Below are positions 1 to 64,000 of a stretch of DNA of 64,000 nucleotides, piece by piece; position 1 is the first letter of the stretch, and each line of letters starts with the position of its first letter. Both the position numbers and the translations under genes were made by a program. The stretch is from a virus, in IMG/VR virus record IMGVR_UViG_3300046819_000377, positions 3,802 to 67,801 of that record; one strand, given 5' to 3'. The notes beneath the pieces were generated by a model. That model ran no database searches, was not told where the DNA came from, and worked only from the letters and a program-made list of their open reading frames with translations.

Positions 1-198
1 GAATTTAAATTAGACAATTATCCAAAGTTTTACACCATATTAAAACAAAAATATAGAGAAACTGGAAAACTGTATGTAGAAACATTTGCTGAGTATGGCT
101 TTAAATCAGCATCCTATCATGAAAACATCAATGGCACTGGATGGAAATGGACATTGGATGATGCTGAATTTACCTGGTTTACAATACAATGGACCTAA
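1..198 (+). CDS. W-family small protein, 3' fragment (5' end outside window)
   Basis: Frame 1 is open from nt 1 and ends ...DDAEFTWFTIQWT* (TAA 196-198). The C-terminal W-F-x-h-x-W motif matches the family. Confidence 0.45.
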   Translation, partial: EFKLDNYPKFYTILKQKYRETGKLYVETFAEYGFKSASYHENINGTGWKWTLDDAEFTWFTIQWT

Positions 199-446
199 TT
201 ATGACAAAACGAATAATATTATCACCTAATAACAGCTTCGATCTAACTCCCACGTGGTGGAAAAATTTAGTCTATAATACTAATGGATCTTATGGTATTT
301 CCGATAGGGACAATATCATGAACGAATATCACGCCAAAATAGTACGAGATTCGAACAATATCATACAGTTCATTGAATTTGAAAAAGAACAATACTATAC
401 TTGGTTCCTTCTTAATATTAATTCTGACCCACACTTTCTATCATGA
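189..446 (+). CDS. hypothetical small protein, W-family-like (..EQYYTWFLLNI..)
   Basis: ORF track. Alternative in-frame ATG at 201 directly after the upstream TAA. Contains a YTWFLL motif. Confidence 0.5.
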   Translation: MDLIMTKRIILSPNNSFDLTPTWWKNLVYNTNGSYGISDRDNIMNEYHAKIVRDSNNIIQFIEFEKEQYYTWFLLNINSDPHFLS

Positions 447-871
447 TTCAAGTAGTTGTATTAGAAGCATCGGATATAGTCCTAGCAACCGATTATTGCC
501 GACCATTATCTTTATCATCCGGGTATGATGATGGGTATTCATTCACCAGTATGTATAGTGGTAGACCCATCAACAATGTTAAATGGACTCGGGTAGAACA
601 AGTATTCGGACCAGTATGGTTTAACAAATCGGTTGAAACACTTAATGAAGCATTGGGGCTACATGAATTCATTCGTGGCAAATTACCAGAAACACATTTA
701 TATGGTAAGACCAAGGAAGAACAAGCAGCAGAGTATGATGAATATCTAAAATCAAATGTGTTCCCTTATGGTAAACATAAAGAATTAACATTTTATGAGG
801 TCAGGTACAGATTTCCTGACTATTTCAATTGGGCAATTTCCAAAGGAATTATTAAAGATGAAATATATTAA
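443..871 (+). CDS. hypothetical protein (142 aa)
   Basis: ORF track. ATGA overlap with the upstream stop. No motif recognised. Confidence 0.55.
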   Translation: MIQVVVLEASDIVLATDYCRPLSLSSGYDDGYSFTSMYSGRPINNVKWTRVEQVFGPVWFNKSVETLNEALGLHEFIRGKLPETHLYGKTKEEQAAEYDEYLKSNVFPYGKHKELTFYEVRYRFPDYFNWAISKGIIKDEIY

Positions 872-1094
872 ACGACATATCAAAACATCAAAATTCCCAT
901 ATGCAATTGAATTCATGTTTGATTCATCTGACCAAATAACCGAATCGGATGTATACCAATGGTGTACAGAAAACTTTGGTGTGCCATCACCAAATGGTGA
1001 TGAGATGGGATATAAATGGATCAAAAGCTTATTTGGATTACGATTCAAAGATGAAGCACATTTAAATTGGTGTATTATGAGATTTTCATCATGA
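858..1094 (+). CDS. W-family small protein (ends ..EAHLNWCIMRFSS*)
   Basis: Internal ATG (MKYIKRH) at 858, overlapping the end of the upstream ORF. C-terminal family motif. Confidence 0.5.
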   Translation: MKYIKRHIKTSKFPYAIEFMFDSSDQITESDVYQWCTENFGVPSPNGDEMGYKWIKSLFGLRFKDEAHLNWCIMRFSS

Positions 1095-1276
1095 CTGTGC
1101 TAGATATTCGAAACTTCCCGAAATTTGCAGACTATTGCCTCAGCAAATACACACCATACGTAACATGGGAGATATGTATCAAATATGAAGGATTTGATGT
1201 AATTAGGGTTCGTGATTATCATTACGAGTTTCAAGATGTCGATGCAACATGGTTCATTCTTAAATGGAGTAGTTGA
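1091..1276 (+). CDS. W-family small protein (ends ..DATWFILKWSS*)
   Basis: ATG 1091 overlaps the upstream TGA (ATGA). C-terminal WFILKWS. Confidence 0.6.
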   Translation: MTVLDIRNFPKFADYCLSKYTPYVTWEICIKYEGFDVIRVRDYHYEFQDVDATWFILKWSS

Positions 1277-1323
1277 CACTACTTCCAACCTATGTTATAC
1301 TCTTTTATTTTATAGGAACAATT

Positions 1324-1848
1324 ATGCCAACCAATCAACAATATATTTTCTTCTGGTCCGGGCCATTCTCCCAATGGCATCATGCTAATTTTGTATTAGA
1401 TGGTATCAAATACAATACTGCCGAACAGTATATGATGTATCATAAAGCACGATTATTTTCTAATCCATTCAATGATGCAATTGCAGAACAAATTTTAGCA
1501 TCAACTAATCCAAAAGAACAAAAAGCATTAGGCCGTAAAGTTCGTGATTTTGATATGGTCTGGTGGAATGAGAATGCAATTCAAATCGCATTTCGTGGTA
1601 ATCATGGCAAGTTCTCACAAAACAAAAATCTGTATAACCGATTAATGAACACCGGTAATTCATTATTAGTAGAGGCATCGCCATTTGACAGTATATGGGG
1701 AGTCGGGTTAAATGAAGAAGATGCAAAAAAAATTCCGCCAGAGCAATGGCCAGGTAAAAATTGGTTAGGTATTGTACTAACTGATTTACGTGAACATTTT
1801 AAGAACGAAGAACGTATAGCAATGGAGAACAAACATGCGAAAATTTAA
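1324..1848 (+). CDS. NADAR / YbiA-like domain protein (DUF1768)
   Basis: Motifs FFWSGPFSQWHHANF..GIKYNTAEQYMMYHKARLF..AIQIAFRGNHGKFSQNKNL..SPFDSIWGVG are typical of the YbiA/NADAR family. Start taken at MPTNQQ. Confidence 0.75.
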   Translation: MPTNQQYIFFWSGPFSQWHHANFVLDGIKYNTAEQYMMYHKARLFSNPFNDAIAEQILASTNPKEQKALGRKVRDFDMVWWNENAIQIAFRGNHGKFSQNKNLYNRLMNTGNSLLVEASPFDSIWGVGLNEEDAKKIPPEQWPGKNWLGIVLTDLREHFKNEERIAMENKHAKI

Positions 1849-1872
1849 AACTTCATCCTCAACCGATCATAG

Positions 1873-1901
1873 TTGACAAATTAAAATCATCTTGCTAGAC
1901 T
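1873..1901 (+). promoter_or_regulatory. sigma70-like promoter (TTGACA-N17-TAGACT) upstream of 1931 gene
   Basis: TTGACA 1873-1878, TAGACT 1896-1901, then an A/C-rich leader caaacacaca. Confidence 0.45.
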
Positions 1902-1930
1902 ATTAACTTTCAAACACACATGAGATTATT

Positions 1931-2752
1931 ATGACAATTACAGCTCAAGATTGCAGAACCGCTATCAAAAATAGCAAATCAATTAGTCCATTACTCACTT
2001 ATGCTTCTGATTGGAAACAAGCACGTAAGTATAAAGCCAACAACGGTGATAATGTGCGAATCTTTAACAGCAGTATTATGAATGAAACTGTTTACGTAAT
2101 CGAACGTGGGTATGGATTGGAAGTTACTCTCACTAAACCAGATATGCAATGGTCATTCGAAATTCAACCCTATGCACAATGGGATGAATATGATACTGTT
2201 AAGTTTCGTGTATATGGCAATGAACAATATGAATCTGGTTTTGTAGCCAATCATGTTAAAGGGTTGCCGCCTGGCTCAACCGAGGTATCAGAAGGTATGT
2301 TCAATAATTCAAACTTTACTGAATACAATTTTATTGAAATGATGGAGTCGGCAAACTTCAATAATATGACACCTGATCTTGGTGAGAAACCTGAAAAACC
2401 TGAACCACCTGAAGAAGGGTGTGGCGCAGATGAATGTTGCGGTGGTTCTTGTAGTTTTGGAATATCACTTTCAAGTGATGACGACTCGGATTTAGTTGAA
2501 GATTTCTGGTATTATGAAATCATAACAGATGAAGCGGATGGAGAGTATATAAACATTACTTCTAAAGCATACTGGGAGAAATATGGTTATCTTGATGATA
2601 AAATTGCCAGTGATGCATTGAATCAAGCATTGCCACTTGGGTTTTCTGAATTAGCTGAGAGTACATTTGACTACAATGGAAATATGGCTGCTGCCAAAAC
2701 AGCATTGGATGCCACTGGAAATTTTCAAGAGTTTTGTTTTGGATTTTATTGA
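1931..2752 (+). CDS. hypothetical acidic protein (273 aa), Cys-rich patch CGADECCGGSCSFG
   Basis: ORF track. Promoter upstream. Confidence 0.6.
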   Translation: MTITAQDCRTAIKNSKSISPLLTYASDWKQARKYKANNGDNVRIFNSSIMNETVYVIERGYGLEVTLTKPDMQWSFEIQPYAQWDEYDTVKFRVYGNEQYESGFVANHVKGLPPGSTEVSEGMFNNSNFTEYNFIEMMESANFNNMTPDLGEKPEKPEPPEEGCGADECCGGSCSFGISLSSDDDSDLVEDFWYYEIITDEADGEYINITSKAYWEKYGYLDDKIASDALNQALPLGFSELAESTFDYNGNMAAAKTALDATGNFQEFCFGFY

Positions 2753-2776
2753 CACACCAGTAAAATCTGCTATAAT
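2749..2776 (+). promoter_or_regulatory. sigma70-like promoter TTGACA-N16-TATAAT
   Basis: TTGACA 2749-2754, TATAAT 2771-2776. SD aagagga before ATG 2805. Confidence 0.6.
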
Positions 2777-2804
2777 ACAACCAACTTAAACAAAGAGGAC
2801 AACA

Positions 2805-3188
2805 ATGAGTATCGCAACTGAACAAGAACAACTGGATTATTTTTATAAACGTGTTGAAACTATCAAACACAGTAAGTTATTGACTAAAACTTTGCCTAGT
2901 CCAGGTCTTGTTATTACACACAGAGAGGTGGTTCAAGCATTAATTGATGGTTCTGCTACACTACGTGATACAGATGCCATGGGGCCTATTATTTACATTA
3001 GTGAGTTAAATTGGCCGGATTTAATAATAAAAGAACAAGAACATAAACAACGAGTTACACAGGCACAAGAAGATTATAATGCATACCATATCGCATTAAA
3101 TGAATCTATCTCAAAAATTATGGATAAGGTGGTATTAGGTAAACTAAAACCATTAGAAGCAATTGAACAGATTGAACAATTAGATTAA
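2805..3188 (+). CDS. hypothetical protein (127 aa)
   Basis: ORF track, promoter and SD. Confidence 0.6.
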   Translation: MSIATEQEQLDYFYKRVETIKHSKLLTKTLPSPGLVITHREVVQALIDGSATLRDTDAMGPIIYISELNWPDLIIKEQEHKQRVTQAQEDYNAYHIALNESISKIMDKVVLGKLKPLEAIEQIEQLD

Positions 3189-3209
3189 TTTAACAACAAA
3201 GAGTAAACA

Positions 3210-3440
3210 ATGAAAATGAAAGGTTTTACACTAATCGAGATAGTTATTACTATTGCTATCATCTGCATTATTGGCGGTATTATACACACCAACAGTAACA
3301 ATGTATCAGTCGGTATCAATGGTATGGTGGAAACACGATGTATCAATAATTTACAATTTGTAATAGGCGAGAAAGGCAGGGTCACACAGGTCCTTGATAC
3401 CAATGGCCATGGCGTTTCTTGCACCAAATCAAACATTTAA
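3210..3440 (+). CDS. prepilin-like small protein (type IV pilin N-terminal motif)
   Basis: N-terminus MKMKGFTLIEIVITIAIICII has a G-F-T-L-I-E class III signal/N-methylation motif plus a hydrophobic helix. SD aaagag. Confidence 0.5.
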   Translation: MKMKGFTLIEIVITIAIICIIGGIIHTNSNNVSVGINGMVETRCINNLQFVIGEKGRVTQVLDTNGHGVSCTKSNI

Positions 3441-3454
3441 TAAAACATAAAAAT

Positions 3455-4123
3455 ATGACAACTTATACAACAACAAAATCAAATGCAATGACACGTGTTT
3501 ATCGCAACATGGCTTTATCGGTATTCACTACCATGGTAGTAGCGTATATCGTTAGCCAAAGTCCAACATTAACTGCATTCTTTTTAACTGGCCCAATGAA
3601 ATGGGTAGTGCTATTAGTACCACTGGCAATGGTTTTTGTTTTCCATGCAGTTTTGCAATCAACCGAATCGCCAATTGTGGCCCACAGTCTATTACAGATC
3701 TTTTCAGCAACATTTGGTATTAGCTTGTCGGTGATCTTTCATCAGTATAGTGCTGGGTTGATTACCAGTGCGTTCTTGGGTGCAACGGTATTGTTTACCA
3801 CTATGGCAATTTACGGGATGACTACTAAACGAGATTTAACATCGATTGGTGCCTTCTTGATGGTTGGATTAATTTCTTTAATTATTGTTAGTGTTATCAA
3901 TCTATTCATTGGTAATTCATTATTAGATTTGACATTATCTGGGATTGGTGTTATCATCTTCTTGGGCTTTACCGCATATGATGCACAAAACATTCAAGAA
4001 ATGGTTAACTATGAAAGTAATACCAATCTTGAAGTAATGGGCGCTTTGTCATTGTATCTTGACTTTGTAAATCTGTTTCTGGATTTACTGAGATTATTTG
4101 GTGCTTTAGCATCCGACGATTAA
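3455..4123 (+). CDS. Bax inhibitor-1 / YccA family inner-membrane protein
   Basis: Seven hydrophobic segments. C-terminal signature ..DAQNIQEM..NLEVMGALSLYLDFVNLFLDLLRLFG is typical of BI-1/YccA (PF01027). Confidence 0.7.
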   Translation: MTTYTTTKSNAMTRVYRNMALSVFTTMVVAYIVSQSPTLTAFFLTGPMKWVVLLVPLAMVFVFHAVLQSTESPIVAHSLLQIFSATFGISLSVIFHQYSAGLITSAFLGATVLFTTMAIYGMTTKRDLTSIGAFLMVGLISLIIVSVINLFIGNSLLDLTLSGIGVIIFLGFTAYDAQNIQEMVNYESNTNLEVMGALSLYLDFVNLFLDLLRLFGALASDD

Positions 4124-4125
4124 TG

Positions 4126-4154
4126 TTGACAAGAGTGTATTGTAGCAATATAAT
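4126..4154 (+). promoter_or_regulatory. sigma70 consensus promoter TTGACA-N17-TATAAT (overlaps terminator hairpin)
   Basis: TTGACA 4126-4131, TATAAT 4149-4154. Confidence 0.6.
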
Positions 4155-4166
4155 ACACTCTTTTTT
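4132..4166 (+). terminator. rho-independent terminator
   Basis: Stem AGAGTGTATT / AATACACTCT followed by TTTTTT (4161-4166). Confidence 0.65.
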
Positions 4167-4196
4167 AGCGTGATTTAAATTAGTAGGTATTAATTC

Positions 4197-4418
4197 ATGT
4201 CTTTTAAAGTAAAAATTATTCGAGTCCAATTCAAAACTTGGCGATCATGGAAAAACTGGGATGCTGGTAGACGGCAATGGGATGGTACTAATAAAAGTTA
4301 TGGGCAGTATTGTGTTAAACATTATCCTATCTGCTTATCTGCTAACAGTGTATTTGGTGGAGTAGAATTTACGTTTGAATCAGAAGCACATTATCACTGG
4401 TTCTTATTACAACAATGA
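4197..4418 (+). CDS. W-family small protein, subfamily A (ends FESEAHYHWFLLQQ*)
   Basis: First of six tandem paralogues. ORF track. Confidence 0.6.
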   Translation: MSFKVKIIRVQFKTWRSWKNWDAGRRQWDGTNKSYGQYCVKHYPICLSANSVFGGVEFTFESEAHYHWFLLQQ

Positions 4419-4651
4419 CTATTGAAATAATTGACAATTTTGGAGCCCCAATATCTAAATTTCCACTGATAAGTAAAGCTTGGTGCATGAATTATACACA
4501 TTCTACCGATTTTGCCCAATGGGTTAAAGACACCTTTCCTGAAATTATAGATGTTAACAGAATGGGTGGATACTATCTGAAAGATCACCCAGCTTACCGA
4601 TATACATTTGAATCTGAAGCACATTACACTTGGTTTTTATTACAACAATGA
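4415..4651 (+). CDS. W-family subfamily A (ends FESEAHYTWFLLQQ*)
   Basis: ATGA overlap with upstream stop. Conserved C-terminus. Confidence 0.6.
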   Translation: MTIEIIDNFGAPISKFPLISKAWCMNYTHSTDFAQWVKDTFPEIIDVNRMGGYYLKDHPAYRYTFESEAHYTWFLLQQ

Positions 4652-4866
4652 TTTACCAACTAACAATACATAGCAGAATAGCTGGTAAATGGGCAACCAC
4701 TAGAATGTACGTCCATGATTTCCAGTTCCAAGGTAAATTACCCAATTGGCTAATGCACCACCATGACGAAATCATTCACGCCGAGTATCACCATGGGGAT
4801 CGAATGTACCTAAACATAACCTTTAATTCAGAAGCACATTATCACTGGTTTTTATTACAACAATGA
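4648..4866 (+). CDS. W-family subfamily A (ends FNSEAHYHWFLLQQ*)
   Basis: ATG 4648 overlaps TGA (CAACAATGA junction). The ORF-track start was a TTG inside the upstream gene. Confidence 0.6.
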   Translation: MIYQLTIHSRIAGKWATTRMYVHDFQFQGKLPNWLMHHHDEIIHAEYHHGDRMYLNITFNSEAHYHWFLLQQ

Positions 4867-5120
4867 CATTTCAAATAGAAGATCCTTGGGCATCACCTTA
4901 TTCTAGATTCACAGGGTGTTATAAAAGATGGTGTGATATAGTAGATATCAGTTCCAGCAATAATCTTGATGCACCTGATTTTTTTACCTGGATTAAAGAA
5001 ACATTTCCTGAAATAATAAAGATTGAAACAGTTGATGAACATGACTATGAATATTTAACTTTTAAATATACATTTGAATCTGAAGCACATTTCACTTGGT
5101 TTTTATTGAGGTGGTCATGA
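4863..5120 (+). CDS. W-family subfamily A (ends FESEAHFTWFLLRWS*)
   Basis: ATGA overlap. Conserved C-terminus. Confidence 0.6.
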   Translation: MTFQIEDPWASPYSRFTGCYKRWCDIVDISSSNNLDAPDFFTWIKETFPEIIKIETVDEHDYEYLTFKYTFESEAHFTWFLLRWS

Positions 5121-5338
5121 ATTACGAAATTATATTACCCAGCAACATATACAGAGCATGGGATTCATTCAAAGAATATACCAATGTAGCTGATATGTTG
5201 TCATTCAAAGATTTTATTATGGAAAACTACCCAGAATGCGTATCAGTAGCATATACGATACCATCACCGAGGTTACTGGATATGACTTTTACATTTAAAT
5301 CTGAAGCGCATTACACTTGGTTTTTATTAAAACAATGA
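5117..5338 (+). CDS. W-family subfamily A (ends FKSEAHYTWFLLKQ*)
   Basis: ATG 5117 lies within the GAGGTGGTCATGA junction. Confidence 0.6.
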   Translation: MNYEIILPSNIYRAWDSFKEYTNVADMLSFKDFIMENYPECVSVAYTIPSPRLLDMTFTFKSEAHYTWFLLKQ

Positions 5339-5535
5339 GTTATACAATCGCAGTCCAAGCTTCCACATTTAATTTTTTTGGTAAATGGCGAGAAGCTGGG
5401 TTCGTTGGTACTTTCTCTGATTTTGTATTTACTAGGTACCCTGATATACTGGATTTCAGGGTATGGGGGCATTCGGAGTATCTACTGACTTTTGAAACAG
5501 AAGCGCATTACACTTGGTTTTTATTACAACAATAA
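5335..5535 (+). CDS. W-family subfamily A (ends FETEAHYTWFLLQQ*)
   Basis: ATGA overlap. Confidence 0.6.
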   Translation: MSYTIAVQASTFNFFGKWREAGFVGTFSDFVFTRYPDILDFRVWGHSEYLLTFETEAHYTWFLLQQ

Positions 5536-5544
5536 GGTTAAATT

Positions 5545-5766
5545 ATGACACAGTATAGAGTATTAGAAGATACAGCAACTGGTAGTTTTTATCCACAGCG
5601 TAAACGTAGTTGGTATTTAGGGTGGGAATATTTTGAAACTAAAAGGCTTGGTCGGATGTTTCATCATGACCTTAACAGTGCATATCGGTGGCTTGATAGA
5701 TTCACAGACAATTCTAAACCAAATTCTATAATTCACGAGTACCCACCAAAGCAGTTTGACAAGTAG
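5545..5766 (+). CDS. hypothetical protein (73 aa)
   Basis: ORF track. SD aaggttaaatt-ATG. Confidence 0.5.
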   Translation: MTQYRVLEDTATGSFYPQRKRSWYLGWEYFETKRLGRMFHHDLNSAYRWLDRFTDNSKPNSIIHEYPPKQFDK

Positions 5767-5783
5767 TTTTATTTTGTTATAAT
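5756..5783 (+). promoter_or_regulatory. sigma70-like promoter TTGACA-N16-TATAAT + conserved ACACAAC..AGAGAGACACAACATG leader
   Basis: TTGACA 5756-5761, TATAAT 5778-5783. The leader is near-identical to those at 21866 and 22357. Confidence 0.6.
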
Positions 5784-5817
5784 GCACACAACTTAACACA
5801 ACACAGAGAGACACAAC

Positions 5818-6324
5818 ATGATTGAATATACAGTACGAGTTCATAAAGATAGAACCGAATGGTTTTTAAATGGCGAATTACATCGAGAAGATGGTCCAGC
5901 TGTTGAAAGGATAAATGGTTCTAAATTATGGTATTTAAATGGTAAACGTCATAGAACAGATGGCCCAGCTATTGAATATGCCAATAGCGAAAAACAATGG
6001 TATTTAAATGGCGAATTACATCGAGAAGATGGCCCCGCTATTGAATGGAAAGATGGATCTAAAGCATGGTATTTAAATGGACAATCACATCGAGAAGATG
6101 GCCCTGCACTTGAATGGGCAAATGGCGAAAAACAATGGTATTTAAATGGTAACCGTCATAGAACCGATGGCCCAGCTATTGAATATGCCAGTGGTAAAAA
6201 AGCATGGTACTTAAATGGTCAAGAATACACAGAACAAGATTTTAACAAACTGATTAATTGCACAGAATTATCAATAGCTGAAATCGAACAATTACTTGGT
6301 TATAAAATTAAGGTGGTAAGATGA
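5818..6324 (+). CDS. MORN-variant repeat protein (W[YW]LNG.xHREDGPAIE repeats)
   Basis: Seven 23-aa repeats. C-terminus ..EQDFNKLINCTELSIAEIEQLLGYKIKVVR. Confidence 0.7.
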   Translation: MIEYTVRVHKDRTEWFLNGELHREDGPAVERINGSKLWYLNGKRHRTDGPAIEYANSEKQWYLNGELHREDGPAIEWKDGSKAWYLNGQSHREDGPALEWANGEKQWYLNGNRHRTDGPAIEYASGKKAWYLNGQEYTEQDFNKLINCTELSIAEIEQLLGYKIKVVR

Positions 6325-6692
6325 TTGAATACACAGTACGAGTTGACAGAGATAGAACCGAATGGTATTTAAATGGCGAATTACATCGAGAAGATGGACC
6401 AGCTGTTGAATTTGAGAATGGTTACAAAGAATGGTGGTTAAATGGCAAGCGTCATAGAACAGACGGACCAGCGGTTGAATGGATAAATGGTTCTAAATTA
6501 TGGTATCAACATGACAAATTACATCGAGAAGATGGCCCAGCTATTGAACGTGCGGATAGATCTAGAGAGTGGTATTTAAATGGACAAGAATATTCAGAAC
6601 AAGATTTTAACAAACTGATTAATTGCACAGAATTATCAATAGCTGAAATTGAACAATTACTTGGATATAAAGTTAAAATCGTTGATAAGTAG
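6321..6692 (+). CDS. MORN-variant repeat protein
   Basis: ATGA overlap with upstream gene. Repeats WYLNGELHREDGPAVE. Confidence 0.7.
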   Translation: MIEYTVRVDRDRTEWYLNGELHREDGPAVEFENGYKEWWLNGKRHRTDGPAVEWINGSKLWYQHDKLHREDGPAIERADRSREWYLNGQEYSEQDFNKLINCTELSIAEIEQLLGYKVKIVDK

Positions 6693-6709
6693 TCTTATTC
6701 TGCTATAAT
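6682..6709 (+). promoter_or_regulatory. sigma70-like promoter TTGATA-N16-TATAAT
   Basis: TTGATA 6682-6687, TATAAT 6704-6709, then leader acacccaatttaaacacaagag. Confidence 0.5.
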
Positions 6710-6737
6710 ACACCCAATTTAAACACAAGAGATTCTT

Positions 6738-7127
6738 ATGAACATTAAACAAGAAATCAAACAAATTTACGAACGCCTTGCAGTTCTAGAAAAACAACTA
6801 GACGAAGAACAGTATGACTGGGATAATGCACCTGTCATTTACACATATAATGCAGTTGAATACAGAATGGGTCCAAAAGCTGCAAAAGAAATGTCTTGGG
6901 AAGATGCAAAAGAATGGTGCAACTCAGTAGGCGGTGAATTGCCAGATATAGAGACAATGTTGGTTTGTCAAGTATTGAATATGCATAAAACTGGCGAATA
7001 TTGGACTAACGTTTCAAGGGGCATTGACAACACGGCATGGATTCATAGATTTGAATGGAACCAATCTTTTCCTATTGCAGTAGGTTGTCTCAGAAGTGTA
7101 ATTGCTGTTAGACAGTACCGGTTGTAA
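6738..7127 (+). CDS. hypothetical protein, possible DUF1566 (Lcl C-terminal)-like fold
   Basis: MSWEDAKEWCNSVGGELPDIETMLV..YWTNVS resembles the W.eA..WC.....G.LP..eEL pattern of DUF1566. Confidence 0.45.
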   Translation: MNIKQEIKQIYERLAVLEKQLDEEQYDWDNAPVIYTYNAVEYRMGPKAAKEMSWEDAKEWCNSVGGELPDIETMLVCQVLNMHKTGEYWTNVSRGIDNTAWIHRFEWNQSFPIAVGCLRSVIAVRQYRL

Positions 7128-7128
7128 T

Positions 7129-7224
7129 ATGTGTGATAACGAATTTGTCCCAGTAATTTTATTCATTGTAATAATATATCTTATCTTTAAAAGATCAGCC
7201 AAAGATTGGAATAGATTAAAATGA
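7129..7224 (+). CDS. small hydrophobic peptide (31 aa, one TM)
   Basis: MCDNEFVPVILFIVIIYLIFKRSAKDWNRLK. TAATATG start and ATGA overlap with the 7221 gene. Below the ORF-track size cutoff. Confidence 0.3.
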   Translation: MCDNEFVPVILFIVIIYLIFKRSAKDWNRLK

Positions 7225-7445
7225 CTGAACTTGTAATTGCCTACAAATCTAAACTTGATGATAAGTTGTATGAATTATATACACAGCGCAGTTACCGTGG
7301 TGATTGCGGTTACCGTGGTGGTTGGTTTGGTTTTATTAGAAGTTTAGATCCAAAAATTATAAGTGTATATAAACGTAATTGGGACACACATATTGCATTT
7401 GAAGGCGAAGAATATAGAAATTGGTTTATTTTGAGGTGGTCATGA
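7221..7445 (+). CDS. W-family small protein (ends EYRNWFILRWS*)
   Basis: ORF track. C-terminal motif. Confidence 0.6.
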   Translation: MTELVIAYKSKLDDKLYELYTQRSYRGDCGYRGGWFGFIRSLDPKIISVYKRNWDTHIAFEGEEYRNWFILRWS

Positions 7446-7627
7446 AAAGAATAAAGTTTGATACATATGATTTCCCAAAATTCATTGATGCAACGGATGA
7501 TATTATTGGGTGGCATGAATCTTTTATTTCACAAGGGTATAAGACTTATAAAAATGATTATAATAGTTATCCCAGACACAGTTTGAGTGAAGAAGAATAT
7601 ACTTGGTTTGTTTTGAGGTGGAGTTAA
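7442..7627 (+). CDS. W-family small protein (ends EEEYTWFVLRWS*)
   Basis: ATG 7442 in junction TGGTTTATTTTGAGGTGGTCATGA. Confidence 0.6.
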   Translation: MKRIKFDTYDFPKFIDATDDIIGWHESFISQGYKTYKNDYNSYPRHSLSEEEYTWFVLRWS

Positions 7628-7914
7628 TGAAAGAATATTCTGTAAAATTTACTGCTTGGGAAGTTTTAAAACCAGATGGTTATGGCGTAGGTGATGAACA
7701 TATTGCATACTTTTCATCTAGTTCCGAAGCTAACAAATTCAAAGCACAATACAAAGACCATTGGCCTAGACGTGTTAGAAAAGTCGAGATTGACAAACGT
7801 TGGGTAGTATGCGATACTGTTGAAGAAATTAACCAAATGGAACTGCTTAATAAAAAAGCAGCAGCATTAGTTAAACTTACTGAAGAAGAACGTAAAATTT
7901 TGGGATTAGAATAA
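7627..7914 (+). CDS. hypothetical protein (95 aa)
   Basis: TAATG overlap. Internal ATG of ORF 7603..7914. Confidence 0.5.
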   Translation: MKEYSVKFTAWEVLKPDGYGVGDEHIAYFSSSSEANKFKAQYKDHWPRRVRKVEIDKRWVVCDTVEEINQMELLNKKAAALVKLTEEERKILGLE

Positions 7915-8105
7915 TGAAAGTATGGGCAGTATTAATAAAAACCGATTCATGCGATGAATATAATTATGTTTATGATTATAAACCAACTCGTGCTGAAGTA
8001 ATTGAGCGAGTTTGGCAAGATGAAGGTGAAATTGAATCACTGGATTGGTACCTAGAAACAACTAATGTGTCTATTAGTGAAACAGAAATTGGAGTTGAAG
8101 TATGA
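7914..8105 (+). CDS. hypothetical protein (63 aa)
   Basis: TAATGA overlap. Confidence 0.5.
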   Translation: MKVWAVLIKTDSCDEYNYVYDYKPTRAEVIERVWQDEGEIESLDWYLETTNVSISETEIGVEV

Positions 8106-8320
8106 ACGAAGAATTAATTAAAAACCTGGTAGATGATTGTTATTCCGCTGATGGAGAATTTGATACTATTAAATTTGCTGATACTATTATCACAAAATGT
8201 ATAGTGTTATGCCACAGTAATACACAAACGCATAAATCACCACTTAACACCCATAATCTCGCTGTTTTTGATTGTGCTATGACTATTAGTCAACACTTTG
8301 GATATGACGAGGCGGCATAA
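8102..8320 (+). CDS. hypothetical protein, H-family-like C-terminus (..HFGYDEAA)
   Basis: ATGA overlap. Starts MNEELIKNL like H-family members. Confidence 0.5.
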   Translation: MNEELIKNLVDDCYSADGEFDTIKFADTIITKCIVLCHSNTQTHKSPLNTHNLAVFDCAMTISQHFGYDEAA

Positions 8321-8484
8321 TGAGAATTTTATTAGAACAAGAAACCAAGCTATGGCGCAATCTCAGGAAGGCGCACCGCAGACGGGAAAATAACGGTATG
8401 TCAACCGAAACATTTGACATGTTGGCATTATATTCTGTGTGGTGGAGAGATACACCAGCAGTACAATTTATTAAAGGGTTGTAA
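8320..8484 (+). CDS. small basic protein (54 aa)
   Basis: TAATGA overlap. MRILLEQETKLWRNLRKAHRRREN... Not in the ORF track (below 60 aa). Confidence 0.35.
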   Translation: MRILLEQETKLWRNLRKAHRRRENNGMSTETFDMLALYSVWWRDTPAVQFIKGL

Positions 8485-8487
8485 ACA

Positions 8488-8973
8488 ATGAAAATTTTAA
8501 TTAAACCGTTTATTTGGTTTGCAGTATGGTTCCTAATCTTTGAAGAATGGTTATGGGATACACTAAAATCATATGGTGCGGCATTAGCTAAAGCCCTACG
8601 CCTACAACGTGTAGAATGGTGGCTTGCCAATACTTCACCAACTGTAGCTTTGATCTCATTAGCTATTCCATCATTAATCATTACACCGTTTAACTTGTAT
8701 GCATTATTCATGATTGCACATGGCATGGTTATTCAAGGCATTATCCTTGAGGTTGTGGCTAAACTAGTTGGTACATTATTGTTATCTAGGATCTTTGCAT
8801 TAACCAAAACACAACTATTGACATTTGGTTGGTTCAATTATTGCTATACTAAAATCATGTTGACGTTAGACTGGGCACATGCTAAAATTAAGGCCACTAA
8901 CACATACAAGGTAGCAGTTGAATTTAAGCAAACTGTTAAGCAACGAGTTAAACAACTATGGGCAACAATATGA
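8488..8973 (+). CDS. membrane protein (161 aa, several TM helices)
   Basis: Hydrophobic segments FIWFAVWFLIF, ALISLAIPSLIITPF. Confidence 0.55.
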   Translation: MKILIKPFIWFAVWFLIFEEWLWDTLKSYGAALAKALRLQRVEWWLANTSPTVALISLAIPSLIITPFNLYALFMIAHGMVIQGIILEVVAKLVGTLLLSRIFALTKTQLLTFGWFNYCYTKIMLTLDWAHAKIKATNTYKVAVEFKQTVKQRVKQLWATI

Positions 8974-9206
8974 ACGAGAGAATAAGAGAACTTGCTGAAC
9001 AGGCTAACATACCAAAGTATAACTTGGAATATGGAACCGAATTATGTATTGCACCTCATCTTGAAAAATTTGCCGAGTCGATTATTAAAGAAACTATCAA
9101 AATCATTCAAGCAACTGCTGCAGAATCTGTAGACTTGGATAGAACTTTAGTAGAAAATGTATCATGGACCGTAAATGATATCAAGAAACATTTTGGTGTA
9201 GAATAA
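8970..9206 (+). CDS. H-family small protein (MNERIRE.. LEKFAESIIKE .. HFGVE*)
   Basis: ATGA overlap. First member of a tandem array of about 13 genes. Confidence 0.6.
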   Translation: MNERIRELAEQANIPKYNLEYGTELCIAPHLEKFAESIIKETIKIIQATAAESVDLDRTLVENVSWTVNDIKKHFGVE

Positions 9207-9496
9207 TGAACGAAAAAATTAAAGAAATCATGTATAAAGTTGATGATATCAACATTTTAAATGAGGTTGGTACTGATGCTGATTTTTTAGCAGATATTGA
9301 CCCACAGCGCCTAGAAAAATTTGCTGAGTTGATTATTAAGGAATGCATCGAACAGATAGAAACATGTTTTGCCGGTGGTTCAGTATCAATGGACGATAAA
9401 CCAATATGGGGACCTTCGGTTGATACTTTTAAAGCTTGGAATTGTGGCTTAAAATGCAGCAGAAAACATATCAGCGAAGTGTTTGGAGTAAAATAA
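9206..9496 (+). CDS. H-family small protein (MNEKIKEI..LEKFAELIIKECI..VFGVK*)
   Basis: TAATG junction. Confidence 0.6.
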   Translation: MNEKIKEIMYKVDDINILNEVGTDADFLADIDPQRLEKFAELIIKECIEQIETCFAGGSVSMDDKPIWGPSVDTFKAWNCGLKCSRKHISEVFGVK

Positions 9497-9705
9497 TGAA
9501 CGAACAACTAAAACCCTTTATGGCTGGATTTTCGTTGTCTGGTGAAAGACAACGAAATGGAAAGATCAGACCGCACGTTTATCATGATAAAAATGTATTA
9601 GAAATCGATGAATGGCCTAAAACTATCGAATTGTTCAACAATACATACGGACTTGAAGAAGTGGTTTCAGGAGTCGATGGTTATGAATGTGCCAATTATT
9701 GTTAG
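9496..9705 (+). CDS. H-family-related small protein (MNEQLKPF..)
   Basis: TAATGA junction. Cys pair at C-terminus. Confidence 0.5.
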   Translation: MNEQLKPFMAGFSLSGERQRNGKIRPHVYHDKNVLEIDEWPKTIELFNNTYGLEEVVSGVDGYECANYC

Positions 9706-9715
9706 GAGTTGAAGA

Positions 9716-9937
9716 ATGATTTTCCATAATAGTAATCCTAATTTATTTGTTGTATTTGAAGCAAAACTATTGCGAAAGATTCCTGGTAGTGGAGTAAAAG
9801 TGGGTGACACTATCTATGCATCATTGATGCCAGATAATTATTACTACTTGAGTAAGAGTGGTACTGTTGGCAGTCGCATTCTAGGTAGAGTGTTTGAAAC
9901 CGAAGCAGTCGAAAATGTTGATTTTGTGAGAGTATGA
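9716..9937 (+). CDS. hypothetical protein (73 aa)
   Basis: SD taggag upstream. Interrupts the H array. Confidence 0.5.
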   Translation: MIFHNSNPNLFVVFEAKLLRKIPGSGVKVGDTIYASLMPDNYYYLSKSGTVGSRILGRVFETEAVENVDFVRV

Positions 9938-10164
9938 TGAACGAGAAAATTAAAGAATTATTTGAACAAGCTTATGGTGGGGAATGGCCAACTGACATTA
10001 CAAACATTGCGCCATCAGAATTAGAACGATTTGCCAAGTTGATTGTTAATGAATGTGTTCAAATTTGTAGAGATATTATTATGTGCGAGGAAACCGATCT
10101 CGATTATAATGATGCCGTAATCGATTGTGCTGTGATGATCGAACGACATTTTGGAGTAAAATAA
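9934..10164 (+). CDS. H-family small protein (MMNEKIKELF..LERFAKLIVNEC..HFGVK*)
   Basis: ATGATGA overlap. Confidence 0.6.
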   Translation: MMNEKIKELFEQAYGGEWPTDITNIAPSELERFAKLIVNECVQICRDIIMCEETDLDYNDAVIDCAVMIERHFGVK

Positions 10165-10358
10165 TGAACGAGAAGATTAAAGAAATTTATAACAGAGCAT
10201 TTACGGAATACTTCGGTGAAGAATATAAAGATTGCGAGTTAGATATTCTCCCCGAGGATCAATATTTTGCAGAATTGCTTATTCGAGAATGTGCCAATTA
10301 TGCGTTTTCAGATGATCAAGAACGTAATACGATGTTAAGTCATTTTGGAGTAGAATAA
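10164..10358 (+). CDS. H-family small protein (MNEKIKEIY..HFGVE*)
   Basis: TAATGAACGAGAAGATTAAAGAA junction. Confidence 0.6.
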   Translation: MNEKIKEIYNRAFTEYFGEEYKDCELDILPEDQYFAELLIRECANYAFSDDQERNTMLSHFGVE

Positions 10359-10603
10359 TGCGTAATACCATAGAAGAACTACGAATACAAGCCGGTATTA
10401 ACAAAACTATTGTACAAGATTTCCAAAATAGCAATACTGAAATGATTACATATTCTGCGGATACACAAGCTCTTACTACCTTAATTAATTTGGTGGTAGA
10501 AAAAACTTTAGGTCATGTAGAATTTTTAGTTGACATTCAACCAGACTTCAGTATAATCCGAAAAGAAGTTGCACATGCTTTTGATTTTAATGGAGAAGAA
10601 TAA
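10358..10603 (+). CDS. H-family-related small protein
   Basis: TAATG junction. Confidence 0.5.
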   Translation: MRNTIEELRIQAGINKTIVQDFQNSNTEMITYSADTQALTTLINLVVEKTLGHVEFLVDIQPDFSIIRKEVAHAFDFNGEE

Positions 10604-10908
10604 TGAATAATAAACTGGATATATTTTTAGGTATTTTAGGTATTGGTATTTTGTTTGGTATGTGGTATATTACTAGTGATGGGTTTTCATATTCTCGATT
10701 ATCTAATAAAAATATCGAAACTGCTCAATTGTTATATCAATCAAATGAATTTGACGAAGCATGTCTATATGCTAGGGTTGCGTTAACAGAAGCAGCAGAA
10801 TCTCATAATGCTGAACTTTTAAATACTATTAAATTGGAAAGAGACCGTATTTGTGGTAAAAAAGATGAACTAGATCAAGCAGCCAAACATAAGATTGGAA
10901 TAGAATAA
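10603..10908 (+). CDS. H-family-related protein with N-terminal TM helix (ends KIGIE*)
   Basis: TAATGA junction. LGILGIGILFGMWYI helix. Confidence 0.5.
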   Translation: MNNKLDIFLGILGIGILFGMWYITSDGFSYSRLSNKNIETAQLLYQSNEFDEACLYARVALTEAAESHNAELLNTIKLERDRICGKKDELDQAAKHKIGIE

Positions 10909-11090
10909 TGAATAATAGAATTGAAGAATTAAAAAAACAAGCTATGTATACCGTGTATTCTCATGGTGCATTTGGTGAGCCAGAAAACTACGAACGATTG
11001 GATGTAAATAAATTTGCTGAGTTAATTATTAAAGAATGTTCTGTTATTACTAACAAAACTGATCTTTTAAAACATTTTGGTATTGAATAA
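10908..11090 (+). CDS. H-family small protein (..FAELIIKECS..HFGIE*)
   Basis: TAATGA junction. Confidence 0.6.
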   Translation: MNNRIEELKKQAMYTVYSHGAFGEPENYERLDVNKFAELIIKECSVITNKTDLLKHFGIE

Positions 11091-11091
11091 T

Positions 11092-11391
11092 ATGAACGAA
11101 AAGATTAAACAACTGTATAACCAAGCGATTAATGAAGCATCGGAAGAGATGCGAGAATGGCATACGCAATGGAATAACAAGCCACCATTGTTTGATTATG
11201 AGAAATGTTTATATGGCAAGTTCGGTGAATTGCTTATTAAAGAAGCAGAATCCAAGTATTTTAGTGAAGGCTATCTTGCCGGTAAAACTGATGGCATTAA
11301 TGAAGGTATAAAAGATTGTATCAGCCATTTTGAAGAACATGGTGATATGGTTAGTGCAGGTAATCTACAATCGCATTTTGGTATTGAATAA
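11092..11391 (+). CDS. H-family small protein (MNEKIKQLY..HFGIE*)
   Basis: Junction GAATAATATGAACGAAAAG. Confidence 0.6.
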   Translation: MNEKIKQLYNQAINEASEEMREWHTQWNNKPPLFDYEKCLYGKFGELLIKEAESKYFSEGYLAGKTDGINEGIKDCISHFEEHGDMVSAGNLQSHFGIE

Positions 11392-11621
11392 TGAACTATA
11401 GTATTGCGAAAGACTTGAATATTATTGCGCGAGCAAATGCTAGTGCTATAATAGCCGAAGCTCATAAAAATGGTCAATCGATTAATGTTGAAGCGGTTAA
11501 AATTCATGAATTTGCCGAAATTATTATTTTGGAATGCATCAATGTAATTTCAAGCCATAGTGATCCGTTTGCTCAAAATTCATACATTAAAGTACTCAAA
11601 GAACATTTTGGTATTGAATAA
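11391..11621 (+). CDS. H-family small protein (..FAEIIILECI..HFGIE*)
   Basis: TAATGA junction. Confidence 0.6.
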   Translation: MNYSIAKDLNIIARANASAIIAEAHKNGQSINVEAVKIHEFAEIIILECINVISSHSDPFAQNSYIKVLKEHFGIE

Positions 11622-11638
11622 TAAATGATCTGGTTGTC

Positions 11639-11998
11639 ATGTTAAATGCAAATTCGCAATATCAAGAATTCTTAAAAAGAAATCCAAAACCAAGCGTTGA
11701 ATCCGCAATACAAGAGTTAGAATCAATACTTAAATGGCGGTTTAAAGAACATTTGATTTTTGGTTATACTGAAACCCCGTATATTAACTATAATGGTTGT
11801 GATTATCATGTCAATAGACATTTGAGATCGGATTTAAATGGGATTGTTAGTTCTATAATTAAAGCTGATAAGAAAATAGTCATTTATAAGTTAACACCAA
11901 TAATTTTTATCGAACCGTCAACCGTTACAGATATAACTTCGATTGCAGATGCACGGGCAATCCATACTTTTCATCTACACTACTTGGAAATAGAATAA
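11639..11998 (+). CDS. hypothetical protein (119 aa, ends ..LHYLEIE*)
   Basis: ORF track. C-terminus loosely like H family. Confidence 0.5.
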   Translation: MLNANSQYQEFLKRNPKPSVESAIQELESILKWRFKEHLIFGYTETPYINYNGCDYHVNRHLRSDLNGIVSSIIKADKKIVIYKLTPIIFIEPSTVTDITSIADARAIHTFHLHYLEIE

Positions 11999-12219
11999 TG
12001 GGGTTGATTACACCACAAGAATACCATATAATGCAAGAGAAGCACAAACAGTTAGTCAATGTGATCGAGTATATTGACCTTGAAGCAAAACACGAACAAA
12101 AGAATTTAACACATGATATTGGTATCAGTGATTACTATAAGAAAGCATTAGTACCACTATTGAACGAACAAGCCGGATTACAAGCTAGAATTAAACGATA
12201 CGAGATAATAGGAAAATGA
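11998..12219 (+). CDS. hypothetical protein (73 aa)
   Basis: TAATG junction. Confidence 0.5.
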   Translation: MGLITPQEYHIMQEKHKQLVNVIEYIDLEAKHEQKNLTHDIGISDYYKKALVPLLNEQAGLQARIKRYEIIGK

Positions 12220-12220
12220 C

Positions 12221-12418
12221 ATGAAATGGTGGGATAAATTTAACTATTGGATAGATCCAATGTTCGGAATTCATATCTTTTGGATTTTTCCTGTGTTCTG
12301 GATAGCAGCATTGATTGAATTTTTGGGCGATAAGCTGTATAATGCATTCAAACGTGTAAAGAACTTGTTTCAAAAACGTGATATCAAAGACCTTAAAAAA
12401 CTTTCAGGAATAAAATAA
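12221..12418 (+). CDS. small membrane protein (65 aa)
   Basis: IHIFWIFPVFWIAALIEFL hydrophobic core. Confidence 0.5.
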   Translation: MKWWDKFNYWIDPMFGIHIFWIFPVFWIAALIEFLGDKLYNAFKRVKNLFQKRDIKDLKKLSGIK

Positions 12419-12645
12419 TGACTTCAATCAATTGGAACCAAGCATCAGATTTAGGTCTGATAGAACGAATAAACTCCGAAATTTTACATCCATTGGGGTT
12501 GGCTATGACCCGTGATCCTGATACTGGAATCAGTGATCGATTATTAGTATCGGATGACGGTGCATGGGAATATGGACCAGATAGAGTTTCTAAAATCCTA
12601 ACCGATGAAGAAGTCAGAAATCGATTAGCGGAGATATTAAAATGA
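12418..12645 (+). CDS. hypothetical protein (75 aa)
   Basis: TAATGA junction. Confidence 0.5.
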   Translation: MTSINWNQASDLGLIERINSEILHPLGLAMTRDPDTGISDRLLVSDDGAWEYGPDRVSKILTDEEVRNRLAEILK

Positions 12646-12836
12646 TGAATGAATTAACACCATATGAAATCACTGTTAAAATCCAAGTATCAATCGATAA
12701 GGGTGAACACCAAGCCCAACTCGATGAAGCTATGTTGATTGCTCAACACTATGCAGATATGGCTATTAAATATAAATCTATCGGAGCAGATAAGATACTT
12801 GAAGTTAAAGCGGAACCAACCTTGATCAATACTTGA
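12642..12836 (+). CDS. hypothetical protein (64 aa)
   Basis: ATGATGA overlap. Confidence 0.5.
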   Translation: MMNELTPYEITVKIQVSIDKGEHQAQLDEAMLIAQHYADMAIKYKSIGADKILEVKAEPTLINT

Positions 12837-12839
12837 AGA

Positions 12840-13157
12840 ATGAACGATTCATCTGATATACACAAAACAATGCTAGAATATTGCGAAGCAAGTCGCAATG
12901 TATTTGCTAAAAGACTTACAGATGCTGAAACACTGGACTTTCAAGGCGGTGTAATGGCTGGACCAACAAAAGAGACAATTATGATGGCTAAAAAAATTGA
13001 CACACATTTAGAAGAAAAACTTTTCAAACATCTCAATAAACTGAGAAAGAAAATCGATTGGATCGGTGATAAAGAACTTCGTCAAAAACTAGACGACCAT
13101 GCTACCGCAATTCATAACATTATTAAGGAAAATACTGAAAATGAAAATTCAAACTAA
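12840..13157 (+). CDS. hypothetical protein (105 aa)
   Basis: ORF track. Confidence 0.5.
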   Translation: MNDSSDIHKTMLEYCEASRNVFAKRLTDAETLDFQGGVMAGPTKETIMMAKKIDTHLEEKLFKHLNKLRKKIDWIGDKELRQKLDDHATAIHNIIKENTENENSN

Positions 13158-13174
13158 ATCTAACAGGGTTTGGC

Positions 13175-13537
13175 ATGGCATTAAGTGATTGCAACCATTG
13201 TTGGGAAACACCTTGTTCTTGTGGTTATGAATACAAATCATGGCCATTAGACAAAAAGTTGAAACTAGCAGCCGCTATTTTAGACGTAACACCAGAAAAA
13301 TTAAAGAATACAATATTACCTGCAGTTAAATCAGCTGATGGGGTTTCTGGATCATTATGTCGTGGAATTGGTGGCACCTATTTCTTTCGAGTATATCATG
13401 ACCATGAAAAGTTTACCGATTATGAATTACTCCATAGTGATTTAAATATCACAATCGAAGACTCGGATGCATTCTTCTATTCAACTAATGATTCTGCAGT
13501 ATTAGATCATTCACCAGAAACACTTGGCAAAAAATAA
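13175..13537 (+). CDS. hypothetical protein with N-terminal Cys cluster (CNHCWETPCSC)
   Basis: ORF track. Possible zinc-binding motif. Confidence 0.5.
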   Translation: MALSDCNHCWETPCSCGYEYKSWPLDKKLKLAAAILDVTPEKLKNTILPAVKSADGVSGSLCRGIGGTYFFRVYHDHEKFTDYELLHSDLNITIEDSDAFFYSTNDSAVLDHSPETLGKK

Positions 13538-13544
13538 CTTGACT

Positions 13545-13736
13545 ATGATTACAACAGCATTTATCCTACTTCTCGTTCTTGTAGGCATATTACTTGTATG
13601 CATACTAGCATTGTTATTTGGACTATCAGTTCAAGGTAACATTATCCGTGGCCTTACCGCAGTTGATGCGTGGCGTGAATTATATACTGATGCAAAAGCA
13701 ATTTTTGGGAAAATAAAACAATGGCGAAAGAAGTAA
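13545..13736 (+). CDS. small membrane protein (one TM)
   Basis: MITTAFILLLVLVGILLVCILALLFGL. Confidence 0.45.
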   Translation: MITTAFILLLVLVGILLVCILALLFGLSVQGNIIRGLTAVDAWRELYTDAKAIFGKIKQWRKK

Positions 13737-13753
13737 TTATTTGGGGTGGATTT

Positions 13754-13894
13754 ATGATCCTGTGGTTTGGGTTTCTAATCGGTGGCACAATGGCAGGTAT
13801 GTTTGCACAACGAAATCTTCAAAAAGGCCAATCTTTTTTAGAAGCATGGGGGAATGCCCTACGTGATTTACTATGGAGTAAATCAAATGATTAA
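13754..13894 (+). CDS. small membrane peptide (46 aa)
   Basis: MILWFGFLIGGTMAGMF... Overlaps the next gene start by 8 nt. Not in the ORF track. Confidence 0.3.
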   Translation: MILWFGFLIGGTMAGMFAQRNLQKGQSFLEAWGNALRDLLWSKSND

Positions 13895-14315
13895 ATTTGA
13901 ATTTATCCTAGATGATAACGAAGCAGAAACGCTGATGTTAATAATGCAACAAAGTATTGCAAATGATAACACGTTGATTTTAGATATGATGGCCCAACTT
14001 CGGGCCGGTGATCACAAAGAAGCTTCTATCAAGTGTATACGAGAGCATATCGAATACACTAAATCAATCATGGAGAAAATGCATAATACAAGAATTAATG
14101 CGCCTCATTGGAATATGTTAGGAAATATCGAAACACATTTTGGCGAATTGGTTAAAGTTGTGGACATGACCTTGCACGGGGAAATGATTTGTTATAAATG
14201 TGAACCCCTAGATTCTACATACTCGAAACCAGCTTACGGTTATCGAAAATTATTACCAGCAGAGTTAAAGGAATTTAAAGAATGGTTAAAGGACAATAAT
14301 GAAGATAAACACTAA
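13887..14315 (+). CDS. hypothetical protein (142 aa)
   Basis: Internal ATG (MIKFEF) of ORF 13854..14315. Confidence 0.55.
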   Translation: MIKFEFILDDNEAETLMLIMQQSIANDNTLILDMMAQLRAGDHKEASIKCIREHIEYTKSIMEKMHNTRINAPHWNMLGNIETHFGELVKVVDMTLHGEMICYKCEPLDSTYSKPAYGYRKLLPAELKEFKEWLKDNNEDKH

Positions 14316-14384
14316 CACCTCCAAGCCAAGACATATCAAGAATGGGTTGATAAGGTTGAGAATAGTTCAGAACCTGAGTTTCAT

Positions 14385-14510
14385 ATGGTTATGGTGTTCA
14401 GAAACAATATTCCAACCGTAGAACGATATGTAGGTAAACTAGTGCTGAATGCTATTAAAGCATATCAATTTAGATATATTAATGGATACATACCGTCTTT
14501 TACTGCTTGA
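14385..14510 (+). CDS. possible small ORF (41 aa), in frame with and 69 nt downstream of the 14315 stop
   Basis: ATG 14385 to TGA 14508-14510. Could instead be a read-through extension of the upstream gene. Confidence 0.2.
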   Translation: MVMVFRNNIPTVERYVGKLVLNAIKAYQFRYINGYIPSFTA

Positions 14511-14534
14511 CAATGTATTTTTAGTTGCTATAAT
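14507..14534 (+). promoter_or_regulatory. sigma70-like promoter TTGACA-N16-TATAAT + ACACACAGCGAGACATGACATG leader
   Basis: TTGACA 14507-14512, TATAAT 14529-14534. Confidence 0.6.
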
Positions 14535-14566
14535 AAGCACATCTTAAACACACAGCGAGACATGAC

Positions 14567-14857
14567 ATGAAAGACTATTCTAATTATTGCGGTACTGTTA
14601 CTACTGAAACTATCGAAGAAGCTGTTGCTTATTGTAATCAAAAATTTCCCATGCAGGAAGTTCGGTTAGCTGATGACGAAGATTTTGGACAGATATTAGT
14701 ACAGTCTGCTGAAAACCTTTCAGGCGTTACAATAACAGTATTTGATACAATGTTACATAAACAGGTAACCATTTGTGTGGATAGAGATTTGTATTACAAA
14801 TTTTTAGCAAGATCAAAAGAAGTATTGAAAAAATCAAGAAAAAAGGAAATGGTGTAA
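14567..14857 (+). CDS. hypothetical protein (96 aa)
   Basis: ORF track. Promoter upstream. Confidence 0.55.
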   Translation: MKDYSNYCGTVTTETIEEAVAYCNQKFPMQEVRLADDEDFGQILVQSAENLSGVTITVFDTMLHKQVTICVDRDLYYKFLARSKEVLKKSRKKEMV

Positions 14858-14859
14858 TT

Positions 14860-14940
14860 ATGTTTTGGCTTTCATTTTTATTTGCAACAATCATCGTTGC
14901 ATCCATTAGTTATCAAATTGAAAAAAGAGTAAAAAAATGA
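14860..14940 (+). CDS. small hydrophobic peptide (26 aa), translationally coupled to AAA ATPase
   Basis: MFWLSFLFATIIVASISYQIEKRVKK. Its TGA overlaps ATG 14937 (ATGA). SD aaggaaatgg. Confidence 0.3.
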   Translation: MFWLSFLFATIIVASISYQIEKRVKK

Positions 14941-16268
14941 CATATATTCAAGAATTAATTGCCTATATCAATTCAATGACATCAGGTAACCAAATGGTTG
15001 CTGCTGCAATAAGTGCATGGATGTTGGCAGTTTTATCGTACATGCTTAAGAATATTCCTCGGACTATTATTAACTTTTTGTATAAGCAGGGTACAACTTC
15101 ATTAGAATTAGATAATGCTGGTGCTAATTTTCATTTATATTTTTCGTTCCTGGCATGGTCAGGTAAACATATGAATGAACATACCTCAAGAACAATGTTT
15201 GTACAGTCTCATAACTGGGATGCCACATCATTAGCAATCGGTCCTAGTTACGGTAATCATTTTTTCTTTTTCAAAAAACGGTTATATTGGATGACCATGA
15301 CTAAAATTGAAAATACAGGCGAAACGATTAGAAAACAAATCAAGATCACCACTTATGGACGTAGCCACAATGTATTTCATGCTTTGATTGATGAATTCAA
15401 ACCAGTAAACAAAACAACCGATACAATTTACATTCATAACTGGGATGGCAAAGGTTGGGAAAATCGTGTTGAACTTCACAAACGCCCATTATCATCAGTT
15501 GTACTGAACAAAACAGTTAAAAATAACGTAACCGCTGCAATAGAAAAATTTTATGCTGATAAACAATGGTATACTGAAAATGGTATCCCATATAAACTGG
15601 GTATCCTGTTACATGGTAACCCAGGCTGTGGTAAAACTAGTCTGGTAAAAGCATTGGCTAGTCATTACAATAGATCTATCTACGTTATTAATATCAATGC
15701 AATGTCTGATAGAACACTTGAATCAGCTATTTCCAAATCAGAAAAAGGCTCATTTATTTTGATCGAAGATTTTGATTCATCGAAAGCAGTTACCAAAAGA
15801 CAACGGGTTCAGGAATCTGTTGATAAAGCAAATGGTGAAGAAAAATCTGATCCAGGTAAACAACTGATCATCGATAACCCAATGGGTGAGTATGAGATGT
15901 TAAGTTTGACTGGTGTATTAAATGCAATTGATGGTGTTTCTTCTTTACACGAAAATATTATCATCATGACTACCAATGATGTTGACAAAATCGATCCAGC
16001 TGTGTTAAGATCTGGTCGATGTGATGTCAGATTGGAATTACCATACTTAACTGATCCTGAAATTCGTGAATACATCAGTATTAAGTTCCCAGATGCAAAT
16101 TTAGATGATTACACATTTAAAAATATCGCGGGTTGTGATTTACAAGCAACATTGATAGAACACAAAGATAGTAGTGATGGATTTTTATCATCACTAGAGG
16201 TAAAAGGAATTGCAAAGAAAAAGTTTCATTTCATGGAAATTGAAACAAAAATGCTTGACGTAGCTTAA
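14937..16268 (+). CDS. BCS1-like AAA+ ATPase with N-terminal membrane anchor
   Basis: TM helix AAISAWMLAVLSYML. Walker A GILLHGNPGCGKTS, Walker B FILIEDFD, arginine fingers VLRSGRCD. Linker domain typical of the Bcs1 family. Confidence 0.75.
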   Translation: MTYIQELIAYINSMTSGNQMVAAAISAWMLAVLSYMLKNIPRTIINFLYKQGTTSLELDNAGANFHLYFSFLAWSGKHMNEHTSRTMFVQSHNWDATSLAIGPSYGNHFFFFKKRLYWMTMTKIENTGETIRKQIKITTYGRSHNVFHALIDEFKPVNKTTDTIYIHNWDGKGWENRVELHKRPLSSVVLNKTVKNNVTAAIEKFYADKQWYTENGIPYKLGILLHGNPGCGKTSLVKALASHYNRSIYVININAMSDRTLESAISKSEKGSFILIEDFDSSKAVTKRQRVQESVDKANGEEKSDPGKQLIIDNPMGEYEMLSLTGVLNAIDGVSSLHENIIIMTTNDVDKIDPAVLRSGRCDVRLELPYLTDPEIREYISIKFPDANLDDYTFKNIAGCDLQATLIEHKDSSDGFLSSLEVKGIAKKKFHFMEIETKMLDVA

Positions 16269-16282
16269 AAAGCTGATACAAT
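16255..16282 (+). promoter_or_regulatory. sigma70-like promoter TTGACG-N16-TACAAT inside 3' end of AAA gene
   Basis: TTGACG 16255-16260, TACAAT 16277-16282. Leader acacaacaacataagagaa. Confidence 0.45.
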
Positions 16283-16314
16283 ACACATTTTACACAACAA
16301 CATAAGAGAACTTT

Positions 16315-17382
16315 ATGACTTATTATTTGAAATCTGGCAACACATACAAACCAAGTGCAGAAGCATCATTGGATCTTCACTACACACTGCCAGTTGGCAA
16401 TTACATTATCAAAAAAGATCCTTTCGAAAATCTATATTTCGAAAAAATTGACAATTTCGAATTTTCTGGAAAACGCTATGGTGATAACCAGAAGAATACC
16501 GATCGGATTATCGATACCTTTATGGATCGTGAAGTTTCAACTGGCGTAATGTTGACTGGTGAAAAAGGTTCTGGTAAATCATTGTTAGCAAAATGCTTAT
16601 CAATGAAAGCAGCAGAATTAAACATCCCAACTTTAATCATTAACGATCCATGGTGTGGTGACAAATTTAACCGTTTGATCCAAGAAATTCAACAACCTTG
16701 TATCGTGTTATTTGACGAGTTTGAAAAGGTATATGACCGTGATAGCCAGGAATCAATCCTGACATTACTCGACGGCGTGTTCCCAACCAAAAAATTGTTT
16801 GTATTAACTTGTAATGACAAATGGCGCGTTGACCAACATATGCGTAATCGTCCAGGTCGTATTTACTACATGTTGGACTTCAAAGGTTTGAGCATCGAGT
16901 TCATTGAAGAATATTGCAATGATAACTTGAAAAACAAATCACATATCGATAACATTTGCAAAATTTCATCATTATTTGCACAGTTCAACTTCGATATGCT
17001 GAAAGCGCTGGTTGAAGAAATGAATCGTTATGATGAATCACCACAAGAAGCATTGGCTATGTTGAATGCAAAACCTGAGTTCGACGAAGGTAACAAATTC
17101 AATGTTCAATTACAAATCAATGGTGTTACTGTTGATCCAGATGATTACTACAACGGTGACAAATGGAACGGCAATCCATTACATGGCAGATTGCAAGTTG
17201 AATATCGTACCTATAAAGATGATCCAGAAGACGGTGTTTGGGTATATGCGAATTTCACACAAACTGATTTGAAAAACGTCGATGCATCTAACGGCAAGTT
17301 TGTGTTCATGAATGAAAAAAATGAAATCATGACCTTGACCAAAGTGAAAGATTCACATTTCAATTTTCACGACGTATTTTGA
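16315..17382 (+). CDS. second AAA+ ATPase (divergent, soluble)
   Basis: Walker A GEKGSGKS, Walker B IVLFDEFEK, sensor/Arg finger MRNRPGRI. About 120-aa C-terminal extension. Confidence 0.7.
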   Translation: MTYYLKSGNTYKPSAEASLDLHYTLPVGNYIIKKDPFENLYFEKIDNFEFSGKRYGDNQKNTDRIIDTFMDREVSTGVMLTGEKGSGKSLLAKCLSMKAAELNIPTLIINDPWCGDKFNRLIQEIQQPCIVLFDEFEKVYDRDSQESILTLLDGVFPTKKLFVLTCNDKWRVDQHMRNRPGRIYYMLDFKGLSIEFIEEYCNDNLKNKSHIDNICKISSLFAQFNFDMLKALVEEMNRYDESPQEALAMLNAKPEFDEGNKFNVQLQINGVTVDPDDYYNGDKWNGNPLHGRLQVEYRTYKDDPEDGVWVYANFTQTDLKNVDASNGKFVFMNEKNEIMTLTKVKDSHFNFHDVF

Positions 17383-17388
17383 TTAACC

Positions 17389-17417
17389 AAGTGGCGGGAT
17401 AAACCCGCCACTTTTCA
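17389..17417 (+). terminator. rho-independent terminator
   Basis: AAGTGGCGGG-ataaa-CCCGCCACTT + TTTT. Confidence 0.75.
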
Positions 17418-17429
17418 TTGGGGAATATT

Positions 17430-18029
17430 ATGAAACAATTATTAACATTAAGCTTGCTTTTAGCATCATTTGCTGCTAATGCCGGATTGAATTCAGATTC
17501 AGCAGCTAATGCTGGTTTTAGTCAATTAACCGAAGCACAGAAAGCCGAGGTAATTAAAACCATTGCACAACAAGCTGAATCAAATAAAAATTCTAGTATA
17601 TCAGGTATTGCTACTGGTATTCCAGATCCAGAAGGTATCGAACGTTGGACCAAGATTGGTACTAGCATTGCATCTGGATTAGGTGCAGCCGCTAAAGAAC
17701 TTAATGTAGGTGTCAATGAGTTTGCCAAATCACCAGTTGGACAATTGACTACATTGTTGATTATCTGGAAAATCATGGGTACTCAATTAATGCATATAAT
17801 TGGCGCAATTTTTGTATGGATTATCGGATTTTTAACCATTAAATTAGCGGCTGATAGACTAGAACCAGAAATTATCGAACATAGCAATACTGATAAGAAC
17901 ATTTTTGGTAATTTTATTATTGTTAACCGCACAAGAAGAAGTTTAGATGATGAGTCAACTTTTGGATTATTAGTGGGAATTGCTGTTGTAATCATAGCTG
18001 GTATTGTTGTATTGTTTAGCGGAAGCTAG
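17430..18029 (+). CDS. secreted/membrane protein (signal peptide + 2 TM)
   Basis: MKQLLTLSLLLASFAANA signal. Hydrophobic segments LTTLLIIWKIMG and LLVGIAVVIIAGIVVLF. Confidence 0.55.
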   Translation: MKQLLTLSLLLASFAANAGLNSDSAANAGFSQLTEAQKAEVIKTIAQQAESNKNSSISGIATGIPDPEGIERWTKIGTSIASGLGAAAKELNVGVNEFAKSPVGQLTTLLIIWKIMGTQLMHIIGAIFVWIIGFLTIKLAADRLEPEIIEHSNTDKNIFGNFIIVNRTRRSLDDESTFGLLVGIAVVIIAGIVVLFSGS

Positions 18030-18031
18030 AA

Positions 18032-18059
18032 CTGACAATCATGCAAACTATGATATGAT
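18032..18059 (+). promoter_or_regulatory. candidate promoter CTGACA-N16-TATGAT
   Basis: Upstream of 18088. SD agagga. Confidence 0.35.
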
Positions 18060-18087
18060 ACATTTTTAACATTTAGAGGATTTATTT

Positions 18088-18558
18088 ATGAAATTAGTTT
18101 TAGTATTAGCGATGGCTATTACATTGATTGCTTGCTCAGATTCTGAACAAGACCGTTTGCGTAAACAGCAACAACAATTAGCACAGCAACAGCAATCATT
18201 GAATATGCAACAGCAACAATTAGCACAACAACAAATGGCTCAACAGCAGTATCAACAACCTGCATATGACCATCAATATCAACAACCACAATACCAACAA
18301 CCTATTGTTGTTCAACAACCTGCACAAGCACCAGTAGTCGTACAACAGCCATCAAATGGTGGTTCTCATGTAACTGATATGTTAGTCGGTGGTTTGGTTG
18401 GACATGCGATTGGTAATGCAATGAGTAATAGCAACAATAATCGTCCATCACCTGGGTATTATGATAATCGTCCACGTAATGTAACCAACGTGACTAAAAA
18501 CATTACTATTAATCGATCAGCCACATCAAGACCAAGTTCAGCAAGGTTACGAAAATGA
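18088..18558 (+). CDS. lipoprotein with Gln-rich low-complexity region and glycine-zipper segment
   Basis: Lipobox LIAC|S. (Q)n repeats. GGLVGHAIGNAMSN glycine zipper. Confidence 0.6.
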   Translation: MKLVLVLAMAITLIACSDSEQDRLRKQQQQLAQQQQSLNMQQQQLAQQQMAQQQYQQPAYDHQYQQPQYQQPIVVQQPAQAPVVVQQPSNGGSHVTDMLVGGLVGHAIGNAMSNSNNNRPSPGYYDNRPRNVTNVTKNITINRSATSRPSSARLRK

Positions 18559-18719
18559 TTTGGTTTGTAATCGGTAGGATTGTTATATTTGCGGCAATTG
18601 GGGTAGTACTGGCACAGTTAGGTGTAAATTTTGGTGGAACACTACTAGTACTCCTACTATTTGCAATTGCATGTGTCATTAGTTATTTAGAAGGAGTGGA
18701 AAGTGCAAAACGAAACTGA
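18555..18719 (+). CDS. small membrane protein (54 aa, 2 TM)
   Basis: ATGA overlap. MIWFVIGRIVIFAAIGVVLAQ... Not in the ORF track. Confidence 0.35.
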   Translation: MIWFVIGRIVIFAAIGVVLAQLGVNFGGTLLVLLLFAIACVISYLEGVESAKRN

Positions 18720-18873
18720 AACAGTTACATTAAACTTACCTGATGAAATGTTATTCAAGTTGATGGTAATGGCACATGAAGAAGATGTTACATTTAATCA
18801 ATTTGTCAATAATATTATTAAAGAAGAATTAGCAAAAGATGAACCATTTGCATTTCTTAATAAATCTTCTTGA
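18703..18873 (+). CDS. small protein (56 aa), possible ribbon-helix-helix-like, GTG start
   Basis: SD AAGGAG 7 nt before GTG 18703. ..TVTLNLPDEMLFKLMVMAHEEDVTFNQFVNNIIKEEL. Confidence 0.3.
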   Translation: MQNETETVTLNLPDEMLFKLMVMAHEEDVTFNQFVNNIIKEELAKDEPFAFLNKSS

Positions 18874-18897
18874 CAACCAATACAACCCTGATATAAT
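18870..18897 (+). promoter_or_regulatory. sigma70-like promoter TTGACA-N16-TATAAT + ACACACAATAGAGAG leader
   Basis: TTGACA 18870-18875, TATAAT 18892-18897. Confidence 0.6.
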
Positions 18898-18930
18898 ACA
18901 ATTTTTAAACACACAATAGAGAGTACTGAA

Positions 18931-19224
18931 ATGAGACCAAGCGTTAAATTTAATAAAAAAGGCCAAGCATTAGTTAAAGTCGCTTACAAACATGGTGAAG
19001 TAACTTGGGCATTAACTGGTATTAGCAATACCGGCAAGTTTGACTGGATCTTGTTTGAAAAACCTGATAACTATAATCCAGATCGCGTAACCAATGATCA
19101 CAAATACATTTTGTCTGGTAAAAAATTACGGGCACAATTGATTTCAACTGCCGCTGCGAGTCATAGCTTCATTGCATTAGATGCATTAAAAAAAGCATTA
19201 AAAACACAACGTGCCGGAGTCTAA
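18931..19224 (+). CDS. hypothetical protein (97 aa)
   Basis: ORF track. Confidence 0.55.
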   Translation: MRPSVKFNKKGQALVKVAYKHGEVTWALTGISNTGKFDWILFEKPDNYNPDRVTNDHKYILSGKKLRAQLISTAAASHSFIALDALKKALKTQRAGV

Positions 19225-19228
19225 TACC

Positions 19229-19690
19229 ATGGAATTAGCATTATTGATTTACGGTGTCAGTTTATTACCGCAGCTTTCTGCTTCACTTGGATGGCTTCTT
19301 TTTGTATTAGTTATACCTATGATTATCTCTGGTATAACATGGCTAGTTAACACTGATGATAGATACCTATCCGAGTCTGAAAAAGAACGTGCAAAAACTA
19401 CTGTGGATTCAGCACGAACATGGTTTAAACGATCTGTTATATGGTTTTTCATTGCGGGGGCTATGAACACTTTACTACCATCAGAAAAGACTGCATATAT
19501 GATGGTTGGCGGATATGTATCGCAAACAATTGTTCAAAGCGATGCAATGGGTAGAGTTGTCAGTGAATCTAGTAAAATTTCTGGTAAAATCTTGGACATT
19601 ATCAACAATAAACTCGATGGCTATGTTGAAGAAACCGTGAAAGGTGCTGAAAAAGCAATTACTAATGACAACACTGCCACCAAGCCATAA
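19229..19690 (+). CDS. membrane protein (about 153 aa)
   Basis: ATG 19229 (ORF-track start was GTG). Three hydrophobic segments. Confidence 0.5.
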   Translation: MELALLIYGVSLLPQLSASLGWLLFVLVIPMIISGITWLVNTDDRYLSESEKERAKTTVDSARTWFKRSVIWFFIAGAMNTLLPSEKTAYMMVGGYVSQTIVQSDAMGRVVSESSKISGKILDIINNKLDGYVEETVKGAEKAITNDNTATKP

Positions 19691-19700
19691 TTATTAATCA

Positions 19701-19736
19701 CATCATCCACTATAATAGTGGATGATGACTTTTTTA
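19701..19736 (+). terminator. rho-independent terminator
   Basis: CATCATCCACTA-taat-TAGTGGATGATG + TTTTTT. Confidence 0.75.
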
Positions 19737-19746
19737 AGGTATCACA

Positions 19747-19998
19747 ATGCTAACATTGTTATTTTTATTTTATGTGGTTCCTCTAACTATTTGTATAACA
19801 TGCATATTAGTAGCAACCAGAAATGAATCATTTGCAAAAGCTATAGACATGAAAGATAATAGCGATTTATCATTTGGATTGGGTACGGCTATTGCACCTT
19901 TTATTAATATTGCTTTTTCCGGAGTTCTTCTGAAAATCTTAATTGAACCGATTCTTAAGAAATCTGGTTTTTACAAACACCGTTATTATAAGGATTAA
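19747..19998 (+). CDS. small membrane protein (83 aa)
   Basis: Two TM helices. Confidence 0.5.
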   Translation: MLTLLFLFYVVPLTICITCILVATRNESFAKAIDMKDNSDLSFGLGTAIAPFINIAFSGVLLKILIEPILKKSGFYKHRYYKD

Positions 19999-20001
19999 CC
20001 A

Positions 20002-20217
20002 ATGGGTTTTTCAGAAATTGTATCACTAGGTTTTTACGCAATTCCTATAATTATTAATTTTACATTTTTTTATTTTATAAGTCGTAATGAACGATTAACA
20101 CGAAGGATGGGTGATAATATGGATTGTTCTATGTTCTTTTCATGTATACCAGTGGCGAACATTTGTGTTAGTATACCGTTAATATTTAATTATTTAAATT
20201 ACAGGTTATCTCGATAG
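20002..20217 (+). CDS. small membrane protein (71 aa)
   Basis: Two TM helices. Confidence 0.5.
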   Translation: MGFSEIVSLGFYAIPIIINFTFFYFISRNERLTRRMGDNMDCSMFFSCIPVANICVSIPLIFNYLNYRLSR

Positions 20218-20429
20218 TGAGTTACTCAGTAAACTTACGATTTAAAACGTATCGGCATTGGAATACTTTCAAAGAATGGTGTGAATCTACCTATCATCAA
20301 CATACGAATTATGCTATTTATCTTCAACATATGCATGAAGATTTGATTGAATCGGTTAATATTAATAATTCACCAGAAATAACATTTAAATCAGAAGCAC
20401 ACTACCATTGGTTTTTATTACAACAATAG
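20217..20429 (+). CDS. W-family subfamily A (ends FKSEAHYHWFLLQQ*)
   Basis: Dispersed seventh copy of the 4197-5535 array type. Confidence 0.6.
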   Translation: MSYSVNLRFKTYRHWNTFKEWCESTYHQHTNYAIYLQHMHEDLIESVNINNSPEITFKSEAHYHWFLLQQ

Positions 20430-20438
20430 CGATATAAT

Positions 20439-20798
20439 ATGAAAAAAGAAATTCTAGCTAAAAGCATTGAAGTATATGATCTAATTGAATCTGGTAATAC
20501 CATAGAACATGTTATTTCAAAATTATCTGATTTACAAAATGACTATTATATGTTCACTCGTCTAGCGTTTGAAAAAGAATATCCTGGATATGATGGTGGT
20601 TATTGTCTCAGTTTAAATTGTTATCGCATGGAAACAGATCAAGAAGAACAAGAACGTGAAGAAAGAGAACGTGCAATTATTGAAAAGTCCGAACGAAAAA
20701 AACTTGCACTATTAGAAAAAAAGTTTGCTAAAAAAGCTGCTGAAGATGCATATGACCGAGCTGAACTTACGCGTTTAAAAGCAAAATACGGCGATTAA
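20439..20798 (+). CDS. hypothetical protein with charged coiled-coil C-terminus
   Basis: QEEQEREERERAIIEKSERKKLALLEKK. Confidence 0.5.
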   Translation: MKKEILAKSIEVYDLIESGNTIEHVISKLSDLQNDYYMFTRLAFEKEYPGYDGGYCLSLNCYRMETDQEEQEREERERAIIEKSERKKLALLEKKFAKKAAEDAYDRAELTRLKAKYGD

Positions 20799-20822
20799 CA
20801 ATAACTAAAAAAGGTGAATAAA

Positions 20823-21095
20823 ATGTTTATGAGAATAGTAAAATTTAATGATGGTACTTTTGGTATTCGTAAATTGACTTTTTGTGGGTTTGCATTTTAT
20901 GATTTTACTATGGGGAATCATGAGTATTGGTGGACTGCTGGATTGCCCGGATCGAAATACTTATATGATGGATCATGTAGAACCACTGAAGAAGATGCTA
21001 AACAAGTTTTTTGCAGATTGTCTAATCCTAAACCTAAACCTTATCCTAATGTGAAAGATAATGGTACAGCAATCAATTATACTTGTCAGGATTAA
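20823..21095 (+). CDS. hypothetical protein (90 aa)
   Basis: SD AAGGTGA before ATG 20823. Confidence 0.5.
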   Translation: MFMRIVKFNDGTFGIRKLTFCGFAFYDFTMGNHEYWWTAGLPGSKYLYDGSCRTTEEDAKQVFCRLSNPKPKPYPNVKDNGTAINYTCQD

Positions 21096-21098
21096 CAA

Positions 21099-21419
21099 AT
21101 GAAACAATTGTATATAAAGCTTTTAATGTTACTACCGATGAAATGGCAGAAAACATTGTATAGAATTGAATACGCTATTAAAGATTACGAACGTGCAAAT
21201 TATGTAATATATCGTAAAGATGATGAATATCTGTACAGTAAAGGTAATGGATTTGTTAAACCTGTAATAACCAACTACACTTCATTTGAAGTATACGATA
21301 GCCTTGAACAAGTCGATGTTGATCAAGCAATGTTAAAACAACAAGGGTATGAAACTGGTGTTTATGCGATAAATTGTTGTAAAACCAATCAAGCTCACTT
21401 TATGATGTTTTTAGGTTGA
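21099..21419 (+). CDS. hypothetical protein (106 aa)
   Basis: ORF track. Confidence 0.5.
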   Translation: MKQLYIKLLMLLPMKWQKTLYRIEYAIKDYERANYVIYRKDDEYLYSKGNGFVKPVITNYTSFEVYDSLEQVDVDQAMLKQQGYETGVYAINCCKTNQAHFMMFLG

Positions 21420-21449
21420 CAAATAACAGTAATCTAAAAAGAAAGAGTT

Positions 21450-21836
21450 ATGCAAGTAATTAATATTTTTGATGGAAGTGTTAAATGGTATAATAAGTAT
21501 GGCAACCTTCATCGGGAAGACGGACCTGCTATTGAATTCCTAAATGGTACACGATCCTGGTGGCGTAATGGGCTTCGTCACAGAGACGATGGACCAGCTG
21601 TTGAATGGGCAAATGGATATAAAGCATGGTATTCAAATGGTAATCTTCATAGAGTAGGTGGTCCTGCATGTGAATATCCAAATGGTGATTATGACTGGTA
21701 CTGTTCTGGTAAATGTCACCGGCTAGATGGTCCGGCGAGAGTATGGGCAGATGGAACACGTTGGTATTATATTGATGGTATAAAACTAACCAAACATCAA
21801 TGGTTACAAAAGAAAGGATTTATAATTGTTAAGTAG
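21450..21836 (+). CDS. MORN-variant repeat protein (divergent)
   Basis: NLHREDGPAIEF, LRHRDDGPAVEW, CHRLDGPARVW repeats. Confidence 0.6.
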   Translation: MQVINIFDGSVKWYNKYGNLHREDGPAIEFLNGTRSWWRNGLRHRDDGPAVEWANGYKAWYSNGNLHRVGGPACEYPNGDYDWYCSGKCHRLDGPARVWADGTRWYYIDGIKLTKHQWLQKKGFIIVK

Positions 21837-21842
21837 ATTATG

Positions 21843-21870
21843 TTGACAAGTAACCATAAACTGTTATAAT
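21843..21870 (+). promoter_or_regulatory. sigma70-like promoter TTGACA-N16-TATAAT + conserved leader
   Basis: TTGACA 21843-21848, TATAAT 21865-21870, leader GCACATAACTTAACACAACATAGCGAGACACAACATG. Confidence 0.6.
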
Positions 21871-21904
21871 GCACATAACTTAACACAACATAGCGAGACA
21901 CAAC

Positions 21905-22345
21905 ATGATTGAATACACAGTACGAGTTTATGAAAATAAAACCGAATGGCGTTTAAATGGACAATTACACCGAGAAGATGGTCCTGCTATTGAACGGGAA
22001 GATGGATCTAAATTATGGTATCAACATGACAAATTACATCGAGAAGATGGTCCAGCTATTGAATGGTCAAATGGTTCTAAATTATGGTATCAACATGACA
22101 AATTACATCGAGAAGATGGTCCAGCTATTGAATGGTCAAATGGTGAAAAACAATGGTATTTAAATGGCAACGTACATCGAGAAGATGGCCCAGCTGTTGA
22201 ATATACCAGTGGCAATAAAGAATGGTGGTTAAATGGTAAAAAATTTACAGAACAAGAATTCAATCAACGAACCCAGGGTAAAGAGCTATCAGTAGCTGAA
22301 ATTGAACAATTACTTGGTTATAAAGTTAAAATTGTTGACAGATAA
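21905..22345 (+). CDS. MORN-variant repeat protein
   Basis: Five WY(L/Q)(N/H)..HREDGPAIEW repeats. C-terminal LSVAEIEQLLGYKVKIVDR. Confidence 0.7.
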   Translation: MIEYTVRVYENKTEWRLNGQLHREDGPAIEREDGSKLWYQHDKLHREDGPAIEWSNGSKLWYQHDKLHREDGPAIEWSNGEKQWYLNGNVHREDGPAVEYTSGNKEWWLNGKKFTEQEFNQRTQGKELSVAEIEQLLGYKVKIVDR

Positions 22346-22362
22346 TAGTAATCTGTTATAAT
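22335..22362 (+). promoter_or_regulatory. sigma70-like promoter TTGACA-N16-TATAAT + conserved leader
   Basis: TTGACA 22335-22340, TATAAT 22357-22362. Confidence 0.6.
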
Positions 22363-22396
22363 GCACATAACTTAACACAACATAGCGAGACATAAC

Positions 22397-22912
22397 ATGA
22401 TTAAATATAGAATACGGGATTATCCTAAATGGTATTTAAATGACAACGTACATCGAGAAGATGGCCCAGCTATTGAATGTGCAGAGGGCTATAAAGAATG
22501 GTGGTTAAATGGCAAGGCATACACAGAACAAGAATTCATCCAAATGACCCAAGGAAAAGAGCTATCAATAGCTGAAATTGAAGAATTACTTGGTTATAAA
22601 ATTAAGGTGGTAAAAATGATCGAATACACAGTACAAGTTTACGAAGATAGAACTGCATGGTTTTTAAATGGCAAATTACATCGAGAAGATGGACCAGCTA
22701 TTGAATGGATGGGTGGCAATAAAGAATGGTGGGTAGATGGCAAATTACATCGAGAAGATGGCCCAGCTATTGAATGGATGGGTGGCAATAAACAATGGGT
22801 TTTAAATGGCAAATTACATCGAGAAGATGGACCAGCTATTGAATATGCAAATGGTTACAAAGAATGGTGGGTGAATGATAAACGTCATAGAACAGATGGC
22901 CCAGAGATCTAG
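22397..22912 (+). CDS. MORN-variant repeat protein: in-frame fusion of two MORN genes, 3' end disrupted by frameshift
   Basis: ..LLGYKIKVVK-MIEYTVQV.. fusion at 22606-22612, where a 1-nt difference from the 6318-6324 ATGA junction removes the stop. A 17-nt deletion near 22905, relative to the 6545 copy, truncates the C-terminus. Confidence 0.5.
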   Translation: MIKYRIRDYPKWYLNDNVHREDGPAIECAEGYKEWWLNGKAYTEQEFIQMTQGKELSIAEIEELLGYKIKVVKMIEYTVQVYEDRTAWFLNGKLHREDGPAIEWMGGNKEWWVDGKLHREDGPAIEWMGGNKQWVLNGKLHREDGPAIEYANGYKEWWVNDKRHRTDGPEI

Positions 22913-23039
22913 AGAGTGGTATTTAAATGGTCAAGAATATTCAGAACAAGATTTTAACAAACTGATTAATTGCACAGAATTATCAATAGCTGAAATCGAA
23001 CAATTACTTGGTTATAAAGTTAAAATTGTTGACAAATAA
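22906..23039 (+). repeat. orphan 3' fragment of MORN gene (near-identical copy of 6559-6692)
   Basis: Out-of-frame continuation encodes RSREWYLNGQEYSEQDFNKLINCTELSIAEIEQLLGYKVKIVDK*. Confidence 0.6.
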
Positions 23040-23056
23040 CAGATTACTGTTATAAT
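23029..23056 (+). promoter_or_regulatory. sigma70-like promoter TTGACA-N16-TATAAT
   Basis: Upstream of natV. SD TAGGAG. Confidence 0.55.
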
Positions 23057-23108
23057 AAATAAACATTAGCGATAGACGCTAATAACAATTAACTATAGGA
23101 GTTATAGT

Positions 23109-24122
23109 ATGAAAAAATATGATAATGCAGTAGTAATCATGAGAGCGCAACCACTTCACAACGCTCATTTAGAATTAATCAATAGAGCAGCAGAATTGGC
23201 AAAAAATGTCATTATCTTGCTCGGCTCATCCAAACAACCAAGAACATTTAAGAATCCATTTACATTCAGTGAACGTTGTGGGATGATCTTACGTTCAATT
23301 AACATCAAACCAGCCGTTCAGGTTTATATCGAACCATTAGTGGATATTCCTTATAATGATCAGGTTTGGGCGATCAATGTCCAACGCATTGTTGCTGAAT
23401 GTACACATGGTCAAAGTGTTTGTTTGCTTGGACATAATAAAGGTCCAGAAACCTACTACCTAAAACTATTTCCACAATGGGCTTTGGAAGAATTCGATAA
23501 TGTACAAAACCAATTGAATGCCACTGATATTCGTGAGTTGTATTTTAAAACTCCATATAACCAAGATTATATCAAAGGTGTGGTACCTGATGATACTTTA
23601 TCATTCTTAAATCAATTTCATGGAACCGATGAATACAATGCCATCCTAGATGAGAAAGAATTCATCGCCAAGTATAAACAACAATTTGCTGGTTTAGCAT
23701 ATCCTCCAGTATTTGTTACTGTGGATTGCTGTGTGATTCAATCTGGTCATGTATTAATGATTGAAAGACGATCAAATCCTGGAAAGGGTACTTTTGCCAT
23801 GCCCGGCGGCTTTCTAGATCAAAATGAACTAATCATCGATGGTGCTGTTCGTGAATTAAAAGAAGAAACTAAAATCAAAGTGCCAGTGCCAGTGTTAAAA
23901 GGCAGCATTAAAGCAAGTCATGTATTTGATCACCCAGGTAGATCATTTAGAGGTAGAACTATTACCCATGCTTTTTACATCGAATTACCAGAAGGGCCAC
24001 TTGAAAAAGTTAAAGGTGCCGATGATGCAAAAACCGCAACATGGATTCCAATATCACAATTACAAAGTGAAAATTGCTTTGAAGATCATTATTCAATTAT
24101 TCAACATTTTTTAGGAAACTAA
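23109..24122 (+). CDS. natV: bifunctional NMN adenylyltransferase / Nudix ADP-ribose pyrophosphatase (NadM-Nudix, NatV-like)
   Basis: N-terminal nucleotidyltransferase (VIMRAQPLHNAH). C-terminal Nudix box GGFLDQNELIIDGAVRELKEETKI. Confidence 0.8.
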   Translation: MKKYDNAVVIMRAQPLHNAHLELINRAAELAKNVIILLGSSKQPRTFKNPFTFSERCGMILRSINIKPAVQVYIEPLVDIPYNDQVWAINVQRIVAECTHGQSVCLLGHNKGPETYYLKLFPQWALEEFDNVQNQLNATDIRELYFKTPYNQDYIKGVVPDDTLSFLNQFHGTDEYNAILDEKEFIAKYKQQFAGLAYPPVFVTVDCCVIQSGHVLMIERRSNPGKGTFAMPGGFLDQNELIIDGAVRELKEETKIKVPVPVLKGSIKASHVFDHPGRSFRGRTITHAFYIELPEGPLEKVKGADDAKTATWIPISQLQSENCFEDHYSIIQHFLGN

Positions 24123-24124
24123 TA

Positions 24125-24316
24125 ATGGTTAGGGTAATATCAACACAACCACATCCTAGTGTGGTTAAAGAAACAATTTGCAAACATTGCGGGGCAGTGT
24201 TAGAATACGTGCCAGCAGACATTCAAACAAGACAAGAACAGGATTATACTGGTGGAACAGATTTTATTCATTTTATCATTTGTCCTCCTTGTGGACATAA
24301 AATTACAGTTAAGTGA
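24125..24316 (+). CDS. small zinc-ribbon protein (CxxC...CxxC)
   Basis: CKHCGAV...CPPCGHK. Confidence 0.5.
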   Translation: MVRVISTQPHPSVVKETICKHCGAVLEYVPADIQTRQEQDYTGGTDFIHFIICPPCGHKITVK

Positions 24317-24317
24317 A

Positions 24318-24506
24318 ATGAATTGGACTAGAATCTTTGCTAGAGCATTTGACCATTTAATGGGTGAGACCGATCACGATGAACCAACGGTTCCAATCTT
24401 ATCACAACGTGAAGCTAGTATTAGTCTAGTATTAAGGACTTTCTGGGTTATGCTACACGTTATAACTTGTCTTATTGTAATAGCATCTAACATACATCAT
24501 TGGTAA
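24318..24506 (+). CDS. small protein with C-terminal TM (62 aa)
   Basis: Internal ATG of ORF 24252..24506, just after the upstream TGA. Confidence 0.3.
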   Translation: MNWTRIFARAFDHLMGETDHDEPTVPILSQREASISLVLRTFWVMLHVITCLIVIASNIHHW

Positions 24507-24510
24507 TAAC

Positions 24511-24690
24511 ATGAATAGAGAAAAAATAAACAAAGAAGTAAATGAATGGGACAACATACGCCCTACTAAACAATCATCAGTGACTGAACATGAAAGTAAT
24601 AAAGATATTACTCATGAAAAAGTACAAAATTTAATTCAAATGGGTAATGAATTATTAGCTAAAACTCTGAAATATTTGAAGGCCGACTAA
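24511..24690 (+). CDS. hypothetical small protein (59 aa)
   Basis: MNREKINKEVNEWDN... TAATG overlap with next gene. Not in the ORF track. Confidence 0.3.
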   Translation: MNREKINKEVNEWDNIRPTKQSSVTEHESNKDITHEKVQNLIQMGNELLAKTLKYLKAD

Positions 24691-24980
24691 TGAAAATTGA
24701 TGAAGTTGTTATTCGGCCAGAACGAAAAACATGGGAGTTAATGCAGAATGATGCACTTGTCTCACCGATATATAATGCATACAATGAATTTTCAAGAAAG
24801 ACTGCTAAATTTACTATTGGTGCAAATACAATATTTGATGAGTATGCACTCACTGACCTTATTGTGAATTATCAAACTTATAAAAATGCACTACTAGAAG
24901 TGTTTAATGAAAAAGATCAAGTAATTAAAATAATTGATAGGATTATTAGTTATTTGGAATATGGTGAACTAGATGAGTGA
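24690..24980 (+). CDS. hypothetical protein (96 aa)
   Basis: ORF track. Confidence 0.5.
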   Translation: MKIDEVVIRPERKTWELMQNDALVSPIYNAYNEFSRKTAKFTIGANTIFDEYALTDLIVNYQTYKNALLEVFNEKDQVIKIIDRIISYLEYGELDE

Positions 24981-25290
24981 ACAACTATCAGTAAATGAAG
25001 CATGGCTTTTTTTAAAAGAAGTCACTAAAAGAGGAACCAATTCTTTATCAAAAGAAGAATTGGTCAAATACCATGAATGTCGTAAAATTACACTTAATGC
25101 AAGAAAACCACCATCGGTTCATACCAGACATCAAGTAGTTGATCATGAAACATTCGGCGGTACAACTTACAGAATTACCAAGGAATTAGATATCACTATT
25201 ACCGATATTTGTGATATGAGTGATGAGGATATCTTAAAACTGATTGACGTAAAATCAACATTGGCTTATATTAGATCTACTTTGATATGA
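24973..25290 (+). CDS. hypothetical protein (105 aa)
   Basis: ORF track. Confidence 0.5.
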   Translation: MSEQLSVNEAWLFLKEVTKRGTNSLSKEELVKYHECRKITLNARKPPSVHTRHQVVDHETFGGTTYRITKELDITITDICDMSDEDILKLIDVKSTLAYIRSTLI

Positions 25291-25499
25291 TCATAGAAAT
25301 TTTCGATGCAGGGATTGCGTTTAAATTTAAATTCGGTGCTGACGTTCTTCGTACTAATGATGAAATACGAAACACAAATCAACAAGAAATGGAGCTATGG
25401 TGTAAAGACCAATTTGGTAGCCAATTTACATCACGGTATAATCATTTTTACTTTGCCAACGAAGAACAACGTAATTGGTTTATTTTGAGGTGGTCATGA
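25287..25499 (+). CDS. W-family small protein (ends EEQRNWFILRWS*)
   Basis: ATGA overlap. C-terminal motif. Confidence 0.6.
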   Translation: MIIEIFDAGIAFKFKFGADVLRTNDEIRNTNQQEMELWCKDQFGSQFTSRYNHFYFANEEQRNWFILRWS

Positions 25500-25696
25500 G
25501 CGTTCTAGATTTAAAAAAAGGTACATTAGCCAGTAACATTACACATCTGTTTTTTAAAGCCGAACCTCAACAATGGTATGATTTTGTTAAAAGTTTAGAT
25601 CCAAATATCATTAAAGTTGAGGGTGTGGATGGCATTACTCGGATTACCTTCAAGAGTGATGAACATAAGACTTGGTTTATTTTGAGGTGGTCATGA
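25496..25696 (+). CDS. W-family small protein (ends DEHKTWFILRWS*)
   Basis: Junction TTGAGGTGGTCATGA. Confidence 0.6.
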   Translation: MSVLDLKKGTLASNITHLFFKAEPQQWYDFVKSLDPNIIKVEGVDGITRITFKSDEHKTWFILRWS

Positions 25697-25896
25697 GTGT
25701 TCTATATTTAAAAGGAGATACAGTAAACAAAAACATTACACGACTGTTTTGTAAAGCCGGTCCTCAACAACTATGGTATGATTTTGTTAAAAGTTTAGAT
25801 CCAAATATCATTAAAGTTGAGTGCGTGAAAGGCTTCACTCGGATTACCTTCAAGAGTGATGAACATAAGACTTGGTTTATTTTGAGGTGGTCATGA
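25693..25896 (+). CDS. W-family small protein, near-duplicate of 25496..25696
   Basis: About 85% aa identity with the previous gene. Same junction. Confidence 0.6.
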   Translation: MSVLYLKGDTVNKNITRLFCKAGPQQLWYDFVKSLDPNIIKVECVKGFTRITFKSDEHKTWFILRWS

Positions 25897-26141
25897 AATT
25901 ATATTTAGAATACGATCAATTTTTAGAAAGTCAACCAAGCTGGTGGCAGAATTTCATCATTGATGTTGATACTCGGTTAAGATTAGATCCAGGCAAATTT
26001 TCAGAAGGTCGTTCTATCATCATAAAAAAAGAACTAAAATTAGCAGGTGCTGTTAAGGTGGATGATAAAGAATGCGAAGAATCATATTTAGAATTTTTTG
26101 ATGATTCAAAAGCAACCTGGTTTATGTTGAAATACTCATGA
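25893..26141 (+). CDS. W-family small protein (ends KATWFMLKYS*)
   Basis: Same junction. Confidence 0.55.
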   Translation: MKLYLEYDQFLESQPSWWQNFIIDVDTRLRLDPGKFSEGRSIIIKKELKLAGAVKVDDKECEESYLEFFDDSKATWFMLKYS

Positions 26142-26377
26142 AATTAAGAACTATCAATACCAGTTCATTCGTTATCTTTTGTGATTGTCCATATGGCTTG
26201 GAATTTATTTTAGCTGACATTATGACAATATCAGTAATGCGGGTCTGGTGTAAGAAAAATTTCCGTACCTATAATTATTATTGGGAATGGTCCCCTGCTG
26301 GAACTGTGAGAACATTTTGCTTTAATTCAGAAGAAAACCGATCCTGGTTTATACTTAAATTTTCGGAGTATCTATGA
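26138..26377 (+). CDS. W-family variant (ends RSWFILKFSEYL*)
   Basis: ATGA overlap. Confidence 0.55.
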   Translation: MKLRTINTSSFVIFCDCPYGLEFILADIMTISVMRVWCKKNFRTYNYYWEWSPAGTVRTFCFNSEENRSWFILKFSEYL

Positions 26378-26601
26378 ATGCGGCTATTGATAATATATTG
26401 GATCATGCACATTGTAAATTCCCTGTAAAAATAAAAGACGATTACGGTATAATTTCAGAAATGACCCAATGGTGCAGAGACCATATTGGTACATATTACT
26501 TTACGTGGGATTGGGTAGTATATCGTGGTGTAAAAATGTTTTATTTTGAAAAAGAACATCACCGAACCTGGTTTATCATTAGATTTTCGGAGTACTTATG
26601 A
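26374..26601 (+). CDS. W-family variant (ends RTWFIIRFSEYL*)
   Basis: ATGA overlap. Confidence 0.55.
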   Translation: MNAAIDNILDHAHCKFPVKIKDDYGIISEMTQWCRDHIGTYYFTWDWVVYRGVKMFYFEKEHHRTWFIIRFSEYL

Positions 26602-26798
26602 GCGATGGTTATAACGATCCATTCCCATGGAAAGTACAGTTTAAGCCAAGCCGATATTTTCCAAAATATTATAATGAAATGGCAGATTTTTGTAATAAAA
26701 TGACAGATCATTGGGGAAGTGTAGAGTATACGTTTATGTTTGCATACGAAGAACATATGAACTGGTTTATACTTAAATTTTCGGAGTACTTGGAATGA
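26598..26798 (+). CDS. W-family variant (ends MNWFILKFSEYLE*)
   Basis: ATGA overlap. Confidence 0.55.
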   Translation: MSDGYNDPFPWKVQFKPSRYFPKYYNEMADFCNKMTDHWGSVEYTFMFAYEEHMNWFILKFSEYLE

Positions 26799-27043
26799 GT
26801 TTTTACATAGCAACCATACCATTTAAAGAATGGATAACTGATCCTATGCAACGCCCAATCGTTTACGTAAGTATGATTGAATGGTGCAAGGAAAATATAG
26901 AACCAAGACATCAACCAGAATCACCACACTACTGGTTCCCTAGAGCATTTCGTGGTAGAACTGGTGTGTATAAATTTCATTTCAGAGATGAACAAGACTA
27001 CAATAACTTTGTTCAACATTTTAAGTTGGAAGATGTCATATGA
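26795..27043 (+). CDS. hypothetical protein (82 aa)
   Basis: ATGA overlap. Confidence 0.5.
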   Translation: MSFYIATIPFKEWITDPMQRPIVYVSMIEWCKENIEPRHQPESPHYWFPRAFRGRTGVYKFHFRDEQDYNNFVQHFKLEDVI

Positions 27044-27270
27044 ATAAAACGATTAAGTGCATTTACGAATACGCGAAAACTGATGTTAACAGTGAAGAAG
27101 AACTAATCCAGAAATTTGCTGAAGGAATGCTTATGCAAATTGATGCAGTATTCAGATCACATTGCTATAACATAGATGATTACATGAAACTCAGTGATAA
27201 CGAACAGTTCTACTTGGTAGGAGCTGGTCTTTTACACACAAAAATAAAACGCCAGTTTAGTGAGGACTAA
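27040..27270 (+). CDS. hypothetical protein (76 aa)
   Basis: ATGA overlap. Confidence 0.5.
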   Translation: MNKTIKCIYEYAKTDVNSEEELIQKFAEGMLMQIDAVFRSHCYNIDDYMKLSDNEQFYLVGAGLLHTKIKRQFSED

Positions 27271-27369
27271 ATGAAAGATAAAATTGTTTCATTTGCAATT
27301 TACCTAGTACTATCATTTTTTGATTGGTTGTACAACGTACAAGCATGGATTAAGGAAAAATTTGATTGA
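27271..27369 (+). CDS. small hydrophobic peptide (32 aa)
   Basis: TAAATG junction. MKDKIVSFAIYLVLSFFDWLYNVQAWIKEKFD. Not in the ORF track. Confidence 0.25.
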   Translation: MKDKIVSFAIYLVLSFFDWLYNVQAWIKEKFD

Positions 27370-27394
27370 CATTTTCTATTAATTGATCTATACT
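27366..27394 (+). promoter_or_regulatory. candidate promoter TTGACA-N17-TATACT
   Basis: TTGACA 27366-27371, TATACT 27389-27394. Confidence 0.4.
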
Positions 27395-27424
27395 ATGGTC
27401 ATCTCAACATTAAAAAGGGTTAAC

Positions 27425-27601
27425 ATGACAACTTATGCATTATTTTTATATCTATCAACTGGTATTCTTCAGAACGCAACTGGTGGTCCGGCAGTAGTTG
27501 ATGGATTTACAACAATGGAAAAATGCGAAGCAGCTATTCAAGCTGCAAAAGCACAATTGAAACAATATGATTGGGGTAAATGTATGAAGGTAGATAAATG
27601 A
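27425..27601 (+). CDS. small secreted protein (signal peptide)
   Basis: MTTYALFLYLSTGILQNATGGPA. Confidence 0.45.
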   Translation: MTTYALFLYLSTGILQNATGGPAVVDGFTTMEKCEAAIQAAKAQLKQYDWGKCMKVDK

Positions 27602-27783
27602 CAAATACACCAACTATTGCAGAACTACTCACCCGCATCGCAAATCTTGAATCACGATTGGAAGAATTACAAATTATGTATGATAACAAATGTGATGCAC
27701 TAGCAGATGTGAAAAAAGAATATGCCGAATATCGATCAGAAGTGGTATGGGGAAATGACAGAAACCAAATGGGGTGTTTTTAA
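27598..27783 (+). CDS. hypothetical protein (61 aa), coiled coil
   Basis: ATGA overlap. Confidence 0.45.
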   Translation: MTNTPTIAELLTRIANLESRLEELQIMYDNKCDALADVKKEYAEYRSEVVWGNDRNQMGCF

Positions 27784-27784
27784 A

Positions 27785-28099
27785 ATGACATTCATTGAAC
27801 AAGTATTTAAAATTTCTGATTCAGTTAAAAACGACCGAACTGTGCTTGGTGTCCTCGGACATACTATGTCTGAACTGGGTGAACTAGCAGAAGAAGTAAC
27901 CATTGATCAAGGACAAAGTTATAAGAATCCAGGTGATGATGGTGTTATAGGCGAAGCGATCGATACGATTATATGTATTCTAGATTTGATACGAATCACA
28001 TATCCAAATATAACCGAACAAGATTTGCAACAAATCGCTGAAATTAAATTACAAAAATGGGTTGATAAAACCAACAATAAAGGTGGACAAAATGGGTAG
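27785..28099 (+). CDS. mazG: MazG-like nucleoside triphosphate pyrophosphohydrolase (putative)
   Basis: LGVLGHTMSELGELAEEV and GEAIDTIICILDL helices resemble the MazG EExxE/D signature. Confidence 0.45.
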   Translation: MTFIEQVFKISDSVKNDRTVLGVLGHTMSELGELAEEVTIDQGQSYKNPGDDGVIGEAIDTIICILDLIRITYPNITEQDLQQIAEIKLQKWVDKTNNKGGQNG

Positions 28100-29045
28100 T
28101 TGGGCAGGTAGTTGTGCTATTAGTAATCTTCATATTAAAGATCAAGACGATGTAGTTGTATTTGCATTACTTAAAAATAAAGATGAACTCAATAATTTTA
28201 TTTACAATAATTCATTGTATTCAGTTTGCCCCCTACCATTTTATGCAACCTACAACGATTACGGAGCATGCATCAATGAGCATGGTGCCGGTTTCGATCC
28301 ATTCATGAAATTACTTACTCAACGGATGGTTGAATTTGAAATTGGTGATAATAAGTACCATGATATCGAAGTAAAAAAAGAAGGATTCAATGCAGAAAAA
28401 ATGTGGGATGCAAATCATGAAGAAAGATTGTATTTCAAACCATATGGAAAAGATCAACTTAAAGTAGAATTGATTATGGTTCATCGTGCGGTATTTGATG
28501 CAATCATTGCCGAACGACATCAATACATGGCCAAAAATCAAGATGGTGAATATGTATATTTTTATTACACATTTCAAGATGTTGCTGACTTGGTTCCAGC
28601 ATTTGTTGATACACTATATGATGCCATCTCTGAGATCAGTGCATTATCTGATACCATCACAAAGTGCGACGCAATATCTACTCAGCAGCTCATGATGAAA
28701 AAATATATGCTCCCAGTAACTGTATTCAACTATGATGAAAATAATAAATTATCAAGATACCTATCTAATGACTCATATAAATGGGCAATTGTCGATCGGC
28801 TTAAAGATTACATAATTCAATATGCTGAAAAATACAGTAAAGAAGAAACAATTGCATTAATTGTTGAATTATTGAAAGGTATCTTTGTCGATGATTTTGT
28901 TACTGATACCCGTAAATTATGGGTTCCACCAAGTGGCCGTGGTAGTCAATCACAAGCACATAGCCCATATAGAACTTTAATCAAAGCAATGTCTGAAATT
29001 CTTGATAAAGAAAAAGAAGAATGGGATTCAGATGACGACGATTAA
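28092..29045 (+). CDS. hypothetical protein (about 317 aa), acidic C-terminus
   Basis: SD AGGTGG before ATG 28092. Confidence 0.6.
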   Translation: MGSWAGSCAISNLHIKDQDDVVVFALLKNKDELNNFIYNNSLYSVCPLPFYATYNDYGACINEHGAGFDPFMKLLTQRMVEFEIGDNKYHDIEVKKEGFNAEKMWDANHEERLYFKPYGKDQLKVELIMVHRAVFDAIIAERHQYMAKNQDGEYVYFYYTFQDVADLVPAFVDTLYDAISEISALSDTITKCDAISTQQLMMKKYMLPVTVFNYDENNKLSRYLSNDSYKWAIVDRLKDYIIQYAEKYSKEETIALIVELLKGIFVDDFVTDTRKLWVPPSGRGSQSQAHSPYRTLIKAMSEILDKEKEEWDSDDDD

Positions 29046-29069
29046 CTCTAATTTCTAGTTGACACATTA

Positions 29070-29100
29070 AAAGAAAGTAGACATTATATCTACTTTCTTT
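29070..29100 (+). terminator. hairpin, perfect 12-bp stem (AAAGAAAGTAGA/TCTACTTTCTTT); terminator-like
   Basis: Follows the 29045 stop. Preceded by TTGACA 29059-29064. Confidence 0.5.
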
Positions 29101-29109
29101 GGAGGATTT

Positions 29110-29250
29110 ATGGTATATGTGATTATTATGATCGCCCAGTTAGCAACAGTTCTATTTACTTCATTATTATTTGGACGAGCTGGGTTTCTTGGTGCACTAA
29201 CCGGTGTTATTGTTTATTGGGTATTTCGTCTACTTGGGGTAGATTGGTAA
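29110..29250 (+). CDS. small membrane peptide (46 aa, 2 TM)
   Basis: SD GGAGG. MVYVIIMIAQLATVLFTSLLFGRAGFLGALTGVIVYWVF.. Not in the ORF track. Confidence 0.35.
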   Translation: MVYVIIMIAQLATVLFTSLLFGRAGFLGALTGVIVYWVFRLLGVDW

Positions 29251-29260
29251 CCAATCCAGC

Positions 29261-29288
29261 TTGACAAATATAAGTAATAGTGTATAAT
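29261..29288 (+). promoter_or_regulatory. sigma70 consensus promoter TTGACA-N16-TATAAT (nadV)
   Basis: TTGACA 29261-29266, TATAAT 29283-29288. 5' UTR hairpin CAATACATTG..CAATGTATT. SD AAGGAG. Confidence 0.65.
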
Positions 29289-29339
29289 ACACAATACATT
29301 GATAGACAATGTATTAATTAATTTTTAAGGAGTTTAAAA

Positions 29340-30803
29340 ATGATAGAACATCTAAAACAACAAAATTTTATCTTACAAGCCGATGCGTACAAAGCTACAC
29401 ATTGGAAGCAATTAAAAAGATCAACTAACAAATCTTACTCGGTTATCGTCCCACGCAAAGTTAGCAAATATTCGGATATCATAGTTGCAATGGGGCAATC
29501 AATGGTTGCTTCATATTTTGCATCTGTCCGTATCACCGATGAAATGATCGATGAAGCTGAATTGGAAATTACCGAACAAGGCTATGATTTCTACCGAGCT
29601 GGATGGGAATATATTGCACACGAATTAGACGGTAAATTACCATTAGCAATTTTTGGTGTTGAAGAAGGTCGTATCGTACAACCACAAACGCCTATTTTAG
29701 GCATTATTAATACCGATGACCGTTCAGCTTGGTTACCTGCATACTCGGAAACTATTGCACAAGATATTATCTGGACAATGAGTTCAGTAGCAAGTTTATC
29801 GTTAGCAATTAGAAAAACATTTGCACATTATATCGAAGAAACTGGTGCTCACATGAATCAGTTGAACACCCGTTGTCATTTCTTTGGTGATCGTGGTGGT
29901 AGTTCTCCTGAATCTGCAGTACTTACTGCCATAGCACATGCCGTAATTTTTGATGGCAGTGATTGTTTACAAGCCAATCGTTATATCAAACGTTTGTATA
30001 ACACTTCAAAAGCATATACTTCAAGTATTGTTGCCACCGAACACAGTACAATGTGTGATAATTCTGACGCAACTACCAAAGATGATTACGGTGCAGCAGT
30101 AATGGCAGTCGAATTACTGGAACAAGCAGTTGAACGCACTAAAACCCGTGGAATTGGTATTCCAATGATTAGTGCAGTTATTGACACATACGATAGTCGT
30201 AGATTTGTCAGAGATTATGTTGGTGGTCCTGAATTAAAAGAACGTGTTATCAATAGTGGTGGTACATTTGTGTTTCGTCCTGATTCTGGTGATATTACAG
30301 TAGAGCCAGGTATGGTCGGTAATGACATTGAATATGCATTTGGTGTAGAAGTCAATGAAAAAGGATACAAAGTTATCCCTTGCTATACCGCAGTATTACA
30401 AGGCGATGGTATTAAATGGAATACTTACGAAAGTGTAATTAAAGGATGGGTTGATGCTGGTTTCAGTATTGATAACTTTGCTATTGGTATGGGCGCTGGA
30501 TTATCAAATGGTACTTCAAGAGACGATTTCAGTTTCAGTATGAAAAGTATTGCAACATTTGATGGGCTGCGTTGGACTCGTAAATTAAAAGAACCAAAAA
30601 CCGATCTTGGTAAAAAATCATTATCAGGATTAGTTAGATGTCGTGAAGATGCCAATGGTAACTTGGAAGTATACGATGCTATACACGAAGGCAACGAGTA
30701 CGGTTTTATGTATCCAGGTTCTGGTTGGAAGTTATGGTTTGAAAACGGCCATAGAAAATATCGTCAATCTTTTGATGAAGTCCGTGAATGGGCTTCAAAG
30801 TAA
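29340..30803 (+). CDS. nadV: nicotinamide phosphoribosyltransferase (NAMPT / NadV)
   Basis: N-terminal ILQADAYKATHW. Full-length (487 aa) with the NAMPT signature. Confidence 0.85.
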   Translation: MIEHLKQQNFILQADAYKATHWKQLKRSTNKSYSVIVPRKVSKYSDIIVAMGQSMVASYFASVRITDEMIDEAELEITEQGYDFYRAGWEYIAHELDGKLPLAIFGVEEGRIVQPQTPILGIINTDDRSAWLPAYSETIAQDIIWTMSSVASLSLAIRKTFAHYIEETGAHMNQLNTRCHFFGDRGGSSPESAVLTAIAHAVIFDGSDCLQANRYIKRLYNTSKAYTSSIVATEHSTMCDNSDATTKDDYGAAVMAVELLEQAVERTKTRGIGIPMISAVIDTYDSRRFVRDYVGGPELKERVINSGGTFVFRPDSGDITVEPGMVGNDIEYAFGVEVNEKGYKVIPCYTAVLQGDGIKWNTYESVIKGWVDAGFSIDNFAIGMGAGLSNGTSRDDFSFSMKSIATFDGLRWTRKLKEPKTDLGKKSLSGLVRCREDANGNLEVYDAIHEGNEYGFMYPGSGWKLWFENGHRKYRQSFDEVREWASK

Positions 30804-30830
30804 CATCTGAAAAACTATAGATGAGGAATT

Positions 30831-31073
30831 ATGTCAACAAAATATAGAATAACATCTGACATGGATGAACGTATGCGTATAAGATTTTCCATAGATCGCT
30901 ATGAAAAACACTTCATATTGTTTGGTGAATGGATTAGGGTGAAATCATGGTTGGACTCATTAGAAGACGCTGAATCATATTTAAAACAGTTACTTGCAAA
31001 AGATACTGAAGCCATGATTATAGAAAAAGAAATTTCTAATTATGGTACGAAAGTACATAAGGTGATAGAATGA
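30831..31073 (+). CDS. hypothetical protein (80 aa), paralogue of next gene
   Basis: KYRITSDMDERMRIRF / EDAESYLKQLL. Confidence 0.5.
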   Translation: MSTKYRITSDMDERMRIRFSIDRYEKHFILFGEWIRVKSWLDSLEDAESYLKQLLAKDTEAMIIEKEISNYGTKVHKVIE

Positions 31074-31318
31074 AACGAAAATATCGAATAATATCACGCA
31101 TGACCTATGGTAAAATCACGTACAGAGTAGAAGTGAAAACTTCTTACTTTTATTGGATACTAACCAGTGGTTGGGTATCAGCAACTAATAAATCTTTCGA
31201 TAGTCAAGAAGATGCTGAAAGATGGGTGGTTGATGAAATAACCGAATGGTCAGATTATTATAAAACCAAACTCATGGATGATGAGTATGGTGTTAAAAAA
31301 CACGGGGAATATGAATGA
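31070..31318 (+). CDS. hypothetical protein (82 aa), paralogue of previous
   Basis: KYRIISRMTYGKITYRV / EDAERWVVDEI. Confidence 0.5.
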   Translation: MKRKYRIISRMTYGKITYRVEVKTSYFYWILTSGWVSATNKSFDSQEDAERWVVDEITEWSDYYKTKLMDDEYGVKKHGEYE

Positions 31319-31575
31319 GACATATTTATTGGATAGAAGTGATTGAGCGAGTGCCCGGTACACTTGATAGCAAGAAAGTGATCCAATCATATCCATTCCC
31401 AGATGTCCAAATCGATCCATTTGGATTTGATTTGTTAAATTTTAAAAGCCAAATTGAACTGATTGAAGATAAATCGTTGCGCGAATCAACCGCTAGACGG
31501 TATTCATTCATCACGGATATTTGGCATCCAACCCACTTTTTTCAAGTGGTATTGAAACCATGGAAATATGAGTAA
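31315..31575 (+). CDS. hypothetical protein (86 aa)
   Basis: ATGA overlap. Confidence 0.5.
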   Translation: MRHIYWIEVIERVPGTLDSKKVIQSYPFPDVQIDPFGFDLLNFKSQIELIEDKSLRESTARRYSFITDIWHPTHFFQVVLKPWKYE

Positions 31576-31948
31576 TAATATGGCAGTAATAACACTTGAC
31601 TCTTATCTGGATTTAATCAAATATAAAATCACAGAAGGTACTGACTACAATTGGCAATGTTATGGCAGTTCAGCATATATATTGACCAGATGGGATGACC
31701 GACAATACGAATTAAACATCATATTTGATACAGTTGATAGAACTGTGTATCAGGTAGATTTTCATGACTATGTGAAGGATAAATCTTACATTTGGATTAA
31801 TCATGAGTTCCGCCAATCATTTATTGATGAATCAAACAGTCGTGGGCTTGATGCATTCAATGCATATGAGGACATGAATTTCATAGATCTATCATCAAAG
31901 ACAGATGAACTGATTAATATCATCAGTAATATTGTAGACAGTGAGTAA
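31568..31948 (+). CDS. hypothetical protein (126 aa)
   Basis: ORF track. Confidence 0.5.
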   Translation: MSNNMAVITLDSYLDLIKYKITEGTDYNWQCYGSSAYILTRWDDRQYELNIIFDTVDRTVYQVDFHDYVKDKSYIWINHEFRQSFIDESNSRGLDAFNAYEDMNFIDLSSKTDELINIISNIVDSE

Positions 31949-31951
31949 ACA

Positions 31952-32128
31952 ATGATTAGACTAATTATAGCTTTTGTAGTATTATATGGTTTTTTTCATG
32001 TGGGGATTGATTTTTTACGTTTGTTAAATGAACAAGAAAAATTAAGCTTGACAAAGACTGTTGTATACAGTATTATATGCTCTCTCTTGACGGTTATCAC
32101 ATTAACCATATTTGTAATTTTATTTTGA
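31952..32128 (+). CDS. small membrane protein (58 aa, 2 TM), NfeD-like position upstream of SPFH gene
   Basis: MIRLIIAFVVLYGFFHVGIDFL... Not in the ORF track. Confidence 0.4.
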   Translation: MIRLIIAFVVLYGFFHVGIDFLRLLNEQEKLSLTKTVVYSIICSLLTVITLTIFVILF

Positions 32129-32135
32129 GGTAAAC

Positions 32136-32927
32136 ATGAAATACACACTAAAATTGACAGCTTTAGCATTAGTCGCAGCCACTTTATCTGGTTGCGTTCG
32201 TGTAGAATCTGGTCACATCGGTATCCGTAGAGATATCAACAAACAAATCGTACCAACTGAACTACAACCCGGTTCATGGAATCAAGTTATTATTGGTGAT
32301 GTTTTAACAGTACCAGTTAAAGATGTTGCTGTGAAAATCGAAGATTTATCACCGGTTGCAAAAGACAATTCAACCATGAAAGATTTTGATTTGGTTGTAA
32401 TTTACAATGTGAATCCTAATTCAGGTGCAGAATTGTACACCACTAAAAACTCAGCATTCCATGCATATGACGGCAGTGATAGTTACTTAATGTATAACTA
32501 CATTGTCAATGTAGCAAGAAATGCGGTATACAAATCTGCTCGGAAATACGAGGCGTTGGAAATGAATGATGCACGACCAGCAATCGAGCAGGAAGTAAAA
32601 GAACTGATTGTTAAATCTCTCGAAGAAGAACATTTAGCAACTGATTTGACCATTAGCCAGGTCATGGTCAAAAGTATCGTTCCAGCTGATTCAATTGTAC
32701 AATCTGCAAATGAGTTGGTTCGTGCTAAAAACTCTTATAAACAAAAAGAGATTGAAGTACAAACTGCTAAACAAGAAGCCGAACGTATCTCAGTATTAAA
32801 TAGCAACAAAGGTGCGGTTGAATATATGCAAGCAATGGCAATGATGAATATTTCAGAAGGTATCAAAGAAGGCAAGGTGCAAACAATTGTTGTCCCTTCC
32901 AATTTCACCGCTCTGATGATGAAATAA
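32136..32927 (+). CDS. SPFH/band-7 domain lipoprotein
   Basis: Lipobox LSGC. SPFH-like core followed by a coiled coil KQKEIEVQTAKQEAERISV. Confidence 0.6.
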   Translation: MKYTLKLTALALVAATLSGCVRVESGHIGIRRDINKQIVPTELQPGSWNQVIIGDVLTVPVKDVAVKIEDLSPVAKDNSTMKDFDLVVIYNVNPNSGAELYTTKNSAFHAYDGSDSYLMYNYIVNVARNAVYKSARKYEALEMNDARPAIEQEVKELIVKSLEEEHLATDLTISQVMVKSIVPADSIVQSANELVRAKNSYKQKEIEVQTAKQEAERISVLNSNKGAVEYMQAMAMMNISEGIKEGKVQTIVVPSNFTALMMK

Positions 32928-32935
32928 CACAACAA

Positions 32936-32956
32936 GGCCACTTCGGTGGCCTTTTT
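32936..32956 (+). terminator. rho-independent terminator
   Basis: GGCCAC-ttcg-GTGGCC + TTTTT. Confidence 0.75.
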
Positions 32957-32969
32957 CTATTGGGGAAAC

Positions 32970-33296
32970 ATGGAAGTAATAATACCAGAATATGTGGTTG
33001 GCACAAGAAATATTCGAGATTCACGTCAAATTCTCATGAGATTTCCAAATAACTATGGTGCATCGATAATACAAGGTCCATATACTTATGGTGGAGATCA
33101 AGGATTATATGAAGTTGCTGTTGTACACTTTCCATCATGTGAGGACGAGTATATAATAGACTATGATAATCCAGTTAGTAATGGCGATGTTCTTGGATAT
33201 CTCAGTATGCCAGAAGTTCATGATACATTACGCAGAATTATTAATTTACCTATAATGGTGGAGAAACCAAATGAAACAAAACAGCTGGGATCATGA
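32970..33296 (+). CDS. hypothetical protein (about 108 aa)
   Basis: ATG 32970. The ORF-track GTG start lies within the terminator. Confidence 0.5.
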   Translation: MEVIIPEYVVGTRNIRDSRQILMRFPNNYGASIIQGPYTYGGDQGLYEVAVVHFPSCEDEYIIDYDNPVSNGDVLGYLSMPEVHDTLRRIINLPIMVEKPNETKQLGS

Positions 33297-33525
33297 TGAA
33301 GATCCATATTGCTTAATACCAGTTAACAGTTATATTGATAATGGTAAAACTAAAATAACCGGCTTCTGCAGCCCAGCAGGAAAAAGGATATCTAGGTTAA
33401 TGGTCCGAATTGAATATTCGGATGGTAGTACTACAACCCGTAGATATCTAGCTGTTCTTCAACAAACCAATCCAGAATTAGCGTCAAAACTTATAAAAAG
33501 GCTTAATAATGCAACTATCAACTAA
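33271..33525 (+). CDS. hypothetical protein (84 aa)
   Basis: ORF track. Confidence 0.5.
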   Translation: MKQNSWDHDEDPYCLIPVNSYIDNGKTKITGFCSPAGKRISRLMVRIEYSDGSTTTRRYLAVLQQTNPELASKLIKRLNNATIN

Positions 33526-33697
33526 TGAATTAAACAAAATACAAAAAACCTTGGAAAACTTCCCTGAAGTTTCTACGTTCGTAATCAACAACATACCAGG
33601 ACCAATCGGTAATATATTGACCATTTCATTTGAATATTACGTTAATGAAACTGTGTGTAATCTCACAGTTGAAATTACTGGGGTACAGGACTGGTAA
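33509..33697 (+). CDS. hypothetical protein (62 aa)
   Basis: ORF track. Confidence 0.45.
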   Translation: MQLSTNELNKIQKTLENFPEVSTFVINNIPGPIGNILTISFEYYVNETVCNLTVEITGVQDW

Positions 33698-33698
33698 T

Positions 33699-33884
33699 AT
33701 GTACATTCTAATCCTGCTGACCTCTTTAAAGGCACAATTTCATCATCAGGTGGAATTACGGCCAATTCCAGGGTTGAAATCGGAAACACAATGTCTGGCA
33801 TTGGGTAGAAGATTGGCATCCGAAATAAAACAAATCAATCCAGATATTGAAGTTAGATCATATTGTGAAGAGGGAAATAAATGA
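33699..33884 (+). CDS. small secreted protein (signal peptide)
   Basis: MYILILLTSLKAQF.. ATG overlaps upstream TAA. Confidence 0.45.
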   Translation: MYILILLTSLKAQFHHQVELRPIPGLKSETQCLALGRRLASEIKQINPDIEVRSYCEEGNK

Positions 33885-34276
33885 AAATAGGCATAACCGG
33901 TACTCGTTCTGGTATGAACATTGAACAAAAAATGGCCGTGGTTGACTTTCTCGCCAATCACCCAACTGCAGAATTACATCATGGTGATTGTGTTGGAGTT
34001 GATGTTGAAGTTGCAGAGATTGCAGCTGATCTCGGGTTGAAAACAGTGTGTCATCCACCCGTGATTGCATCACTACGAGCATTTCATGAGTCAGATGAAG
34101 TACGTGAACCATTCTCATATTTTGAAAGAAATCGCCATATTGTTCACGAAGCTGATATACTGTTGGTCATCCCATGGGAGGATTCACCTCAACCAACCGG
34201 CGGAACATGGTACACCCATGATTTTGCACAGAAAGTTGGTAAAGAATTCAAAGTGATCTATCCAAACCGCCATTAA
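33881..34276 (+). CDS. SLOG / DUF2493-like Rossmann-fold protein (YspA-like)
   Basis: KIGITGTRSG..HHGDCVGVDVEVAEIAADLGLKT.. matches the DUF2493 GxTGxR...hGga.GaD pattern. Confidence 0.5.
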   Translation: MKIGITGTRSGMNIEQKMAVVDFLANHPTAELHHGDCVGVDVEVAEIAADLGLKTVCHPPVIASLRAFHESDEVREPFSYFERNRHIVHEADILLVIPWEDSPQPTGGTWYTHDFAQKVGKEFKVIYPNRH

Positions 34277-34306
34277 GAAAAAAGCCCACATATGTGGGCT
34301 TTTTTG
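34277..34306. terminator. bidirectional terminator at convergence point (+ genes end, - genes begin)
   Basis: Palindrome AGCCCACATATGTGGGCT flanked by A-run and T-run. Confidence 0.75.
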
Positions 34307-34312
34307 TATCTA

Positions 34313-34633
34313 TCATTCCACAAAAAATTTGGTATCAGGGAATCTAACAATAGCCTTCTCCAATGCTTCTTCGATAGTTAACCCTTGCCCAAGGAATTGC
34401 CCAGATTCAGTATTAAATAAATAGGTCAATGTTCCATGATATTCAACCCTGACAATTACATCGGGTTCTTTGGCATTAAATTTGTTTTGATCATTGATCT
34501 TTTTTATTTCTTTGAGTTCTTCAATCATATCTTGCATTTTTTCTGGATGCTCGATCATATGGTACTTAAACATATAATGATTAGCTAACCAACCACATGC
34601 GAATATGATTGAATATATTAAAAACTGTCCCAT
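34313..34633 (-). CDS. membrane-anchored protein (106 aa), paralogue of 35405..35752
   Basis: N-terminal TM. C-terminus ..TIEEALEKAIVRFPDTKFFVE. Confidence 0.55.
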   Translation of the reverse strand: MGQFLIYSIIFACGWLANHYMFKYHMIEHPEKMQDMIEELKEIKKINDQNKFNAKEPDVIVRVEYHGTLTYLFNTESGQFLGQGLTIEEALEKAIVRFPDTKFFVE

Positions 34634-34663
34634 GGATATATCCTCCGTTTATAATATTTAGTC

Positions 34664-34692
34664 AAAGAAAAACCCTCCGAAGAGGGTTTTGT
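34664..34692. terminator. bidirectional hairpin terminator
   Basis: AAACCCTC-cgaa-GAGGGTTT with flanking A/T runs. Confidence 0.6.
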
Positions 34693-34695
34693 AAA

Positions 34696-34971
34696 TTACG
34701 GATTGGTAAGATCTACACTCAGTAAAGCTAGTGTGATAACTGTTTCATTTTTAACAAAGATCCGACATCGGAGCTTTTTGTTTATATACTTGCTGTCACA
34801 AGTCCATGGATGATGTATTTTTTGTAGATGAGTATATGGCTCAGGGCCATATTTGGATGACAAAAATCTTGCTATTTTTCCAACAGCAGATTTATAGTCA
34901 TCGAATTGGATAGCATGTGTGAATCCAAAGTTGGACATTGTATATCGTTTGTCTAATTTAATTACTTTCAT
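34696..34971 (-). CDS. hypothetical protein (91 aa)
   Basis: ORF track. Confidence 0.5.
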   Translation of the reverse strand: MKVIKLDKRYTMSNFGFTHAIQFDDYKSAVGKIARFLSSKYGPEPYTHLQKIHHPWTCDSKYINKKLRCRIFVKNETVITLALLSVDLTNP

Positions 34972-34974
34972 TTT

Positions 34975-35196
34975 TCAACTCCATCTGATGATGGCTAATG
35001 TTATTTTTACTGGATCACCTTGGTAAATTTCAAGATAAGTTTCGTCTGTTTCTGGACTTAATTTTGCATAGGTAACAATCATCCAGTTTGCACCGTCATT
35101 GTGATAACCGAATTTTTTAGTCATCCATTGATAGACTTCAACATAATTACGTTTGGATATTTTAATTTTAGTCATGACCACTTGATTACAAACCAA
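34975..35196 (-). CDS. W-family small protein (ends KITLAIIRWS*)
   Basis: C-terminal motif. Confidence 0.55.
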   Translation of the reverse strand: MVCNQVVMTKIKISKRNYVEVYQWMTKKFGYHNDGANWMIVTYAKLSPETDETYLEIYQGDPVKITLAIIRWS

Positions 35197-35405
35197 TTCC
35201 TGTGCTCTTCTTTTCTGAAGGCGAAAATATCACAATCATCAATCTCTGCATACGAATTGTACCACATTAGTTCACCAAACGTTGTATCACACCATTCAAA
35301 CATATCTTGGAACACCTCGTCTTCACCATATCTATCATAAAGCTTTATTCTATCATCATGAAAGAGTAAAGCCTGATAAACATATTCTTCTGTATGAACT
35401 TGCAT
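35172..35405 (-). CDS. W-family small protein (ends EEHRNWFVIKWS*)
   Basis: C-terminal motif. Confidence 0.6.
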   Translation of the reverse strand: MQVHTEEYVYQALLFHDDRIKLYDRYGEDEVFQDMFEWCDTTFGELMWYNSYAEIDDCDIFAFRKEEHRNWFVIKWS

Positions 35406-35752
35406 TATTTTTTAGATTCAGCTAATCGATATGTAAATTCAGTACCAGGAAATCGTTCGCTTGCATATTTTAAAACTTCTTCAATTGTATTACCCTGAGA
35501 AACAAACATATCCGATTCAGCTGCCCATCCAATAAATTTTGCACCATGCTGCTCAATTAAGATTTCAATTGCATTTGCGGTGGGTTTTGCACTGATTGGG
35601 TTTTCATCATCATCTATACTGATCGATTTATCTAAAGCATCAATAACATCTTGTTTATTCATTGAATAAGCTGTCACAGTTAACCAGAAAAAGATATATC
35701 CACCAATAAGTAACCCAATTACGAATGCAATAATAACTGCAAGTATCATCAT
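35405..35752 (-). CDS. membrane-anchored protein (about 115 aa), paralogue of 34313..34633
   Basis: Start at MMILAVIIAF (ATGA overlap with upstream stop). C-terminus TIEEVLKYASERFPGTEFTY. Confidence 0.5.
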   Translation of the reverse strand: MMILAVIIAFVIGLLIGGYIFFWLTVTAYSMNKQDVIDALDKSISIDDDENPISAKPTANAIEILIEQHGAKFIGWAAESDMFVSQGNTIEEVLKYASERFPGTEFTYRLAESKK

Positions 35753-36219
35753 TTTTGTTTCTCCAATGTAAGTTTTGATAAAAGTTGAAAGTTGTCGTAG
35801 CTGATTTTCACAGCTGGGTTCTCTAACAGTTGAGCAGTTTGTTGTTCTAGATCTTTCATGATGGTCTCTGCTGCTTGGGCTGCACTCGGGTAAGATATCA
35901 TTGAAATATCTTCTTTTTTCATGGTTGCGACAAAAGCATCCCATGCAGCTTGTTGCTCAGTGTTTAATGTTATAGATGGTCTAGCAATAGTGCCTTCTAC
36001 AATAGCGGTGGCTAATTTATCGATAGCATATCTGCCAGCTGCAATCATTGGTGCAAAAGCTGGGTCAACATTGTATTTTGTACTAGTAGAACCAGGCTTG
36101 CAAACAACCAAATGTGCTCCAGCTGGGTATGAACTCAGTAGTTTATCATCATACTCGCTGACTGGCTTGTATCTTCTGCCTTGTTTGGTATAAAAGGTGA
36201 TTGACATTCTTAACTCCAA
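35749..36219 (-). CDS. hypothetical protein (about 152-156 aa)
   Basis: ORF track. Alternative start at 36207. Confidence 0.5.
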   Translation of the reverse strand: MELRMSITFYTKQGRRYKPVSEYDDKLLSSYPAGAHLVVCKPGSTSTKYNVDPAFAPMIAAGRYAIDKLATAIVEGTIARPSITLNTEQQAAWDAFVATMKKEDISMISYPSAAQAAETIMKDLEQQTAQLLENPAVKISYDNFQLLSKLTLEKQK

Positions 36220-36262
36220 AATGATAAAAATTCATTATATCAAATTGAATTAAGAATGTCAA

Positions 36263-36463
36263 TTATGACAATTTGAGTCGGTAGAAAGTTGCATGTTCAG
36301 GGCGTTTAAAATAAAAACATGCTCTTTGTGGATAGGATTTTATTTCAAAATCAAAATCAATGCCTTGAATTAACCCGATATCACGTAATTCCCTGATAAA
36401 GATCATGATTTCTTTTGCGAATGTAAAATGTATGGTTACAATGTTATCGCGTATTTTTTTCAT
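36263..36463 (-). CDS. small protein, W-family-like (ends EHATFYRLKLS*)
   Basis: ORF track. Confidence 0.45.
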   Translation of the reverse strand: MKKIRDNIVTIHFTFAKEIMIFIRELRDIGLIQGIDFDFEIKSYPQRACFYFKRPEHATFYRLKLS

Positions 36464-36695
36464 TTTTCACATACTCCACTAGTTCGTTAAACTTGTTCGC
36501 GTGATCTTGTTCTATAAACCAATAGATATGAAATTGAGGATTATTCTGTATTGCATATTCCCTGAATACTCTACACCCAATATGTCTTAAAATAGTAGCT
36601 AATTTAACCACCCACTTTAAATCATCTTCGGTTCGTTCAACACAAATGCAATGGACATGATCTGGGTATTTGGTTTTGAATTCATCTTCGGTCAT
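36444..36695 (-). CDS. hypothetical protein (83 aa)
   Basis: SD AGGAGG 4 nt before ATG 36695. Confidence 0.55.
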   Translation of the reverse strand: MTEDEFKTKYPDHVHCICVERTEDDLKWVVKLATILRHIGCRVFREYAIQNNPQFHIYWFIEQDHANKFNELVEYVKNEKNTR

Positions 36696-36698
36696 GAT

Positions 36699-36732
36699 AT
36701 TCCTCCTATCATTATTTATTGGTAGGAGGAAT
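36699..36732 (-). promoter_or_regulatory. hairpin sequestering the RBS of 36444..36695
   Basis: Minus-strand 5'-ATTCCTCCTA-(14 nt)-TAGGAGGAAT-atc-ATG. Perfect 10-bp stem. The AGGAGG SD is in the 3' arm. Confidence 0.4.
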
Positions 36733-36739
36733 TCAATCG

Positions 36740-37009
36740 TTATACTCGTTCTTCAATTGGGATTACTTCATAACTTTCGACTTTTCGGATTGGTACTAAT
36801 CCCAGACCTTGATGTAATGGTAATTTTAATGGTCTACCGTTAATATCCCATTCTAAAGGCATATTATAACAGTCAAAGCACACATACCCAACAATCTTGT
36901 CATCGGTGCATTTTTCATAATCGATAAGAACTGGATAACCAGCTGCTGATTTGAAGCCAAAAGCTTGCATTAGAAAACCGTGATGTAAATGTTTTTGAAT
37001 AAATGTCAT
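36740..37009 (-). CDS. hypothetical protein (89 aa)
   Basis: ATGA overlap with upstream stop. Confidence 0.5.
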   Translation of the reverse strand: MTFIQKHLHHGFLMQAFGFKSAAGYPVLIDYEKCTDDKIVGYVCFDCYNMPLEWDINGRPLKLPLHQGLGLVPIRKVESYEVIPIEERV

Positions 37010-37359
37010 GGTGTGTCCTTGATTGGTGTTTTATTACCGTCTTTATCAATTGCTACAAATGTGATTTCTGTTGTGAATACTAATTCATTATTTCTGTTTA
37101 AACAGAATACATCAATGTTGAAAGTCGCTGATGTCGTGCCTTTTTTTATCAACTTTGTGTCAAATTCAAGGATAGAACCCGCTGGCATACTTTTATGAAA
37201 TACAACCTGGTTCAATCCAACTGTGACAAATTCGTGTCCTGGAAATTCAACATTGACTGCAACATATCCAACGGTATCGATCCACTTTAACATCTCGCCG
37301 CCAAAAAGAAACCCGTAATGGTTTAAATGGCTTTGTAAAACTAATTTGTGTTGTTTCAT
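37006..37359 (-). CDS. acyl-CoA thioesterase, hotdog fold (YciA-like)
   Basis: HLNHYGFLFGGEMLKWIDTVGYVA..VTVGLNQVVFHKSMPAGSILEF..KGTTS. Confidence 0.65.
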   Translation of the reverse strand: MKQHKLVLQSHLNHYGFLFGGEMLKWIDTVGYVAVNVEFPGHEFVTVGLNQVVFHKSMPAGSILEFDTKLIKKGTTSATFNIDVFCLNRNNELVFTTEITFVAIDKDGNKTPIKDTP

Positions 37360-37562
37360 TGGTCTCCCCATGTAAGTTGAAGTACGGTATATAATTCTTC
37401 ATTGATAGTATATGAAACCCCGTGATTAGAATGTTCAATATGATACCATAGTCTTTGTGGTTGTTTTACTATCCAGTGTATTAATTTATGATCCTGGACA
37501 TCTATACGATACCAATAATCATTCATTAAGCTGTTATAATGCTTATCTACTACTGTGAACAT
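37356..37562 (-). CDS. W-family-like small protein (ends VLQLTWGDQ*)
   Basis: ATGA overlap with thioesterase start. Confidence 0.45.
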   Translation of the reverse strand: MFTVVDKHYNSLMNDYWYRIDVQDHKLIHWIVKQPQRLWYHIEHSNHGVSYTINEELYTVLQLTWGDQ

Positions 37563-37572
37563 ATAATCCCCA

Positions 37573-37842
37573 TTACTTTCCCCATTTCAATAAAAACCAA
37601 GTTTTGTCAGTTTCCGATAATTCTGCCATTACTTGGTATCTGTTGCAATCAAATGCATAATCGGCGACTCCTAAAACCCTAATTGATTTACTTCGTCGTT
37701 TCACCCATCGCCCAATTTCTGATTCATAGAATTTGTCGAGTATTTCGTTATATGGGTCATAATCTGGACCGTTCATAGTGGCTGGGTACATGTATGAAAG
37801 ATTGGATATTATAAACTCATGTACACACATTATTTCATTCAT
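37573..37842 (-). CDS. W-family small protein (ends DKTWFLLKWGK*)
   Basis: C-terminal motif. Confidence 0.6.
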   Translation of the reverse strand: MNEIMCVHEFIISNLSYMYPATMNGPDYDPYNEILDKFYESEIGRWVKRRSKSIRVLGVADYAFDCNRYQVMAELSETDKTWFLLKWGK

Positions 37843-38033
37843 TTATCCCCCCACATTAATACATACCATGAAAAATCTGCTTCATTTTTGAAATAGATAT
37901 AATTATTTTTAATGAACCATCTAGTACCAAGATTTCCAAAGTTCTTGGCGCACCAATCATACTTTTCACCGGGTGAATTGCGAATTCGTAATCCATGGTA
38001 CTCTATAAGTTGCTGTGTTTCAATTTTCATCAT
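37839..38033 (-). CDS. W-family small protein (ends DFSWYVLMWGDK*)
   Basis: C-terminal motif. Confidence 0.55.
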   Translation of the reverse strand: MMKIETQQLIEYHGLRIRNSPGEKYDWCAKNFGNLGTRWFIKNNYIYFKNEADFSWYVLMWGDK

Positions 38034-38304
38034 ATCCAGACCATTTTATATTAACCCAATTATACATTGCCCGAGCTGATTCTTCCGATTCTACCTTCCA
38101 TGACATTGGACCCAATGAATTAACTAACGAATTACATATAAAAAACTCTTTAATATCTGCTATTTCTTTTTCAGATAACCAAACCTTTGCAGTTGGTGTT
38201 AATGAAACCGCCCAATACTCTTTATTTTTAACACAACAATGCAAAAGTGTAAAATTCTTTGATTTTTGTAAAAGGGTATAATGGGTATGCATTATGCTTC
38301 CCAT
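38020..38304 (-). CDS. W-family-like small protein (ends YNWVNIKWSGYDEN*)
   Basis: C-terminal motif. Confidence 0.5.
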   Translation of the reverse strand: MGSIMHTHYTLLQKSKNFTLLHCCVKNKEYWAVSLTPTAKVWLSEKEIADIKEFFICNSLVNSLGPMSWKVESEESARAMYNWVNIKWSGYDEN

Positions 38305-38531
38305 TTCAACACAAACATTGTGTATAGTTCTTCTTTAATAGCATAATCAACAATAGTCATGCATTCGGTCCTCTTCCATAATGACACATTACAAGTTTTA
38401 ACCCATCTACGTATTTCTGCTGAATATATGCGTAAATAGTACCACTTGTTATTATTCTTATCGGTTTCAATCTCATACATATTGAATTTCTTATTACTAG
38501 CAACAATTGGTCTGATTATTTTATTGGTCAT
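38292..38531 (-). CDS. W-family small protein (ends LYTMFVLKWEA*)
   Basis: C-terminal motif. Confidence 0.55.
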   Translation of the reverse strand: MTNKIIRPIVASNKKFNMYEIETDKNNNKWYYLRIYSAEIRRWVKTCNVSLWKRTECMTIVDYAIKEELYTMFVLKWEA

Positions 38532-38733
38532 GGTATCCCCATTTCAATACAAACCATGTATAATTTTCATCCGTAAATTCGATTTCGTAAAACCCATCAA
38601 TTTCAATGACAGTACATCTGTAAGTAGTTTCAAACTGATCAATGAACTTACCATCGGATAATCCTTTGTGTTCTATGAAATATCGATTCAAAATAGGCCA
38701 TATAGTATGATTATTCAATTTAAGTCTAACCAT
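38521..38733 (-). CDS. W-family small protein (ends NYTWFVLKWGYHDQ*)
   Basis: C-terminal motif. Confidence 0.6.
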   Translation of the reverse strand: MVRLKLNNHTIWPILNRYFIEHKGLSDGKFIDQFETTYRCTVIEIDGFYEIEFTDENYTWFVLKWGYHDQ

Positions 38734-38989
38734 GAGATCCCCATTTTAAAATAAACCAGGTGTAATCCTCATCTTTGAACGTCAATGTCCATTCACCAAA
38801 TGAAATTTCCTCAGTAGTGCATCTAAATGTTTTGTGAAACAATTCCATATATTCGTGAGTGAGGAGATCAGCATTGGCGTAATAAAATTCTTGAATTGAA
38901 TGTCTTGCTTTATCTGGCAGTTCATATATCGCTTTAGTAATCATATTATCACACGTGTAACATAAACCAAGTAAACCGTTCTTTAACAT
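38726..38989 (-). CDS. W-family small protein (ends DYTWFILKWGSHG*)
   Basis: ATG 38989 (the ORF-track start was TTG). Confidence 0.6.
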   Translation of the reverse strand: MLKNGLLGLCYTCDNMITKAIYELPDKARHSIQEFYYANADLLTHEYMELFHKTFRCTTEEISFGEWTLTFKDEDYTWFILKWGSHG

Positions 38990-39092
38990 AGGCAATCATT
39001 GTCAATGACGGCTTTTCATGATCCCGTAATGCTTTTAATCTCTCATATTGCGGAATAGTTAATTTAATTGTTTTTGCCATTTAAAAATCTCA

Positions 39093-39287
39093 TTAGGCCG
39101 ACCATCGTATCGCAAATATTGTAAACAAATCTTCTCTAATATCAAATGATGATATTCCTGCAGTATCAACCCATTTTTCTGTAGACTGATTGCGTATCCA
39201 CCGCCATATATCTGAATCAAGGGTATGAATGGCGTACCAAACATACCCGTCATCACATAGACATGAACATAGAATTGTGTATTTCAT
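39093..39287 (-). CDS. W-family small protein (ends LFTIFAIRWSA*)
   Basis: ATGA overlap at 39287. Confidence 0.55.
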   Translation of the reverse strand: MKYTILCSCLCDDGYVWYAIHTLDSDIWRWIRNQSTEKWVDTAGISSFDIREDLFTIFAIRWSA

Positions 39288-39514
39288 CAAGCTTTTTTAG
39301 GAATTTTGTCACTCCATCTCAAAATAAAAAAATCACGCTGTCCCTCATTTTTAAAACTAAACAATCTATCAGTCATGTATAAACCACACCGAGATTGTTC
39401 AACCCATACCTTCATTTCTGATAATAAATCATCATCAATTTCATCTCGATCAAATGAAATACCAGGTAATTTAAACATACCTGTCTCGACAATACGCATA
39501 GATGTTCTCCGCAA
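39287..39514 (-). CDS. W-family small protein (ends RDFFILRWSDKIPKKA*)
   Basis: C-terminal motif. Confidence 0.55.
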   Translation of the reverse strand: MRRTSMRIVETGMFKLPGISFDRDEIDDDLLSEMKVWVEQSRCGLYMTDRLFSFKNEGQRDFFILRWSDKIPKKA

Positions 39515-39645
39515 TTTAAAATTAAAAAAATATTATATAATATTAAGATATGAATGTCAACATATTTTAATAAATACATGACAATAAAAAAGCCAATCGT
39601 GATATTACAAGTATCCATCGGCAGTAACGTCTGGAGGGACATCAC

Positions 39646-40617
39646 ATGAATATTTATATTCCGTACACTTATATTATCAAATTTTTACCAACTGGTCAAG
39701 TCTATTATGGCGTTAGTTATGCTAATAGCAATAAAGTAGCCAATCCATCACAGTTATGGACTAGTTATTTTACCTCTTCCAAGATTATTCATGGATTAAT
39801 AAAGGAACATGGCATTGATGCATTCAAGTTTGAAGTTAGAAAAACCTTCGATAGCAAAGAAAAGGCTGTGTTATGGGAACATAAGATCCTTATAAAATTT
39901 GATGCCAAGAACAATCCAATATGGCTTAATCAAAACAATGGTAATAAAAAGTTCAAATCAATTCCGCACACCACTGAAACAAAATTAAAAATTTCACTCG
40001 CACATAAAGGTAAAAAACTGTCTCCTATCACAGTTGAAAAAATAAAAAATGCAAACACTGGTAAGAAACGAACACCAGAACAAAATGCTAATACATCTGC
40101 CAGACAATTGGGGACCAAAAGAGGGCCATTATCGGATGACTGTAAGAAAAAATTATCGAGTATTCTGAAAGACAGAAAATTGACATCTGACCATAAACAA
40201 AAAATATCAATCGCACTTACTGGAAAAACTGGCACATTCACTGGTAGGAATCATACACCTGAAACAAAAGCAAAAATTTCAGCAGCACATTTAGGAAAAA
40301 AGAAGAAACGCGATCCTAATAAAAATCCACCGAAAGGCGAATCTCATCCATTATACGGCAGAACAGTACCAGCGGAAATTAGACAAAAAATTGCTATGGC
40401 GCACAAAGGTAAACCAAAGACTGAAAAACAAATTCAATCAGTAATTGATCATTCTGCTAAAACTTATAGTTTAACTACACCAGCTGGTGATACTATTATA
40501 ATAACTAATATGGCCAAATTTTGTAGAGATAATGATCTATTACGAGAAAGTATGATGAAAGTAATTCATGGTCGTATGAAATCATGTAATGGATGGACAG
40601 GGAAACTCGTTGAATAA
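39646..40617 (+). CDS. GIY-YIG homing endonuclease with NUMOD3-like repeats (free-standing, antisense to neighbours)
   Basis: IYIPYTYIIKF..GQVYYGVS (GIY-YIG). Repeated H(T/K)xE(T/Q)KxKIS..GK(K/P) modules. SD GGAGGG. Confidence 0.75.
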   Translation: MNIYIPYTYIIKFLPTGQVYYGVSYANSNKVANPSQLWTSYFTSSKIIHGLIKEHGIDAFKFEVRKTFDSKEKAVLWEHKILIKFDAKNNPIWLNQNNGNKKFKSIPHTTETKLKISLAHKGKKLSPITVEKIKNANTGKKRTPEQNANTSARQLGTKRGPLSDDCKKKLSSILKDRKLTSDHKQKISIALTGKTGTFTGRNHTPETKAKISAAHLGKKKKRDPNKNPPKGESHPLYGRTVPAEIRQKIAMAHKGKPKTEKQIQSVIDHSAKTYSLTTPAGDTIIITNMAKFCRDNDLLRESMMKVIHGRMKSCNGWTGKLVE

Positions 40618-40764
40618 TTATATTCCTAATTCAAAGATTGTGTTGTAAAGGTTGAATAATTCTTCATCTGATAAATTATACACATCAGTAACCCGCATGT
40701 CAAATATTTCTTCCAAGGATTCATCCCAGTGGTTAGCAATCCGTTCTAGTATTAAATCTCTCAT
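40618..40764 (-). CDS. small acidic protein (48 aa)
   Basis: ATGA overlap with upstream stop at 40761-40764. MRDLILERIANHWDESLEEIFDM... Not in the ORF track. Confidence 0.3.
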   Translation of the reverse strand: MRDLILERIANHWDESLEEIFDMRVTDVYNLSDEELFNLYNTIFELGI

Positions 40765-41093
40765 TTTAAAAACTCGCTGTATTTAATCAAGAAAAACGTG
40801 CGTTTAGCTTCATCGTAAAAATCTAATTTGATCATCTTTTTTGCCTCTTTTCTTTGAGGTTCATACAGAAATAATGAACTGAATGAAGACTGTTCAGCTT
40901 CCAGGTAACTCTTATATTCCGCAGCATATTTAGGATTATCTACCCATTCGGTATGTTCACGCGGAGTAAATCCCAGTACACGTTTTGTTTTTTCTCTGAT
41001 TGCTAGCACACTTGGAGGATAATCATTGTGTAATTCTAACAACAACTTTTTCCATTGTTCTTTTGTAATTGATATAGGTTTCATGCCATCCAC
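40761..41093 (-). CDS. W-family variant (ends KRTFFLIKYSEFLK*)
   Basis: C-terminal motif. Confidence 0.5.
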   Translation of the reverse strand: MDGMKPISITKEQWKKLLLELHNDYPPSVLAIREKTKRVLGFTPREHTEWVDNPKYAAEYKSYLEAEQSSFSSLFLYEPQRKEAKKMIKLDFYDEAKRTFFLIKYSEFLK

Positions 41094-41347
41094 CTTAATT
41101 TAAACCATGTCATTTGCGCTCTTTTAACTATTCTAGCATCAAATTGCACATATATATCTTCTTTAATCACATACCCAGTATCATCGTCAAATACAGATTC
41201 TAAATATAATTTCCAATTATATCCTGCACGATACCATGTATTGGACAATTGCAATACTTCTGGACCTACATTTTTAATTAGCCACTCCACAAGTTGATTA
41301 GCCTCGTATGAGTGGACATCATCTAAATTTGTTATTTTTCTACGCAC
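41081..41347 (-). CDS. W-family small protein (ends QMTWFKLRWMA*)
   Basis: C-terminal motif. Confidence 0.55.
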   Translation of the reverse strand: MRRKITNLDDVHSYEANQLVEWLIKNVGPEVLQLSNTWYRAGYNWKLYLESVFDDDTGYVIKEDIYVQFDARIVKRAQMTWFKLRWMA

Positions 41348-41618
41348 TGGTTTTTAAAATGTACATTGTAACATATGGCCCATCAACTATCACTAAATCT
41401 TCAGGGTACTTATTGTGAGAGCCAGTATACCATGTACTAGTTTTCACATTCAACAATTGTACCTTAACCATTTTGGGATTCAATTTGGTGACTCTTGCTA
41501 TCTTCATATTATTGTGTAAACTGACTGCTACAACATCACCAATCTTTAACAAACGTCCCAAAATGTCTCGGTGTTCAATTAGTGGTTTAGGTGTTCTCGT
41601 TTTCTTCTCTGTTGTCAT
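41340..41618 (-). CDS. hypothetical protein (92 aa, ends ..VTMYILKTSA*)
   Basis: ORF track. Confidence 0.5.
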   Translation of the reverse strand: MTTEKKTRTPKPLIEHRDILGRLLKIGDVVAVSLHNNMKIARVTKLNPKMVKVQLLNVKTSTWYTGSHNKYPEDLVIVDGPYVTMYILKTSA

Positions 41619-41907
41619 ATACTTCCCATGTATTATTTAAATAATCCCAATGTCTACTATCATAGACTGATATTGCAAATTGATATCCTAAAATACCAAT
41701 CTCTAACTTTGGACCTGCGTGATCTTCACCTAACCAACTAATGACCAGGTTAAGTTCAAACAAGTTCCAATCATAATGCATCAGTTGTAATTCCCAATGC
41801 TTGTGTGGATTAAATGATCCGCTTTTGAACCATAAATTCTCAAAATTACTATTTTTGAAAAAAGGATTTTTTATTTGTAAATTAAATTTGATCATGAATG
41901 ACTCCAA
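41587..41907 (-). CDS. hypothetical protein (106 aa)
   Basis: ORF track. Confidence 0.5.
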   Translation of the reverse strand: MESFMIKFNLQIKNPFFKNSNFENLWFKSGSFNPHKHWELQLMHYDWNLFELNLVISWLGEDHAGPKLEIGILGYQFAISVYDSRHWDYLNNTWEVYDNREENENT

Positions 41908-42176
41908 CGTAAATTAAACCAATTTGCCATTTCTGGTCTTTCAAACCAGAATTCATGTCGCAAAAATTTAATTTCAAAAGTGCTAGGATCGATCACCGGT
42001 TTGCTTTGATTAGCATAAAAAAATGAATCACTATTTTGCTCACGACACCATGTAATCATGTCATCGTATACTCCAACAGAAACTGATCTATTGATGGTAA
42101 TTTTGGTCCAAGAATCATGTTGTTTGATATCTACTGAACGTCTCATAAAACCATTCCTATATATCCAATATAACAC
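41892..42176 (-). CDS. W-family small protein (ends EMANWFNLRWSHS*)
   Basis: C-terminal motif. Confidence 0.55.
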   Translation of the reverse strand: MLYWIYRNGFMRRSVDIKQHDSWTKITINRSVSVGVYDDMITWCREQNSDSFFYANQSKPVIDPSTFEIKFLRHEFWFERPEMANWFNLRWSHS

Positions 42177-42487
42177 AATTGATGCGCCATCTGATCAAGT
42201 CCAAGATCTCGCCAAAATTTAGGATTCTGGATATCTTGATTACCAAAGTTTCGTTTAGTCCAATCAATATGATAATGAAGAATAAAATCCAACAAACCAA
42301 TAGATGCAGCAAGATATGGGTTGATCAATAGAATAATCAGACCAGTGGCAAAGCCATGTTTTAAACTATGCATTATACCAGGTAACTCACCATAATGTCC
42401 TTTGCTAATAACTTCAATATCCGTTTGATTAACAAAATCAATGTACCAATGTTTAAATTGTAACAGTACTAAAATTATAAATCCCAT
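42143..42487 (-). CDS. membrane protein (114 aa, 3-4 TM)
   Basis: Hydrophobic segments. His-rich loop LHYHIDW. Confidence 0.5.
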   Translation of the reverse strand: MGFIILVLLQFKHWYIDFVNQTDIEVISKGHYGELPGIMHSLKHGFATGLIILLINPYLAASIGLLDFILHYHIDWTKRNFGNQDIQNPKFWRDLGLDQMAHQLCYIGYIGMVL

Positions 42488-42490
42488 TTA

Positions 42491-42823
42491 TCACCCATTA
42501 TTTTTTTCAAGCACTTCTTCAGCTTTGCATAGTTGCTTAATCATATCATATTGACCTTTGGCACTAGCTAATGCTGGATATTTTTCGATTAAAATTTGTT
42601 CTTCTTTTTCTTCAATCATTTTTTTACATGCCCAATCTAACGCCTGTTCAGCGTTTGACGTTAACCCAACTATCCCATTCTCAGATGCTATTGGTGTCCA
42701 ACTATAACCAGTATATGCTTCTAAATGACCATCTTGTATTCGTAATGAACCGGATGTTATTGAAGAACTGCCATTTGAATGACACAATATATGTGAGCTA
42801 TTACTTTGTATTCCATGTATCAT
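42491..42823 (-). CDS. hypothetical protein (110 aa)
   Basis: ORF track. Confidence 0.5.
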   Translation of the reverse strand: MIHGIQSNSSHILCHSNGSSSITSGSLRIQDGHLEAYTGYSWTPIASENGIVGLTSNAEQALDWACKKMIEEKEEQILIEKYPALASAKGQYDMIKQLCKAEEVLEKNNG

Positions 42824-43001
42824 GTTTTTTAAGATTCCATTTTAATAATAAAAAAGTTAAATCTGACTCATTAGTTAAGTCAAGATATGTTAATTCTCGT
42901 AAATCCCATCGATCATTAAATCCAGGTGGACCCCAATGAGTACACATCCAAGTGAAAATTTCCATTGGTCGATCAAACTGATTTAAATCTACTGTTTTCA
43001 T
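42801..43001 (-). CDS. W-family-like small protein (..LTFLLLKWNLKK..)
   Basis: Motif near C-terminus. Confidence 0.45.
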   Translation of the reverse strand: MKTVDLNQFDRPMEIFTWMCTHWGPPGFNDRWDLRELTYLDLTNESDLTFLLLKWNLKKHDTWNTK

Positions 43002-43297
43002 ATTCCATATTTTATTTTGAACAAAAAATATTTGTGTTCGTTTACTATTACTGCCGCATCTACATCAACTTGACCTTCACGCATTGGTATGTCCAACCCA
43101 TAGGTGTCTTTAATATGTGATAGTAACGAAGTGATACTCCAGTTACTGTTACTATTTGCATAATCATCCCGTATTTCTCGTAATACCACAATCATTCGAT
43201 TTCTAAAGGTTCGCTGTTTTTCTAACTCTTTTGCATACTGTTTAGTGTCATCAGCTAATTCTTTAAGTGTTTTTTCTGCTATTTTATTCATGACCAT
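42998..43297 (-). CDS. W-family-like small protein (ends HKYFLFKIKYGI*)
   Basis: ORF track. Confidence 0.45.
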   Translation of the reverse strand: MVMNKIAEKTLKELADDTKQYAKELEKQRTFRNRMIVVLREIRDDYANSNSNWSITSLLSHIKDTYGLDIPMREGQVDVDAAVIVNEHKYFLFKIKYGI

Positions 43298-43560
43298 CTC
43301 AGTAAAAACCAGGTATAATTTGCATCGTCCTCAAATTCTGCATATTTTGGCTCATCGTATGACGGCTTAATCTTACATTTATTTTCTTGTTCAAAATGCT
43401 TATAAACTAGTTCCATTTGTTTAGAGAATACCTGATCAAGATTGCCAGTAAATTCAACCATCGGCGAATGTGCAACCGAATATTTACTGGCTTTACGAAC
43501 AGCGACATCCCTAGTAAGCGATAATTTTTTCATCAAGCACCCCATCTTATAATAAACCAA
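43288..43560 (-). CDS. W-family small protein (ends DANYTWFLLRWS*)
   Basis: C-terminal motif. Confidence 0.6.
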   Translation of the reverse strand: MVYYKMGCLMKKLSLTRDVAVRKASKYSVAHSPMVEFTGNLDQVFSKQMELVYKHFEQENKCKIKPSYDEPKYAEFEDDANYTWFLLRWS

Positions 43561-43889
43561 TTTCTGTCAGCTGCATTTCGGAAAATAAATCGATCATCAG
43601 GTACTAATTTCCACCGATCACCTAGAATTTCTCCGAATACTTCTTCACACCATTTAACGCAGTCTTGAACATGGATCTTACTACTTGGACTAACCCAATA
43701 TACATAATCTTGGTAATCAGTATAATCATCGCCTTGACGCAATGGTCTTGTATCATATCGCGTTCTCAATGAAAATATCTGACCAGCTTGGCTTGTCATT
43801 GGTTGAACCCCCACGATATTTTGTGCAATCAATTCTGGTTGTACTCTGCGTATCATTGACAAAATTGATTGTTTTGATAACTCTTTCAT
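43533..43889 (-). CDS. W-family small protein (ends ADRNWFIIRWGA*)
   Basis: C-terminal motif. Confidence 0.6.
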   Translation of the reverse strand: MKELSKQSILSMIRRVQPELIAQNIVGVQPMTSQAGQIFSLRTRYDTRPLRQGDDYTDYQDYVYWVSPSSKIHVQDCVKWCEEVFGEILGDRWKLVPDDRFIFRNAADRNWFIIRWGA

Positions 43890-43913
43890 AATCCACTCCT
43901 TGGATTTTAATAA

Positions 43914-44120
43914 TTATTCTGATATCCATCTTAATGTGAACAAAGTGCAATCCATCTCTCTATACAATGTGAGAATGCCACCTTGCATATTAAACTTCAT
44001 TTTTCGTTCAGTGAGCCACTCTGCTACTTCATTCCATTCTCTCGTGTCTAATCCTTTATTGCCATTATCTTTGCTCAATATAAAACTATTGTGCTCAAAC
44101 GGCATTTTTTTAATTCTCAT
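43914..44120 (-). CDS. W-family small protein (ends MDCTLFTLRWISE*)
   Basis: C-terminal motif. Confidence 0.5.
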   Translation of the reverse strand: MRIKKMPFEHNSFILSKDNGNKGLDTREWNEVAEWLTERKMKFNMQGGILTLYREMDCTLFTLRWISE

Positions 44121-44121
44121 G

Positions 44122-44367
44122 TTAACTCCATTTTAATAAAAACCAATTCCTATCAATCTCATTTGCGAACCATATATATGAAAATGTATATGACCATCTC
44201 TCATTTTGGGTCTCACACCAACCATCACCACCAAATTGTTGTGATGCCCATTCAATTATTTCAGGATATTCGTCATAAAAACCATCCCCTAAATAAACTG
44301 CATATGGATGCACGTTTGCTGAAAAAAATTCAGTACTTATCTTATATTGTTTTTTCATCAGCCCCAC
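44122..44367 (-). CDS. W-family small protein (ends EIDRNWFLLKWS*)
   Basis: C-terminal motif. Confidence 0.6.
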   Translation of the reverse strand: MGLMKKQYKISTEFFSANVHPYAVYLGDGFYDEYPEIIEWASQQFGGDGWCETQNERWSYTFSYIWFANEIDRNWFLLKWS

Positions 44368-44669
44368 CGTAATGCAAACCAGTTCTTATCTTCTTCACTT
44401 TTTATAAGTATTCTAGCAGGAGTTCCCTCATATGGACTAGTCCAACACCATCTTTCATTGACTATTGGCTTGTTATGAATCATTAACTCCATGAATTCAT
44501 TTAATGAGCAACTAGGACCAAATGTTTCCCAACACCATTGACGCATTTCACAGAATTTTGCTGTTCGATCACCTTGTTGCCAAGAAGGTTGCCATCTGAA
44601 AACCATGCTGTATTTGAAGTATTGATGACCGGTGTATCGCTTGTCTAACTTTGATATCGCTATATTCAT
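44358..44669 (-). CDS. W-family small protein (ends EEDKNWFALRWG*)
   Basis: C-terminal motif. First gene of the minus-strand block. Confidence 0.6.
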   Translation of the reverse strand: MNIAISKLDKRYTGHQYFKYSMVFRWQPSWQQGDRTAKFCEMRQWCWETFGPSCSLNEFMELMIHNKPIVNERWCWTSPYEGTPARILIKSEEDKNWFALRWG

Positions 44670-44727
44670 GTATGAATTATACTCCTTCTTATGGTGGATG
44701 TCAATAAATAATTACAGAGGCATACAA

Positions 44728-45540
44728 ATGAGAATACTAGTCACCGGTGCCAACGGATTTGTTGGACGTAATATGCTCGAATGGCTATCCCAAGAAGAAT
44801 TCTGGGAAATCGAGACATGGGAATGGGATCCTAATAATTTACCTGATGTAAAAAAATATAAATGGGTCATACATCTGGGTGCTGTTACAGATACCAGTGA
44901 TGCTGACGTTGATACGATTATACATAAGAACTATGAGTTCAGTCAATGGCTTTTTACTGAATGCAATAAGAATAAAGTGCATATGCAATATGCCAGTTCC
45001 AGCGCTGTTTATGGAAATAATAAGAATTTTTCGGAATTTGCTCCTTGTCATCCAGAAACACCATATGCGTGGTCGAAATACTTATTTGATAGATGGGTAT
45101 TGCAGCAAGAGCATAACATCTATGTTCAAGGATTTCGATACTTCAACGTGTATGGAAAATATATGCATACCAAAGGAGAACGAGCTGATATCTTATGTAA
45201 GTGGCGAGAAGAGGCCAAAAATGAAGGAAAGATCACTATTTGGGCAAATGCTGATCGCATCAAACGTGATTGGGTTTGGGTCGGAGACGTATGCAAATTA
45301 CATATTGATTTCATTAAAACTATCAATGGTTCAGGCATCTGGAATGTTGGCTCTGGACTATCACACAGTTATTTAGATTTAGCGGAAGAAATTGCAATTC
45401 AAGAAGGGGTACAAATTGAATTTGCCTCACCAAAACCAACTGAACAATATAATACAAAAGCCGACTTAACCTTATTGAAATCAACTATCGGAAAACGCAA
45501 ATGGTTATCAGTTTACGAATGGATTGATCGTGGATTGTGA
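44728..45540 (+). CDS. NAD(P)-dependent epimerase/dehydratase (SDR family)
   Basis: MRILVTGANGFVGRN Rossmann motif. YAWSK active-site YxxxK. Confidence 0.7.
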   Translation: MRILVTGANGFVGRNMLEWLSQEEFWEIETWEWDPNNLPDVKKYKWVIHLGAVTDTSDADVDTIIHKNYEFSQWLFTECNKNKVHMQYASSSAVYGNNKNFSEFAPCHPETPYAWSKYLFDRWVLQQEHNIYVQGFRYFNVYGKYMHTKGERADILCKWREEAKNEGKITIWANADRIKRDWVWVGDVCKLHIDFIKTINGSGIWNVGSGLSHSYLDLAEEIAIQEGVQIEFASPKPTEQYNTKADLTLLKSTIGKRKWLSVYEWIDRGL

Positions 45541-45564
45541 TAAATACTTGACAGAGGAAGTAAC

Positions 45565-45924
45565 ATGAGAGCAAGTGAATTTTTAAATGAAGATAATTTT
45601 GGAGTAGGAAAAAAACGCCCTGCACGACCTGGATCTCGCGAAGACCAAGTTGGTCCACGTGGTCACAAACCAGAAACGCAATATAGTGTGGATGAAGAAT
45701 TCGAAATTGATGAAGCTGGAAAGGCTCCTAAAAAGCTGTGTCTTTCTAAAAAAACTGATGGTGAATTAGGTGCAAGCCAATTATCATCATGTCAAGCACA
45801 GGGCTTACGTAAAAGAAATACAAAACGAAAATTTAGAATTGGTAAGAAAGTTCAATCAATTGATGGTAAATATGTGCGTTCGGCTGACTACGGAGGCCCT
45901 TTGCCCAAATGGAAAGGAAATTAG
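45565..45924 (+). CDS. basic protein with MRASEFLNE N-terminus (candidate packaged internal protein)
   Basis: SD GAGGAAG. K/R-rich. N-terminal motif shared with 46685, 53485 and 61016. Confidence 0.55.
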   Translation: MRASEFLNEDNFGVGKKRPARPGSREDQVGPRGHKPETQYSVDEEFEIDEAGKAPKKLCLSKKTDGELGASQLSSCQAQGLRKRNTKRKFRIGKKVQSIDGKYVRSADYGGPLPKWKGN

Positions 45925-45933
45925 GAATTATTT

Positions 45934-46698
45934 ATGGAATTTTTGAATAATAAGTATACCAAAATGTATTTCTCGATTGTTGAAAATGCAAAATTAAGAA
46001 AATGTATAGATGGGTATTCTGAAAAACATCATATAATCCCTAAAAGTTTAGGTGGTGATAATAGTCATACTAATATAGTAATACTTACTGCACGTGAACA
46101 TTTTGTATGTCATAGATTATTGCCAAAAATGACTACCGGTAGTTTTAGATACAAAATGCTTTCTGCCATATTTAGGATGATGCATAGCAGTCAATCACAA
46201 CGGTATATTGGTACGTCTCATACGTATAATTCTATAAAAATAGAGAAGGCGAAGTTAGCATCAACTATATTCAGTGGTGATAATAATCCATTTTATGGAA
46301 AGACCCATTCTGAAGAAACCAGGCAACGATTAAAAATCGCGAGGGAACTTCAAGTAGCCCGTCAAGGCACTACCATGACTGCCGAAGCTAGGCAAAAGTT
46401 AAGTGTTGCCGCAAAAGGTAGAATCTTAACTGATGAACATAAGCGAAAAATAGGAATTGCAAATTCTAATAAACCGATGTCTGAAGAGCATAAAGCCCGA
46501 CTATTACTCACTAGAAAAGGAATACCATTAACACCCGACCATAGAAAACTTCTCAGTGATGTTAAGAAAAATATACCGCAATTGGTTGTGAAATGCCCAC
46601 ATTGTGACAAATCTGGCGGCGTTTCTCTTATGAAAAGATGGCATTTTGATAATTGTAAATGTATTACTAATGGAAAGGTAACTAATGCGATTTCGTGA
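45934..46698 (+). CDS. HNH homing endonuclease with NUMOD3 repeats and C-terminal Zn finger
   Basis: HHIIPKSLGGDNSHTNIVILTAREHFVCH. NPFYGKTHSEETRQRLK. CPHCDKSGGVSLMKRWHFDNCK. Confidence 0.75.
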   Translation: MEFLNNKYTKMYFSIVENAKLRKCIDGYSEKHHIIPKSLGGDNSHTNIVILTAREHFVCHRLLPKMTTGSFRYKMLSAIFRMMHSSQSQRYIGTSHTYNSIKIEKAKLASTIFSGDNNPFYGKTHSEETRQRLKIARELQVARQGTTMTAEARQKLSVAAKGRILTDEHKRKIGIANSNKPMSEEHKARLLLTRKGIPLTPDHRKLLSDVKKNIPQLVVKCPHCDKSGGVSLMKRWHFDNCKCITNGKVTNAIS

Positions 46699-47308
46699 AT
46701 TTTCAAAATTAACAGAATTTGATGCGGGTAGCGCGATATCATCTGCAGGTAATATTATTAGTATGTTATCTAATCCACTCGGTGCATTAGATAATATTAC
46801 TGGTACTACTTCTACCGATTCGGCTGGTGCTGGATCATCGACTGCTGATATAGCAACTATTCAAGACCCAGATTTTAACAGAAAATTAGAAAAGGTTGCA
46901 AATAAGTTAGGTGTTAGAGCTAATGATTTGCTTGCTATTATGAAGCAAGAATCAGGTGTTGATCCATCAAGAGTTAATTCAACATCTAACGCAACTGGCC
47001 TTATTCAATTCATGCCAGATACTGCTAGAAGACTTGGAACTACTACCGATGCATTAGCTAAAATGTCAGCTGTTGAACAACTAGATTATGTTTACTTATA
47101 TTACAAAAGTGTTAAACTTAAACCTGGGTCCGATGCCGGTGATATGTATGTGGCAACATTTTATCCAGCCGCTGCAGGACAACCTGATAATTATGTAATC
47201 AGTTCACGCGGAAACAAAGTTTATAACCAAAATGCAGGATTAGATAGAAATAAAGATGGAACAATCACTGTGGGAGATGTAAAAAAATCTGTATCAAGGT
47301 TTGTATAG
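46685..47308 (+). CDS. lytic transglycosylase (SLT-like) with MRFREF N-terminus
   Basis: LLAIMKQESGVDPSRVNSTSNATGLIQFMPDTARRLG resembles the SLT catalytic motif (E-S..GLMQ.MP.TA). Confidence 0.55.
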   Translation: MRFREFSKLTEFDAGSAISSAGNIISMLSNPLGALDNITGTTSTDSAGAGSSTADIATIQDPDFNRKLEKVANKLGVRANDLLAIMKQESGVDPSRVNSTSNATGLIQFMPDTARRLGTTTDALAKMSAVEQLDYVYLYYKSVKLKPGSDAGDMYVATFYPAAAGQPDNYVISSRGNKVYNQNAGLDRNKDGTITVGDVKKSVSRFV

Positions 47309-47320
47309 TTAAATAACTTT

Positions 47321-47902
47321 ATGAATTTAATAGGTAATTTAATTATATCCCCGCCATCAGTAAAAGGCAATTTCTGGTATAAAACAGTCGCAATGATTGT
47401 TGAACATCATAATCAAGGAAGTATTGGTATAGTTCTTAATAAACGAAGTAACTATACTATAAATGAATTAGGTGATCAACTTGATTTAGATTTTGATATA
47501 CCAGGATATGTCTATATAGGTGGTCCAGTCAATCCGAATAGTATTAGTTTAATTCATTCTAATGAATGGAGTTGCGATAATACACTTCGGCTTAATGAAA
47601 ACTTCTCATTAAGCTCATCAAAAGAAATCATGCGACGATTTTCTAATAATGACTTACCAAAAAAGTGGAGGTTATTTTTTGGAATTTGTGGATGGCCACC
47701 TGGTAAACTACATAAAGAAATTAATGGCATTGAACCAGAAGATAAGAACACTAGTTGGTGTTTTACCAATAGCGACACAGATTTAGTGTTTAATCATGAC
47801 ACCAAAGTACAATGGAATAAAGCATTAGAAAAAGCCGCAGCTGAATTCGCACATAACATCTTGCCAGTAAAAATAGATAATTGTTTTAAAAACATTAAAT
47901 AG
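47321..47902 (+). CDS. YqgE/AlgH family protein (UPF0301)
   Basis: GNLIISPPSV..NFWYKTVAMIVEHHNQGSIGIVLNKRS..YIGGPV..GICGWPPGKLHKEI matches the AlgH family pattern. Confidence 0.55.
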   Translation: MNLIGNLIISPPSVKGNFWYKTVAMIVEHHNQGSIGIVLNKRSNYTINELGDQLDLDFDIPGYVYIGGPVNPNSISLIHSNEWSCDNTLRLNENFSLSSSKEIMRRFSNNDLPKKWRLFFGICGWPPGKLHKEINGIEPEDKNTSWCFTNSDTDLVFNHDTKVQWNKALEKAAAEFAHNILPVKIDNCFKNIK

Positions 47903-47925
47903 TAGTACTTAATTAAAGGAATACT

Positions 47926-48741
47926 ATGAAATATATTTTATTATTACTCGCTGCAGGTTTTACACTTTCAGCAGAAGCCTGGGACCAAGTTGCCCCATAT
48001 CCAATTGAAAAATGCCAAGTACAATCACCGTATGGCTTTCCACAAACTTCTAAACAAGGTGTAGCAATATGTCGTGCTGGTTATGTTACATTAAACGATA
48101 CTACTGCAAAATTACCAGTTTGGGTTTCTTATACATTATATCCTGAATATGCGTTAGGATGTGTTCCACGTTCTAATGGCTTTGCCCCCGATCAAAGCTT
48201 ACCAAAAGGTAGTAGGGCAGAGCTAATCGATTTTAAAGGCAGCGGCTATGATATTGGTCACGTAGTACCCAATGCAGATCAATCAAGGTTCGATCAAACA
48301 GAAAAAGAAAGTTTCTTATTAACTAATATGGTGGCTCAATTACCAGGAACTAATAGAGGAATAATTAAATTGACCGAAACTAATATTCGTGGATGGGTAA
48401 CACAGAGAAATCATCCATATGTAATTTATTCTGGTCCATTATATGGACCAGGTGATAAAACTATTGGTTTAAACCAAATAGTCGTTCCTCATGCATTTTA
48501 TAAAATAGTAATTGACACAACAACTAATGAAGTTGCTGGATTTCTAATACCACATGTCGGAAATCAAGGAAATGACTTGACAAAAGTTAGAGCACCAATT
48601 GATCAAATCCAACAATTATCAGGAGTCCAATTTGCATACCCAGCGAATGCGGTTGAATTACCATTAAATTATTTATGGCCTGTTGATTATAAAGCATTAA
48701 CCGAAGCGAAAAGAGCTGCATGCAAAGGCAACGCTAACTAA
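47926..48741 (+). CDS. secreted DNA/RNA non-specific endonuclease (Endonuclease I / NucA-like)
   Basis: Signal peptide MKYILLLLAAGFTLSAEA. GYDIGHVVPNADQS (DRGH-type motif). LPGTNRG..RGW. Confidence 0.6.
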   Translation: MKYILLLLAAGFTLSAEAWDQVAPYPIEKCQVQSPYGFPQTSKQGVAICRAGYVTLNDTTAKLPVWVSYTLYPEYALGCVPRSNGFAPDQSLPKGSRAELIDFKGSGYDIGHVVPNADQSRFDQTEKESFLLTNMVAQLPGTNRGIIKLTETNIRGWVTQRNHPYVIYSGPLYGPGDKTIGLNQIVVPHAFYKIVIDTTTNEVAGFLIPHVGNQGNDLTKVRAPIDQIQQLSGVQFAYPANAVELPLNYLWPVDYKALTEAKRAACKGNAN

Positions 48742-49709
48742 CCAGGTTTATATTTACAATTATCAAAATGCCAGCGTTTTGCGTTCGATGCATTGCTGGC
48801 ATTACCACAATACGGACAAATCAATATTTCCTGTGGTGTTAGTTTTTTGCCCTTTCTTGACAAACTCATTTTCAATTTAGATTCTTCGGTATGTGTTCTA
48901 CCGGCCATGGCCCCTACTTTTCCATACATTGGGTTATTTTCACCAGTGTTAGCTTCACTCAGTTTTTCCTTGAGCTCTTTTGCTCGTTCTACCCCGTATA
49001 TTTCATCGAAGGTCTTTCCTTTACGCAATGCAATCGTTTCCGGAGAATGTTTCTTACCCGTAAAAGTACCAGGTTTTCCATATCTATGATTTTTATCACC
49101 TAACATTTTTATACGTTTTTTCTCAGATATTTCTTTAGCCTTTTCTTCACCGAATATTTCATTATAACTTCTCCCTAACCTAGATGTTTTGTGAATAATC
49201 TTCATCGGTTTTAATGATTCTTTATAAATCCATGTCTTTTTTAATTTATTGATTTTTTCTAATGCTTTTTCTTCCCCATATAATTCAATATATGTTTTTC
49301 CCTTATTATTTGATAGTTGACCTTTATTTCGTATACTAATCATTTGTTTTTGCTTATCGGTCCATAATCTTCCTAATGTACCATCCCCACCGAGGGTCAT
49401 ATTGTATCCAGAATGGTAACTATCATATAAATTGATAAAATATGTCTCCATTGCATTTTTTAAATAATCCCCTTCTAACGATTGATATATTATTTCAAAG
49501 GTAAATTTATCGATGCCATACTTTTTAATAGCATAGTATAAATGCGAATTTAGTTTTCTTGAGTTTCTAGTATGTTCTACGATCCTTCTTTCAAAGTTAT
49601 TTGTAAAACCTATATAAATTTTCTCATTAATTGTATTTGTAATTTTATAAATGGAATAAATATCCATGTTGATACTCCTTTTCAGTATTAAAGTAGATGG
49701 GAACGCCAA
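48738..49709 (-). CDS. GIY-YIG homing endonuclease with NUMOD3 repeats and C-terminal Zn finger
   Basis: YSIYKITNTINEKIYIGFTNNFERRIVEH. NPMYGK. CPYCGNASNASNAKRWHFDNCK. Confidence 0.75.
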   Translation of the reverse strand: MAFPSTLILKRSINMDIYSIYKITNTINEKIYIGFTNNFERRIVEHTRNSRKLNSHLYYAIKKYGIDKFTFEIIYQSLEGDYLKNAMETYFINLYDSYHSGYNMTLGGDGTLGRLWTDKQKQMISIRNKGQLSNNKGKTYIELYGEEKALEKINKLKKTWIYKESLKPMKIIHKTSRLGRSYNEIFGEEKAKEISEKKRIKMLGDKNHRYGKPGTFTGKKHSPETIALRKGKTFDEIYGVERAKELKEKLSEANTGENNPMYGKVGAMAGRTHTEESKLKMSLSRKGKKLTPQEILICPYCGNASNASNAKRWHFDNCKYKPG

Positions 49710-49811
49710 TTCCGCGATCTACACCATTATTTATAAATATTACTATGAAAATATTATACTACATTTATTACGTATTGTCAAAATTTGGATGTGGATTGGA
49801 AGGAATCCTGT

Positions 49812-50033
49812 ATGAAGATTAGTGAATTAATAGAGACATCAAACTATCTAGCACAGTTAAAAAGTGATGCGAAAAAACACTATCCAGAAACAGATACTGA
49901 GGATGAATCATTATTACAGTTTTTAGCTAGAAGTGTACTTCATGCAAAAGATGATGATGCTAAACAAAATAATGATATAGCAATTCTAAAATCTAAAATA
50001 AATAATATTGAAAGAATAATTAACAACAAATAG
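49812..50033 (+). CDS. hypothetical protein (73 aa)
   Basis: ATG 49812 with SD GGAAGGAA. Confidence 0.45.
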   Translation: MKISELIETSNYLAQLKSDAKKHYPETDTEDESLLQFLARSVLHAKDDDAKQNNDIAILKSKINNIERIINNK

Positions 50034-50042
50034 GAAAATACA

Positions 50043-50327
50043 ATGGCATTACAAATTAATATTAATACTGAATTCGGTACTGAAGAATCACCAGTATATG
50101 CTCAATATTGGAATATTGGCGCAGTACAAGAGGATTTCAAAGGAAAGGGCACTGAAATCACTATCTATGGATATGCATCCAAAGAAGCAAGAGATAATGA
50201 AAAACAACCACTATCTGCCGGAAAATTTCAAATAACTGGTGAAGAATATGTTGCTGGTGCAGATCGTGCAACATTATATGAAATCATCAAGCAACGCCCA
50301 GAATTCACTGGTGCAGAAGACTGCTAA
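50043..50327 (+). CDS. hypothetical protein (94 aa)
   Basis: ORF track. Confidence 0.5.
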   Translation: MALQININTEFGTEESPVYAQYWNIGAVQEDFKGKGTEITIYGYASKEARDNEKQPLSAGKFQITGEEYVAGADRATLYEIIKQRPEFTGAEDC

Positions 50328-50339
50328 CCAGTCATACTC

Positions 50340-50364
50340 GATATCCCTAATTGTTAGGGATATC
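50340..50364. promoter_or_regulatory. perfect palindrome GATATCCCTAA-ttg-TTAGGGATATC between convergent genes
   Basis: 11-bp arms with a 3-nt loop. Weak T-run, so it may be a terminator or a protein-binding site. Confidence 0.4.
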
Positions 50365-50429
50365 ACCTCAATGGTTTTATTAACTGTTCAAAAGAAACAT
50401 ATTATAGTGTTTAAGAAGTACGTAAACAT

Positions 50430-51617
50430 TTACAAAATTGATTTTAATGCATCGATTAAATCTTCAATCATTCCATCATCATGAAACGGAGTTGGTGCAA
50501 ATCGCAATCGTTCAGTGCCAACATCTACTGTTGGAGAATTAATTGCTTGTACGTAAATACTATAATCATTTAATAATCTATCACTAATTTCTCTAGCTCT
50601 TTTAGCATCACCAATCAAAACAGGTACGATATGTGTAACTGAATCCATCACTGGTATTCCCGCTTCCTTCATCATTTTTTTTAATTTACTAGCTCGTTCT
50701 TGGTGTTTTTCTCTTAATTCATTATGAGCTTTTGAATATTTAACTGCAGCTAATGCGCCAGCGACAATAACTGGGCTCAATGACGTACTAAAGATGAATC
50801 CATCCGCGATGCTTCGAATAGCATCAATTACTATAGAATCCCCTGCGATATAACCACCTTGTACACCAAATGCTTTGCCAAGCGTACCATTAACAATATC
50901 AACTCGATCTTGCAAATCCATTTCTTCTAACTCACCAGCACCAGTAAATCCTCTAACTCCTACTGCATGAACTTCATCACAGTATGTAATAGCATTATAT
51001 TTGTCAGCTAAATCACAAATTTCTTTAATAGGACTAATATCACCTTCCATACTGTATATGCTTTCAAATACAATACAGGGAATATTTTCATTTTGAACCG
51101 ATTTCTTCAAACAATTTTCCAACTCTACTAAATCATTATGATTGAATATTTGTTTAGATGCACGACTATGAACAATACCCATTATTAGACTATTATGGTT
51201 TTTGCTATCACTTATAAATTCAATATTTGGGATAATTTTAGCCAATGCTATTAAACTTGACGTATTCGCTACATAAGCCGAAGTAAATAATAATGCACTC
51301 TCTTTTTTATGCAATGATGCCAATTCATGTTCTAATGCAACATGATAATGGGTAGTACCTGATATATTTCTCGTACCACCGGATCCAGCACCTGTCATAT
51401 CTAATGCTGTTCGCATTGCATCTAGTACTACTTTATGCTGTCCAAGTGATAGATAATCATTACTACACCAATTGACAATATTTTTAATGGCATATGGCCC
51501 ATACCAGATTGCATTTGGAAATTTACCTTGTTCTCGTAGTATGTCATTGAAAACTCTATACTTTCCAGTTTCTTTTAAATTATCGATAAGTTTATTAAAT
51601 GGTTCTTTGTTAATCAT
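50430..51617 (-). CDS. hemA: 5-aminolevulinate synthase (ALAS, PLP-dependent alpha-oxoamine synthase)
   Basis: [18 protein letters not shown] (ALAS hallmark). [14 protein letters not shown] (PLP lysine). [10 protein letters not shown]. Confidence 0.75.
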
Positions 51618-51654
51618 ACCGATATTTAACTAAATATACAAAAGGAAAAAAATT

Positions 51655-51867
51655 ATGGCAGAAAATGGTATTTCAACACACATCCCAAAATCCGAACGTA
51701 GAGATTTAAAATTAGAATTGGCTGAATTAAAACGTCAAGGTAAACTTATTAATACTGATGCAGTTGATATTACTAAAATTGGTTATAGACCATATAATGT
51801 TTATAATAGCCCAGGAACAGTTAGTCCAGCTACAGGACATCCATGGGAATTAGGTCCAGAGGTTTAA
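51655..51867 (+). CDS. hypothetical protein (70 aa)
   Basis: SD AAGGAAA. Confidence 0.5.
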   Translation: MAENGISTHIPKSERRDLKLELAELKRQGKLINTDAVDITKIGYRPYNVYNSPGTVSPATGHPWELGPEV

Positions 51868-51868
51868 G

Positions 51869-53470
51869 ATGACATATATACATCCAAATGATAATAATTT
51901 AAAAAATCTGCATAAAGCTATGCAATATAATGAGTCTGGTGAACCAGTTGTTCGCACACATGTTGATGGAATATCATTACAAGGCGATGTTATAGTTGAT
52001 AAGGTTAGAATTCAAATCGATACATTAGGGAATGTATGGGGTGAAAATCATTCTGCACCAGTATCAATCGGTACTAATGGTCAAGTAACATTAAAAACGA
52101 GTTCAGCAGTTATAGGAAAAGTTCAGCAAGATGGTGATTGGACTGTTAAACAAGGTACTACCCCTTGGGCAATTAGTGATAATGGTGGTTCTATTACAGT
52201 AGATGGCAGTGTTTCAATTAGTAGTTTACCAGAAGTAGAAATAAAAAATGATAGTGGAAATCCTATCCCTATTTCATTTTCAACTGGTGCCCTAGATGCA
52301 TTCGGTAGACAAAGAATTTCAGAACCTTTTACTTTAGGTGATTATAAGCACTTATATGGTATCGACCCCGCTTTTATTGATTATGCTGAAAATGGTGGTG
52401 CCATTGAATTTGTAAAAAATAAAGCATGTTGTACATTAACCACTACTTCTAATCCATCTAGTTTTATCATCCATCAAACAAAATTTTATCATCATTATAT
52501 GCCTGGTAAATCTCAAGTAATTTTTAGTAGTATAAATTTTGGAGCAGCTACACCGAACGTAGTTAAACGAACTGGATACTTTGATGACAACGATGGAATT
52601 TATTTCGAACAAGCAGGCGATGGGACTTTATCATGGGTAATAAGAAGTTTTGTTTCTGGCGCTCCCATTGAAGTCAGGAAAACTCAATCACAATGGAATT
52701 TAGATACTGTATCATGGTTGAACATACTTAATACACAATTAGTAGCGATTGATTTCCAGTGGCTGGGCGTTGGTAGAATTAGAGTTGGATTCGCACATAA
52801 TGGTATTGTAGTTTATGTTCATGAATTTTTACATAGCAATAATTTACCAACTGTTTACATGAGTAATCCAAATCTTCCAATTAGATGTGAAATAAGAAAT
52901 ATTGGCACAACTACGGGTGGATCTATGGATCAAATATGTTCAACTGTTTTCAGCGAAGGTGGTTATGTTGAAGCGGGACAGGATTGGGCTGCTACTACAC
53001 CTACATTAAAAGTGATAGATGCTGGAATTACTGCGCCAGTTATGGCAATTAGATTAAAAAATACATTTCATACATATTCAAATAGAATGATTGTTCGTAT
53101 GGGTAATTTGAATATATTCAGTGATGGTGATAATATTAAATGGAGACTGATAAAATTACCAGCACAAGCATTTCTAACAGGTAATTCATGGGTAGATGTG
53201 CACAATGATTCAGGTATTCAATACAACGTAACTGCTACCGCATGGACAGATGGGCAAGAAATGGATAGTGGTTTTGTGGGTGCATCAACGCAAGGTAGTC
53301 AAAAAGCCGGTGGAGCGCCAGCAAGTAATATCCCTTCATCCGCAAAGAAAAATTATATAGTACAAAATTTTGATAGCACGGATTCTGAGATATTTCTAGT
53401 AGTTGCAACTAATTTAGGTGCACAATCAACTAATGTTGGTGTTAGTATGCAATGGCGTGAAATCTATTAA
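51869..53470 (+). CDS. putative virion structural protein (533 aa)
   Basis: Large beta-rich protein at the head of the structural/fibre module. No motif recognised. Confidence 0.6.
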   Translation: MTYIHPNDNNLKNLHKAMQYNESGEPVVRTHVDGISLQGDVIVDKVRIQIDTLGNVWGENHSAPVSIGTNGQVTLKTSSAVIGKVQQDGDWTVKQGTTPWAISDNGGSITVDGSVSISSLPEVEIKNDSGNPIPISFSTGALDAFGRQRISEPFTLGDYKHLYGIDPAFIDYAENGGAIEFVKNKACCTLTTTSNPSSFIIHQTKFYHHYMPGKSQVIFSSINFGAATPNVVKRTGYFDDNDGIYFEQAGDGTLSWVIRSFVSGAPIEVRKTQSQWNLDTVSWLNILNTQLVAIDFQWLGVGRIRVGFAHNGIVVYVHEFLHSNNLPTVYMSNPNLPIRCEIRNIGTTTGGSMDQICSTVFSEGGYVEAGQDWAATTPTLKVIDAGITAPVMAIRLKNTFHTYSNRMIVRMGNLNIFSDGDNIKWRLIKLPAQAFLTGNSWVDVHNDSGIQYNVTATAWTDGQEMDSGFVGASTQGSQKAGGAPASNIPSSAKKNYIVQNFDSTDSEIFLVVATNLGAQSTNVGVSMQWREIY

Positions 53471-53484
53471 GGATAAATACTATT

Positions 53485-53691
53485 ATGAGAGCTGCAGAAT
53501 TTATGAGAGCGTTGGCTGATGTAATTGATACATTAGATGGCGACAAAGAAAATAAAAAAGACCCATCTGAATTAGAAGATAATCCAGTGTTTGTTCCACC
53601 ATTACAACAAAAGATCGAATTGATGAAAAAATCATCAGGTATTCAATCTGTCTTTGATCAGGCAGATGATGATGGTCCTTTTGAGGATTAA
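53485..53691 (+). CDS. small acidic protein with MRAAEFM N-terminus
   Basis: SD AAGGA. Shared N-terminal motif. Confidence 0.5.
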   Translation: MRAAEFMRALADVIDTLDGDKENKKDPSELEDNPVFVPPLQQKIELMKKSSGIQSVFDQADDDGPFED

Positions 53692-53693
53692 TC

Positions 53694-54044
53694 GTGGCCT
53701 TTACCCAAGATTTTTTTACTAGTTATCGCGGATATGATGACGGGGAAACTCGGATTGGTGATCGCAATCGTCTTTGGTACGATAGTAATACCAATACTAT
53801 ACGAATATCGGATGGAGAAACTCCAGGTGGAATTATCATTGGTGGTTCAGGCGGCGGTACTTATATACTACCAACTGCCTCTACTACTATTAAAGGTGGT
53901 GTCAAAATTGATGGAAATACTATTACTATTAATAATGGAGTTATTAGTTCACTTGCACCAACTGATATTAGTCAATTAACAGATAACACAAATGTGTTAT
54001 TATCGCTTGGCAGCAATCAAAATTTAGATGGCGGTCATTATTAA
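53694..54044 (+). CDS. tail-fibre-like protein (GTG start), contains TIKGGVKIDGNTITINNGVISS module
   Basis: Module shared with 55396 and 59162. Confidence 0.5.
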   Translation: MAFTQDFFTSYRGYDDGETRIGDRNRLWYDSNTNTIRISDGETPGGIIIGGSGGGTYILPTASTTIKGGVKIDGNTITINNGVISSLAPTDISQLTDNTNVLLSLGSNQNLDGGHY

Positions 54045-54053
54045 GGAATTTAA

Positions 54054-55325
54054 ATGAGTAACATTATTAGAATAAAACGTTCAGAAACATCAGGCAATCC
54101 ATCAACATTAGGTAATGGTGAATTAGCATATTCTGGATTAACAGATAATGGTAGTAATGGTGGTGATCGATTATACATTGGTATGGGTTCAGAAACTAGT
54201 GGAAATGCCGCAACCCATGTTGTTATCGGTGGTAAATTTTTTACCGATAGATTAGATCATACTGCTGGCACATTAACTGCATCGTCTGCTATTGTGGTAG
54301 ATTCTAATAAAAAAATCGATGATTTATTAGTTGATAACATTGAATTAAATGGCAACACTATTAGCACTACTGATACTAATGGAAATTTATTATTATCACC
54401 TAATGGTACTGGAAAAGTTTCTATTGCTGGTGCTTATACATTACCTAGAGTAGATGGTACTGCCAATTATGTTTTAACCACTAATGGAGCTGGTGTTGTA
54501 TCTTGGGCTGCAATACCAGTTAGTGGCTCAATAACCATTGGCTCAACATCTATATCATTAGGCGCAACCTCCACTTCATTAGCTGGATTAACCGAACTAA
54601 CAATTGATAATTTAAACTTCAATGGCAATATTATTTCATCCACAAATACAAATGGCGATATTTCATTAGACCCAAATGGGTTAGGGAATGTTGATGTCAA
54701 TGGTGCGAAAATAACTAATGTTGGTACACCAGAAGTTGGTAGTGATGCTGCTAATAAAGATTATGTTGATAATGCAGTTACTGGGTTAACATGGAAAGAT
54801 GCTGCTAATTTATTAGCAGATTCTAATGTAGCATTAACTGGAACAACTGGGACGTTGGTTATTGATGGTCATGGTGCATTAACTCAAGCACACGGCGATG
54901 GTTATAGAATTTTATTAAAAAATCAATCAACTGCATCAGAAAATGGTGTATATCTATACAGCGATGATGGTTCTAATTATACATTATCTAGATCAGCTGA
55001 CGCAGATACTTACGCTGAATTAAAAGGTGCTTCAATATTCATATTAGAAGGTACCAATTATGGTAAATCTGGTTGGGTACAAGGTAATCATTATTTGACC
55101 AATTTTTCAGATCAGCAATGGGTACAATTCAATGGCGGTGGTGCGTATTCAGGCGGTGATGGGTTGACATTATCCGGTTCAACATTTAGTGTTAATGTTG
55201 CAACTGATGGTGGTATTGAAATTGCAGCTGATAACCTACAATTAAAATCAACTGTTGCCGGTAGTGGATTATCATATTCAGCTGGAGTATTATCAGTTAG
55301 TGATATAGACGGCGGTACATATTAA
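54054..55325 (+). CDS. tail fibre protein (423 aa)
   Basis: N-terminus IRIKRSETSGNPSTLGNGELAYSG, typical of the phage fibre N-terminal motif. Gly/Thr-rich beta repeats. Confidence 0.65.
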   Translation: MSNIIRIKRSETSGNPSTLGNGELAYSGLTDNGSNGGDRLYIGMGSETSGNAATHVVIGGKFFTDRLDHTAGTLTASSAIVVDSNKKIDDLLVDNIELNGNTISTTDTNGNLLLSPNGTGKVSIAGAYTLPRVDGTANYVLTTNGAGVVSWAAIPVSGSITIGSTSISLGATSTSLAGLTELTIDNLNFNGNIISSTNTNGDISLDPNGLGNVDVNGAKITNVGTPEVGSDAANKDYVDNAVTGLTWKDAANLLADSNVALTGTTGTLVIDGHGALTQAHGDGYRILLKNQSTASENGVYLYSDDGSNYTLSRSADADTYAELKGASIFILEGTNYGKSGWVQGNHYLTNFSDQQWVQFNGGGAYSGGDGLTLSGSTFSVNVATDGGIEIAADNLQLKSTVAGSGLSYSAGVLSVSDIDGGTY

Positions 55326-55395
55326 ATAAAATAGTGGGTAGAATTTCTATTCTACCCTTGCAATTATTGCAGAACTTTCCTCTATAGGATTTAAA

Positions 55396-56004
55396 ATGGC
55401 AAATAAAGTATTACTGAAAAAATCATCAGTAATCGGCAAAATCCCACTCGCTACTGATTTAGATTATGGCGAGATCGCGTTGAATTACGCCGATGAAAAA
55501 TTATATTTTAAAAACACATCTGATCAAGTAACCTTCATTTCGAATTATACATTACCAACTGCTAGTACAACAGTATTAGGTGGTGTAAAAGTTGATGGAA
55601 CATCAATTACTATTGATAATGGTGTCATTAGTTCAGCAGGTGGAGGAGGTTCATCTGCGTATAATAGAACTTCATATACAGCACTTCCTGGACAAACAGT
55701 ATTTAATGTAATATATACAGTTAATTTTATAAACGTATATATCAACGGAACATTATTAGATCCCGCATCCTATACCGCAACTAATGGGGCTTCAATAACA
55801 CTAAATACTGGTTGTAATGAAGAAGATTTAGTAGATATTTTTGCTTTTTCAAATGTTTCATTACAGTCTATGCCAACCGCTACTACATCAACCTTGGGCG
55901 GGGTTAAAGTAGATGGCACAACTGTTACAATTGATAACGGTGTGATAAGTAGTAATTCTCATATAGGAAAGAGTCTTATTATGACAATTATATTTGGTGG
56001 ATGA
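55396..56004 (+). CDS. tail-fibre-like protein (202 aa)
   Basis: IPLATDLDYGEIALNYADEKLYFK. Two GGVKVDGT.ITIDNGVISS modules. Confidence 0.6.
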   Translation: MANKVLLKKSSVIGKIPLATDLDYGEIALNYADEKLYFKNTSDQVTFISNYTLPTASTTVLGGVKVDGTSITIDNGVISSAGGGGSSAYNRTSYTALPGQTVFNVIYTVNFINVYINGTLLDPASYTATNGASITLNTGCNEEDLVDIFAFSNVSLQSMPTATTSTLGGVKVDGTTVTIDNGVISSNSHIGKSLIMTIIFGG

Positions 56005-56005
56005 T

Positions 56006-56422
56006 ATGGCTGTTCAAAATTTACTTAAAATGACCGCAATGAGATTAAAAACATCATATCTAACTCCTTCTACCACTGGTAACATTGTATTACTTTCAAA
56101 TGGTTCGGATTGTGCAATTAAAATTGAATCAATACTTGCATCTAATATAAGTGAAGGCACCGCAATCTGTAGTGTCTATTTGGGTATTGGAGTTGGAATT
56201 ATAAAAAACCCATTCCCAGGAACTATGGTTGAAATGATGAAAGATATACCAATATATAGCTCATCATCGATGGTCTTTAGCGATAGAGCTACTAGCTTTT
56301 ACCTACCAGAAAATAATTGTATAGTGGTATCATCATCAATTGCAAATTCAATAAAGTATACCATAACGTATGAAATAGCCGCTACGAGTATTAAATATAT
56401 TAATATGGCAGAAAGCATCTGA
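56006..56422 (+). CDS. structural protein, paralogue of 56450..56845
   Basis: ..VVSSSIANSIKYTITYE vs ..VTSSIASTLVYVVSYE. Confidence 0.5.
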   Translation: MAVQNLLKMTAMRLKTSYLTPSTTGNIVLLSNGSDCAIKIESILASNISEGTAICSVYLGIGVGIIKNPFPGTMVEMMKDIPIYSSSSMVFSDRATSFYLPENNCIVVSSSIANSIKYTITYEIAATSIKYINMAESI

Positions 56423-56449
56423 GTATTAAAAATAAATTATGGAATAATA

Positions 56450-56845
56450 ATGGCAAATCCAAATATAGCAAATTTATCAACAATTAATGGGGTAACAACA
56501 TATTATAACCCATCAGTAACATCAGCGGTTGTATTAGTTGCAAATCCTGCAAATTCAGGACATGTTTATAAAATCAATGTTATAAACATATCTAATATAG
56601 ATACATCATCAAATATACCAACTTCAATAGCACTTTATACAAATGGTGATGTGTCACAAGGTTCTTCACCATCAGGTGGTGTTGCATATTCATTACTTTC
56701 TACAGTAGTGGTGCCATATAATGCTTCATTGGTTGCAATAGATAAGGCATCTTCATTCTACTTACAAGAAGGCATGTCCATCATTGTTACATCATCAATT
56801 GCGAGTACATTGGTATATGTTGTTAGTTACGAGGATATGTTTTAA
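56450..56845 (+). CDS. structural protein, paralogue of 56006..56422
   Basis: ORF track. Confidence 0.5.
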   Translation: MANPNIANLSTINGVTTYYNPSVTSAVVLVANPANSGHVYKINVINISNIDTSSNIPTSIALYTNGDVSQGSSPSGGVAYSLLSTVVVPYNASLVAIDKASSFYLQEGMSIIVTSSIASTLVYVVSYEDMF

Positions 56846-57753
56846 TGGCTAGATTTGGTGGTAGTTTAATAGGGAAAACTATCACTGTAACTACTGATGT
56901 AGCAAACGGAATTTGGTCGGTAAAAAATGCATATCAAAACACAAGCTGGCCGTGGTTTGAATTATATAAATTAGTTTTTCCTGTTACATTCGGTACATCA
57001 AAAAATACTCAATTTGGATATATTCAAACTTCTAATTCATCCTATATACCACCAAATTCGGTCCCGCCAACAAAAGCCGAATTACAAACATATTATGATA
57101 GTATTGGAACTGGGACAGGTACACTCTCATCAATACTAGCAGATAGTACGAATACATATTTTGAAGTACCATATAATGGGGTTCAAGTATGGACTGTACC
57201 AAAATCAGGGTTATACACATTTGAAGTAGCCGGTGCCCCCAGCGGTAATGCTTCTGGGGGTAGCACCTTATATGGATATCCAGCAAAAATAACAGCAACT
57301 TTTAGTTTATTAAAAAATGAGATAATATGGATGTTAATAGGCCATCGTGGAACACAGTCTGGTTATGGGACATCTAACAACGGGGGGTGTGGTGGATTTA
57401 CATTAGTCGCCAAAGGTTCTGATATAACTAATATAGCAAATTTAACCGCATGTTTAGTGTGTGCAGGTGCAGGATTATCGTATAGTGATGGCACTGTTGT
57501 AAATGCTAGTTATACTGGACAATCATTGACTGCATATAATGCCGTTAAATCTTCATCCGGCTCATTAAATGGCTCTAGACATTCATATTATTATTCATTT
57601 TTTTATTATATCAGTGCTGGTGGATTTCCTCTCGGGGGTACCATTAATGGCCCGAAGTATTCTGATTGTTATGTAGATACTACTGCAACAAATGTAACCA
57701 GAGAATTGATGTCAACCTTGCAGGCTGGATACGTTAAAGTAAGTTATAGTTAA
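56845..57753 (+). CDS. glycine-rich-domain structural protein, paralogue of 59794..60669
   Basis: VQVWTVPKSGLYTFEVAGAPSGNASGG..GCGGFTLVAKG. Confidence 0.55.
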   Translation: MARFGGSLIGKTITVTTDVANGIWSVKNAYQNTSWPWFELYKLVFPVTFGTSKNTQFGYIQTSNSSYIPPNSVPPTKAELQTYYDSIGTGTGTLSSILADSTNTYFEVPYNGVQVWTVPKSGLYTFEVAGAPSGNASGGSTLYGYPAKITATFSLLKNEIIWMLIGHRGTQSGYGTSNNGGCGGFTLVAKGSDITNIANLTACLVCAGAGLSYSDGTVVNASYTGQSLTAYNAVKSSSGSLNGSRHSYYYSFFYYISAGGFPLGGTINGPKYSDCYVDTTATNVTRELMSTLQAGYVKVSYS

Positions 57754-57764
57754 AGGGAAATATC

Positions 57765-59141
57765 ATGGCATCTGTCAATAAGTATTTTGGTAATATTATT
57801 CGTTCATCTAAAATATCAATAAGTAAATTCAAAACATCAGGGATATTTAATATCAAAGATAACTATATCCAACGATTATCAGATCTATGGCCTAATGAAG
57901 GTGTATGGTGTGCATTTAAATCATCAATAACCACTAGCAGTAATACCTACATGTCAGGTGCAAATACATTGCACGTTTGTTCTGATGGTAGTATTTATGC
58001 TACCTATACAACTGTTGTAACTGAAAGGGAATCATATATGGTTAAACACTCACCAAGTGGGACCGTATTATGGCAGGAAAAATTCCCTAGCCGTGAAAAA
58101 ACAATTGATTCATGCATTGACTCATCCGATAATTGCTATGTTATGTCTGATTTTAATCAATCAGGGTATTATAACTATGTATTTATTTCTAAATATTCAT
58201 CAAATGGTACAATGCTATGGCGGAGATATATTTCTAGTTCATCATCAGATGTTAATTCTGTTAATTGTTTTATTGGAACTGATGGTTACCTATATGCATC
58301 TGTTAAAAAATATAGTAATACTACCGGGGTGTGTTACATTATCAATACTGATGGTGGTTTGATTTCTAAAAATAATATACCGTATGGCGGGGTAGTATTT
58401 CAAAACAACTCTGGGACTTTTTATGTTTCATCATATTGGAACTCAACGCAATCTGTTTATAAATTTGGAAATTCATTATCCGGTCAATACACTTCAGCAA
58501 TAGCTATATCAGGCCCATCTGGTGGTTATATTGGGTTGAATAATAAACCAACAGTTGATTCATCTGGGATAATATATCTACATGGTTCATATTGTACAAC
58601 TACCAGTACTACGAAACCATTAGGGGTTACTGTTAGACTCAATTCATCAGTTTCTTGGCTTTCTACAACAACATTTTCTGATCCAGGATCTACTTACATT
58701 GGAAACGGATGTAGTACAAATAATTCTGTTATTTCTGGAAATTACATTTATACAATCAGCAGTGAATATACTCCATATAGTTATGTGCATTGCTATAATA
58801 TTTCTAATTTTTCAGTGGTATGGGTTATGCGCTTGAGTGGTAATAGTACAAATTTTCCACCGGATCTGTTGGAAAAAGACAATAAAGGCAACATATATCT
58901 GTATCATGGATATTATGCAATGAAACTTCTTCCTGATCTCTATTTCGTTGGTTCTTATACACTTTACGATAAAACTATATCAATTATTAAAAAAACCGAT
59001 CTATCATATGCAGGACCAAGTATTACTCTGGCGGCTGCTTCATACACAATAACTACCAATACTGATGCGGATCTTTATTTTTATAACGCATCTGCATCTA
59101 GCACTAATAGTAATTTAACATTTTATAATATAATTATATAA
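57765..59141 (+). CDS. Ser/Thr/Tyr-rich repeat structural protein (beta-propeller-like)
   Basis: Repeated xxDGxxY / SSxxN blocks. 458 aa. Confidence 0.55.
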   Translation: MASVNKYFGNIIRSSKISISKFKTSGIFNIKDNYIQRLSDLWPNEGVWCAFKSSITTSSNTYMSGANTLHVCSDGSIYATYTTVVTERESYMVKHSPSGTVLWQEKFPSREKTIDSCIDSSDNCYVMSDFNQSGYYNYVFISKYSSNGTMLWRRYISSSSSDVNSVNCFIGTDGYLYASVKKYSNTTGVCYIINTDGGLISKNNIPYGGVVFQNNSGTFYVSSYWNSTQSVYKFGNSLSGQYTSAIAISGPSGGYIGLNNKPTVDSSGIIYLHGSYCTTTSTTKPLGVTVRLNSSVSWLSTTTFSDPGSTYIGNGCSTNNSVISGNYIYTISSEYTPYSYVHCYNISNFSVVWVMRLSGNSTNFPPDLLEKDNKGNIYLYHGYYAMKLLPDLYFVGSYTLYDKTISIIKKTDLSYAGPSITLAAASYTITTNTDADLYFYNASASSTNSNLTFYNIII

Positions 59142-59161
59142 AATATTAGGATAAATACATT

Positions 59162-59785
59162 ATGTCAAATAATAGAAATCTTGCTTTTTTTTCATCATAT
59201 CTAACAAATTCAGGATATATTAATCCTTCTAGTGAGGTGATTCCAGTAGCCACTGCATCAACAATCGGCGGAGTAAAAATAGATGAAACTACTATTTCTA
59301 TTAATGCTGGGGTTATTAGTTTAAATACTGCAAATTCTAATACATTCACTAATACACAAATATTTGCTGGTTCTGCAACTGCACTTGCTACAAAATTAGT
59401 TAACGCTAAAGAACTTGTTACTATATCAGCTACAGCAGCAACAGGAACTATAAATTTTGATGTCTCAACGCAATCTATTTTATATTATACATCGAATGCA
59501 TCGGCAAACTTTACAATTAATATTAGATCAAATGCAAGTAATACACTTGATTCTGTCATGAATGTTGGTGAATCTGTAACAGTTGTGTTTATGAATACAA
59601 ATGGCGGTACAGCATATTATCCATCGGGAGTTCAAATAGATGCCGCTGCAGTAACTCCTAAATGGCAGGGTGGTTCAGCACCAACATCAGGTAATGCTAG
59701 CGCAATTGATGCTTACACTTATACTATTATTAAAACTGCTTCATTAACATATACCGTTCTTGCATCACAGTCTAAATTTGCATAG
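59162..59785 (+). CDS. tail-fibre-like protein with TASTIGGVKIDETTISINAGVISL module
   Basis: Shared module. Confidence 0.55.
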   Translation: MSNNRNLAFFSSYLTNSGYINPSSEVIPVATASTIGGVKIDETTISINAGVISLNTANSNTFTNTQIFAGSATALATKLVNAKELVTISATAATGTINFDVSTQSILYYTSNASANFTINIRSNASNTLDSVMNVGESVTVVFMNTNGGTAYYPSGVQIDAAAVTPKWQGGSAPTSGNASAIDAYTYTIIKTASLTYTVLASQSKFA

Positions 59786-59793
59786 GAAATATA

Positions 59794-60669
59794 ATGCCAT
59801 TATTATCAACATTTTCAAGTGCAAGTGTGCGGGATTTCGGCAGAGGAAGAGGTGGCGGTGCTGGTCTATTTGATTTTACATCGGGAACTTTTACCAGTCC
59901 TTTATTAGCTGGCACATATGGATCTAATACCGTTAAAACATGGATGTATGGTCCAACAAATGCTCAATTACTGAGTATGTATACTGGAAATTTGTATACT
60001 CTTTTAAATAACAACGTTTATTTTAAAGTTCCAGTTCAAGGTGTTCAAGCATTTTGTATACCAGCAACCGGAAATTATAAGATCGTTGCAAGAGGAGCAC
60101 CAGGTGGGAATAGTTCATATGCTGGTGGTCTTGGTGCATACATAGAGGCAACATTTGCATTTGAACAATCAGATATTTTATGGATGTCAATTGGCCAAGC
60201 AGGTGCAGCTGGACATACAACCGCCAGCGATTATTGTAGTGCAGGAGGTGGTGGTGCAACGTTTGTAGCAAAGGGTACAAAAAATCAATGGCTATTTAAT
60301 CCTACCAATGTTGGAACAAATTTAATATGTGCAGCAGGAGGGCTTGGTGCTAAAGAAAATAGATTTGCAACTACAACCCCATCTAATAGTAGTACCTATA
60401 CAACGACAGCTGGGTCAGGTTGGACATCTTGGATAACACAAAGTATAAATGGTGCTCTTGGAGGGTATAATGGGCTGTATTCAGCAGGTGGATATGGATT
60501 AGGTAAGGGAACTGATGATCAATTTGGTGGTGCAGGTGGCAATGGTGGCACATATCAGACAACGCCGGAAAATTATATACATTCTAGTGCAACTAATATA
60601 ACTGTATCTGGGACTACTAGCATTAGTTCTAGAAGTAATCCTGGATATGTTACCTTGATTAAACTGTAA
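59794..60669 (+). CDS. glycine-rich-domain structural protein, paralogue of 56845..57753
   Basis: VQAFCIPATGNYKIVARGAPGGNSSYAGGLGAY..SAGGGGATFVAKG. Confidence 0.55.
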   Translation: MPLLSTFSSASVRDFGRGRGGGAGLFDFTSGTFTSPLLAGTYGSNTVKTWMYGPTNAQLLSMYTGNLYTLLNNNVYFKVPVQGVQAFCIPATGNYKIVARGAPGGNSSYAGGLGAYIEATFAFEQSDILWMSIGQAGAAGHTTASDYCSAGGGGATFVAKGTKNQWLFNPTNVGTNLICAAGGLGAKENRFATTTPSNSSTYTTTAGSGWTSWITQSINGALGGYNGLYSAGGYGLGKGTDDQFGGAGGNGGTYQTTPENYIHSSATNITVSGTTSISSRSNPGYVTLIKL

Positions 60670-60678
60670 GGTAAAAAT

Positions 60679-60996
60679 ATGAATTATATCAAAGTATCAA
60701 AATCAAATGAAATAATAAAATATCCATATACATGGAATGATTTGTATAATGAAAATCCATTTTCTTTATATGATGATAGATATACATTATCAAAATGGTA
60801 TGAAAAAACTGAAGAAGGAATATCGTCTGAAAACAAAATACTAGAAGTAACTATACAGGATTGTTCATCAATCGATCAAAGTAAATTCATAGTAGCATAT
60901 GATAATATACCAATTTTTGAAAATGACCATTGGATTTTGAAATTTACAATAGAAGAAATGGATGTAGTTGTTTCAGTTAAACCGGCTGCAATTTAG
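60679..60996 (+). CDS. hypothetical protein (105 aa)
   Basis: ORF track. Confidence 0.5.
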   Translation: MNYIKVSKSNEIIKYPYTWNDLYNENPFSLYDDRYTLSKWYEKTEEGISSENKILEVTIQDCSSIDQSKFIVAYDNIPIFENDHWILKFTIEEMDVVVSVKPAAI

Positions 60997-61015
60997 AAAA
61001 ATAATAAATACATCC

Positions 61016-61441
61016 ATGAGAGCTAAAGAATTTTTAATAGAGAACGCCAGCGGCAGCCCGGTGACCATAAACATACCAATTTCTATAACAATCCCATCGG
61101 ATGGAGGTGGAATTGTTACGTCAACTAATGATCCTGTTGAAAAAGGTGAATTACCAGAAGTTCCAATTCATGTATTTCCACTACAACAAGAATTTGAATT
61201 GAAGAAACATCAGGCAGGTGCTTCTAACCCTGTTATCAATCAAATATTGCATGACAAAGGTGCGTTATCTGACAAAACACAGTCAGAAACCGTGCAACTT
61301 CCACCTACCAGAGATACATTATCTGAAAAAGATGTTTTTACTGATAAAAAAGTAATGGTTGAAAAAGAAAATCAATCATACGATTTTCTCGAAAATTTTG
61401 ACTGGCTAGAACAAGAATTCAGAAATTCTAAAAAGCATTAA
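61016..61441 (+). CDS. protein with MRAKEFLIE N-terminus (candidate packaged internal protein)
   Basis: ATG 61016. Shared N-terminal motif. L-I-E at residues 7-9. Confidence 0.5.
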   Translation: MRAKEFLIENASGSPVTINIPISITIPSDGGGIVTSTNDPVEKGELPEVPIHVFPLQQEFELKKHQAGASNPVINQILHDKGALSDKTQSETVQLPPTRDTLSEKDVFTDKKVMVEKENQSYDFLENFDWLEQEFRNSKKH

Positions 61442-61461
61442 TTTACATTTTTGGAAGTTAA

Positions 61462-64000
61462 ATGACAATTCATAAAATCAAATCGGGTCGTGTGACTTCG
61501 CTATCAGCCGACCAATATGTAGGCGAAAAAGGTACAATATTTTATAATGAATCAGTTGGTGATTTACGTATAAGTGATGGAAGAACCCCAGGCGGTATCC
61601 CATTGAATACTGGTGCTGGTGGCAATGTTGGAGCAACTGGACCTGCTGGTATTGATGGTGCTACTGGACCTGCTGGTGTTGACGGAATTATTGGTGTTGA
61701 TGGTGCTACTGGTCCTGCTGGTATTGACGGAATTATTGGTGTTGATGGTGCTACTGGACCTGCTGGTGTTGACGGAATTATTGGTGTAGATGGTGCTACT
61801 GGACCTGCTGGTATTGATGGTGCTACTGGACCTGCTGGTATTGACGGAATTATTGGCGTAGATGGTGCTACTGGACCTGCTGGTGTTGATGGTGCTACTG
61901 GACCTGCTGGTATTGACGGAATTATTGGCGTAGATGGTGCTACTGGTCCTGCTGGTATTGATGGAATTATTGGCGTAGATGGTGCTACTGGTCCTGCTGG
62001 CGTTGACGGAATTATTGGTGTTGATGGTGCTACTGGACCTGCTGGTGTTGATGGTGCTACTGGTCCTGCTGGTATTGACGGAATTATTGGTGTAGATGGT
62101 GCTACTGGACCTGCTGGTATTGACGGAATTATTGGCGTAGATGGTGCTACTGGACCTGCTGGTATTGATGGTGCTACTGGACCTGCTGGTATTGATGGAA
62201 TTATTGGCGTAGATGGTGCTACTGGTCCTGCTGGCGTTGACGGAATTATTGGTGTTGATGGTGCTACTGGACCTGCTGGTACATTTGGTGGTGAAGCATT
62301 TGATTATTTTTATAATATATTAACTGATGATTCAAATCCTGGATCTGGTGTTTTTCGATTCAATAATACTTTATTTAATAATGCTAGTTTATTACATATC
62401 AGTACACTTGACCATTATGGAGTGTCCACCTACAATTATTTGGTGACAATTGATGATTCTACTTCCGCGATAAAAGGTCATTTTTCAGTTTCAAACAAAA
62501 CAAATCAAGCTGTATATGCCATGTTTGCAATAACAGGCAATATCATAATTCATGATGATTACATCACCGTTCCTATCACTCATCTATCAGGAGCAACATC
62601 ATATGATGACAACTTGGACGTTATTATTACCTTTGCTAGAACTGGCGATAAAGGTGAGATGGGTGCATCTGGGGTACAAGGTATACAAGGCGCTAGTGGA
62701 TCCACCGGAGTAGCCGGTGCCAGTGGGATAATTGGCCTAATTGGGGCAACTGGTGTCCAAGGCACAGCTGGTTTACAAGGAGCGAGTGGTGTAAGTTTAC
62801 CTGGCGCATCAGGCAGTCGTGGCGCATCTGGTTCAATCGGGTATATTGGGGCAACTGGACCAGCTGGTTCACAAGGCATTGATGGTGAGATCGGACCAAT
62901 TGGTCCAACTGGAGCTGCGGGACCAATTGGTCCGAATGGAGCTAGTGGTGCTACCGGGGTGATTGGTGCAAGCGGCGTTGGTGCAAGCGGGTCTACTGGT
63001 ATTCAGGGTGTTCAAGGTGCTAGTGGTATTCGCGGCGCATCTGGCACACAGGGAGCAAGTGGGATACAAGGAGCTAGTGGCATCCAAGGTGCAAGTGGTA
63101 TTCAAGGTGCAAGTGGTGCTACCGGAGTAATCGGTGCTAGTGGTATTCAAGGTGCTAGTGGTATTCAAGGTGCTAGTGGTGCAACTGGTACCCAAGGCGC
63201 AAGTGGTGCACAAGGTGCATCTGGAATTCAAGGCACAGTTGGGGTGCAAGGCGCAAGCGGTGCTACCGGAGTAATCGGTGCTACTGGCATCAGTGGAGCG
63301 AGTGGGGCAGCGGGACAATCAGGAAATGCTGGCAGTATTGGTGCAACTGGTGTTCAGGGAACTCAAGGTGCATCTGGTGTTCAGGGAACCCAAGGTGCGT
63401 CCGGAATTCAAGGCGCTAGTGGATCAACTGGTATCACAGGTGCAACTGGAACTCAAGGTAATCAAGGAGCTAGTGGTGTTCAAGGCGCAAGTGGCGTTCA
63501 AGGTATTCAAGGTATTCAAGGAGCCAGCGGATCATCTGGTTTAACTGGGGCAACTGGTACCCAAGGCGCTAGTGGATCAACAGGGATTACAGGTGCTACT
63601 GGAACTCAAGGCAATCAAGGCGCAAGTGGTATTCAAGGCGCATCTGGTACTCAAGGAATTCAAGGCGCAAGTGGTATTCAAGGGGCATCTGGTATTCAGG
63701 GTGCATCTGGTATTCAAGGGGCATCTGGTATTCAAGGGGCATCTGGTATTCAAGGGGCATCTGGTATTCAAGGTGCATCTGGTATTCAAGGCGCTAGTGG
63801 TATTCAAGGTGCCAGTGGAATTCAAGGCGCATCTGGTATTCAAGGCGCTAGTGGTATTCAAGGCGCTAGTGGAATTCAAGGCGCTAGTGGTTCTACTGGT
63901 ATTACCGGTGCTACTGGTCCGCAAGGTTCCTTCGGTGGTGCTGCTCTTGATTATTTCTATTCAACTAATACCGCCGATACCGACCCAGGTACTGGTTATT
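61462..64000 (+). CDS. collagen-like repeat giant structural protein (3' end beyond window)
   Basis: ATG 61462, SD GGAAG. Frame open to 64000. Two Gly-X-Y collagen-like tracts separated by a globular domain (..FGGEAFDYFYN..) that is repeated at 63928 (..FGGAALDYFYS..). Confidence 0.7.
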   Translation, partial: MTIHKIKSGRVTSLSADQYVGEKGTIFYNESVGDLRISDGRTPGGIPLNTGAGGNVGATGPAGIDGATGPAGVDGIIGVDGATGPAGIDGIIGVDGATGPAGVDGIIGVDGATGPAGIDGATGPAGIDGIIGVDGATGPAGVDGATGPAGIDGIIGVDGATGPAGIDGIIGVDGATGPAGVDGIIGVDGATGPAGVDGATGPAGIDGIIGVDGATGPAGIDGIIGVDGATGPAGIDGATGPAGIDGIIGVDGATGPAGVDGIIGVDGATGPAGTFGGEAFDYFYNILTDDSNPGSGVFRFNNTLFNNASLLHISTLDHYGVSTYNYLVTIDDSTSAIKGHFSVSNKTNQAVYAMFAITGNIIIHDDYITVPITHLSGATSYDDNLDVIITFARTGDKGEMGASGVQGIQGASGSTGVAGASGIIGLIGATGVQGTAGLQGASGVSLPGASGSRGASGSIGYIGATGPAGSQGIDGEIGPIGPTGAAGPIGPNGASGATGVIGASGVGASGSTGIQGVQGASGIRGASGTQGASGIQGASGIQGASGIQGASGATGVIGASGIQGASGIQGASGATGTQGASGAQGASGIQGTVGVQGASGATGVIGATGISGASGAAGQSGNAGSIGATGVQGTQGASGVQGTQGASGIQGASGSTGITGATGTQGNQGASGVQGASGVQGIQGIQGASGSSGLTGATGTQGASGSTGITGATGTQGNQGASGIQGASGTQGIQGASGIQGASGIQGASGIQGASGIQGASGIQGASGIQGASGIQGASGIQGASGIQGASGIQGASGIQGASGIQGASGSTGITGATGPQGSFGGAALDYFYSTNTADTDPGTGY
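61597..62280 (+). repeat. collagen-like tandem repeat (GATGPAGIDGIIGVD units, 27/45-nt period)
   Basis: Near-perfect nucleotide repeats ggtgctactggacctgctggtattgatgga... Confidence 0.85.
62640..63930 (+). repeat. collagen-like tandem repeat (GASGIQ units, 18-nt period)
   Basis: Nine consecutive identical 18-mers around 63700-63860. Confidence 0.85.

Follow-up and report, generated by a model that had tools for sequence, protein, structure and literature searches.

The window analysed here, a 64,000-nt stretch of DNA from an uncultured T4-like phage, encodes an unnamed family of proteins of 60–120 residues. The plus-strand members, with HMM E-values, and a promoter among them are as follows:

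1..195 (+): member truncated by the window start, tail DDAEFTWFTIQWT; from translation
201..446 (+): member, tail YYTWFLLNI plus extension; E 8.8e-6
858..1094 (+): member, start at 795 or 858; E 4.9e-11
1091..1276 (+): member; E 1.3e-6
4126..4154 (+): perfect TTGACA-N17-TATAAT promoter heading the 4197-5535 array
4197..4418 (+): member, LLQQ subfamily; E 3.8e-10
4415..4651 (+): member, LLQQ subfamily; E 1.1e-15
4648..4866 (+): member, LLQQ subfamily; E 1.7e-11
4863..5120 (+): member; E 1.7e-17
5117..5338 (+): member; E 3.9e-13
5335..5535 (+): member, LLQQ subfamily; E 1.5e-9
7221..7445 (+): member; E 1.4e-11
7442..7627 (+): member; E 8.4e-8
20217..20429 (+): isolated member, LLQQ subfamily; E 1.2e-10
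25287..25499 (+): member, AlphaFold2-modelled as b-a-b-b-a, pLDDT 80; E 1.8e-13
25496..25696 (+): member, recent tandem duplicate of 25693..25896 (80.6% amino-acid identity); by HMM
25693..25896 (+): member, duplicate of 25496..25696; by HMM
25893..26141 (+): member; E 3.7e-5
26138..26377 (+): member, FSEYL tail variant; E 4.3e-12
26374..26601 (+): member, FSEYL variant; E 3.6e-12
26598..26798 (+): member, FSEYL variant; E 8.6e-10
26795..27043 (+): divergent member; E 3.5e-7

The minus-strand array and its interruptions comprise:

34975..35175 (-): degenerate candidate, tail ITLAIIRWS; E 0.63, taken on position, size and tail
35172..35405 (-): member; E 3.4e-15
35405-36219, 36444-37009, 41340-41907 and 42143-42823: about eight non-family ORFs inside the array
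36234..36262 (-): perfect sigma70-type promoter
36263..36463 (-): member; E 3.6e-5
37006-37371: 4HBT thioesterase inside the array
37356..37562 (-): degenerate candidate, tail LYTVLQLTWGDQ; by eye, HMM not significant
37573..37842 (-): member; E 2e-7
37839..38030 (-): member; E 1.1e-10
38020..38292 (-): degenerate candidate; E 0.16
38292..38531 (-): degenerate candidate, tail LYTMFVLKWEA; E 0.024
38521..38733 (-): member; E 8.9e-8
38726..38989 (-): member; E 1.5e-8
38949..39080 (-): short 43-aa ORF, tail ERFTWFMLHV, possible remnant; E 0.89
39093..39287 (-): degenerate candidate, tail LFTIFAIRWSA; E 1.9
39287..39499 (-): member; E 1.2e-7
39532..39560 (-): perfect sigma70-type promoter heading sub-array 39499-36263
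39646-40617 (+): SegE-like GIY-YIG/NUMOD3 endonuclease inside the array
40675..40703 (-): perfect sigma70-type promoter
40761..41084 (-): member, long N-terminus; E 1.3e-4
41081..41347 (-): member; E 5.4e-5
41892..42146 (-): member; E 2.9e-9
42801..43001 (-): member; E 6.2e-4
42998..43291 (-): degenerate candidate, tail KYFLFKIKYGI; E 12, position only
43288..43533 (-): member; E 1.2e-9
43533..43889 (-): member with gp23-like N-terminus; Pfam Gp23 E 5.6e-13
43914..44120 (-): divergent member, tail CTLFTLRWISE; E 0.023, syntenic orthologue L040_5785-5991 at E 1e-4
44122..44358 (-): member; E 2.5e-13
44358..44669 (-): member opening the minus-strand operon, orthologue in L040; E 4.5e-9
44676..44704 (-): perfect sigma70-type promoter at the array's head, diverging from the epimerase gene at 44632-45540

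The family is present where a preliminary description had placed it, and far above chance: a strict pattern (W[FY]x[ILVMF][KR][WY], at most 25 residues from the stop) matched 18 ORFs, whereas 50 triplet shuffles gave 0.08 matches on average (maximum 1). An HMM iterated from the window found 33 members, and a broader model including metagenomic relatives found 35 complete members at E<1e-3, giving 36 firm members with the ORF at 1-195. About eight further array ORFs of the correct strand and size carry degenerate tails (34975, 37356, 38020, 38292, 38949, 39093, 42998, 43914). Because these score HMM E-values from 0.02 to >10, the earlier figure of at least 45 is attainable only by eye. The 43 mapped family genes cover 10.0 kb, or 15.7% of the window rather than the quarter first estimated; in the interval 34975-44669, 22 members (15 firm) make up 56%. 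That array had been described as interrupted only by the thioesterase and the homing endonuclease, which overlooks the non-family ORFs listed above. The gene at 26795-27043 is an extra member beyond those originally listed. Members are 61–118 aa long (median 74) and span pI 4.4–9.5. The stop is overlapped by the ATG of the next ORF in 33 of 43 genes (24 as exact ATGA), and six more lie within 15 nt. Searches of Pfam, PHROGs, PDB sequences and cultured phages returned no family relatives, in line with the earlier statement that this is not a named family, and none of the members is similar to a protein whose activity is known. Metagenomic matches amounted to 525 cluster representatives in 1.84 billion proteins.

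Each gene encodes a module of ~45 residues preceded by a variable N-terminal part; the module's signature is W-C-x3-F-G, ~20 variable residues, and F-x-F-x2-E-x4-W-F-x-L-[RK]-W-[SG]. Conservation is not limited to the last ~14 residues, as had been proposed, since the Trp of W-C-x3-F-G is the most conserved position (0.98). AlphaFold2 predicts a beta-alpha-beta-beta-alpha module in two independent models, 25287..25499 (module pLDDT 88–92) and the fusion protein 43533..43889 (78–89); the N-terminal third of the model is of low confidence (pLDDT 61–69). The conserved C-terminal element, suggested earlier to be a common strand, is predicted to comprise a short strand at F-x-F together with the domain's terminal helix, and so is not a strand alone. 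Almost all faces of this helix, W-F-[ILV]-L-[RK]-W, are hydrophobic. Part of it may be exposed, which would suit a common surface for docking or self-association better than a pure core. Such a surface is the basis of a possible, though rather unlikely, reading in which the aromatic helix docks all paralogues on one hub (RNA polymerase, ribosome or EF-Tu, a protease, the membrane, or other family members) while the variable part brings cargo or blocks sites. Poxvirus Ank-PRANC/F-box families work by common-partner docking of this kind. Five of the six helix residues are hydrophobic, leaving no clearly polar face, the motif lies 0–13 residues from the C-terminus in every member, and one metagenomic representative (P0052) has two modules in tandem. 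However, AlphaFold2 packs the helix into the domain at pLDDT ~90 in two different members, conservation spans all core elements (helix 1 Trp, strand 3 F-x-F, helix 2) rather than one surface, members of the LLQQ subfamily have no [RK]-W-[SG] end, and no conserved polar residues marking a specific interface were seen.

The motif is maintained by selection on the protein. Over 19 orthologue pairs, which are not independent, pooled dN/dS was 0.27 (tail 0.19, body 0.31) and dS was equal in tail and body (0.129 vs 0.123). In a second set of 48 pairs, likewise not independent, dN/dS was 0.15 in the tail and 0.40 in the body, with dS of 0.37 and 0.27. The last three codons are nevertheless dual-coded: the gene end AGG TGG TCA TGA also provides the following cassette with its Shine-Dalgarno sequence, GAGGTGG, and its overlapping ATG. 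AGG encodes the tail Arg in 95/129 cases (74%) against 67/547 (12%) elsewhere in the same genes (p = 1e-42), and TCA encodes the tail Ser in 86/137 against 217/748. The preliminary description had asked whether the conservation might be purely a nucleotide-level constraint, which holds in part for these three codons and fails for the motif as a whole. A junction, ribosome-binding or recombination site within ORFs that have no protein function would accommodate this codon bias and the indel breakpoints within tail DNA described below. This account is scarcely credible; it is contradicted by the undiminished tail dS, the low tail dN/dS and synonymous variation at the motif codons. The amino-acid motif is also held across contigs ranging from 31% to 43% GC and across the metagenomic cluster representatives, and the upstream W-C-x3-F-G has no junction role.

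Comparison of related contigs showed how cassettes turn over. The exact difference between L002 and L003 is a single 237-bp cassette with breakpoints within the tail repeat. More widely, the early region is a mosaic between contigs, with shared blocks 80–98% identical, and copy number varies. The near-identical ~35-nt tail DNA is a site of unequal homologous recombination, by which whole cassettes are gained or lost in frame with translational coupling kept. A near-identical 94-kb contig that also spans the window carries at least 64 further members upstream, 39 of them consecutive, and 77 distinct members were counted in 37.6 kb of the 94-kb contig; the run of 39 members is seen in L018, which also shows bursts of similar sub-types. 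A genome probably holds >100 members. Equivalent copies might amplify a single activity, as a sponge or decoy in a "gene accordion", their divergence being neutral drift. The L018 bursts, the recent duplicate at 25496-25896 (80.6% identity) and the differing copy numbers would suit this idea, but we consider it improbable. Clustering the 42 complete window members at >=35% identity gives 38 clusters; together with cassette gain and loss, this upholds the original view of a diverse cassette family, and these mostly <35% identical paralogues are each under purifying selection. Their pI values are widely spread, and the distant phage L040 retains orthologues of 44358, 43914 and the fusion gene in the same order (fusion protein 32% identical). 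The clustering and the conserved paralogue order suggest diversification rather than redundancy.

Perfect TTGACA-N16-18-TATAAT sites number 15 in the window, where 0.18 would be expected, and every one lies on the coding strand. Four head minus-strand sub-arrays, and related loci L040, L042 and L045 show the same promoter-array arrangement. Because such promoters head the arrays, the family genes are predicted to be early, a prediction drawn from the promoter consensus. Terminator-like stem-loops were not enriched in the window (4 found, 4.6 expected). The T4 late-promoter motif TATAAATA occurs at three sites in the whole window, none of which precedes a family gene. The promoter results bear on whether the proteins could be virion-delivered, with the conserved end as a packaging signal for a variable anti-restriction set injected with the DNA. 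A conserved terminal peptide with a hypervariable remainder in a plastic locus does resemble the T4 internal protein locus, and one member carries a capsid-protein fragment. We nevertheless give this account very little credence: the arrays lie behind sigma70-type rather than late promoters, the conserved element sits at the C-terminus and is predicted to fold as part of a domain, and no protease-site-like motif was seen.

We lean, with modest confidence, towards a phage-specific family of small early proteins, encoded in self-contained translational cassettes, that constitutes a diversified repertoire of host-takeover or anti-defence binders. Host RNA polymerase would begin to transcribe the arrays as soon as infection occurs, producing long polycistronic mRNAs. 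The preliminary idea of effectors, here early ones, fits the perfect sigma70 promoters at the heads of the arrays. The conserved aromatic and hydrophobic positions would serve mainly as the core on which a small, evolvable scaffold folds, and the variable N-terminus and loops would give each paralogue its own binding specificity; it is this pairing of shared core and paralogue-specific parts that points to a binder repertoire. More than 100 distinct host targets seems high for one phage, and the single hub of the docking model would make the copy number easier to explain.

Peptide or surface display by the binder scaffold may be most clearly exemplified by the member at 43533-43889. Its residues 8–53 align to residues 94–139 of T4 gp23 (BLASTP 48% identity, E 2e-13), a highly conserved stretch in the first quarter of gp23 that a three-way alignment ranks among the top ~10% of its 30-residue windows, and the Pfam Gp23 model also matches. 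The Gol peptide presumably occupies gp23 residues ~93–122. This 29-residue peptide, which binds EF-Tu domains II-III, is located in the first quarter of gp23 (review PMC3014915), and the phage member carries a copy of the region that holds this element of Lit/EF-Tu abortive infection. Unlike Gol, the segment stands apart from the capsid protein: a putative early operon encodes it as a fusion with the family module, and AlphaFold2 predicts it to be disordered beside a folded family domain. The fusion is syntenically conserved in L040.

To our knowledge, from a literature search that was not exhaustive, no bacteriophage family of this size has been reported. Large eukaryotic DNA viruses offer a parallel in African swine fever virus MGF110/360/505 and the poxvirus ankyrin-PRANC and Bcl-2-like families with their "gene accordions": there, one small scaffold is present as tens of divergent paralogues, whose copy number varies between isolates by homologous recombination and whose diversification is presumed to reflect an arms race with host defences. 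Those families belong to eukaryotic viruses and show no translational coupling, and some of their host targets are known. The host-takeover module of Bacillus phage SPO1 likewise comprises about two dozen small early genes with very strong host-type promoters and strong ribosome-binding sites, but its genes are not mutual paralogues. T4 internal proteins with a capsid-targeting sequence also join a short conserved terminal segment to a hypervariable remainder at a polymorphic locus. Their signal, however, is N-terminal, unstructured and cleaved by the prohead protease, whereas the conserved part here is C-terminal, predicted to be a folded domain and preceded by early-type promoters. The early ORFs and PeSL cassettes of T4-type hyperplastic regions are similar in being small non-core genes of unknown function with strong sigma70-like promoters in plastic regions, where whole genes are inserted, deleted or replaced between close relatives by recombination between short repeats (Arbiol et al. 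2010, PMC2839356; PMC4122927). The PeSL repeat is a non-coding promoter plus stem-loop terminator flanking unrelated ORFans (PMC2839356; PMC4122927); in our window terminator-like stem-loops are not enriched, and the cassette repeat is instead the coding 3' end of a single, translationally coupled protein family.

A strict pattern (W[FY]x[ILVMF][KR][WY] no more than 25 residues from the stop, applied to six-frame ORFs) recovered 18 ORFs in the window compared with 0.08 in triplet shuffles, bearing out the preliminary description of a family of small proteins united by a C-terminal motif. An iterated HMM on the window's own ORFs converged at 33 members, and 35 complete members were detected (E<1e-3) with metagenomic relatives added. 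The motif is likewise present at the end of the ORF truncated by the window start. In place of the at least 45 ORFs first reported, we count 36 firm members and ~8 further array ORFs with degenerate versions of the conserved C-terminal motif (the tail), each of which falls below significance singly, including one (43914-44120) whose syntenic orthologue elsewhere is significant. Members are 61-118 aa long (median 74). The 43 mapped genes occupy 15.7% of the window (10.0 kb) rather than the quarter estimated before, and family genes cover 56% of the interval 34975-44669; in 33 of the 43 the stop codon overlaps the ATG of the next ORF. The thioesterase and homing endonuclease described as the only interruptions of the array were both confirmed, and ~8 other non-family ORFs interrupt it too. 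Searches of Pfam-A and PHROGs with 54 members gave no match for the module, and the sole matches of the family profile among PDB sequences, to oligoribonuclease at E 0.06, are spurious. The family is real and, as first proposed, unnamed.

The family profile spans 42 positions, the strongest of which is an upstream Trp (0.98) within W-C-x3-F-G; there follow ~20 variable positions and then F-x-F-x2-E-x4-W-F-x-L-[RK]-W-[SG]. No N-terminal conservation was found among members, the conserved element being C-terminal. AlphaFold2 with the family alignment modelled member 25287-25499 at a mean pLDDT of 80 (about 90 over the module), with a predicted strand at residues 11-15, a helix at 25-46, a hairpin at 48-50/53-56 and a second helix at 59-69, and the same module was predicted at residues 62-116 of a 118-residue member. 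According to these two models, the motif originally recognized corresponds to strand 3, the helix N-cap (S/N-E-E) and the terminal helix, so the suggested shared C-terminal strand is present as one part of a larger predicted element. Conserved positions are all aromatic or aliphatic, save the helix cap and one basic residue, which is the pattern expected for a folding core. Because the terminal helix is hydrophobic on nearly all faces, it may be partly exposed. The predicted fold is a generic two-layer alpha/beta sandwich, and fold comparison returned no informative neighbour.

Pooled dN/dS between window members and their orthologues on related contigs was 0.27, with 0.19 in the last 20 codons and 0.31 in the rest, and a second set of 48 pairs gave 0.15 in the tail vs 0.40 in the rest. 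The low ratios, a dS that is alike in the last 20 codons (0.129) and the rest (0.123), and the synonymous variation of motif codons argue that the motif is selected as protein. A purely nucleotide-level constraint, an alternative raised in the preliminary description, is contradicted for the motif by this equal dS and a tail dN/dS of 0.15-0.19, but has a counterpart at the extreme end of the genes. There, 74% of tail Arg codons are AGG, compared with 12% in other parts of these genes (Fisher p = 1e-42), and 63% of tail Ser codons are TCA, compared with 29%; AGG TGG TCA TGA holds GAGGTGG a few bases ahead of the stop-overlapping ATG. The final three codons bear an extra nucleotide signal, and protein and nucleotide constraints act on different parts of the tail. 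The LLQQ subfamily ends in CAA CAA TGA and has neither the [RK]-W-[SG] end nor a Shine-Dalgarno-like sequence, indicating that the extreme end is dispensable for the fold. No positive selection was detected; within-locus paralogues reach a dN/dS of 0.73 in the variable part, a value based upon 4 pairs only.

Perfect TTGACA-N16-18-TATAAT promoters occur 15 times in the window, against 0.18 expected, and all lie on the coding strand.

Perfect TTGACA-N16-18-TATAAT promoters in the window
2749, 4126, 5756, 10530, 14507, 18870, 21843, 22335, 23029, 29261: plus strand
36262, 39560, 40703, 44704, 49781: minus strand

Four of these sites (44704, 40703, 39560 and 36262) split the minus-strand array into sub-operons, and related loci display the same promoter layout. 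Terminator-like hairpins are not enriched: the 34.5-45 kb region has 4 where 4.6 were expected, and no cassette border has one. For the T4 late motif TATAAATA, the window has only 3 occurrences against an expectation of 13, and none of the three precedes a family gene. From the promoter consensus, we infer that the arrays would be transcribed early by the host polymerase. This strong depletion of TATAAATA includes the DNA ahead of the virion genes (51-60 kb). In the minus-strand operon, the first gene begins at 44669, 6 nt past the -10 hexamer of a perfect promoter (44676), and its transcript may therefore be leaderless; an AAGGAG inside the spacer of that promoter could serve transcripts from an upstream 11/12 promoter at 44946. 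Promoters 5756, 21843 and 22335, and 14507 in part, have a near-identical leader and gene start in common. Three paralogous repeat proteins of MORN-like appearance, with repeats like 'WYLNGKLHREDGPAIE', are encoded on the plus strand at 5818-6324, 21905-~22345 and 22397-22912, each preceded by the common promoter and leader.

Comparison of two related loci, L002 and L003, resolved a difference of exactly one 237-bp cassette, where the alignment breaks at both ends within the ~35-nt tail repeat GAAGCNCATTAYCACTGGTTTTTATTACAACAATGA and reading frames are kept. In L003, moreover, blocks from 26 kb, 17 kb and 3 kb of the window are joined together. A single pair of window members is a recent duplicate (80.6% identity), and the 42 complete members fall into 38 clusters at 35% identity. 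Gene order in the operon beginning beside the epimerase gene is conserved in a distant phage (locus L040, GC 31%), where a perfect promoter is followed by orthologues of 44358, 43914 and the gp23 fusion gene at 43533-43889. The many clusters, the one recent duplicate and this retained order argue for an old, diversified family made up of individually retained lineages and local bursts, rather than for simple dosage amplification.

Mobile elements within arrays
39646-40617, plus strand: SegE-like GIY-YIG/NUMOD3 homing endonuclease, opposite strand to the array that holds it
L042 16355-17536 and L043 13778-14959: IS605-family OrfB/TnpB (Cas12f-like), between orthologues of window 36444-36695 and 36263-36463

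Related locus L045 has the SegE-like endonuclease, which is missing from the corresponding site of L042, L043 and L044, and a 323-aa ORF at 48738-49709 (minus strand) corresponds to the GIY-YIG/NUMOD3 gene of L042-L045. The OrfB/TnpB gene is inserted in the array of two related contigs and is absent from the window and L045.

The window has a GC content of 34%, and among its products are a virion protein sharing 51% identity with one from cyanophage S-RIM32, NAMPT, an NMNAT-NUDIX fusion, an epimerase, an aminotransferase and BCS1-like AAA ATPases; it contains no tRNA genes, and no near DNA match to it, including the interval 34975-44669, was found among 50,697 cultured phage records. Together these features mark it as a piece of an uncultured T4-like myovirus. 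The NAD-salvage genes (NMNAT-NUDIX fusion, NAMPT) and two adjoining AAA ATPases, the first BCS1-like, lie in the putative early region (23109-24122, 29340-30803, 14937-17382). A GC-rich stretch (48% vs 34%) at ~61460-64000 on the plus strand codes for >=846 aa of a protein, probably of fibre or structural type, which has long collagen-like G-x-y repeats (GATGPAGIDGIIGVDG...) and continues past the window end. At least five further small ORFs form a second paralogous family, with the pattern MNE.I.EL..QA ... FAELIIKEC ... and a C-terminal HFG(I/V)E.

Members of the second small family
8958-9206, plus strand
10125-10358, plus strand
10908-11090, plus strand
11077-11391, plus strand
11391-11621, plus strand

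The HMM search of metagenome proteins that had been proposed at the outset proved productive: an exhaustive profile search of 1.84 billion representatives yielded 525 proteins (E<=1e-3), none of them annotated. Among the matches listed (150 of 525), all are 52-158 aa long and the module reaches the C-terminus or ends a few residues short in nearly all. Related IMG/VR loci gathered with degenerate DNA patterns range in GC from 32% to 43% and carry 1 to 39 copies each. A 94-kb metagenomic contig, IMGVR_UViG_3300044613_002694, extends across the window sequence, with 96-98% identity over shared blocks. Bases 1-11,615 of this contig (L018) hold 39 members in an almost unbroken run, the contiguous loci L024 and L031 hold 22 more, and 37.6 kb of the contig contain 77 distinct members. 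The window starts at contig position ~32,918, so the left flank, of which 1-11.6 kb, 15.0-23.4 kb and the part from 29.5 kb onward were covered, adds at least 64 members to the 36-44 of the window. This suggests >100 members per genome, an estimate drawn from a near-identical strain rather than a count on this molecule.

Three tblastn queries against cultured phages, namely P0049 (a type-A member), one LLQQ member and a concatenation of the variable parts from 41 members, gave no match. A consensus-tail query returned one marginal relative only, in the Sinorhizobium jumbo phage Phosso (tblastn E 0.05; HMM 9e-5), which suggests that the module occurs beyond the expanded lineage.

Marginal cultured-phage relative
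L037 5866-6150: Phosso XYS97803.1, 94 aa, ...EWCEETFGEP...DFVFKRKFDAAIFKMRWASQ, single copy, outside any array

A narrow test with one degenerate DNA pattern across 185,579 species genomes gave two matches in high-GC MAGs, roughly as many as chance would give; one had a weak HMM score on an ORF lacking other family features and the other had none. Both were treated as chance, and thus no bacterial or prophage copies were found in this set.

One family member carries a segment of the major capsid protein gp23 at its N-terminus.

Fusion members
43533-43889, minus strand: window fusion member
L040 6001-6477: syntenic fusion gene in the distant phage
P0036, P0108, P0125, P0022: proteins with the same fusion architecture

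The window member matches Pfam Gp23 (PF07068, 376 profile positions) at positions 5-48 only and is 48% identical (E 2e-13) to T4 gp23 residues 94-139, the segment containing Gol, whose residue limits are approximate. Disorder is predicted for the copied segment, the conserved gp23 'IAxxIxGVQPM' stretch. In 2,114 cultured phages, the capsid genes were matched through query residues 8-54 only, and none covered >=80% of the query. An identity as capsid protein was rejected, as there is no HK97-like capsid fold match and the similarity is to a gp23 fragment. The exact fusion protein is present in many samples. Gol, a 29-residue peptide from the first quarter of gp23, is a ligand of EF-Tu domains II-III and enables the Lit protease to cleave EF-Tu (PMC3014915). 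It is said to be the most conserved part of gp23 (PMC3014915), a statement reproduced in part only by our alignment of T4, cyanophage and Acinetobacter-phage gp23, in which residues 94-135 fall among the top ~10% of windows but do not come first. We speculate that an early-made, detached Gol-like peptide might act as an EF-Tu ligand or as a decoy for capsid-sensing immunity.

The evidence for the genetic architecture is good; the function of the proteins is what we infer. As a tentative joint reading, on which we would place rather less than even weight, this is possibly the largest bacteriophage multigene family so far, with >100 divergent paralogues of a ~45-residue module over ~25 kb of one genome. 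Its plug-and-play cassettes end in a conserved 3' sequence that codes for the last helix of the fold, supplies the ribosome-binding site and start codon of the next cassette, and serves as crossover site for in-frame gain and loss. The family would form a repertoire of binders, directed at host interaction or against defence, that is made early and evolves fast, a phage counterpart of the ASFV and poxvirus families, with one ancient lineage, fixed in synteny, presenting a mimic of the Gol/EF-Tu-binding peptide before capsid protein is made, as a possible decoy against capsid-sensing abortive infection or an EF-Tu ligand.

In T4-like phages, the early genes of plastic regions are for the most part ORFans unrelated to one another, which makes collective study difficult. 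The phage lineage described here devotes a large share of its early region to a single evolvable scaffold, providing a natural library of hundreds of diverse variants of one fold with individually conserved orthologues and visible gain and loss. A tail coding at once for protein core, ribosome-binding site and start codon, and recombination site is a compact way to interchangeable cassettes without an integrase. The fusion member offers a directly testable hypothesis on phage counter-measures to capsid-sensing immunity or on EF-Tu manipulation, and if the proteins are target-specific binders, the family could yield small binding scaffolds.

The arrays resemble the promoter and stem-loop (PeSL) cassettes of T4-type hyperplastic regions in having strong sigma70-like promoters with the cassettes (15 vs 0.18 expected). 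However, PeSL cassettes are each flanked by a stem-loop terminator, whereas those described here abut by ATGA overlaps, and PeSL indels are bounded by a regulatory motif, whereas the single resolved indel (L002/L003) has the coding tail repeat at its borders; the two share a principle and differ in the element involved. Within the hyperplastic early-cassette theme of T4-like phages (PMC2839356), the recombining repeat is in this case the coding 3' end of one protein family. T4 internal proteins share a conserved N-terminal targeting sequence of ~10 residues ending at a prohead-protease site, which the family lacks. Literature searches returned nothing relevant on a phage multigene family of this kind. 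By analogy only, there is a likeness to viral multigene families (ASFV MGF and poxvirus), with which this family has in common many divergent paralogues of one fold and a copy number varying by recombination, as seen in the 36-44 window copies, the 77 in 37.6 kb, the one-cassette indel and the 38 clusters.

Follow-up and report, generated by a model that had tools for sequence, protein, structure and literature searches.

A portable N-terminal peptide on unrelated proteins of PA5oct/RaK2-related jumbo phages is a candidate capsid-targeting propeptide

In a 64,000-nucleotide stretch of viral DNA (hereafter the window), four ORFs begin with a common short peptide, which also heads proteins of many unrelated families in related viral loci. 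Our results showed that this tag is non-random and modular, is selected as a peptide, carries a cleavage-type motif, and matches the N-termini of head-core proteins in relatives encoding a Peptidase_S77 protease. Based on these comparisons, we consider it probable (roughly 0.7) that the shared N-terminus is a capsid-targeting propeptide cut off by the prohead protease, that is, a jumbo-phage counterpart of the capsid-targeting sequence (CTS) of phage T4.

A regular-expression search of the six-frame translation of the window with MR..EF returned exactly four matches, and the wider expression M[RK]..EF likewise returned only four. All of the MR..EF matches lie on the + strand at the first Met of the ORFs starting at 45565, 46685, 53485 and 61016. 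In shuffled versions of the window (2-kb blocks, 300 trials), MR..EF occurred 0.21 times on average and at most twice, and only ~0.012 matches are expected by chance over the 188 starts of ORFs of at least 60 aa. Because four matches were found against 0.21 expected, all of them at ORF starts, the tag in the window is confirmed as a real, non-random observation. The sequence-only reading of this DNA had described four ORFs starting with an MR(A/F)xEF(L/M/S)-type tag; the translations match that description and the search recovered all four. Relaxed tag patterns applied across the window gave no additional tagged ORF. Near 49812, the sequence MKISELIE bears only a loose likeness to the tag. Independent public gene calls agree on the starts of the ORFs at 45565 (119 aa) and 53485 (68 aa). 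For 61016, the mechanical ORF list places the start upstream, at a TTG at 60968, whereas the public calls in four assemblies give a 141-aa product beginning with MRAKEF. The relevant features of the window are as follows.

43533..43889, - strand: 118-aa ORF, fragment of a T4-type major capsid protein (Pfam Gp23, E 5.6e-13)
45565..45924, + strand: tagged protein 1, basic, 119 aa, pI 9.8, with two conserved Cys
45934..46698, + strand: probable homing-endonuclease ORF of 254 aa with an HNH-like sequence, located between the first two tagged genes
46685..47308, + strand: tagged protein 2, lytic transglycosylase, 207 aa, Pfam SLT at residues 70-120
47926..48741, + strand: secreted-type Endonuclease_NS gene (Pfam E 5.3e-35)
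51869..53470, + strand: virion structural protein, 533 aa, phrog_1645, the anchor for gathering related loci
53485..53691, + strand: tagged protein 3, acidic, PLQQ family, 68 aa, pI 4.2
61016..61441, + strand: tagged protein 4, acidic, 141 aa, pI 5.0, paralog of tagged protein 3

Protein 1 carries the full consensus tag (MRASEFLNE, 45565-45591), with L-N-E at residues 7-9. M1, R2, E5 and E9 are invariant in 24 of 24 aligned homologs of this family, two short homologs have the tag joined straight to the C-terminal half, and the protein matched neither a Pfam nor a PHROG family. Protein 2 starts with the variant MRFREFSKLTE (46685-46717; L-T-E at residues 9-11), followed by a Ser/Gly/Thr-rich linker and an SLT domain whose Pfam score (E 2.3e-9) exceeds the curated cut-off, in agreement with its earlier description as an SLT-like transglycosylase. 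Its PHROG families comprise baseplate hub, transglycosylase and "internal virion protein with endolysin domain". In the window and in the related locus L004, the spacing of tagged genes 1 and 2 is 1120 nt, and in L001-L003 the two abut (359 nt); the homing-endonuclease ORF between them in the window is context, outside the tag system. Gene 3 lies directly 3' of the gene for the 533-aa structural protein, a position likewise occupied by a tagged gene in L001, L005, L020, L051 and L077, and its product starts with MRAAEFM (53485-53505) without Glu9 and without a nearby (L/I)-x-E. Gene 4 lies just 5' of a giant collagen-like fibre gene and encodes the full consensus (MRAKEFLIE, 61016-61042; L-I-E at residues 7-9). 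The hydrophobic (L/I)-x-Glu ending of a CTS is therefore present in three of the four window tags, as L-N-E, L-T-E and L-I-E, as had been claimed. Proteins 3 and 4 share the motif P-V-x-V-x-P-L-Q-Q-x-x-E-L-x-K and are paralogs of one small acidic family, so the bodies behind the tag are of three unrelated kinds rather than four; the earlier statement that four unrelated proteins share the tag holds for the sharing but not for the unrelatedness of all four. What the window contains is nevertheless a short N-terminal peptide on otherwise unrelated proteins (four ORFs, three body families), as in a CTS system.

Proteins identical to the 119-aa protein 1 and to the 533-aa structural protein are present on a 367,267-bp JGI contig, which indicates that the window (GC content 35%) comes from a jumbo phage. 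Megablast of the window region against isolated phages gave no near match. For the AAA ATPase encoded at 14937, the closest relatives are those of jumbo phages of 337-360 kb, among them Salmonella phage Munch, and PA5oct-like contigs encode homologs of the nuclease at 47926 and of the fibre proteins at 54054 and 59162. Moreover, the nuclease is 53% identical to one located after the tagged genes and before the large terminase gene (TerL) in L182, L102 and L149, and is thus a synteny marker tying the window to tag-bearing loci beside a PA5oct-like TerL. In many tag-bearing loci, the tagged genes lie 1-5 kb from TerL, which shares 54-61% identity with that of the Pseudomonas jumbo phage PA5oct and ~44% with those of RaK2-like phages; the gene order of these loci (sheath, tube, TerL, gp32, UvsX) is PA5oct-like, and PA5oct homologs were found in 43 of 119 tag loci among the matches listed. 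Judging from these similarities, the relatives of the window phage are PA5oct/RaK2-like phages with T4-type head genes.

The sole direct trace of T4-type head genes within the window is the Gp23 fragment ORF on the - strand, which is 59% identical to residues 61-97 of the PA5oct major capsid protein (MCP). Neither the window nor L001-L080 yielded a portal, protease, scaffold or full capsid gene in searches with the T4-type core proteins of cyanophage S-RIM32. The 10 kb upstream of the window contain only accessory genes and no prohead protease, and the 10 kb downstream, together with a further step along a 96-kb relative, contain only fibres and a ribonucleotide reductase, again with no prohead protease. 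None of the best 120 S77 homologs listed came from the 367-kb contig, and a metagenome scan with the capsid-fragment ORF returned only a 1.7-kb copy and unrelated marine phages. In PA5oct and CBB, a Peptidase_S77 (gp21-family) protease is encoded beside T4-type portal and capsid genes (PMC7318152), and from such relatives we infer that the 367-kb genome also encodes an S77 protease, a scaffold and a portal.

To follow the tag beyond the window, 80 related viral loci were gathered via the 533-aa structural protein, which is itself unrelated to the tag. These loci contain 55 M[RK]..EF matches, nearly all at ORF starts, and the tagged bodies include PG_binding+SLT, M23 peptidase, GDSL+PG_binding+SLT, HAD-like and DUF6267 (ligase-like KWDG motif) proteins. 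In addition, viral contigs were scanned with the DNA pattern ATGAGAGCNNNNGAATTTNTNNNNGA, which has 17 fixed bases and for which about 10 chance matches are roughly estimated; at least 119 stretches were found, and their loci contain at least 216 further M[RK]..EF matches, nearly all at ORF starts. In the pooled set, at least 227 distinct proteins carry the tag; their lengths range from 48 to 583 aa (median 131 aa), and GH19, LysM and amidoligase are among their other domains. After removal of the first 12 residues, single-linkage BLAST clustering divided the bodies into at least 51 unrelated families, a count that is a lower bound. At least 64 loci have two or more tagged genes, and L150 has six side by side. 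The consensus of the tag in the related contigs is M-R-A-x-E-F-(I/L/V)-x-E. These data show that the tag is a portable N-terminal module placed on many unrelated bodies.

Correspondingly, homologous bodies exist with and without the tag. The DUF6267 protein found its sole match among isolated phages in cyanophage P-HM1, where the homolog is untagged and starts with MANVTQLKHLEHIEDE; the tagged versions carry the tag and a short linker before the same block. Similarly, S-RIM32, a cyanophage that is truly T4-like, encodes gp135, which shares 53% identity with a tagged protein but begins with a leader of its own, MKNYKEIKQLAEEAKKKEVE, in which L-A-E and E-V-E occur. The commonest tagged family had no tblastn match in isolated phages, the 84-150 kb region of PA5oct contains no clear tagged protein, and loci fetched with the PA5oct capsid protein contain only two MK..EF ORFs. 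The first two of these results count against capsid targeting. Our literature search found no account of such a tag in cyanophages, in RaK2/PA5oct-type phages or in a 2026 jumbo-phage review.

A tag of this kind might be a feature of the nucleic acid, such as a shared translation-initiation region or a stretch of recombination homology, with the peptide as a by-product. T4-type phages shuffle genes via short repeated regulatory cassettes (PMC2839356), and the tagged genes do occupy variable regions rich in homing endonucleases. However, the DNA upstream of the four tagged window genes does not align, and codon usage argues for the peptide. In 83 tagged ORFs lying outside the search pattern, which thus form an independent codon set, Arg2 is encoded by all six codons (AGA, CGA, CGT, AGG, CGC and CGG), E5 by GAA in 50 and GAG in 33, and F6 by TTT in 58 and TTC in 25; E9 also uses both Glu codons in tagged ORFs. 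Since synonymous codons vary freely, selection appears to act on the peptide rather than on the DNA. Moreover, positions 4 and 8, which are variable, fall within the motif. At codon 9, the pattern used for the scan specified no more than GA, which left Asp and Glu equally possible, and yet residue 9 is Glu in 144 of 144 pattern-matching proteins among the matches listed and never Asp, though the two differ only in the third base. The earlier suggestion that the tag might instead be a translation-initiation or recombination linker is contradicted by the free synonymous variation and the unconserved upstream DNA. The nucleic-acid explanation is thus already largely refuted by the codon data, and we give it only a very slight probability. 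A DNA-level repeat or cassette was also considered and rejected, given the unaligned upstream DNA and the extensive synonymous variation. The candidate late-promoter motifs TATAAATA and ATAAATAC are not enriched in the window, and ATAAATA occurs upstream of 13% of tagged versus 12% of other ORFs and is not specific to tagged genes.

The end of the tag resembles a site for a gp21-type protease. In the 83 independent proteins, [LIVMF]7-x-E9 is present in 52%, against a rough chance estimate of ~2%, and a hydrophobic-x-E site falls within residues 6-14 in 69%. Two observations count against capsid targeting here: 31% of the independently found tags have no nearby (L/I/V)-x-E, and the (L/I)-x-Glu ending is absent from protein 3 and from its whole subfamily. 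This PLQQ subfamily keeps MRAxEF without the cleavage Glu, which suggests that the first six residues have a role beyond cleavage. In the T4 CTS, targeting is set by residues 4 and 7 and processing by residues 8 and 10, and Asp at position 10 blocks cleavage while targeting is kept (PMC9026906). By analogy with these mutants, protein 3 may be targeted but left untrimmed.

The closest resemblances of the tag are to proteins of the head. In T4 (NC_000866), IPII and IPIII start with MKTYQEFIAE, Alt with MELITELFDE, gp22 with MLKEQLIAE, gp24 with MAKINELLRE, gp21 with MNEPQLLIE and gp67 with MEGLIE, and all of these proteins are gp21 substrates (PMC5694885, PMC9026906). The tag and MKTYQEFIAE have M-[KR], E-F-[IL]-x-E and the cleavage Glu in common with a one-residue offset, in a peptide whose nine residues are too short for homology statistics. 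A nearer native match was found in the head module of a freshwater relative (L299/L300), which encodes in order Portal_T4, a 78-aa protein starting with MRAKELLCE, an acidic protein, an S77 protease, a scaffold and Gp23. Among 33 homologs of this small post-portal protein, gathered from loci fetched with the PA5oct capsid protein, most start with M[KR]A[KRST][ED][LMI]L[VCF]E, and the PA5oct ortholog gp333 (MKINDIITE...) is annotated as a virion protein by ESI-MS/MS. Within the clade, an N-terminal (L/I)-x-E is likewise found in the capsid protein, the scaffold, the protease and the acidic protein. Given its near-identity to the N-terminus of the small post-portal protein, the tag looks like a copy of a resident head-core N-terminus. 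The proposal of the sequence-only reading that the tag is a candidate capsid-targeting sequence is therefore strengthened: the modularity, the peptide-level conservation, the hydrophobic-x-Glu end and the likeness to the T4 CTS and to head-core N-termini all point to it, and every prediction that could be tested on sequences was borne out.

The strict preference for Glu at residue 9, together with a hydrophobic residue 7, suggests recognition by a protease, and cell-wall hydrolases are numerous among the tagged proteins; the tag could accordingly be only a protease-removable pro-sequence that keeps harmful enzymes inactive or times their processing, with no part in capsid targeting. We consider this unlikely. 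Nine residues are too short to mask an active site, the majority of tagged proteins are small and non-enzymatic, the tag copies the N-terminus of a core protein of the head module, and the PLQQ subfamily retains MRAxEF even where the cleavage Glu is missing. Moreover, gp21-family proteases in T4 act within the prohead (PMC5694885).

It is similarly unlikely that the tag sends proteins to another compartment of the virion, such as the tail lumen, the baseplate or a fibre complex, instead of the head. The genomic setting speaks for such a destination: the tagged genes of the window sit among tail-fibre genes, those of relatives lie between the tail tube and terminase genes, and the PHROG relatives of the SLT enzyme at 46685 include baseplate hub and lytic tail proteins. 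However, the closest native match of the tag is a small protein encoded between the portal and prohead protease genes, and the remaining matches are T4 head substrates. To our knowledge, no tail-assembly pathway uses an N-terminal tag terminated by (L/I)-x-E.

Peptidoglycan-active domains (SLT, M23, LysM, PG_binding and GH19) are abundant behind the tag, and in a few relatives a Tat signal follows it directly (tag+TAT+LysM+SLT in L176, tag+TAT-like+GH19 in L101). Such proteins might be exported in the cell that produces them instead of being packaged or, alternatively, be exported in the newly infected cell after cleavage exposes the signal. On these grounds, the tag might be an export or membrane-sorting signal for periplasm-acting proteins, or a cap that modulates one. 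Sec and Tat signals have a hydrophobic core of ~10-20 residues, with RR for Tat; the tag, in contrast, is charged and has no hydrophobic core, and no hydrophobic stretch follows it in the four window proteins. Most tagged proteins lack a signal peptide behind the tag, and many are of cytoplasmic type (DUF6267 ligase-like, HAD-like, amidoligase and small basic proteins). Furthermore, the nuclease at 47926, a secreted-type protein, is untagged and begins with what resembles an ordinary signal peptide. An export role is thus very unlikely.

For the preferred capsid-targeting reading, we propose the following mechanism. During prohead assembly, M-R-(A/F/Y)-x-E-F-(I/L/V)-x-E would bind the scaffolding core by mimicking the start of a resident core protein, namely the small protein whose gene lies between those for the portal and the protease. 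Once the shell is closed, a gp21-family (Peptidase_S77) protease would cut after Glu9 at the (I/L/V)-x-E site, and the mature cargo would remain in the head with the DNA and then be ejected into the next host. In the window, the predicted cargo would be protein 1 (small, basic and Cys-containing), the SLT peptidoglycan transglycosylase and the pair of small acidic paralogs. Core binding, cleavage, packaging and ejection are inferred here from N-terminal sequences and gene context. Peptidoglycan hydrolases would be unusual within a myovirus head, which counts against capsid targeting. For the PA5oct/RaK2-related clade as a whole, which is large and mostly uncultured, we see about an even chance that one label, MRAxEF(I/L/V)xE, copied from a prohead core protein, loads an open-ended and fast-shuffled cargo into the head.

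Among known systems, the tag is most readily compared with the T4 CTS, which is carried by IPI, IPII, IPIII and Alt and removed by gp21. Both are N-terminal peptides of about 10 residues on unrelated, fast-evolving proteins, with the core E-F-(I/L)-x-E common to the tag and MKTYQEFIAE and with a gp21-type (L/I)-x-E end; in both cases small basic proteins are included and the genes lie in variable regions rich in homing endonucleases. The tag MRAxEF..E differs in being one residue shorter and in having Arg2 and Ala3, and it occurs in PA5oct/RaK2-related jumbo phages with a genome of at least 367 kb, where it is known from sequence alone. The putative cargo is also far larger and more enzymatic (at least 51 families, with SLT, M23, GH19, DUF6267, HAD-like and amidoligase proteins), and up to six tagged genes occur in a row. 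The principle of a CTS was already known, as were CTS-like leaders among close relatives of the T-even phages (PMC9026906). The N-terminal architecture of the tag is alike to that of the T4 head proteins cut by gp21 (gp22, gp24, gp67, gp68 and gp21; e.g., MLKEQLIAE, MAKINELLRE and MEGLIE), and the N-terminus of the PA5oct-like small post-portal protein, M[KR]A.[ED][LMI]L.E, is almost the tag itself. However, the propeptides of the T4 and PA5oct/CBB head modules belong to single conserved structural genes, whereas the tag is found on dozens of accessory proteins.

T7 gp16, a lytic transglycosylase with an SLT domain, travels inside the capsid and, once ejected, helps in crossing the cell wall. 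It is the nearest precedent for the SLT protein at 46685, which matches the PHROG family of internal virion proteins with an endolysin domain. Protein 2 is a small tagged protein of a myovirus-type jumbo phage, whereas the podovirus protein gp16 is large, belongs to the structural core and has no cleavable tag. DarB of phage P1 has an N-terminal signal that suffices to load a myovirus head for delivery to the next host, but this signal needs between 9 and 30 residues, and no common consensus or protease-site logic is described for the Dar proteins (PMC9024508). Inner-body or ejection proteins of phiKZ, 201phi2-1 and SPN3US, which are also jumbo phages, carry propeptides that a gp21-related protease cuts after Glu and that are thought to target the proteins into the prohead (PMC5694885, PMC9026906). 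Most phiKZ-type propeptides exceed 100 residues and share no single short tag (PMC5694885). The tag described here has nine residues and I/L/V at residue 7, unlike the long propeptides of the phiKZ/SPN3US type, and the phages that carry it are T4-related rather than phiKZ-like. The phiKZ-type cleavage motif has a small residue three positions before the cut, where the tag has I/L/V.

Proteins injected by a phage act before any phage gene is expressed; those of T4 serve specifically in counter-defence, with IPI, for example, acting against a restriction nuclease. We know of no prior way to tell which genes of uncultured phages encode injected proteins. Should the tag indeed be an address label for the capsid, injected proteins could be recognised across many metagenomic jumbo-phage contigs by a simple N-terminal motif; in the roughly 200 loci examined, it flags at least 227 distinct proteins of at least 51 families, mostly of unassigned function. 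What is notable is this breadth of cargo, together with the value that the tag has in practice for predicting which proteins are injected. The injected repertoire would then be readable from sequence alone and would consist of cell-wall hydrolases, a ligase-like DUF6267 enzyme, an amidoligase, HAD-like enzymes and many small unassigned proteins, the last being candidates for early counter-defence. In the subset with a Tat signal, cleavage would expose the signal at the new N-terminus, and injection into the host cytoplasm would be followed by export to the periplasm. The tag would also offer a natural short sequence for loading foreign proteins into jumbo-phage capsids. Finally, the T4 CTS principle would be extended to a distant branch of T4-related giant phages, and a route for the evolution of a CTS would be suggested, namely the copying of the N-terminus of a resident core protein.

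In some relatives, a twin-arginine (Tat) export signal directly follows the N-terminal tag (M-R-A-x-E-F-(I/L/V)-x-E) and is itself followed by peptidoglycan-active domains, namely LysM+SLT and GH19. The predicted cut after Glu9 would turn the Tat signal into the new N-terminus. The ORFs combining tag and Tat signal are as follows, each in a related viral locus:
L176:413-1297, tag plus Tat signal
L101:2992-3612, tag plus Tat signal
L130, start 4493, minus strand, tag plus Tat signal

The T4 late promoter, TATAAATA, has ATAAATA as its core. Across the tag-bearing loci L001-L212, this element is present in the 40 nt ahead of the start codon in about 12-13% of long ORFs, tagged and untagged alike, most commonly 12 nt before the ATG, and in the window ATAAATAC occurs upstream of the ORFs at 45565, 53485, 59162 and 61016. 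The upstream ATAAATA element could function as a late promoter, or it could belong to the initiation region.

Three endonuclease ORFs of the window are:
39646-40617, homing endonuclease ORF (PHROG)
45934-46698, putative homing-endonuclease ORF with HNH-like sequence
48738-49709, minus strand, GIY-YIG/NUMOD3 endonuclease ORF (precomputed Pfam in the related locus L214)
The HNH-like ORF at 45934-46698 lies precisely in the gap separating tagged genes one and two, both in the window and in locus L004, and is missing in L001-L003, three contigs with 98% identity in the 533-aa structural protein, where the first two tagged genes abut; its presence thus differs among close relatives. Beyond the last tagged gene, on its 3' side, a collagen-like fibre gene (61462-64000 and beyond) extends past the window end. 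Among the related loci L214-L217, three contigs whose 141-aa tagged protein is identical to that of the window encode fibre products of 1192 aa, 2695 aa and 2872 aa, indicating that the repeat region is strongly length-variable. Genes for Laminin_G_3 proteins and for a Peptidase_S74 fibre of 1936 aa come after the fibre gene.

The window also encodes metabolic and other proteins:
14937-17382, two AAA ATPases
23109-24122 and 29340-30803, NAD salvage pair (NMN adenylyltransferase/Nudix fusion and nicotinamide phosphoribosyltransferase)
47321-47902, AlgH-like DUF179 protein (Pfam E 1.2e-30)
50430-51617, minus strand, class I/II aminotransferase-fold enzyme, 395 aa (Aminotran_1_2, from precomputed Pfam of the identical gene in L214)
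The aminotransferase-fold gene is an auxiliary metabolic gene amid structural genes, and its product, judged from sequence, looks like an enzyme of the 5-aminolevulinate / 8-amino-7-oxononanoate synthase type. The DUF179 gene, flanked by the tagged SLT gene and a secreted Endonuclease_NS gene, is unusual in a phage structural region.

Separately, both strands of the window carry small ORFs, 19 in all and 60-118 aa long, whose products share one C-terminus: [T/N]-W-F-x-L-[R/K]-W-[S/G], directly before the stop codon. An acidic F-x-D/E stretch usually comes ahead of this motif. The ORFs are:
ends 1276, 5120, 7445 and 7627, plus strand, W-F-x-L-motif ORFs
ends 25499, 25696, 25896 and 26141, plus strand, further W-F-x-L-motif ORFs
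35172-35405, 37573-37842, 38521-38733 and 38726-38995, minus strand, W-F-x-L-motif ORFs
40761-41093, 41081-41347 and 41892-42176, minus strand, W-F-x-L-motif ORFs
43288-43560, 43533-43889, 44122-44367 and 44358-44669, minus strand, W-F-x-L-motif ORFs
Ten members of the set have no Pfam match. The ORFs are either paralogs within one very large family or bearers of a second terminal module that they share. The member at 43533-43889 opens with 37 residues from a T4-type major capsid protein (Pfam Gp23, E 5.6e-13). This stretch has 59% identity to capsid residues 61-97 of PA5oct, a jumbo phage related to the tag-bearing contigs. The ORF could represent a fusion to a capsid fragment, or a decoy.

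The T4-like cyanophage S-RIM32 has a homolog of the 533-aa structural protein, and the gene that follows it encodes gp135 (L081:21278-21592), a basic protein whose leader, MKNYKEIKQLAE..., resembles the T4 capsid-targeting sequence. This gp135 may be a cyanomyovirus internal protein that has gone unrecognised.

Follow-up and report, generated by a model that had tools for sequence, protein, structure and literature searches.

In 2020, large freshwater phages were listed as carriers of genes for 5-aminolevulinate synthase (ALAS, EC 2.3.1.37). The enzyme is a PLP-dependent, homodimeric alpha-oxoamine synthase that joins glycine with succinyl-CoA to yield 5-aminolevulinate (ALA), CoA and CO2, and ALA is the committed precursor from which haem, cobalamin and other tetrapyrroles are made. 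The viral family (valaS) was characterised and its activity proven in 2024, when the vAlaS of phage CB_2 was found to complement an E. coli ALA auxotroph and to make ALA out of glycine plus succinyl-CoA, while its K250A mutant was inactive (Wegner et al. 2024, Nat Commun 15:8783). In situ detection of viral alaS transcripts has also been published, both alpha- and gammaproteobacterial hosts have been proposed for valaS phages, and by 2026 the gene was serving as a marker auxiliary metabolic gene (AMG). The locus described here has 406 related contigs in IMG/VR, in which its clade-mates are auto-annotated as "5-aminolevulinate synthase", and the first-pass annotation, which called the gene an unusual AMG, is thus outdated on this point.

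Here, we analysed a 64-kb stretch of viral DNA (the window), in which a 395-aa ORF with an ATG start occupies positions 50430..51617 on the minus strand. The gene content marks the window as phage DNA, with virion structural proteins, a baseplate hub, a Gp23 match, three homing endonucleases and NAD-salvage genes; no tRNAs were found in it. A 533-aa virion protein matches cyanomyoviruses and the SAR116 phage HMO-2011 (32-51%), a BCS1-like AAA ATPase matches assorted jumbo phages (34-39%), and no match was found for a 458-aa ORF of the structural block. The valaS protein is matched exactly on a 367-kb JGI contig, and near-identical viral contigs are present in IMG/VR, while the search for contigs encoding the protein returned only a 12-kb Logan contig with no useful Pfam annotation. 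Among the isolate phages of INPHARED we found no cultured relative of this phage, no DNA match to the window and, by tblastn, no ALAS. For this gene we established the enzyme family, the conservation of residues, purifying selection, the phage context, clade membership, and the conservation and geometry of an upstream motif. Taken as a whole, the locus is best explained, with high confidence, as a predicted functional AMG of the vAlaS family in a jumbo (~367 kb), aquatic, myovirus-like phage.

By its sequence, valaS is an intact phage-encoded ALAS and not KBL (2-amino-3-ketobutyrate CoA ligase) or AONS (BioF). The NCBIfam equivalog model for ALAS, TIGR01821, scores 562.4 bits on the protein, 224 bits above its cut-off of 338.55 and higher than every paralogue model, the runner-up being KBL at 316.5. 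Every ALAS motif quoted in the first-pass annotation is present in the minus-strand ORF, with the PLP lysine, K248, in NGTLGKAF, and the virion genes and homing endonucleases around it bear out the reading of a phage-encoded enzyme. With R. capsulatus ALAS as the reference, the 16 catalytic and substrate-binding residues that were checked are kept without exception (R. capsulatus counterparts in brackets): K248 and the PLP contacts H141, D214, H217, T245, S277 and T278 (K248, H142, D214, H217, T245, S277, T278); the glycine-carboxylate contacts N53, S189 and R372 (N54, S189, R374); the succinyl-CoA contacts R21, T82, N84, I85 and K155 (R21, T83, N85, I86, K156); and T363 (T365). The 16 positions are conserved across 81/81 clade members, one of them with an S/T exchange, and the PLP lysine and PLP contacts are likewise present in 81/81. 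The protein departs from otherwise conserved positions elsewhere, with LSLGQH for LGMGQH, SMEGD for SMDGD, VGVRG for VGLYG and YCDEVH for YIDEVH; R222 (in VGVRG) and S57 stand out as unusual. The best 30 Foldseek matches of its predicted fold in the PDB are all ALAS (TM 0.77-0.80); the AlphaFold model behind them is a monomer of moderate quality, with a mean pLDDT of 69 and residues 18-90 poorly modelled. The dN/dS ratio of 0.09-0.12 in unsaturated pairs indicates purifying selection.

Two positions bear on feedback by haem. The haem-ligand His of R. capsulatus (H342) is R340 in valaS, and the protein stops at residue 395, short of the C-terminal ligand Cys (C400 in R. capsulatus). Given the Arg at the His position and the end before the Cys, the enzyme probably escapes haem feedback. 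We considered the loss of the His as a viral adaptation, an idea weakened by the nearest bacterial ALAS, most of which also lack it; since the His occurs in only 11 of these 82 sequences (among the matches listed), the argument for a feedback-free viral enzyme is weak.

Two alternative origins of the signal were weighed against this assignment. The gene might encode some other alpha-oxoamine synthase that resembles ALAS, such as KBL, AONS/BioF, serine palmitoyltransferase or a CqsA-like enzyme: its Pfam domain, Aminotran_1_2, is common to ALAS and KBL/BioF, the KBL and BioF models still match it at E 1e-94 and 1e-93, and the tblastn matches in INPHARED are KBL/BioF-like only (at 27-36% identity, and for the most part from contaminating bacterial or transduced DNA). 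However, the KBL models stay below their own curated cut-offs (316.5 vs 460 and 257.8 vs 493 bits), as does BioF (312.6 vs 426.45), and the residues that bind the succinyl-CoA carboxylate (R21, T83, N85 and I86 in R. capsulatus numbering) are kept together with the N-terminal YRVF region. Solved ALAS are 50-52% identical to the protein and KBL/BioF about 30-35%, and the PDB search gives ALAS at E 1e-128 to 1e-106 (7x98 at 1e-128 and 2bwn at 1e-123 being closest) against 1e-62 for KBL. The first-pass annotation had named KBL or AONS as the best full-length homologues that would speak against it; the best full-length homologues are ALAS, and we reject the other-synthase identity, which has hardly any probability left. 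A host origin of the DNA, whether it was captured recently, joined in a chimeric assembly or mis-binned as a fragment, is just as improbable. ALAS is otherwise typical of alphaproteobacteria, the 80 nearest cellular ALAS are all alphaproteobacterial (among the matches listed), and the ALAS of one published "Rhodobacteraceae bin" falls together with the viral genes. On the other hand, cellular ALAS are only 52-58% identical to the valaS protein (among the matches listed), the viral clade is monophyletic with hundreds of members, and the GC and GC3 of valaS are phage-like (GC 33.6% vs 35.1% for the window). The position and antisense orientation are also kept where the phage neighbours have diverged to 30-60% identity, and the promoter-like motif described below lies upstream of the gene in most viral loci and in none of the bacterial ones.

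In trees built by NJ only, whose cellular sequences are among the matches listed, 96 viral ALAS are monophyletic with respect to about 82 alphaproteobacterial ALAS, with a bootstrap of 49/49 for the viral clade (89-sequence set; 170-sequence set). These trees mark the viral ALAS genes as an old monophyletic clade, and three published GROS21 vAlaS nest inside the part of it that holds the window. As the clade is large, old, under strong purifying selection and fixed in genomic position, valaS is presumably a long-standing core accessory of the phage lineage and not a sporadic capture. The low identity to cellular ALAS means that no host can be inferred from valaS, so that the donor lineage is unusable for host inference, and the hint at an alphaproteobacterial host falls away, all the more as the GC is phage-like and hosts from two proteobacterial classes have been proposed. 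Since valaS was published and validated in 2024, the window adds a member to a known viral gene family and not a new kind of gene. The biological gain is modest in that sense, with clade-mates both in Wegner et al. (2024) and in IMG/VR; the gene is nevertheless a real, non-obvious AMG that can be recognised from raw sequence alone.

The neighbourhood of valaS is well defined on both sides. A GIY-YIG homing endonuclease (48738-49709, minus strand) is set apart from valaS by two small plus-strand genes; the 94-aa gene of unknown function (phrog_5084, 50043..50327, plus strand) faces valaS stop codon to stop codon. On the other side, a divergent 70-aa gene (51655..51867, plus strand), supported as an ORF and by synteny across viral loci, is the first of the virion structural block and precedes a virion structural protein of the same block (51869-53470; phrog_1645, E 5e-100). 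The gene is antisense to both immediate neighbours, as in related viral contigs, and its place, with the 193-aa/nuclease genes on one side and the structural block on the other, is kept across contigs whose neighbours are 28-100% identical. The description of valaS as alone on the minus strand therefore applies to its immediate neighbours and not to the endonuclease, which is also on the minus strand.

The first-pass annotation also had the gene flanked by a perfect palindrome. A repeat search confirms one at 50340..50364 (GATATCCCTAA / TTG / TTAGGGATATC, with 11-bp arms and a 3-nt loop), within the 102-bp gap between the convergent stops of the 94-aa gene and valaS; it lies on the downstream side only. 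The region folds with z = -4.6 and resembles a terminator, with no T-run after it, which is why the terminator scan did not call it. Only the nearest relatives have the palindrome, L002 and L005 with the same stem or one longer by 1 bp, and any perfect stem of at least 7 bp downstream of valaS occurs at only 8 of 52 distinct clade loci, with differing sequences. It is strain-specific, and we rejected it as a conserved feature of valaS.

The upstream side carries a different and conserved element. The 37 bp that separate valaS from the divergent gene at 51655 contain an inverted repeat, TATTTA-AC-TAAATA (51623..51636), whose halves are putative back-to-back late-type promoter cores. A T4-type late promoter has TATAAATA at about -10 and is read by a gp55-type sigma factor; TAAATA supplies 6 of the 8 bases of this consensus, and only that core is conserved. 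On the minus strand TAAATA ends 5 nt ahead of the valaS ATG, with no Shine-Dalgarno (SD) sequence there, while on the plus strand 18 nt separate it from the ATG of the 51655 gene, whose SD is AAGGA. A TATTTA-N(1-6)-TAAATA palindrome is found directly upstream of valaS at 39 of 47 distinct viral loci and at 0 of 79 bacterial loci, against a chance expectation of about 0.4 per window. The divergent ORF starts 17-20 nt past the motif at 36 of 38 motif loci, and an SD is present in 34 of these 36; on the valaS side the distance from TAAATA to the start codon is 4-10 nt, and an SD precedes the ALAS gene at 5 of 47 viral as compared to 53 of 79 bacterial loci. The hexamer precedes other window genes in both layouts, at two of which it may be a mere spacer after an AGGA SD, and it is under-represented genome-wide (84 observed vs about 141 expected). 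In solitary marine valaS genes, the full TATAAATA stands 5 nt before the ATG. For a sigma-70-type promoter of valaS only a weak 9/12 match was found, and a Bacteroidota-type promoter (TAnnTTTG) was set aside as a misfit at most loci, and the neighbouring phage genes carry clear SD sequences. Taken together, these features suggest that the palindrome is a bidirectional late-type promoter, from which a near-leaderless valaS mRNA would arise, and the conservation of the palindrome is possibly a new detail.

The palindrome can also be read as an operator for a dimeric regulator, such as an iron- or haem-responsive repressor, or as a small RNA hairpin. It is truly an inverted repeat, with a variable spacer of 1-6 nt, and iron and haem control is classical for cellular ALAS genes. 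Yet a variable spacer is more in keeping with a pair of independent half-elements than with a site bound by a dimer, and each half keeps a rigid distance from its own start, with an SD on one side and closer on the other. The recurrence of a genome-wide under-represented TAAATA before other window genes and the full consensus in the solitary marine genes also count against an operator. As for a hairpin, the Rfam search of 49.5-52 kb gave no RNA family, and a 6-bp stem of A/U only would be very weak. We therefore regard these readings as improbable and keep the pair of promoter cores as our preferred interpretation. Somewhat less doubtful, though still unlikely, is the proposal that the main role of the enzyme is to feed a phage bilin pathway (hemO with pcyX or pcyA) and not general haem supply. 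Marine relatives carry a tight hemO-pcyX-valaS operon, which served as the positive control of our search and was found in 31-34 of 44 loci; in five contigs of the clade to which the window belongs, hemO lies 26-30 kb from valaS; and freshwater phages retain an adjacent hemO-pcyX pair at 75 of 80 loci. However, tblastn brought up neither hemO nor pcyX in the 64-kb window (best E 0.2), and neither was found in the ~35 kb beyond its 5' side on a contig of 98-100% identity, or within 10 kb of valaS at any of 81 clade loci. For this phage, no hemO or ferredoxin-dependent bilin reductase (FDBR) gene thus appears over 50 kb on one side of valaS and ~35 kb on the other, out of a genome of ~367 kb. 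A scan for HemO in close relatives likewise returned no contig of the window phage and no DNA overlap. Several host enzymes would still be required between ALA and haem, and valaS has a promoter-like unit of its own. Within the window, valaS is solitary and lies outside the three-gene hemO-pcyX/pcyA-valaS cassette.

The first-pass annotation had suggested looking for further haem genes in the genome, and none came to light in what was searched. Pfam haem oxygenase and bilin reductase families are absent among 25 of the 31 families of window ORFs of at least 100 aa, and hemB-H, cob and bch genes are absent among the same 25 listed families, the other six being the weakest single-member families.

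We infer the following scheme for the phage's gain, for insensitivity to feedback, for the role of the promoter and for the timing of expression. In the infected cell, the enzyme would offer a host-independent, one-enzyme route to ALA, so that tetrapyrrole supply might be sustained or raised during the shutdown of host gene expression; in a C5-pathway host it would also bypass glutamyl-tRNA. The solitary antisense gene at the border of the structural block seems to be transcribed from the half of the promoter-like palindrome that belongs to it, and its mRNA is probably leaderless or near-leaderless. Extending this to the clade, we tentatively propose, at less than even confidence and from sequence pattern, that in these freshwater jumbo phages valaS may have been uncoupled from hemO-pcyX and become a stand-alone gene, divergent from the virion structural operon, driven by one half of a bidirectional T4-late-type promoter and translated from a (near-)leaderless mRNA. 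If true, ALA synthesis would be switched on together with the late (virion) genes and translated without an SD, which would show at what stage of infection additional tetrapyrrole precursor is required, an expression logic undescribed for the valaS AMG. The promoter-like palindrome and the missing SD thus offer a testable hypothesis on the timing and mode of valaS expression.

Compared with known systems, valaS is farthest from KBL and AONS (BioF), which share the PLP fold-type I superfamily and a Claisen-type condensation but have another acyl-CoA specificity. The bacterial ALAS (HemA/AlaS) of R. capsulatus (2BWN) and Rhodopseudomonas palustris (7X98) belong to the same family and fold, and their PLP, glycine and succinyl-CoA contact residues are identical to those of the window protein; unlike it, they are cellular, high in GC and SD-led. 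The vAlaS of CB_2, a 527-kb pmoC phage with the proposed host Methylocystis, is also an ALAS with the same catalytic residues on a huge freshwater phage genome, but it belongs to a different subclade. It is the only viral ALAS with demonstrated activity, and by analogy with this 57%-identical enzyme, for which catalysis and complementation are proven, the window protein is predicted to be catalytic.

The marine pelagimyophage-type hemO-pcyX-valaS cassette (Tara, Arctic, OMZ and HOT contigs; Wegner et al. 2024) forms a sister clade at 60.5-62% identity, whose phages resemble the window in their low GC (31-38%) and T4-like backbone. There, valaS is third in a co-directional operon, its start overlaps the pcyX stop (TAATG) and no palindrome is present, whereas the window gene is solitary and antisense with its own promoter-like element; the marine proteins also keep the C-terminal Cys (…KRCGKKK) that the window protein ends before. 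The closest described relatives are the GROS21 vAlaS of Lake Grosse Fuchskuhle (GROS21-1_SAMEA9560823_UViG_0011, ..794_UViG_0060 and ..546_UViG_0116; Wegner et al. 2024, Nat Commun 15:8783), which fall in the same viral ALAS subclade, share the N-terminus and GTLGKAF, and likewise have valaS outside a hemO/FDBR cassette, on contigs of 179-325 kb. At the haem-His position they carry R (0060 and 0116), as in the window, or L (0011). Their genomes are recorded with hemO and a bilin reductase too and differ in GC (41-42% vs ~35% for the window), and as their vAlaS are 73.5-76.3% identical to the window protein at the amino-acid level, the window phage represents a lineage distinct from the GROS21 phages.

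The minus-strand ORF at 50430-51617 (395 codons, ATG start), called valaS for viral 5-aminolevulinate synthase (ALAS), was recovered by ORF calling and translation exactly where the first-pass annotation had placed it, and all of the ALAS motifs claimed there, including NGTLGKAF, are present in the translation. The protein scored 562.4 bits against TIGR01821, the NCBIfam ALAS equivalog (cut-off, 338.55), and Pfam assigned only the generic Aminotran_1_2 domain. Among sequence matches to solved structures, the top five were ALAS (R. palustris 7x98, E 1e-128; R. capsulatus 2bwn, E 1e-123); human and yeast ALAS came next after these two, and KBL followed at E 1e-62. All 16 catalytic and substrate-binding residues checked in an alignment to R. 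capsulatus ALAS are kept in the window protein and in 81 of 81 members of its clade; in R. capsulatus numbering, these are K248, H142, D214, H217, T245, S277, and T278 for PLP, N54, S189, and R374 for glycine, and R21, T83, N85, I86, and K156 for succinyl-CoA, as well as the loop residue T365. The AlphaFold2 model was of moderate quality (mean pLDDT 69, with residues 18-90 poor), as expected because a monomer was modelled from a shallow alignment; in a Foldseek search of the PDB with this model, the top 30 matches were all ALAS (TM 0.77-0.80), and KBL, BioF, and SPT ranked lower. Pairwise dN/dS (Nei-Gojobori, clade members with unsaturated dS) was 0.09-0.12. At positions 57, 191, 213, and 222, which are otherwise conserved, the window protein differs, as do its near-identical copies: it carries LSLGQH for LGMGQH, SMEGD for SMDGD, YCDEVH for YIDEVH, and VGVRG for VGLYG.

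Two other accounts of the gene were weighed. The first is that the closest homologues are the paralogous alpha-oxoamine synthases KBL or AONS, a possibility that the first-pass annotation had itself raised; both models fell below their own NCBIfam cut-offs (KBL, 316.5 versus 460; BioF, 312.6 versus 426), and the question is settled for ALAS by the profile, structure-match, residue, and fold results. The main interpretation, a phage-encoded 5-aminolevulinate synthase, is correct. As for the other account, the phage gene content, the viral near-identical contigs, and the phage-like GC make contamination with bacterial DNA or a chimeric assembly very unlikely. A gene for a virion structural protein (phrog_1645, E 5e-100) adjoins valaS, and the window also encodes a baseplate hub, a Gp23-family match, and head-decoration-like proteins. 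IMG/VR classes contigs 98-100% identical to the window as viral, and an identical protein is recorded on a 367,267-bp JGI contig. The window has a GC content of ~35% and no tRNA; valaS, with a GC of 33.6% and a GC3 of 18.7%, matches the phage.

Two adjacent plus-strand AAA ATPases (14937-16268 and 16315-17382) are related to those of jumbo phages; the first, which has a BCS1 N-terminal domain, shares 34-39% identity with proteins from various large and jumbo phages (142-360 kb), among them Salmonella phage Munch and Pseudomonas phage Noxifer. An NAD+ salvage pair on the plus strand, NAMPT (29340-30803) and a bifunctional cytidylyltransferase-like/NUDIX protein (NMNAT-Nudix, 23109-24122), is a second auxiliary metabolic gene module of the window. 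Cellular-type domains unusual in phage were found among ORFs of at least 100 aa, namely Bax1-I (E 1e-52), NADAR (6e-47), AlgH-like DUF179 (1e-30), SPFH/Band_7, 4HBT thioesterase, and DUF6745 (in four ORFs); an NAD-dependent epimerase (44632-45540) and a secreted-looking Endonuclease_NS (47926-48741) are also of cellular type. In the middle of the structural block, a 458-aa ORF (57765-59141, plus strand) had no Pfam, PHROG, or INPHARED tblastn match. GC rises to 48% at 62-64 kb because of a giant collagen-like fibre ORF with G-X-Y repeats (GATGPAGIDG…, GASGIQG…), which extends from ~61.5 kb to 64000, runs off the window, and reaches at least 2522 aa in a related contig (L288). Its length differs by ~5 kb between contigs that are otherwise 98-100% identical (L287 and L288), reflecting either assembly repeat collapse or real length variation, and it is followed by three paralogous genes of ~390-430 aa (…LDAANPKS…).

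Viral ALAS is not new. Chen et al. (2020) counted ALAS among the metabolic genes that large freshwater phages carry, Wegner et al. (Nat Commun 2024; 15:8783; preprint 2023) described valaS in phage contigs of marine and freshwater origin, and viral alaS served as a marker AMG in a 2026 estuary study, which reported transcripts. The window protein thus adds a member to a described, experimentally validated viral family. Among published vAlaS sequences rebuilt from the supplementary files of Wegner et al. 2024, the closest are three proteins of Lake Grosse Fuchskuhle (GROS21) UViGs, with identities of 76.3, 74.7, and 73.5%; a fourth shares 66.8%. Identity is 60.5-62% with members of the marine cassette clade, 57.4% with CB_2, the validated enzyme, and 52% with the cellular ALAS of R. 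capsulatus. Relatives are encoded by 406 IMG/VR contigs (the best 80 of the 406 are 72-99% identical), for which IMG's own name is 5-aminolevulinate synthase, and an INPHARED search found no valaS in cultured phages.

In neighbour-joining (NJ) trees, the 96 viral sequences (the window protein, 80 from IMG/VR, 8 published marine, and 7 published freshwater) formed one clade against the bacterial ones, with a bootstrap of 49/49 in the 170-sequence set. The window and IMG/VR group, in which the three GROS21 sequences nest, split from the marine group, also with 49/49. A search of 185,579 species genomes yielded cellular matches that, among those listed, were all alphaproteobacterial (Sphingomonadales, Caulobacterales, Parvularculales, Rhodospirillales, and others), although lineages such as Pelagibacterales may be missing from them; the 81 cellular sequences compared were 52-58% identical to the window protein. 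This level of identity and the viral monophyly point to an old acquisition; valaS has evolved within phages since then and is compositionally ameliorated. The hint of an alphaproteobacterial host in the first-pass annotation fails on the same grounds: the alphaproteobacterial ancestry of the enzyme is no reliable guide to the present host, and both alpha- and gammaproteobacterial hosts have been discussed for valaS phages (Wegner et al. 2024).

R340 of the window protein occupies the haem-ligand position of R. capsulatus H342 and Caulobacter H340, which is R or K in 80 of the 81 clade members. The protein also stops at residue 395, short of the position of the C-terminal ligand Cys, whereas this Cys is mostly kept in the marine viral clade. 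Many vAlaS lack haem-feedback ligands (Wegner et al., Nat Commun 2024; 15:8783), and judging from the sequence, R340 and the missing Cys would fit the published suggestion of a feedback-insensitive enzyme. The loss of the His is not specifically viral, because among the 82 nearest bacterial ALAS just 11 carry His at this position.

The 37-bp gap between valaS and a divergent 70-aa gene (start at 51655, plus strand) holds an inverted repeat of the form TATTTA-N(1-6)-TAAATA, here TATTTAACTAAATA (51623-51636). The repeat was found upstream of valaS in 39 of the 47 distinct viral regions of the clade (loci L001-L081) but in none of the 79 taken from upstream of bacterial ALAS genes. Between its end and the valaS ATG lie 4-10 nt (modes 7 and 5), and a Shine-Dalgarno (SD)-like sequence precedes 5/47 viral valaS as compared to 53/79 bacterial ALAS genes. 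On the other side, 36 of the 38 loci with the motif have a divergent ORF that starts 17-20 nt (mode 19) past the mirrored TAAATA. They are not all the same gene, their lengths running from 70 to >500 aa, and 34 of the 36 carry a GGAG/GAGGA SD. The window contains three such repeats against ~0.4 expected by chance, intergenic only at valaS, and both TAAATA (84 observed versus ~141 expected) and TATAAATA (3 versus ~12.6) are under-represented, the latter more strongly. Before other window genes, TAAATA occurs in two layouts, either 17-24 nt away with an SD or 4-5 nt away with little leader, the second at five genes including valaS (~0.2 expected). The other four are on the plus strand, with hexamers at 47310, 53474, 59152, and 61005 and starts at 47321, 53485, 59162, and 61016; AGGA stands just upstream of TAAATA at two of them, where the hexamer could be a mere spacer after the SD.

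In T4, late promoters consist of TATAAATA at about -13 to -6, and transcription starts ~6 nt downstream; this full consensus stands exactly 5 nt before the ATG in two solitary marine valaS loci. With the T4 late-promoter layout taken as a model, the upstream palindrome reads as a putative bidirectional T4-late-type promoter with two back-to-back late-type cores; an operator is a less likely reading. The valaS mRNA would then be leaderless or near-leaderless and co-regulated with the structural genes. Wegner et al. 2024 do not discuss native valaS promoters; of the features described here, only this conserved, promoter-like bidirectional element and the lack of an SD at the valaS start go beyond the published literature found.

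The perfect palindrome said to flank valaS exists on one side of the gene only, at 50340-50364 (11-bp arms, 3-nt loop), in the 102-bp gap where the stop codons of valaS and a 94-aa plus-strand gene face each other. Its hairpin is stable (region z = -4.6), with no T-run after it and no call there by the terminator scan. Across the clade, perfect stems of at least 7 bp occur in 8 of 52 distinct downstream regions, with unrelated sequences, and textbook intrinsic terminators in two. Only near-identical contigs share the hairpin. It is neither a mobility signature nor a part of the conserved valaS unit; the best reading is a local hairpin, probably bidirectional, at which the transcripts of the two convergent genes end.

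The gene is antisense to both immediate neighbours but not alone on the minus strand, as had been claimed, since a GIY-YIG homing endonuclease (48738-49709) shares its orientation. This endonuclease (GIY-YIG/NUMOD3) stands beside valaS in the closest relatives only (L001-L007, with 45% identity in L020 and L022) and is therefore a recent mobile insertion. A perfect sigma-70 consensus (TTGACA-17-TATAAT, 12/12; 49753-49781, minus strand) lies just upstream of it, and at least three such ORFs occur in the 64 kb, including 39646-40617 (plus strand), with three NUMOD3 members and phrog_314 three times. Throughout the clade, the position and orientation of valaS are constant: it runs antisense to its neighbours, flanked by the virion structural block on one side and by a nuclease gene and a gene for a 193-aa protein on the other, even in contigs whose neighbour proteins have diverged to 30-70% identity.

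With the queries used for the marine loci, neither hemO (haem oxygenase) nor pcyX (bilin reductase) was found in the window (best E 0.2). Neither was seen closer than 10 kb to valaS in 81 of 81 clade loci, or in ~35 kb beyond the valaS 5' side as followed on contigs near-identical to the window phage. The Pfam families listed for window ORFs of at least 100 aa include none that belongs to the rest of the tetrapyrrole pathway. Five clade contigs carry hemO 26-30 kb from valaS, on its 5' side. Outside the window, ~45 kb past valaS on near-identical contigs (L298, 16600-19927), three ORFs in a row (509, 258, and 319 aa) seem to encode a split alpha subunit of a class Ia ribonucleotide reductase, NrdA; its C-terminal piece, the 319-aa product (…CESCKL), is ~80% identical over several hundred IMG/VR contigs. 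In phages of the freshwater type, hemO is tightly paired with an adjacent pcyX-like gene for a bilin reductase in 75 of 80 IMG/VR loci (L388-L467), also on contigs of 278-357 kb, and valaS never lies within 10 kb of the two. In contrast to this freshwater pair and to the clade of the window, a co-directional hemO-pcyX-valaS operon in the marine clade (HemO in 31/44 and PcyX in 34/44 loci) ends with valaS, whose start codon shares the sequence TAATG with the overlapping stop codon of pcyX.
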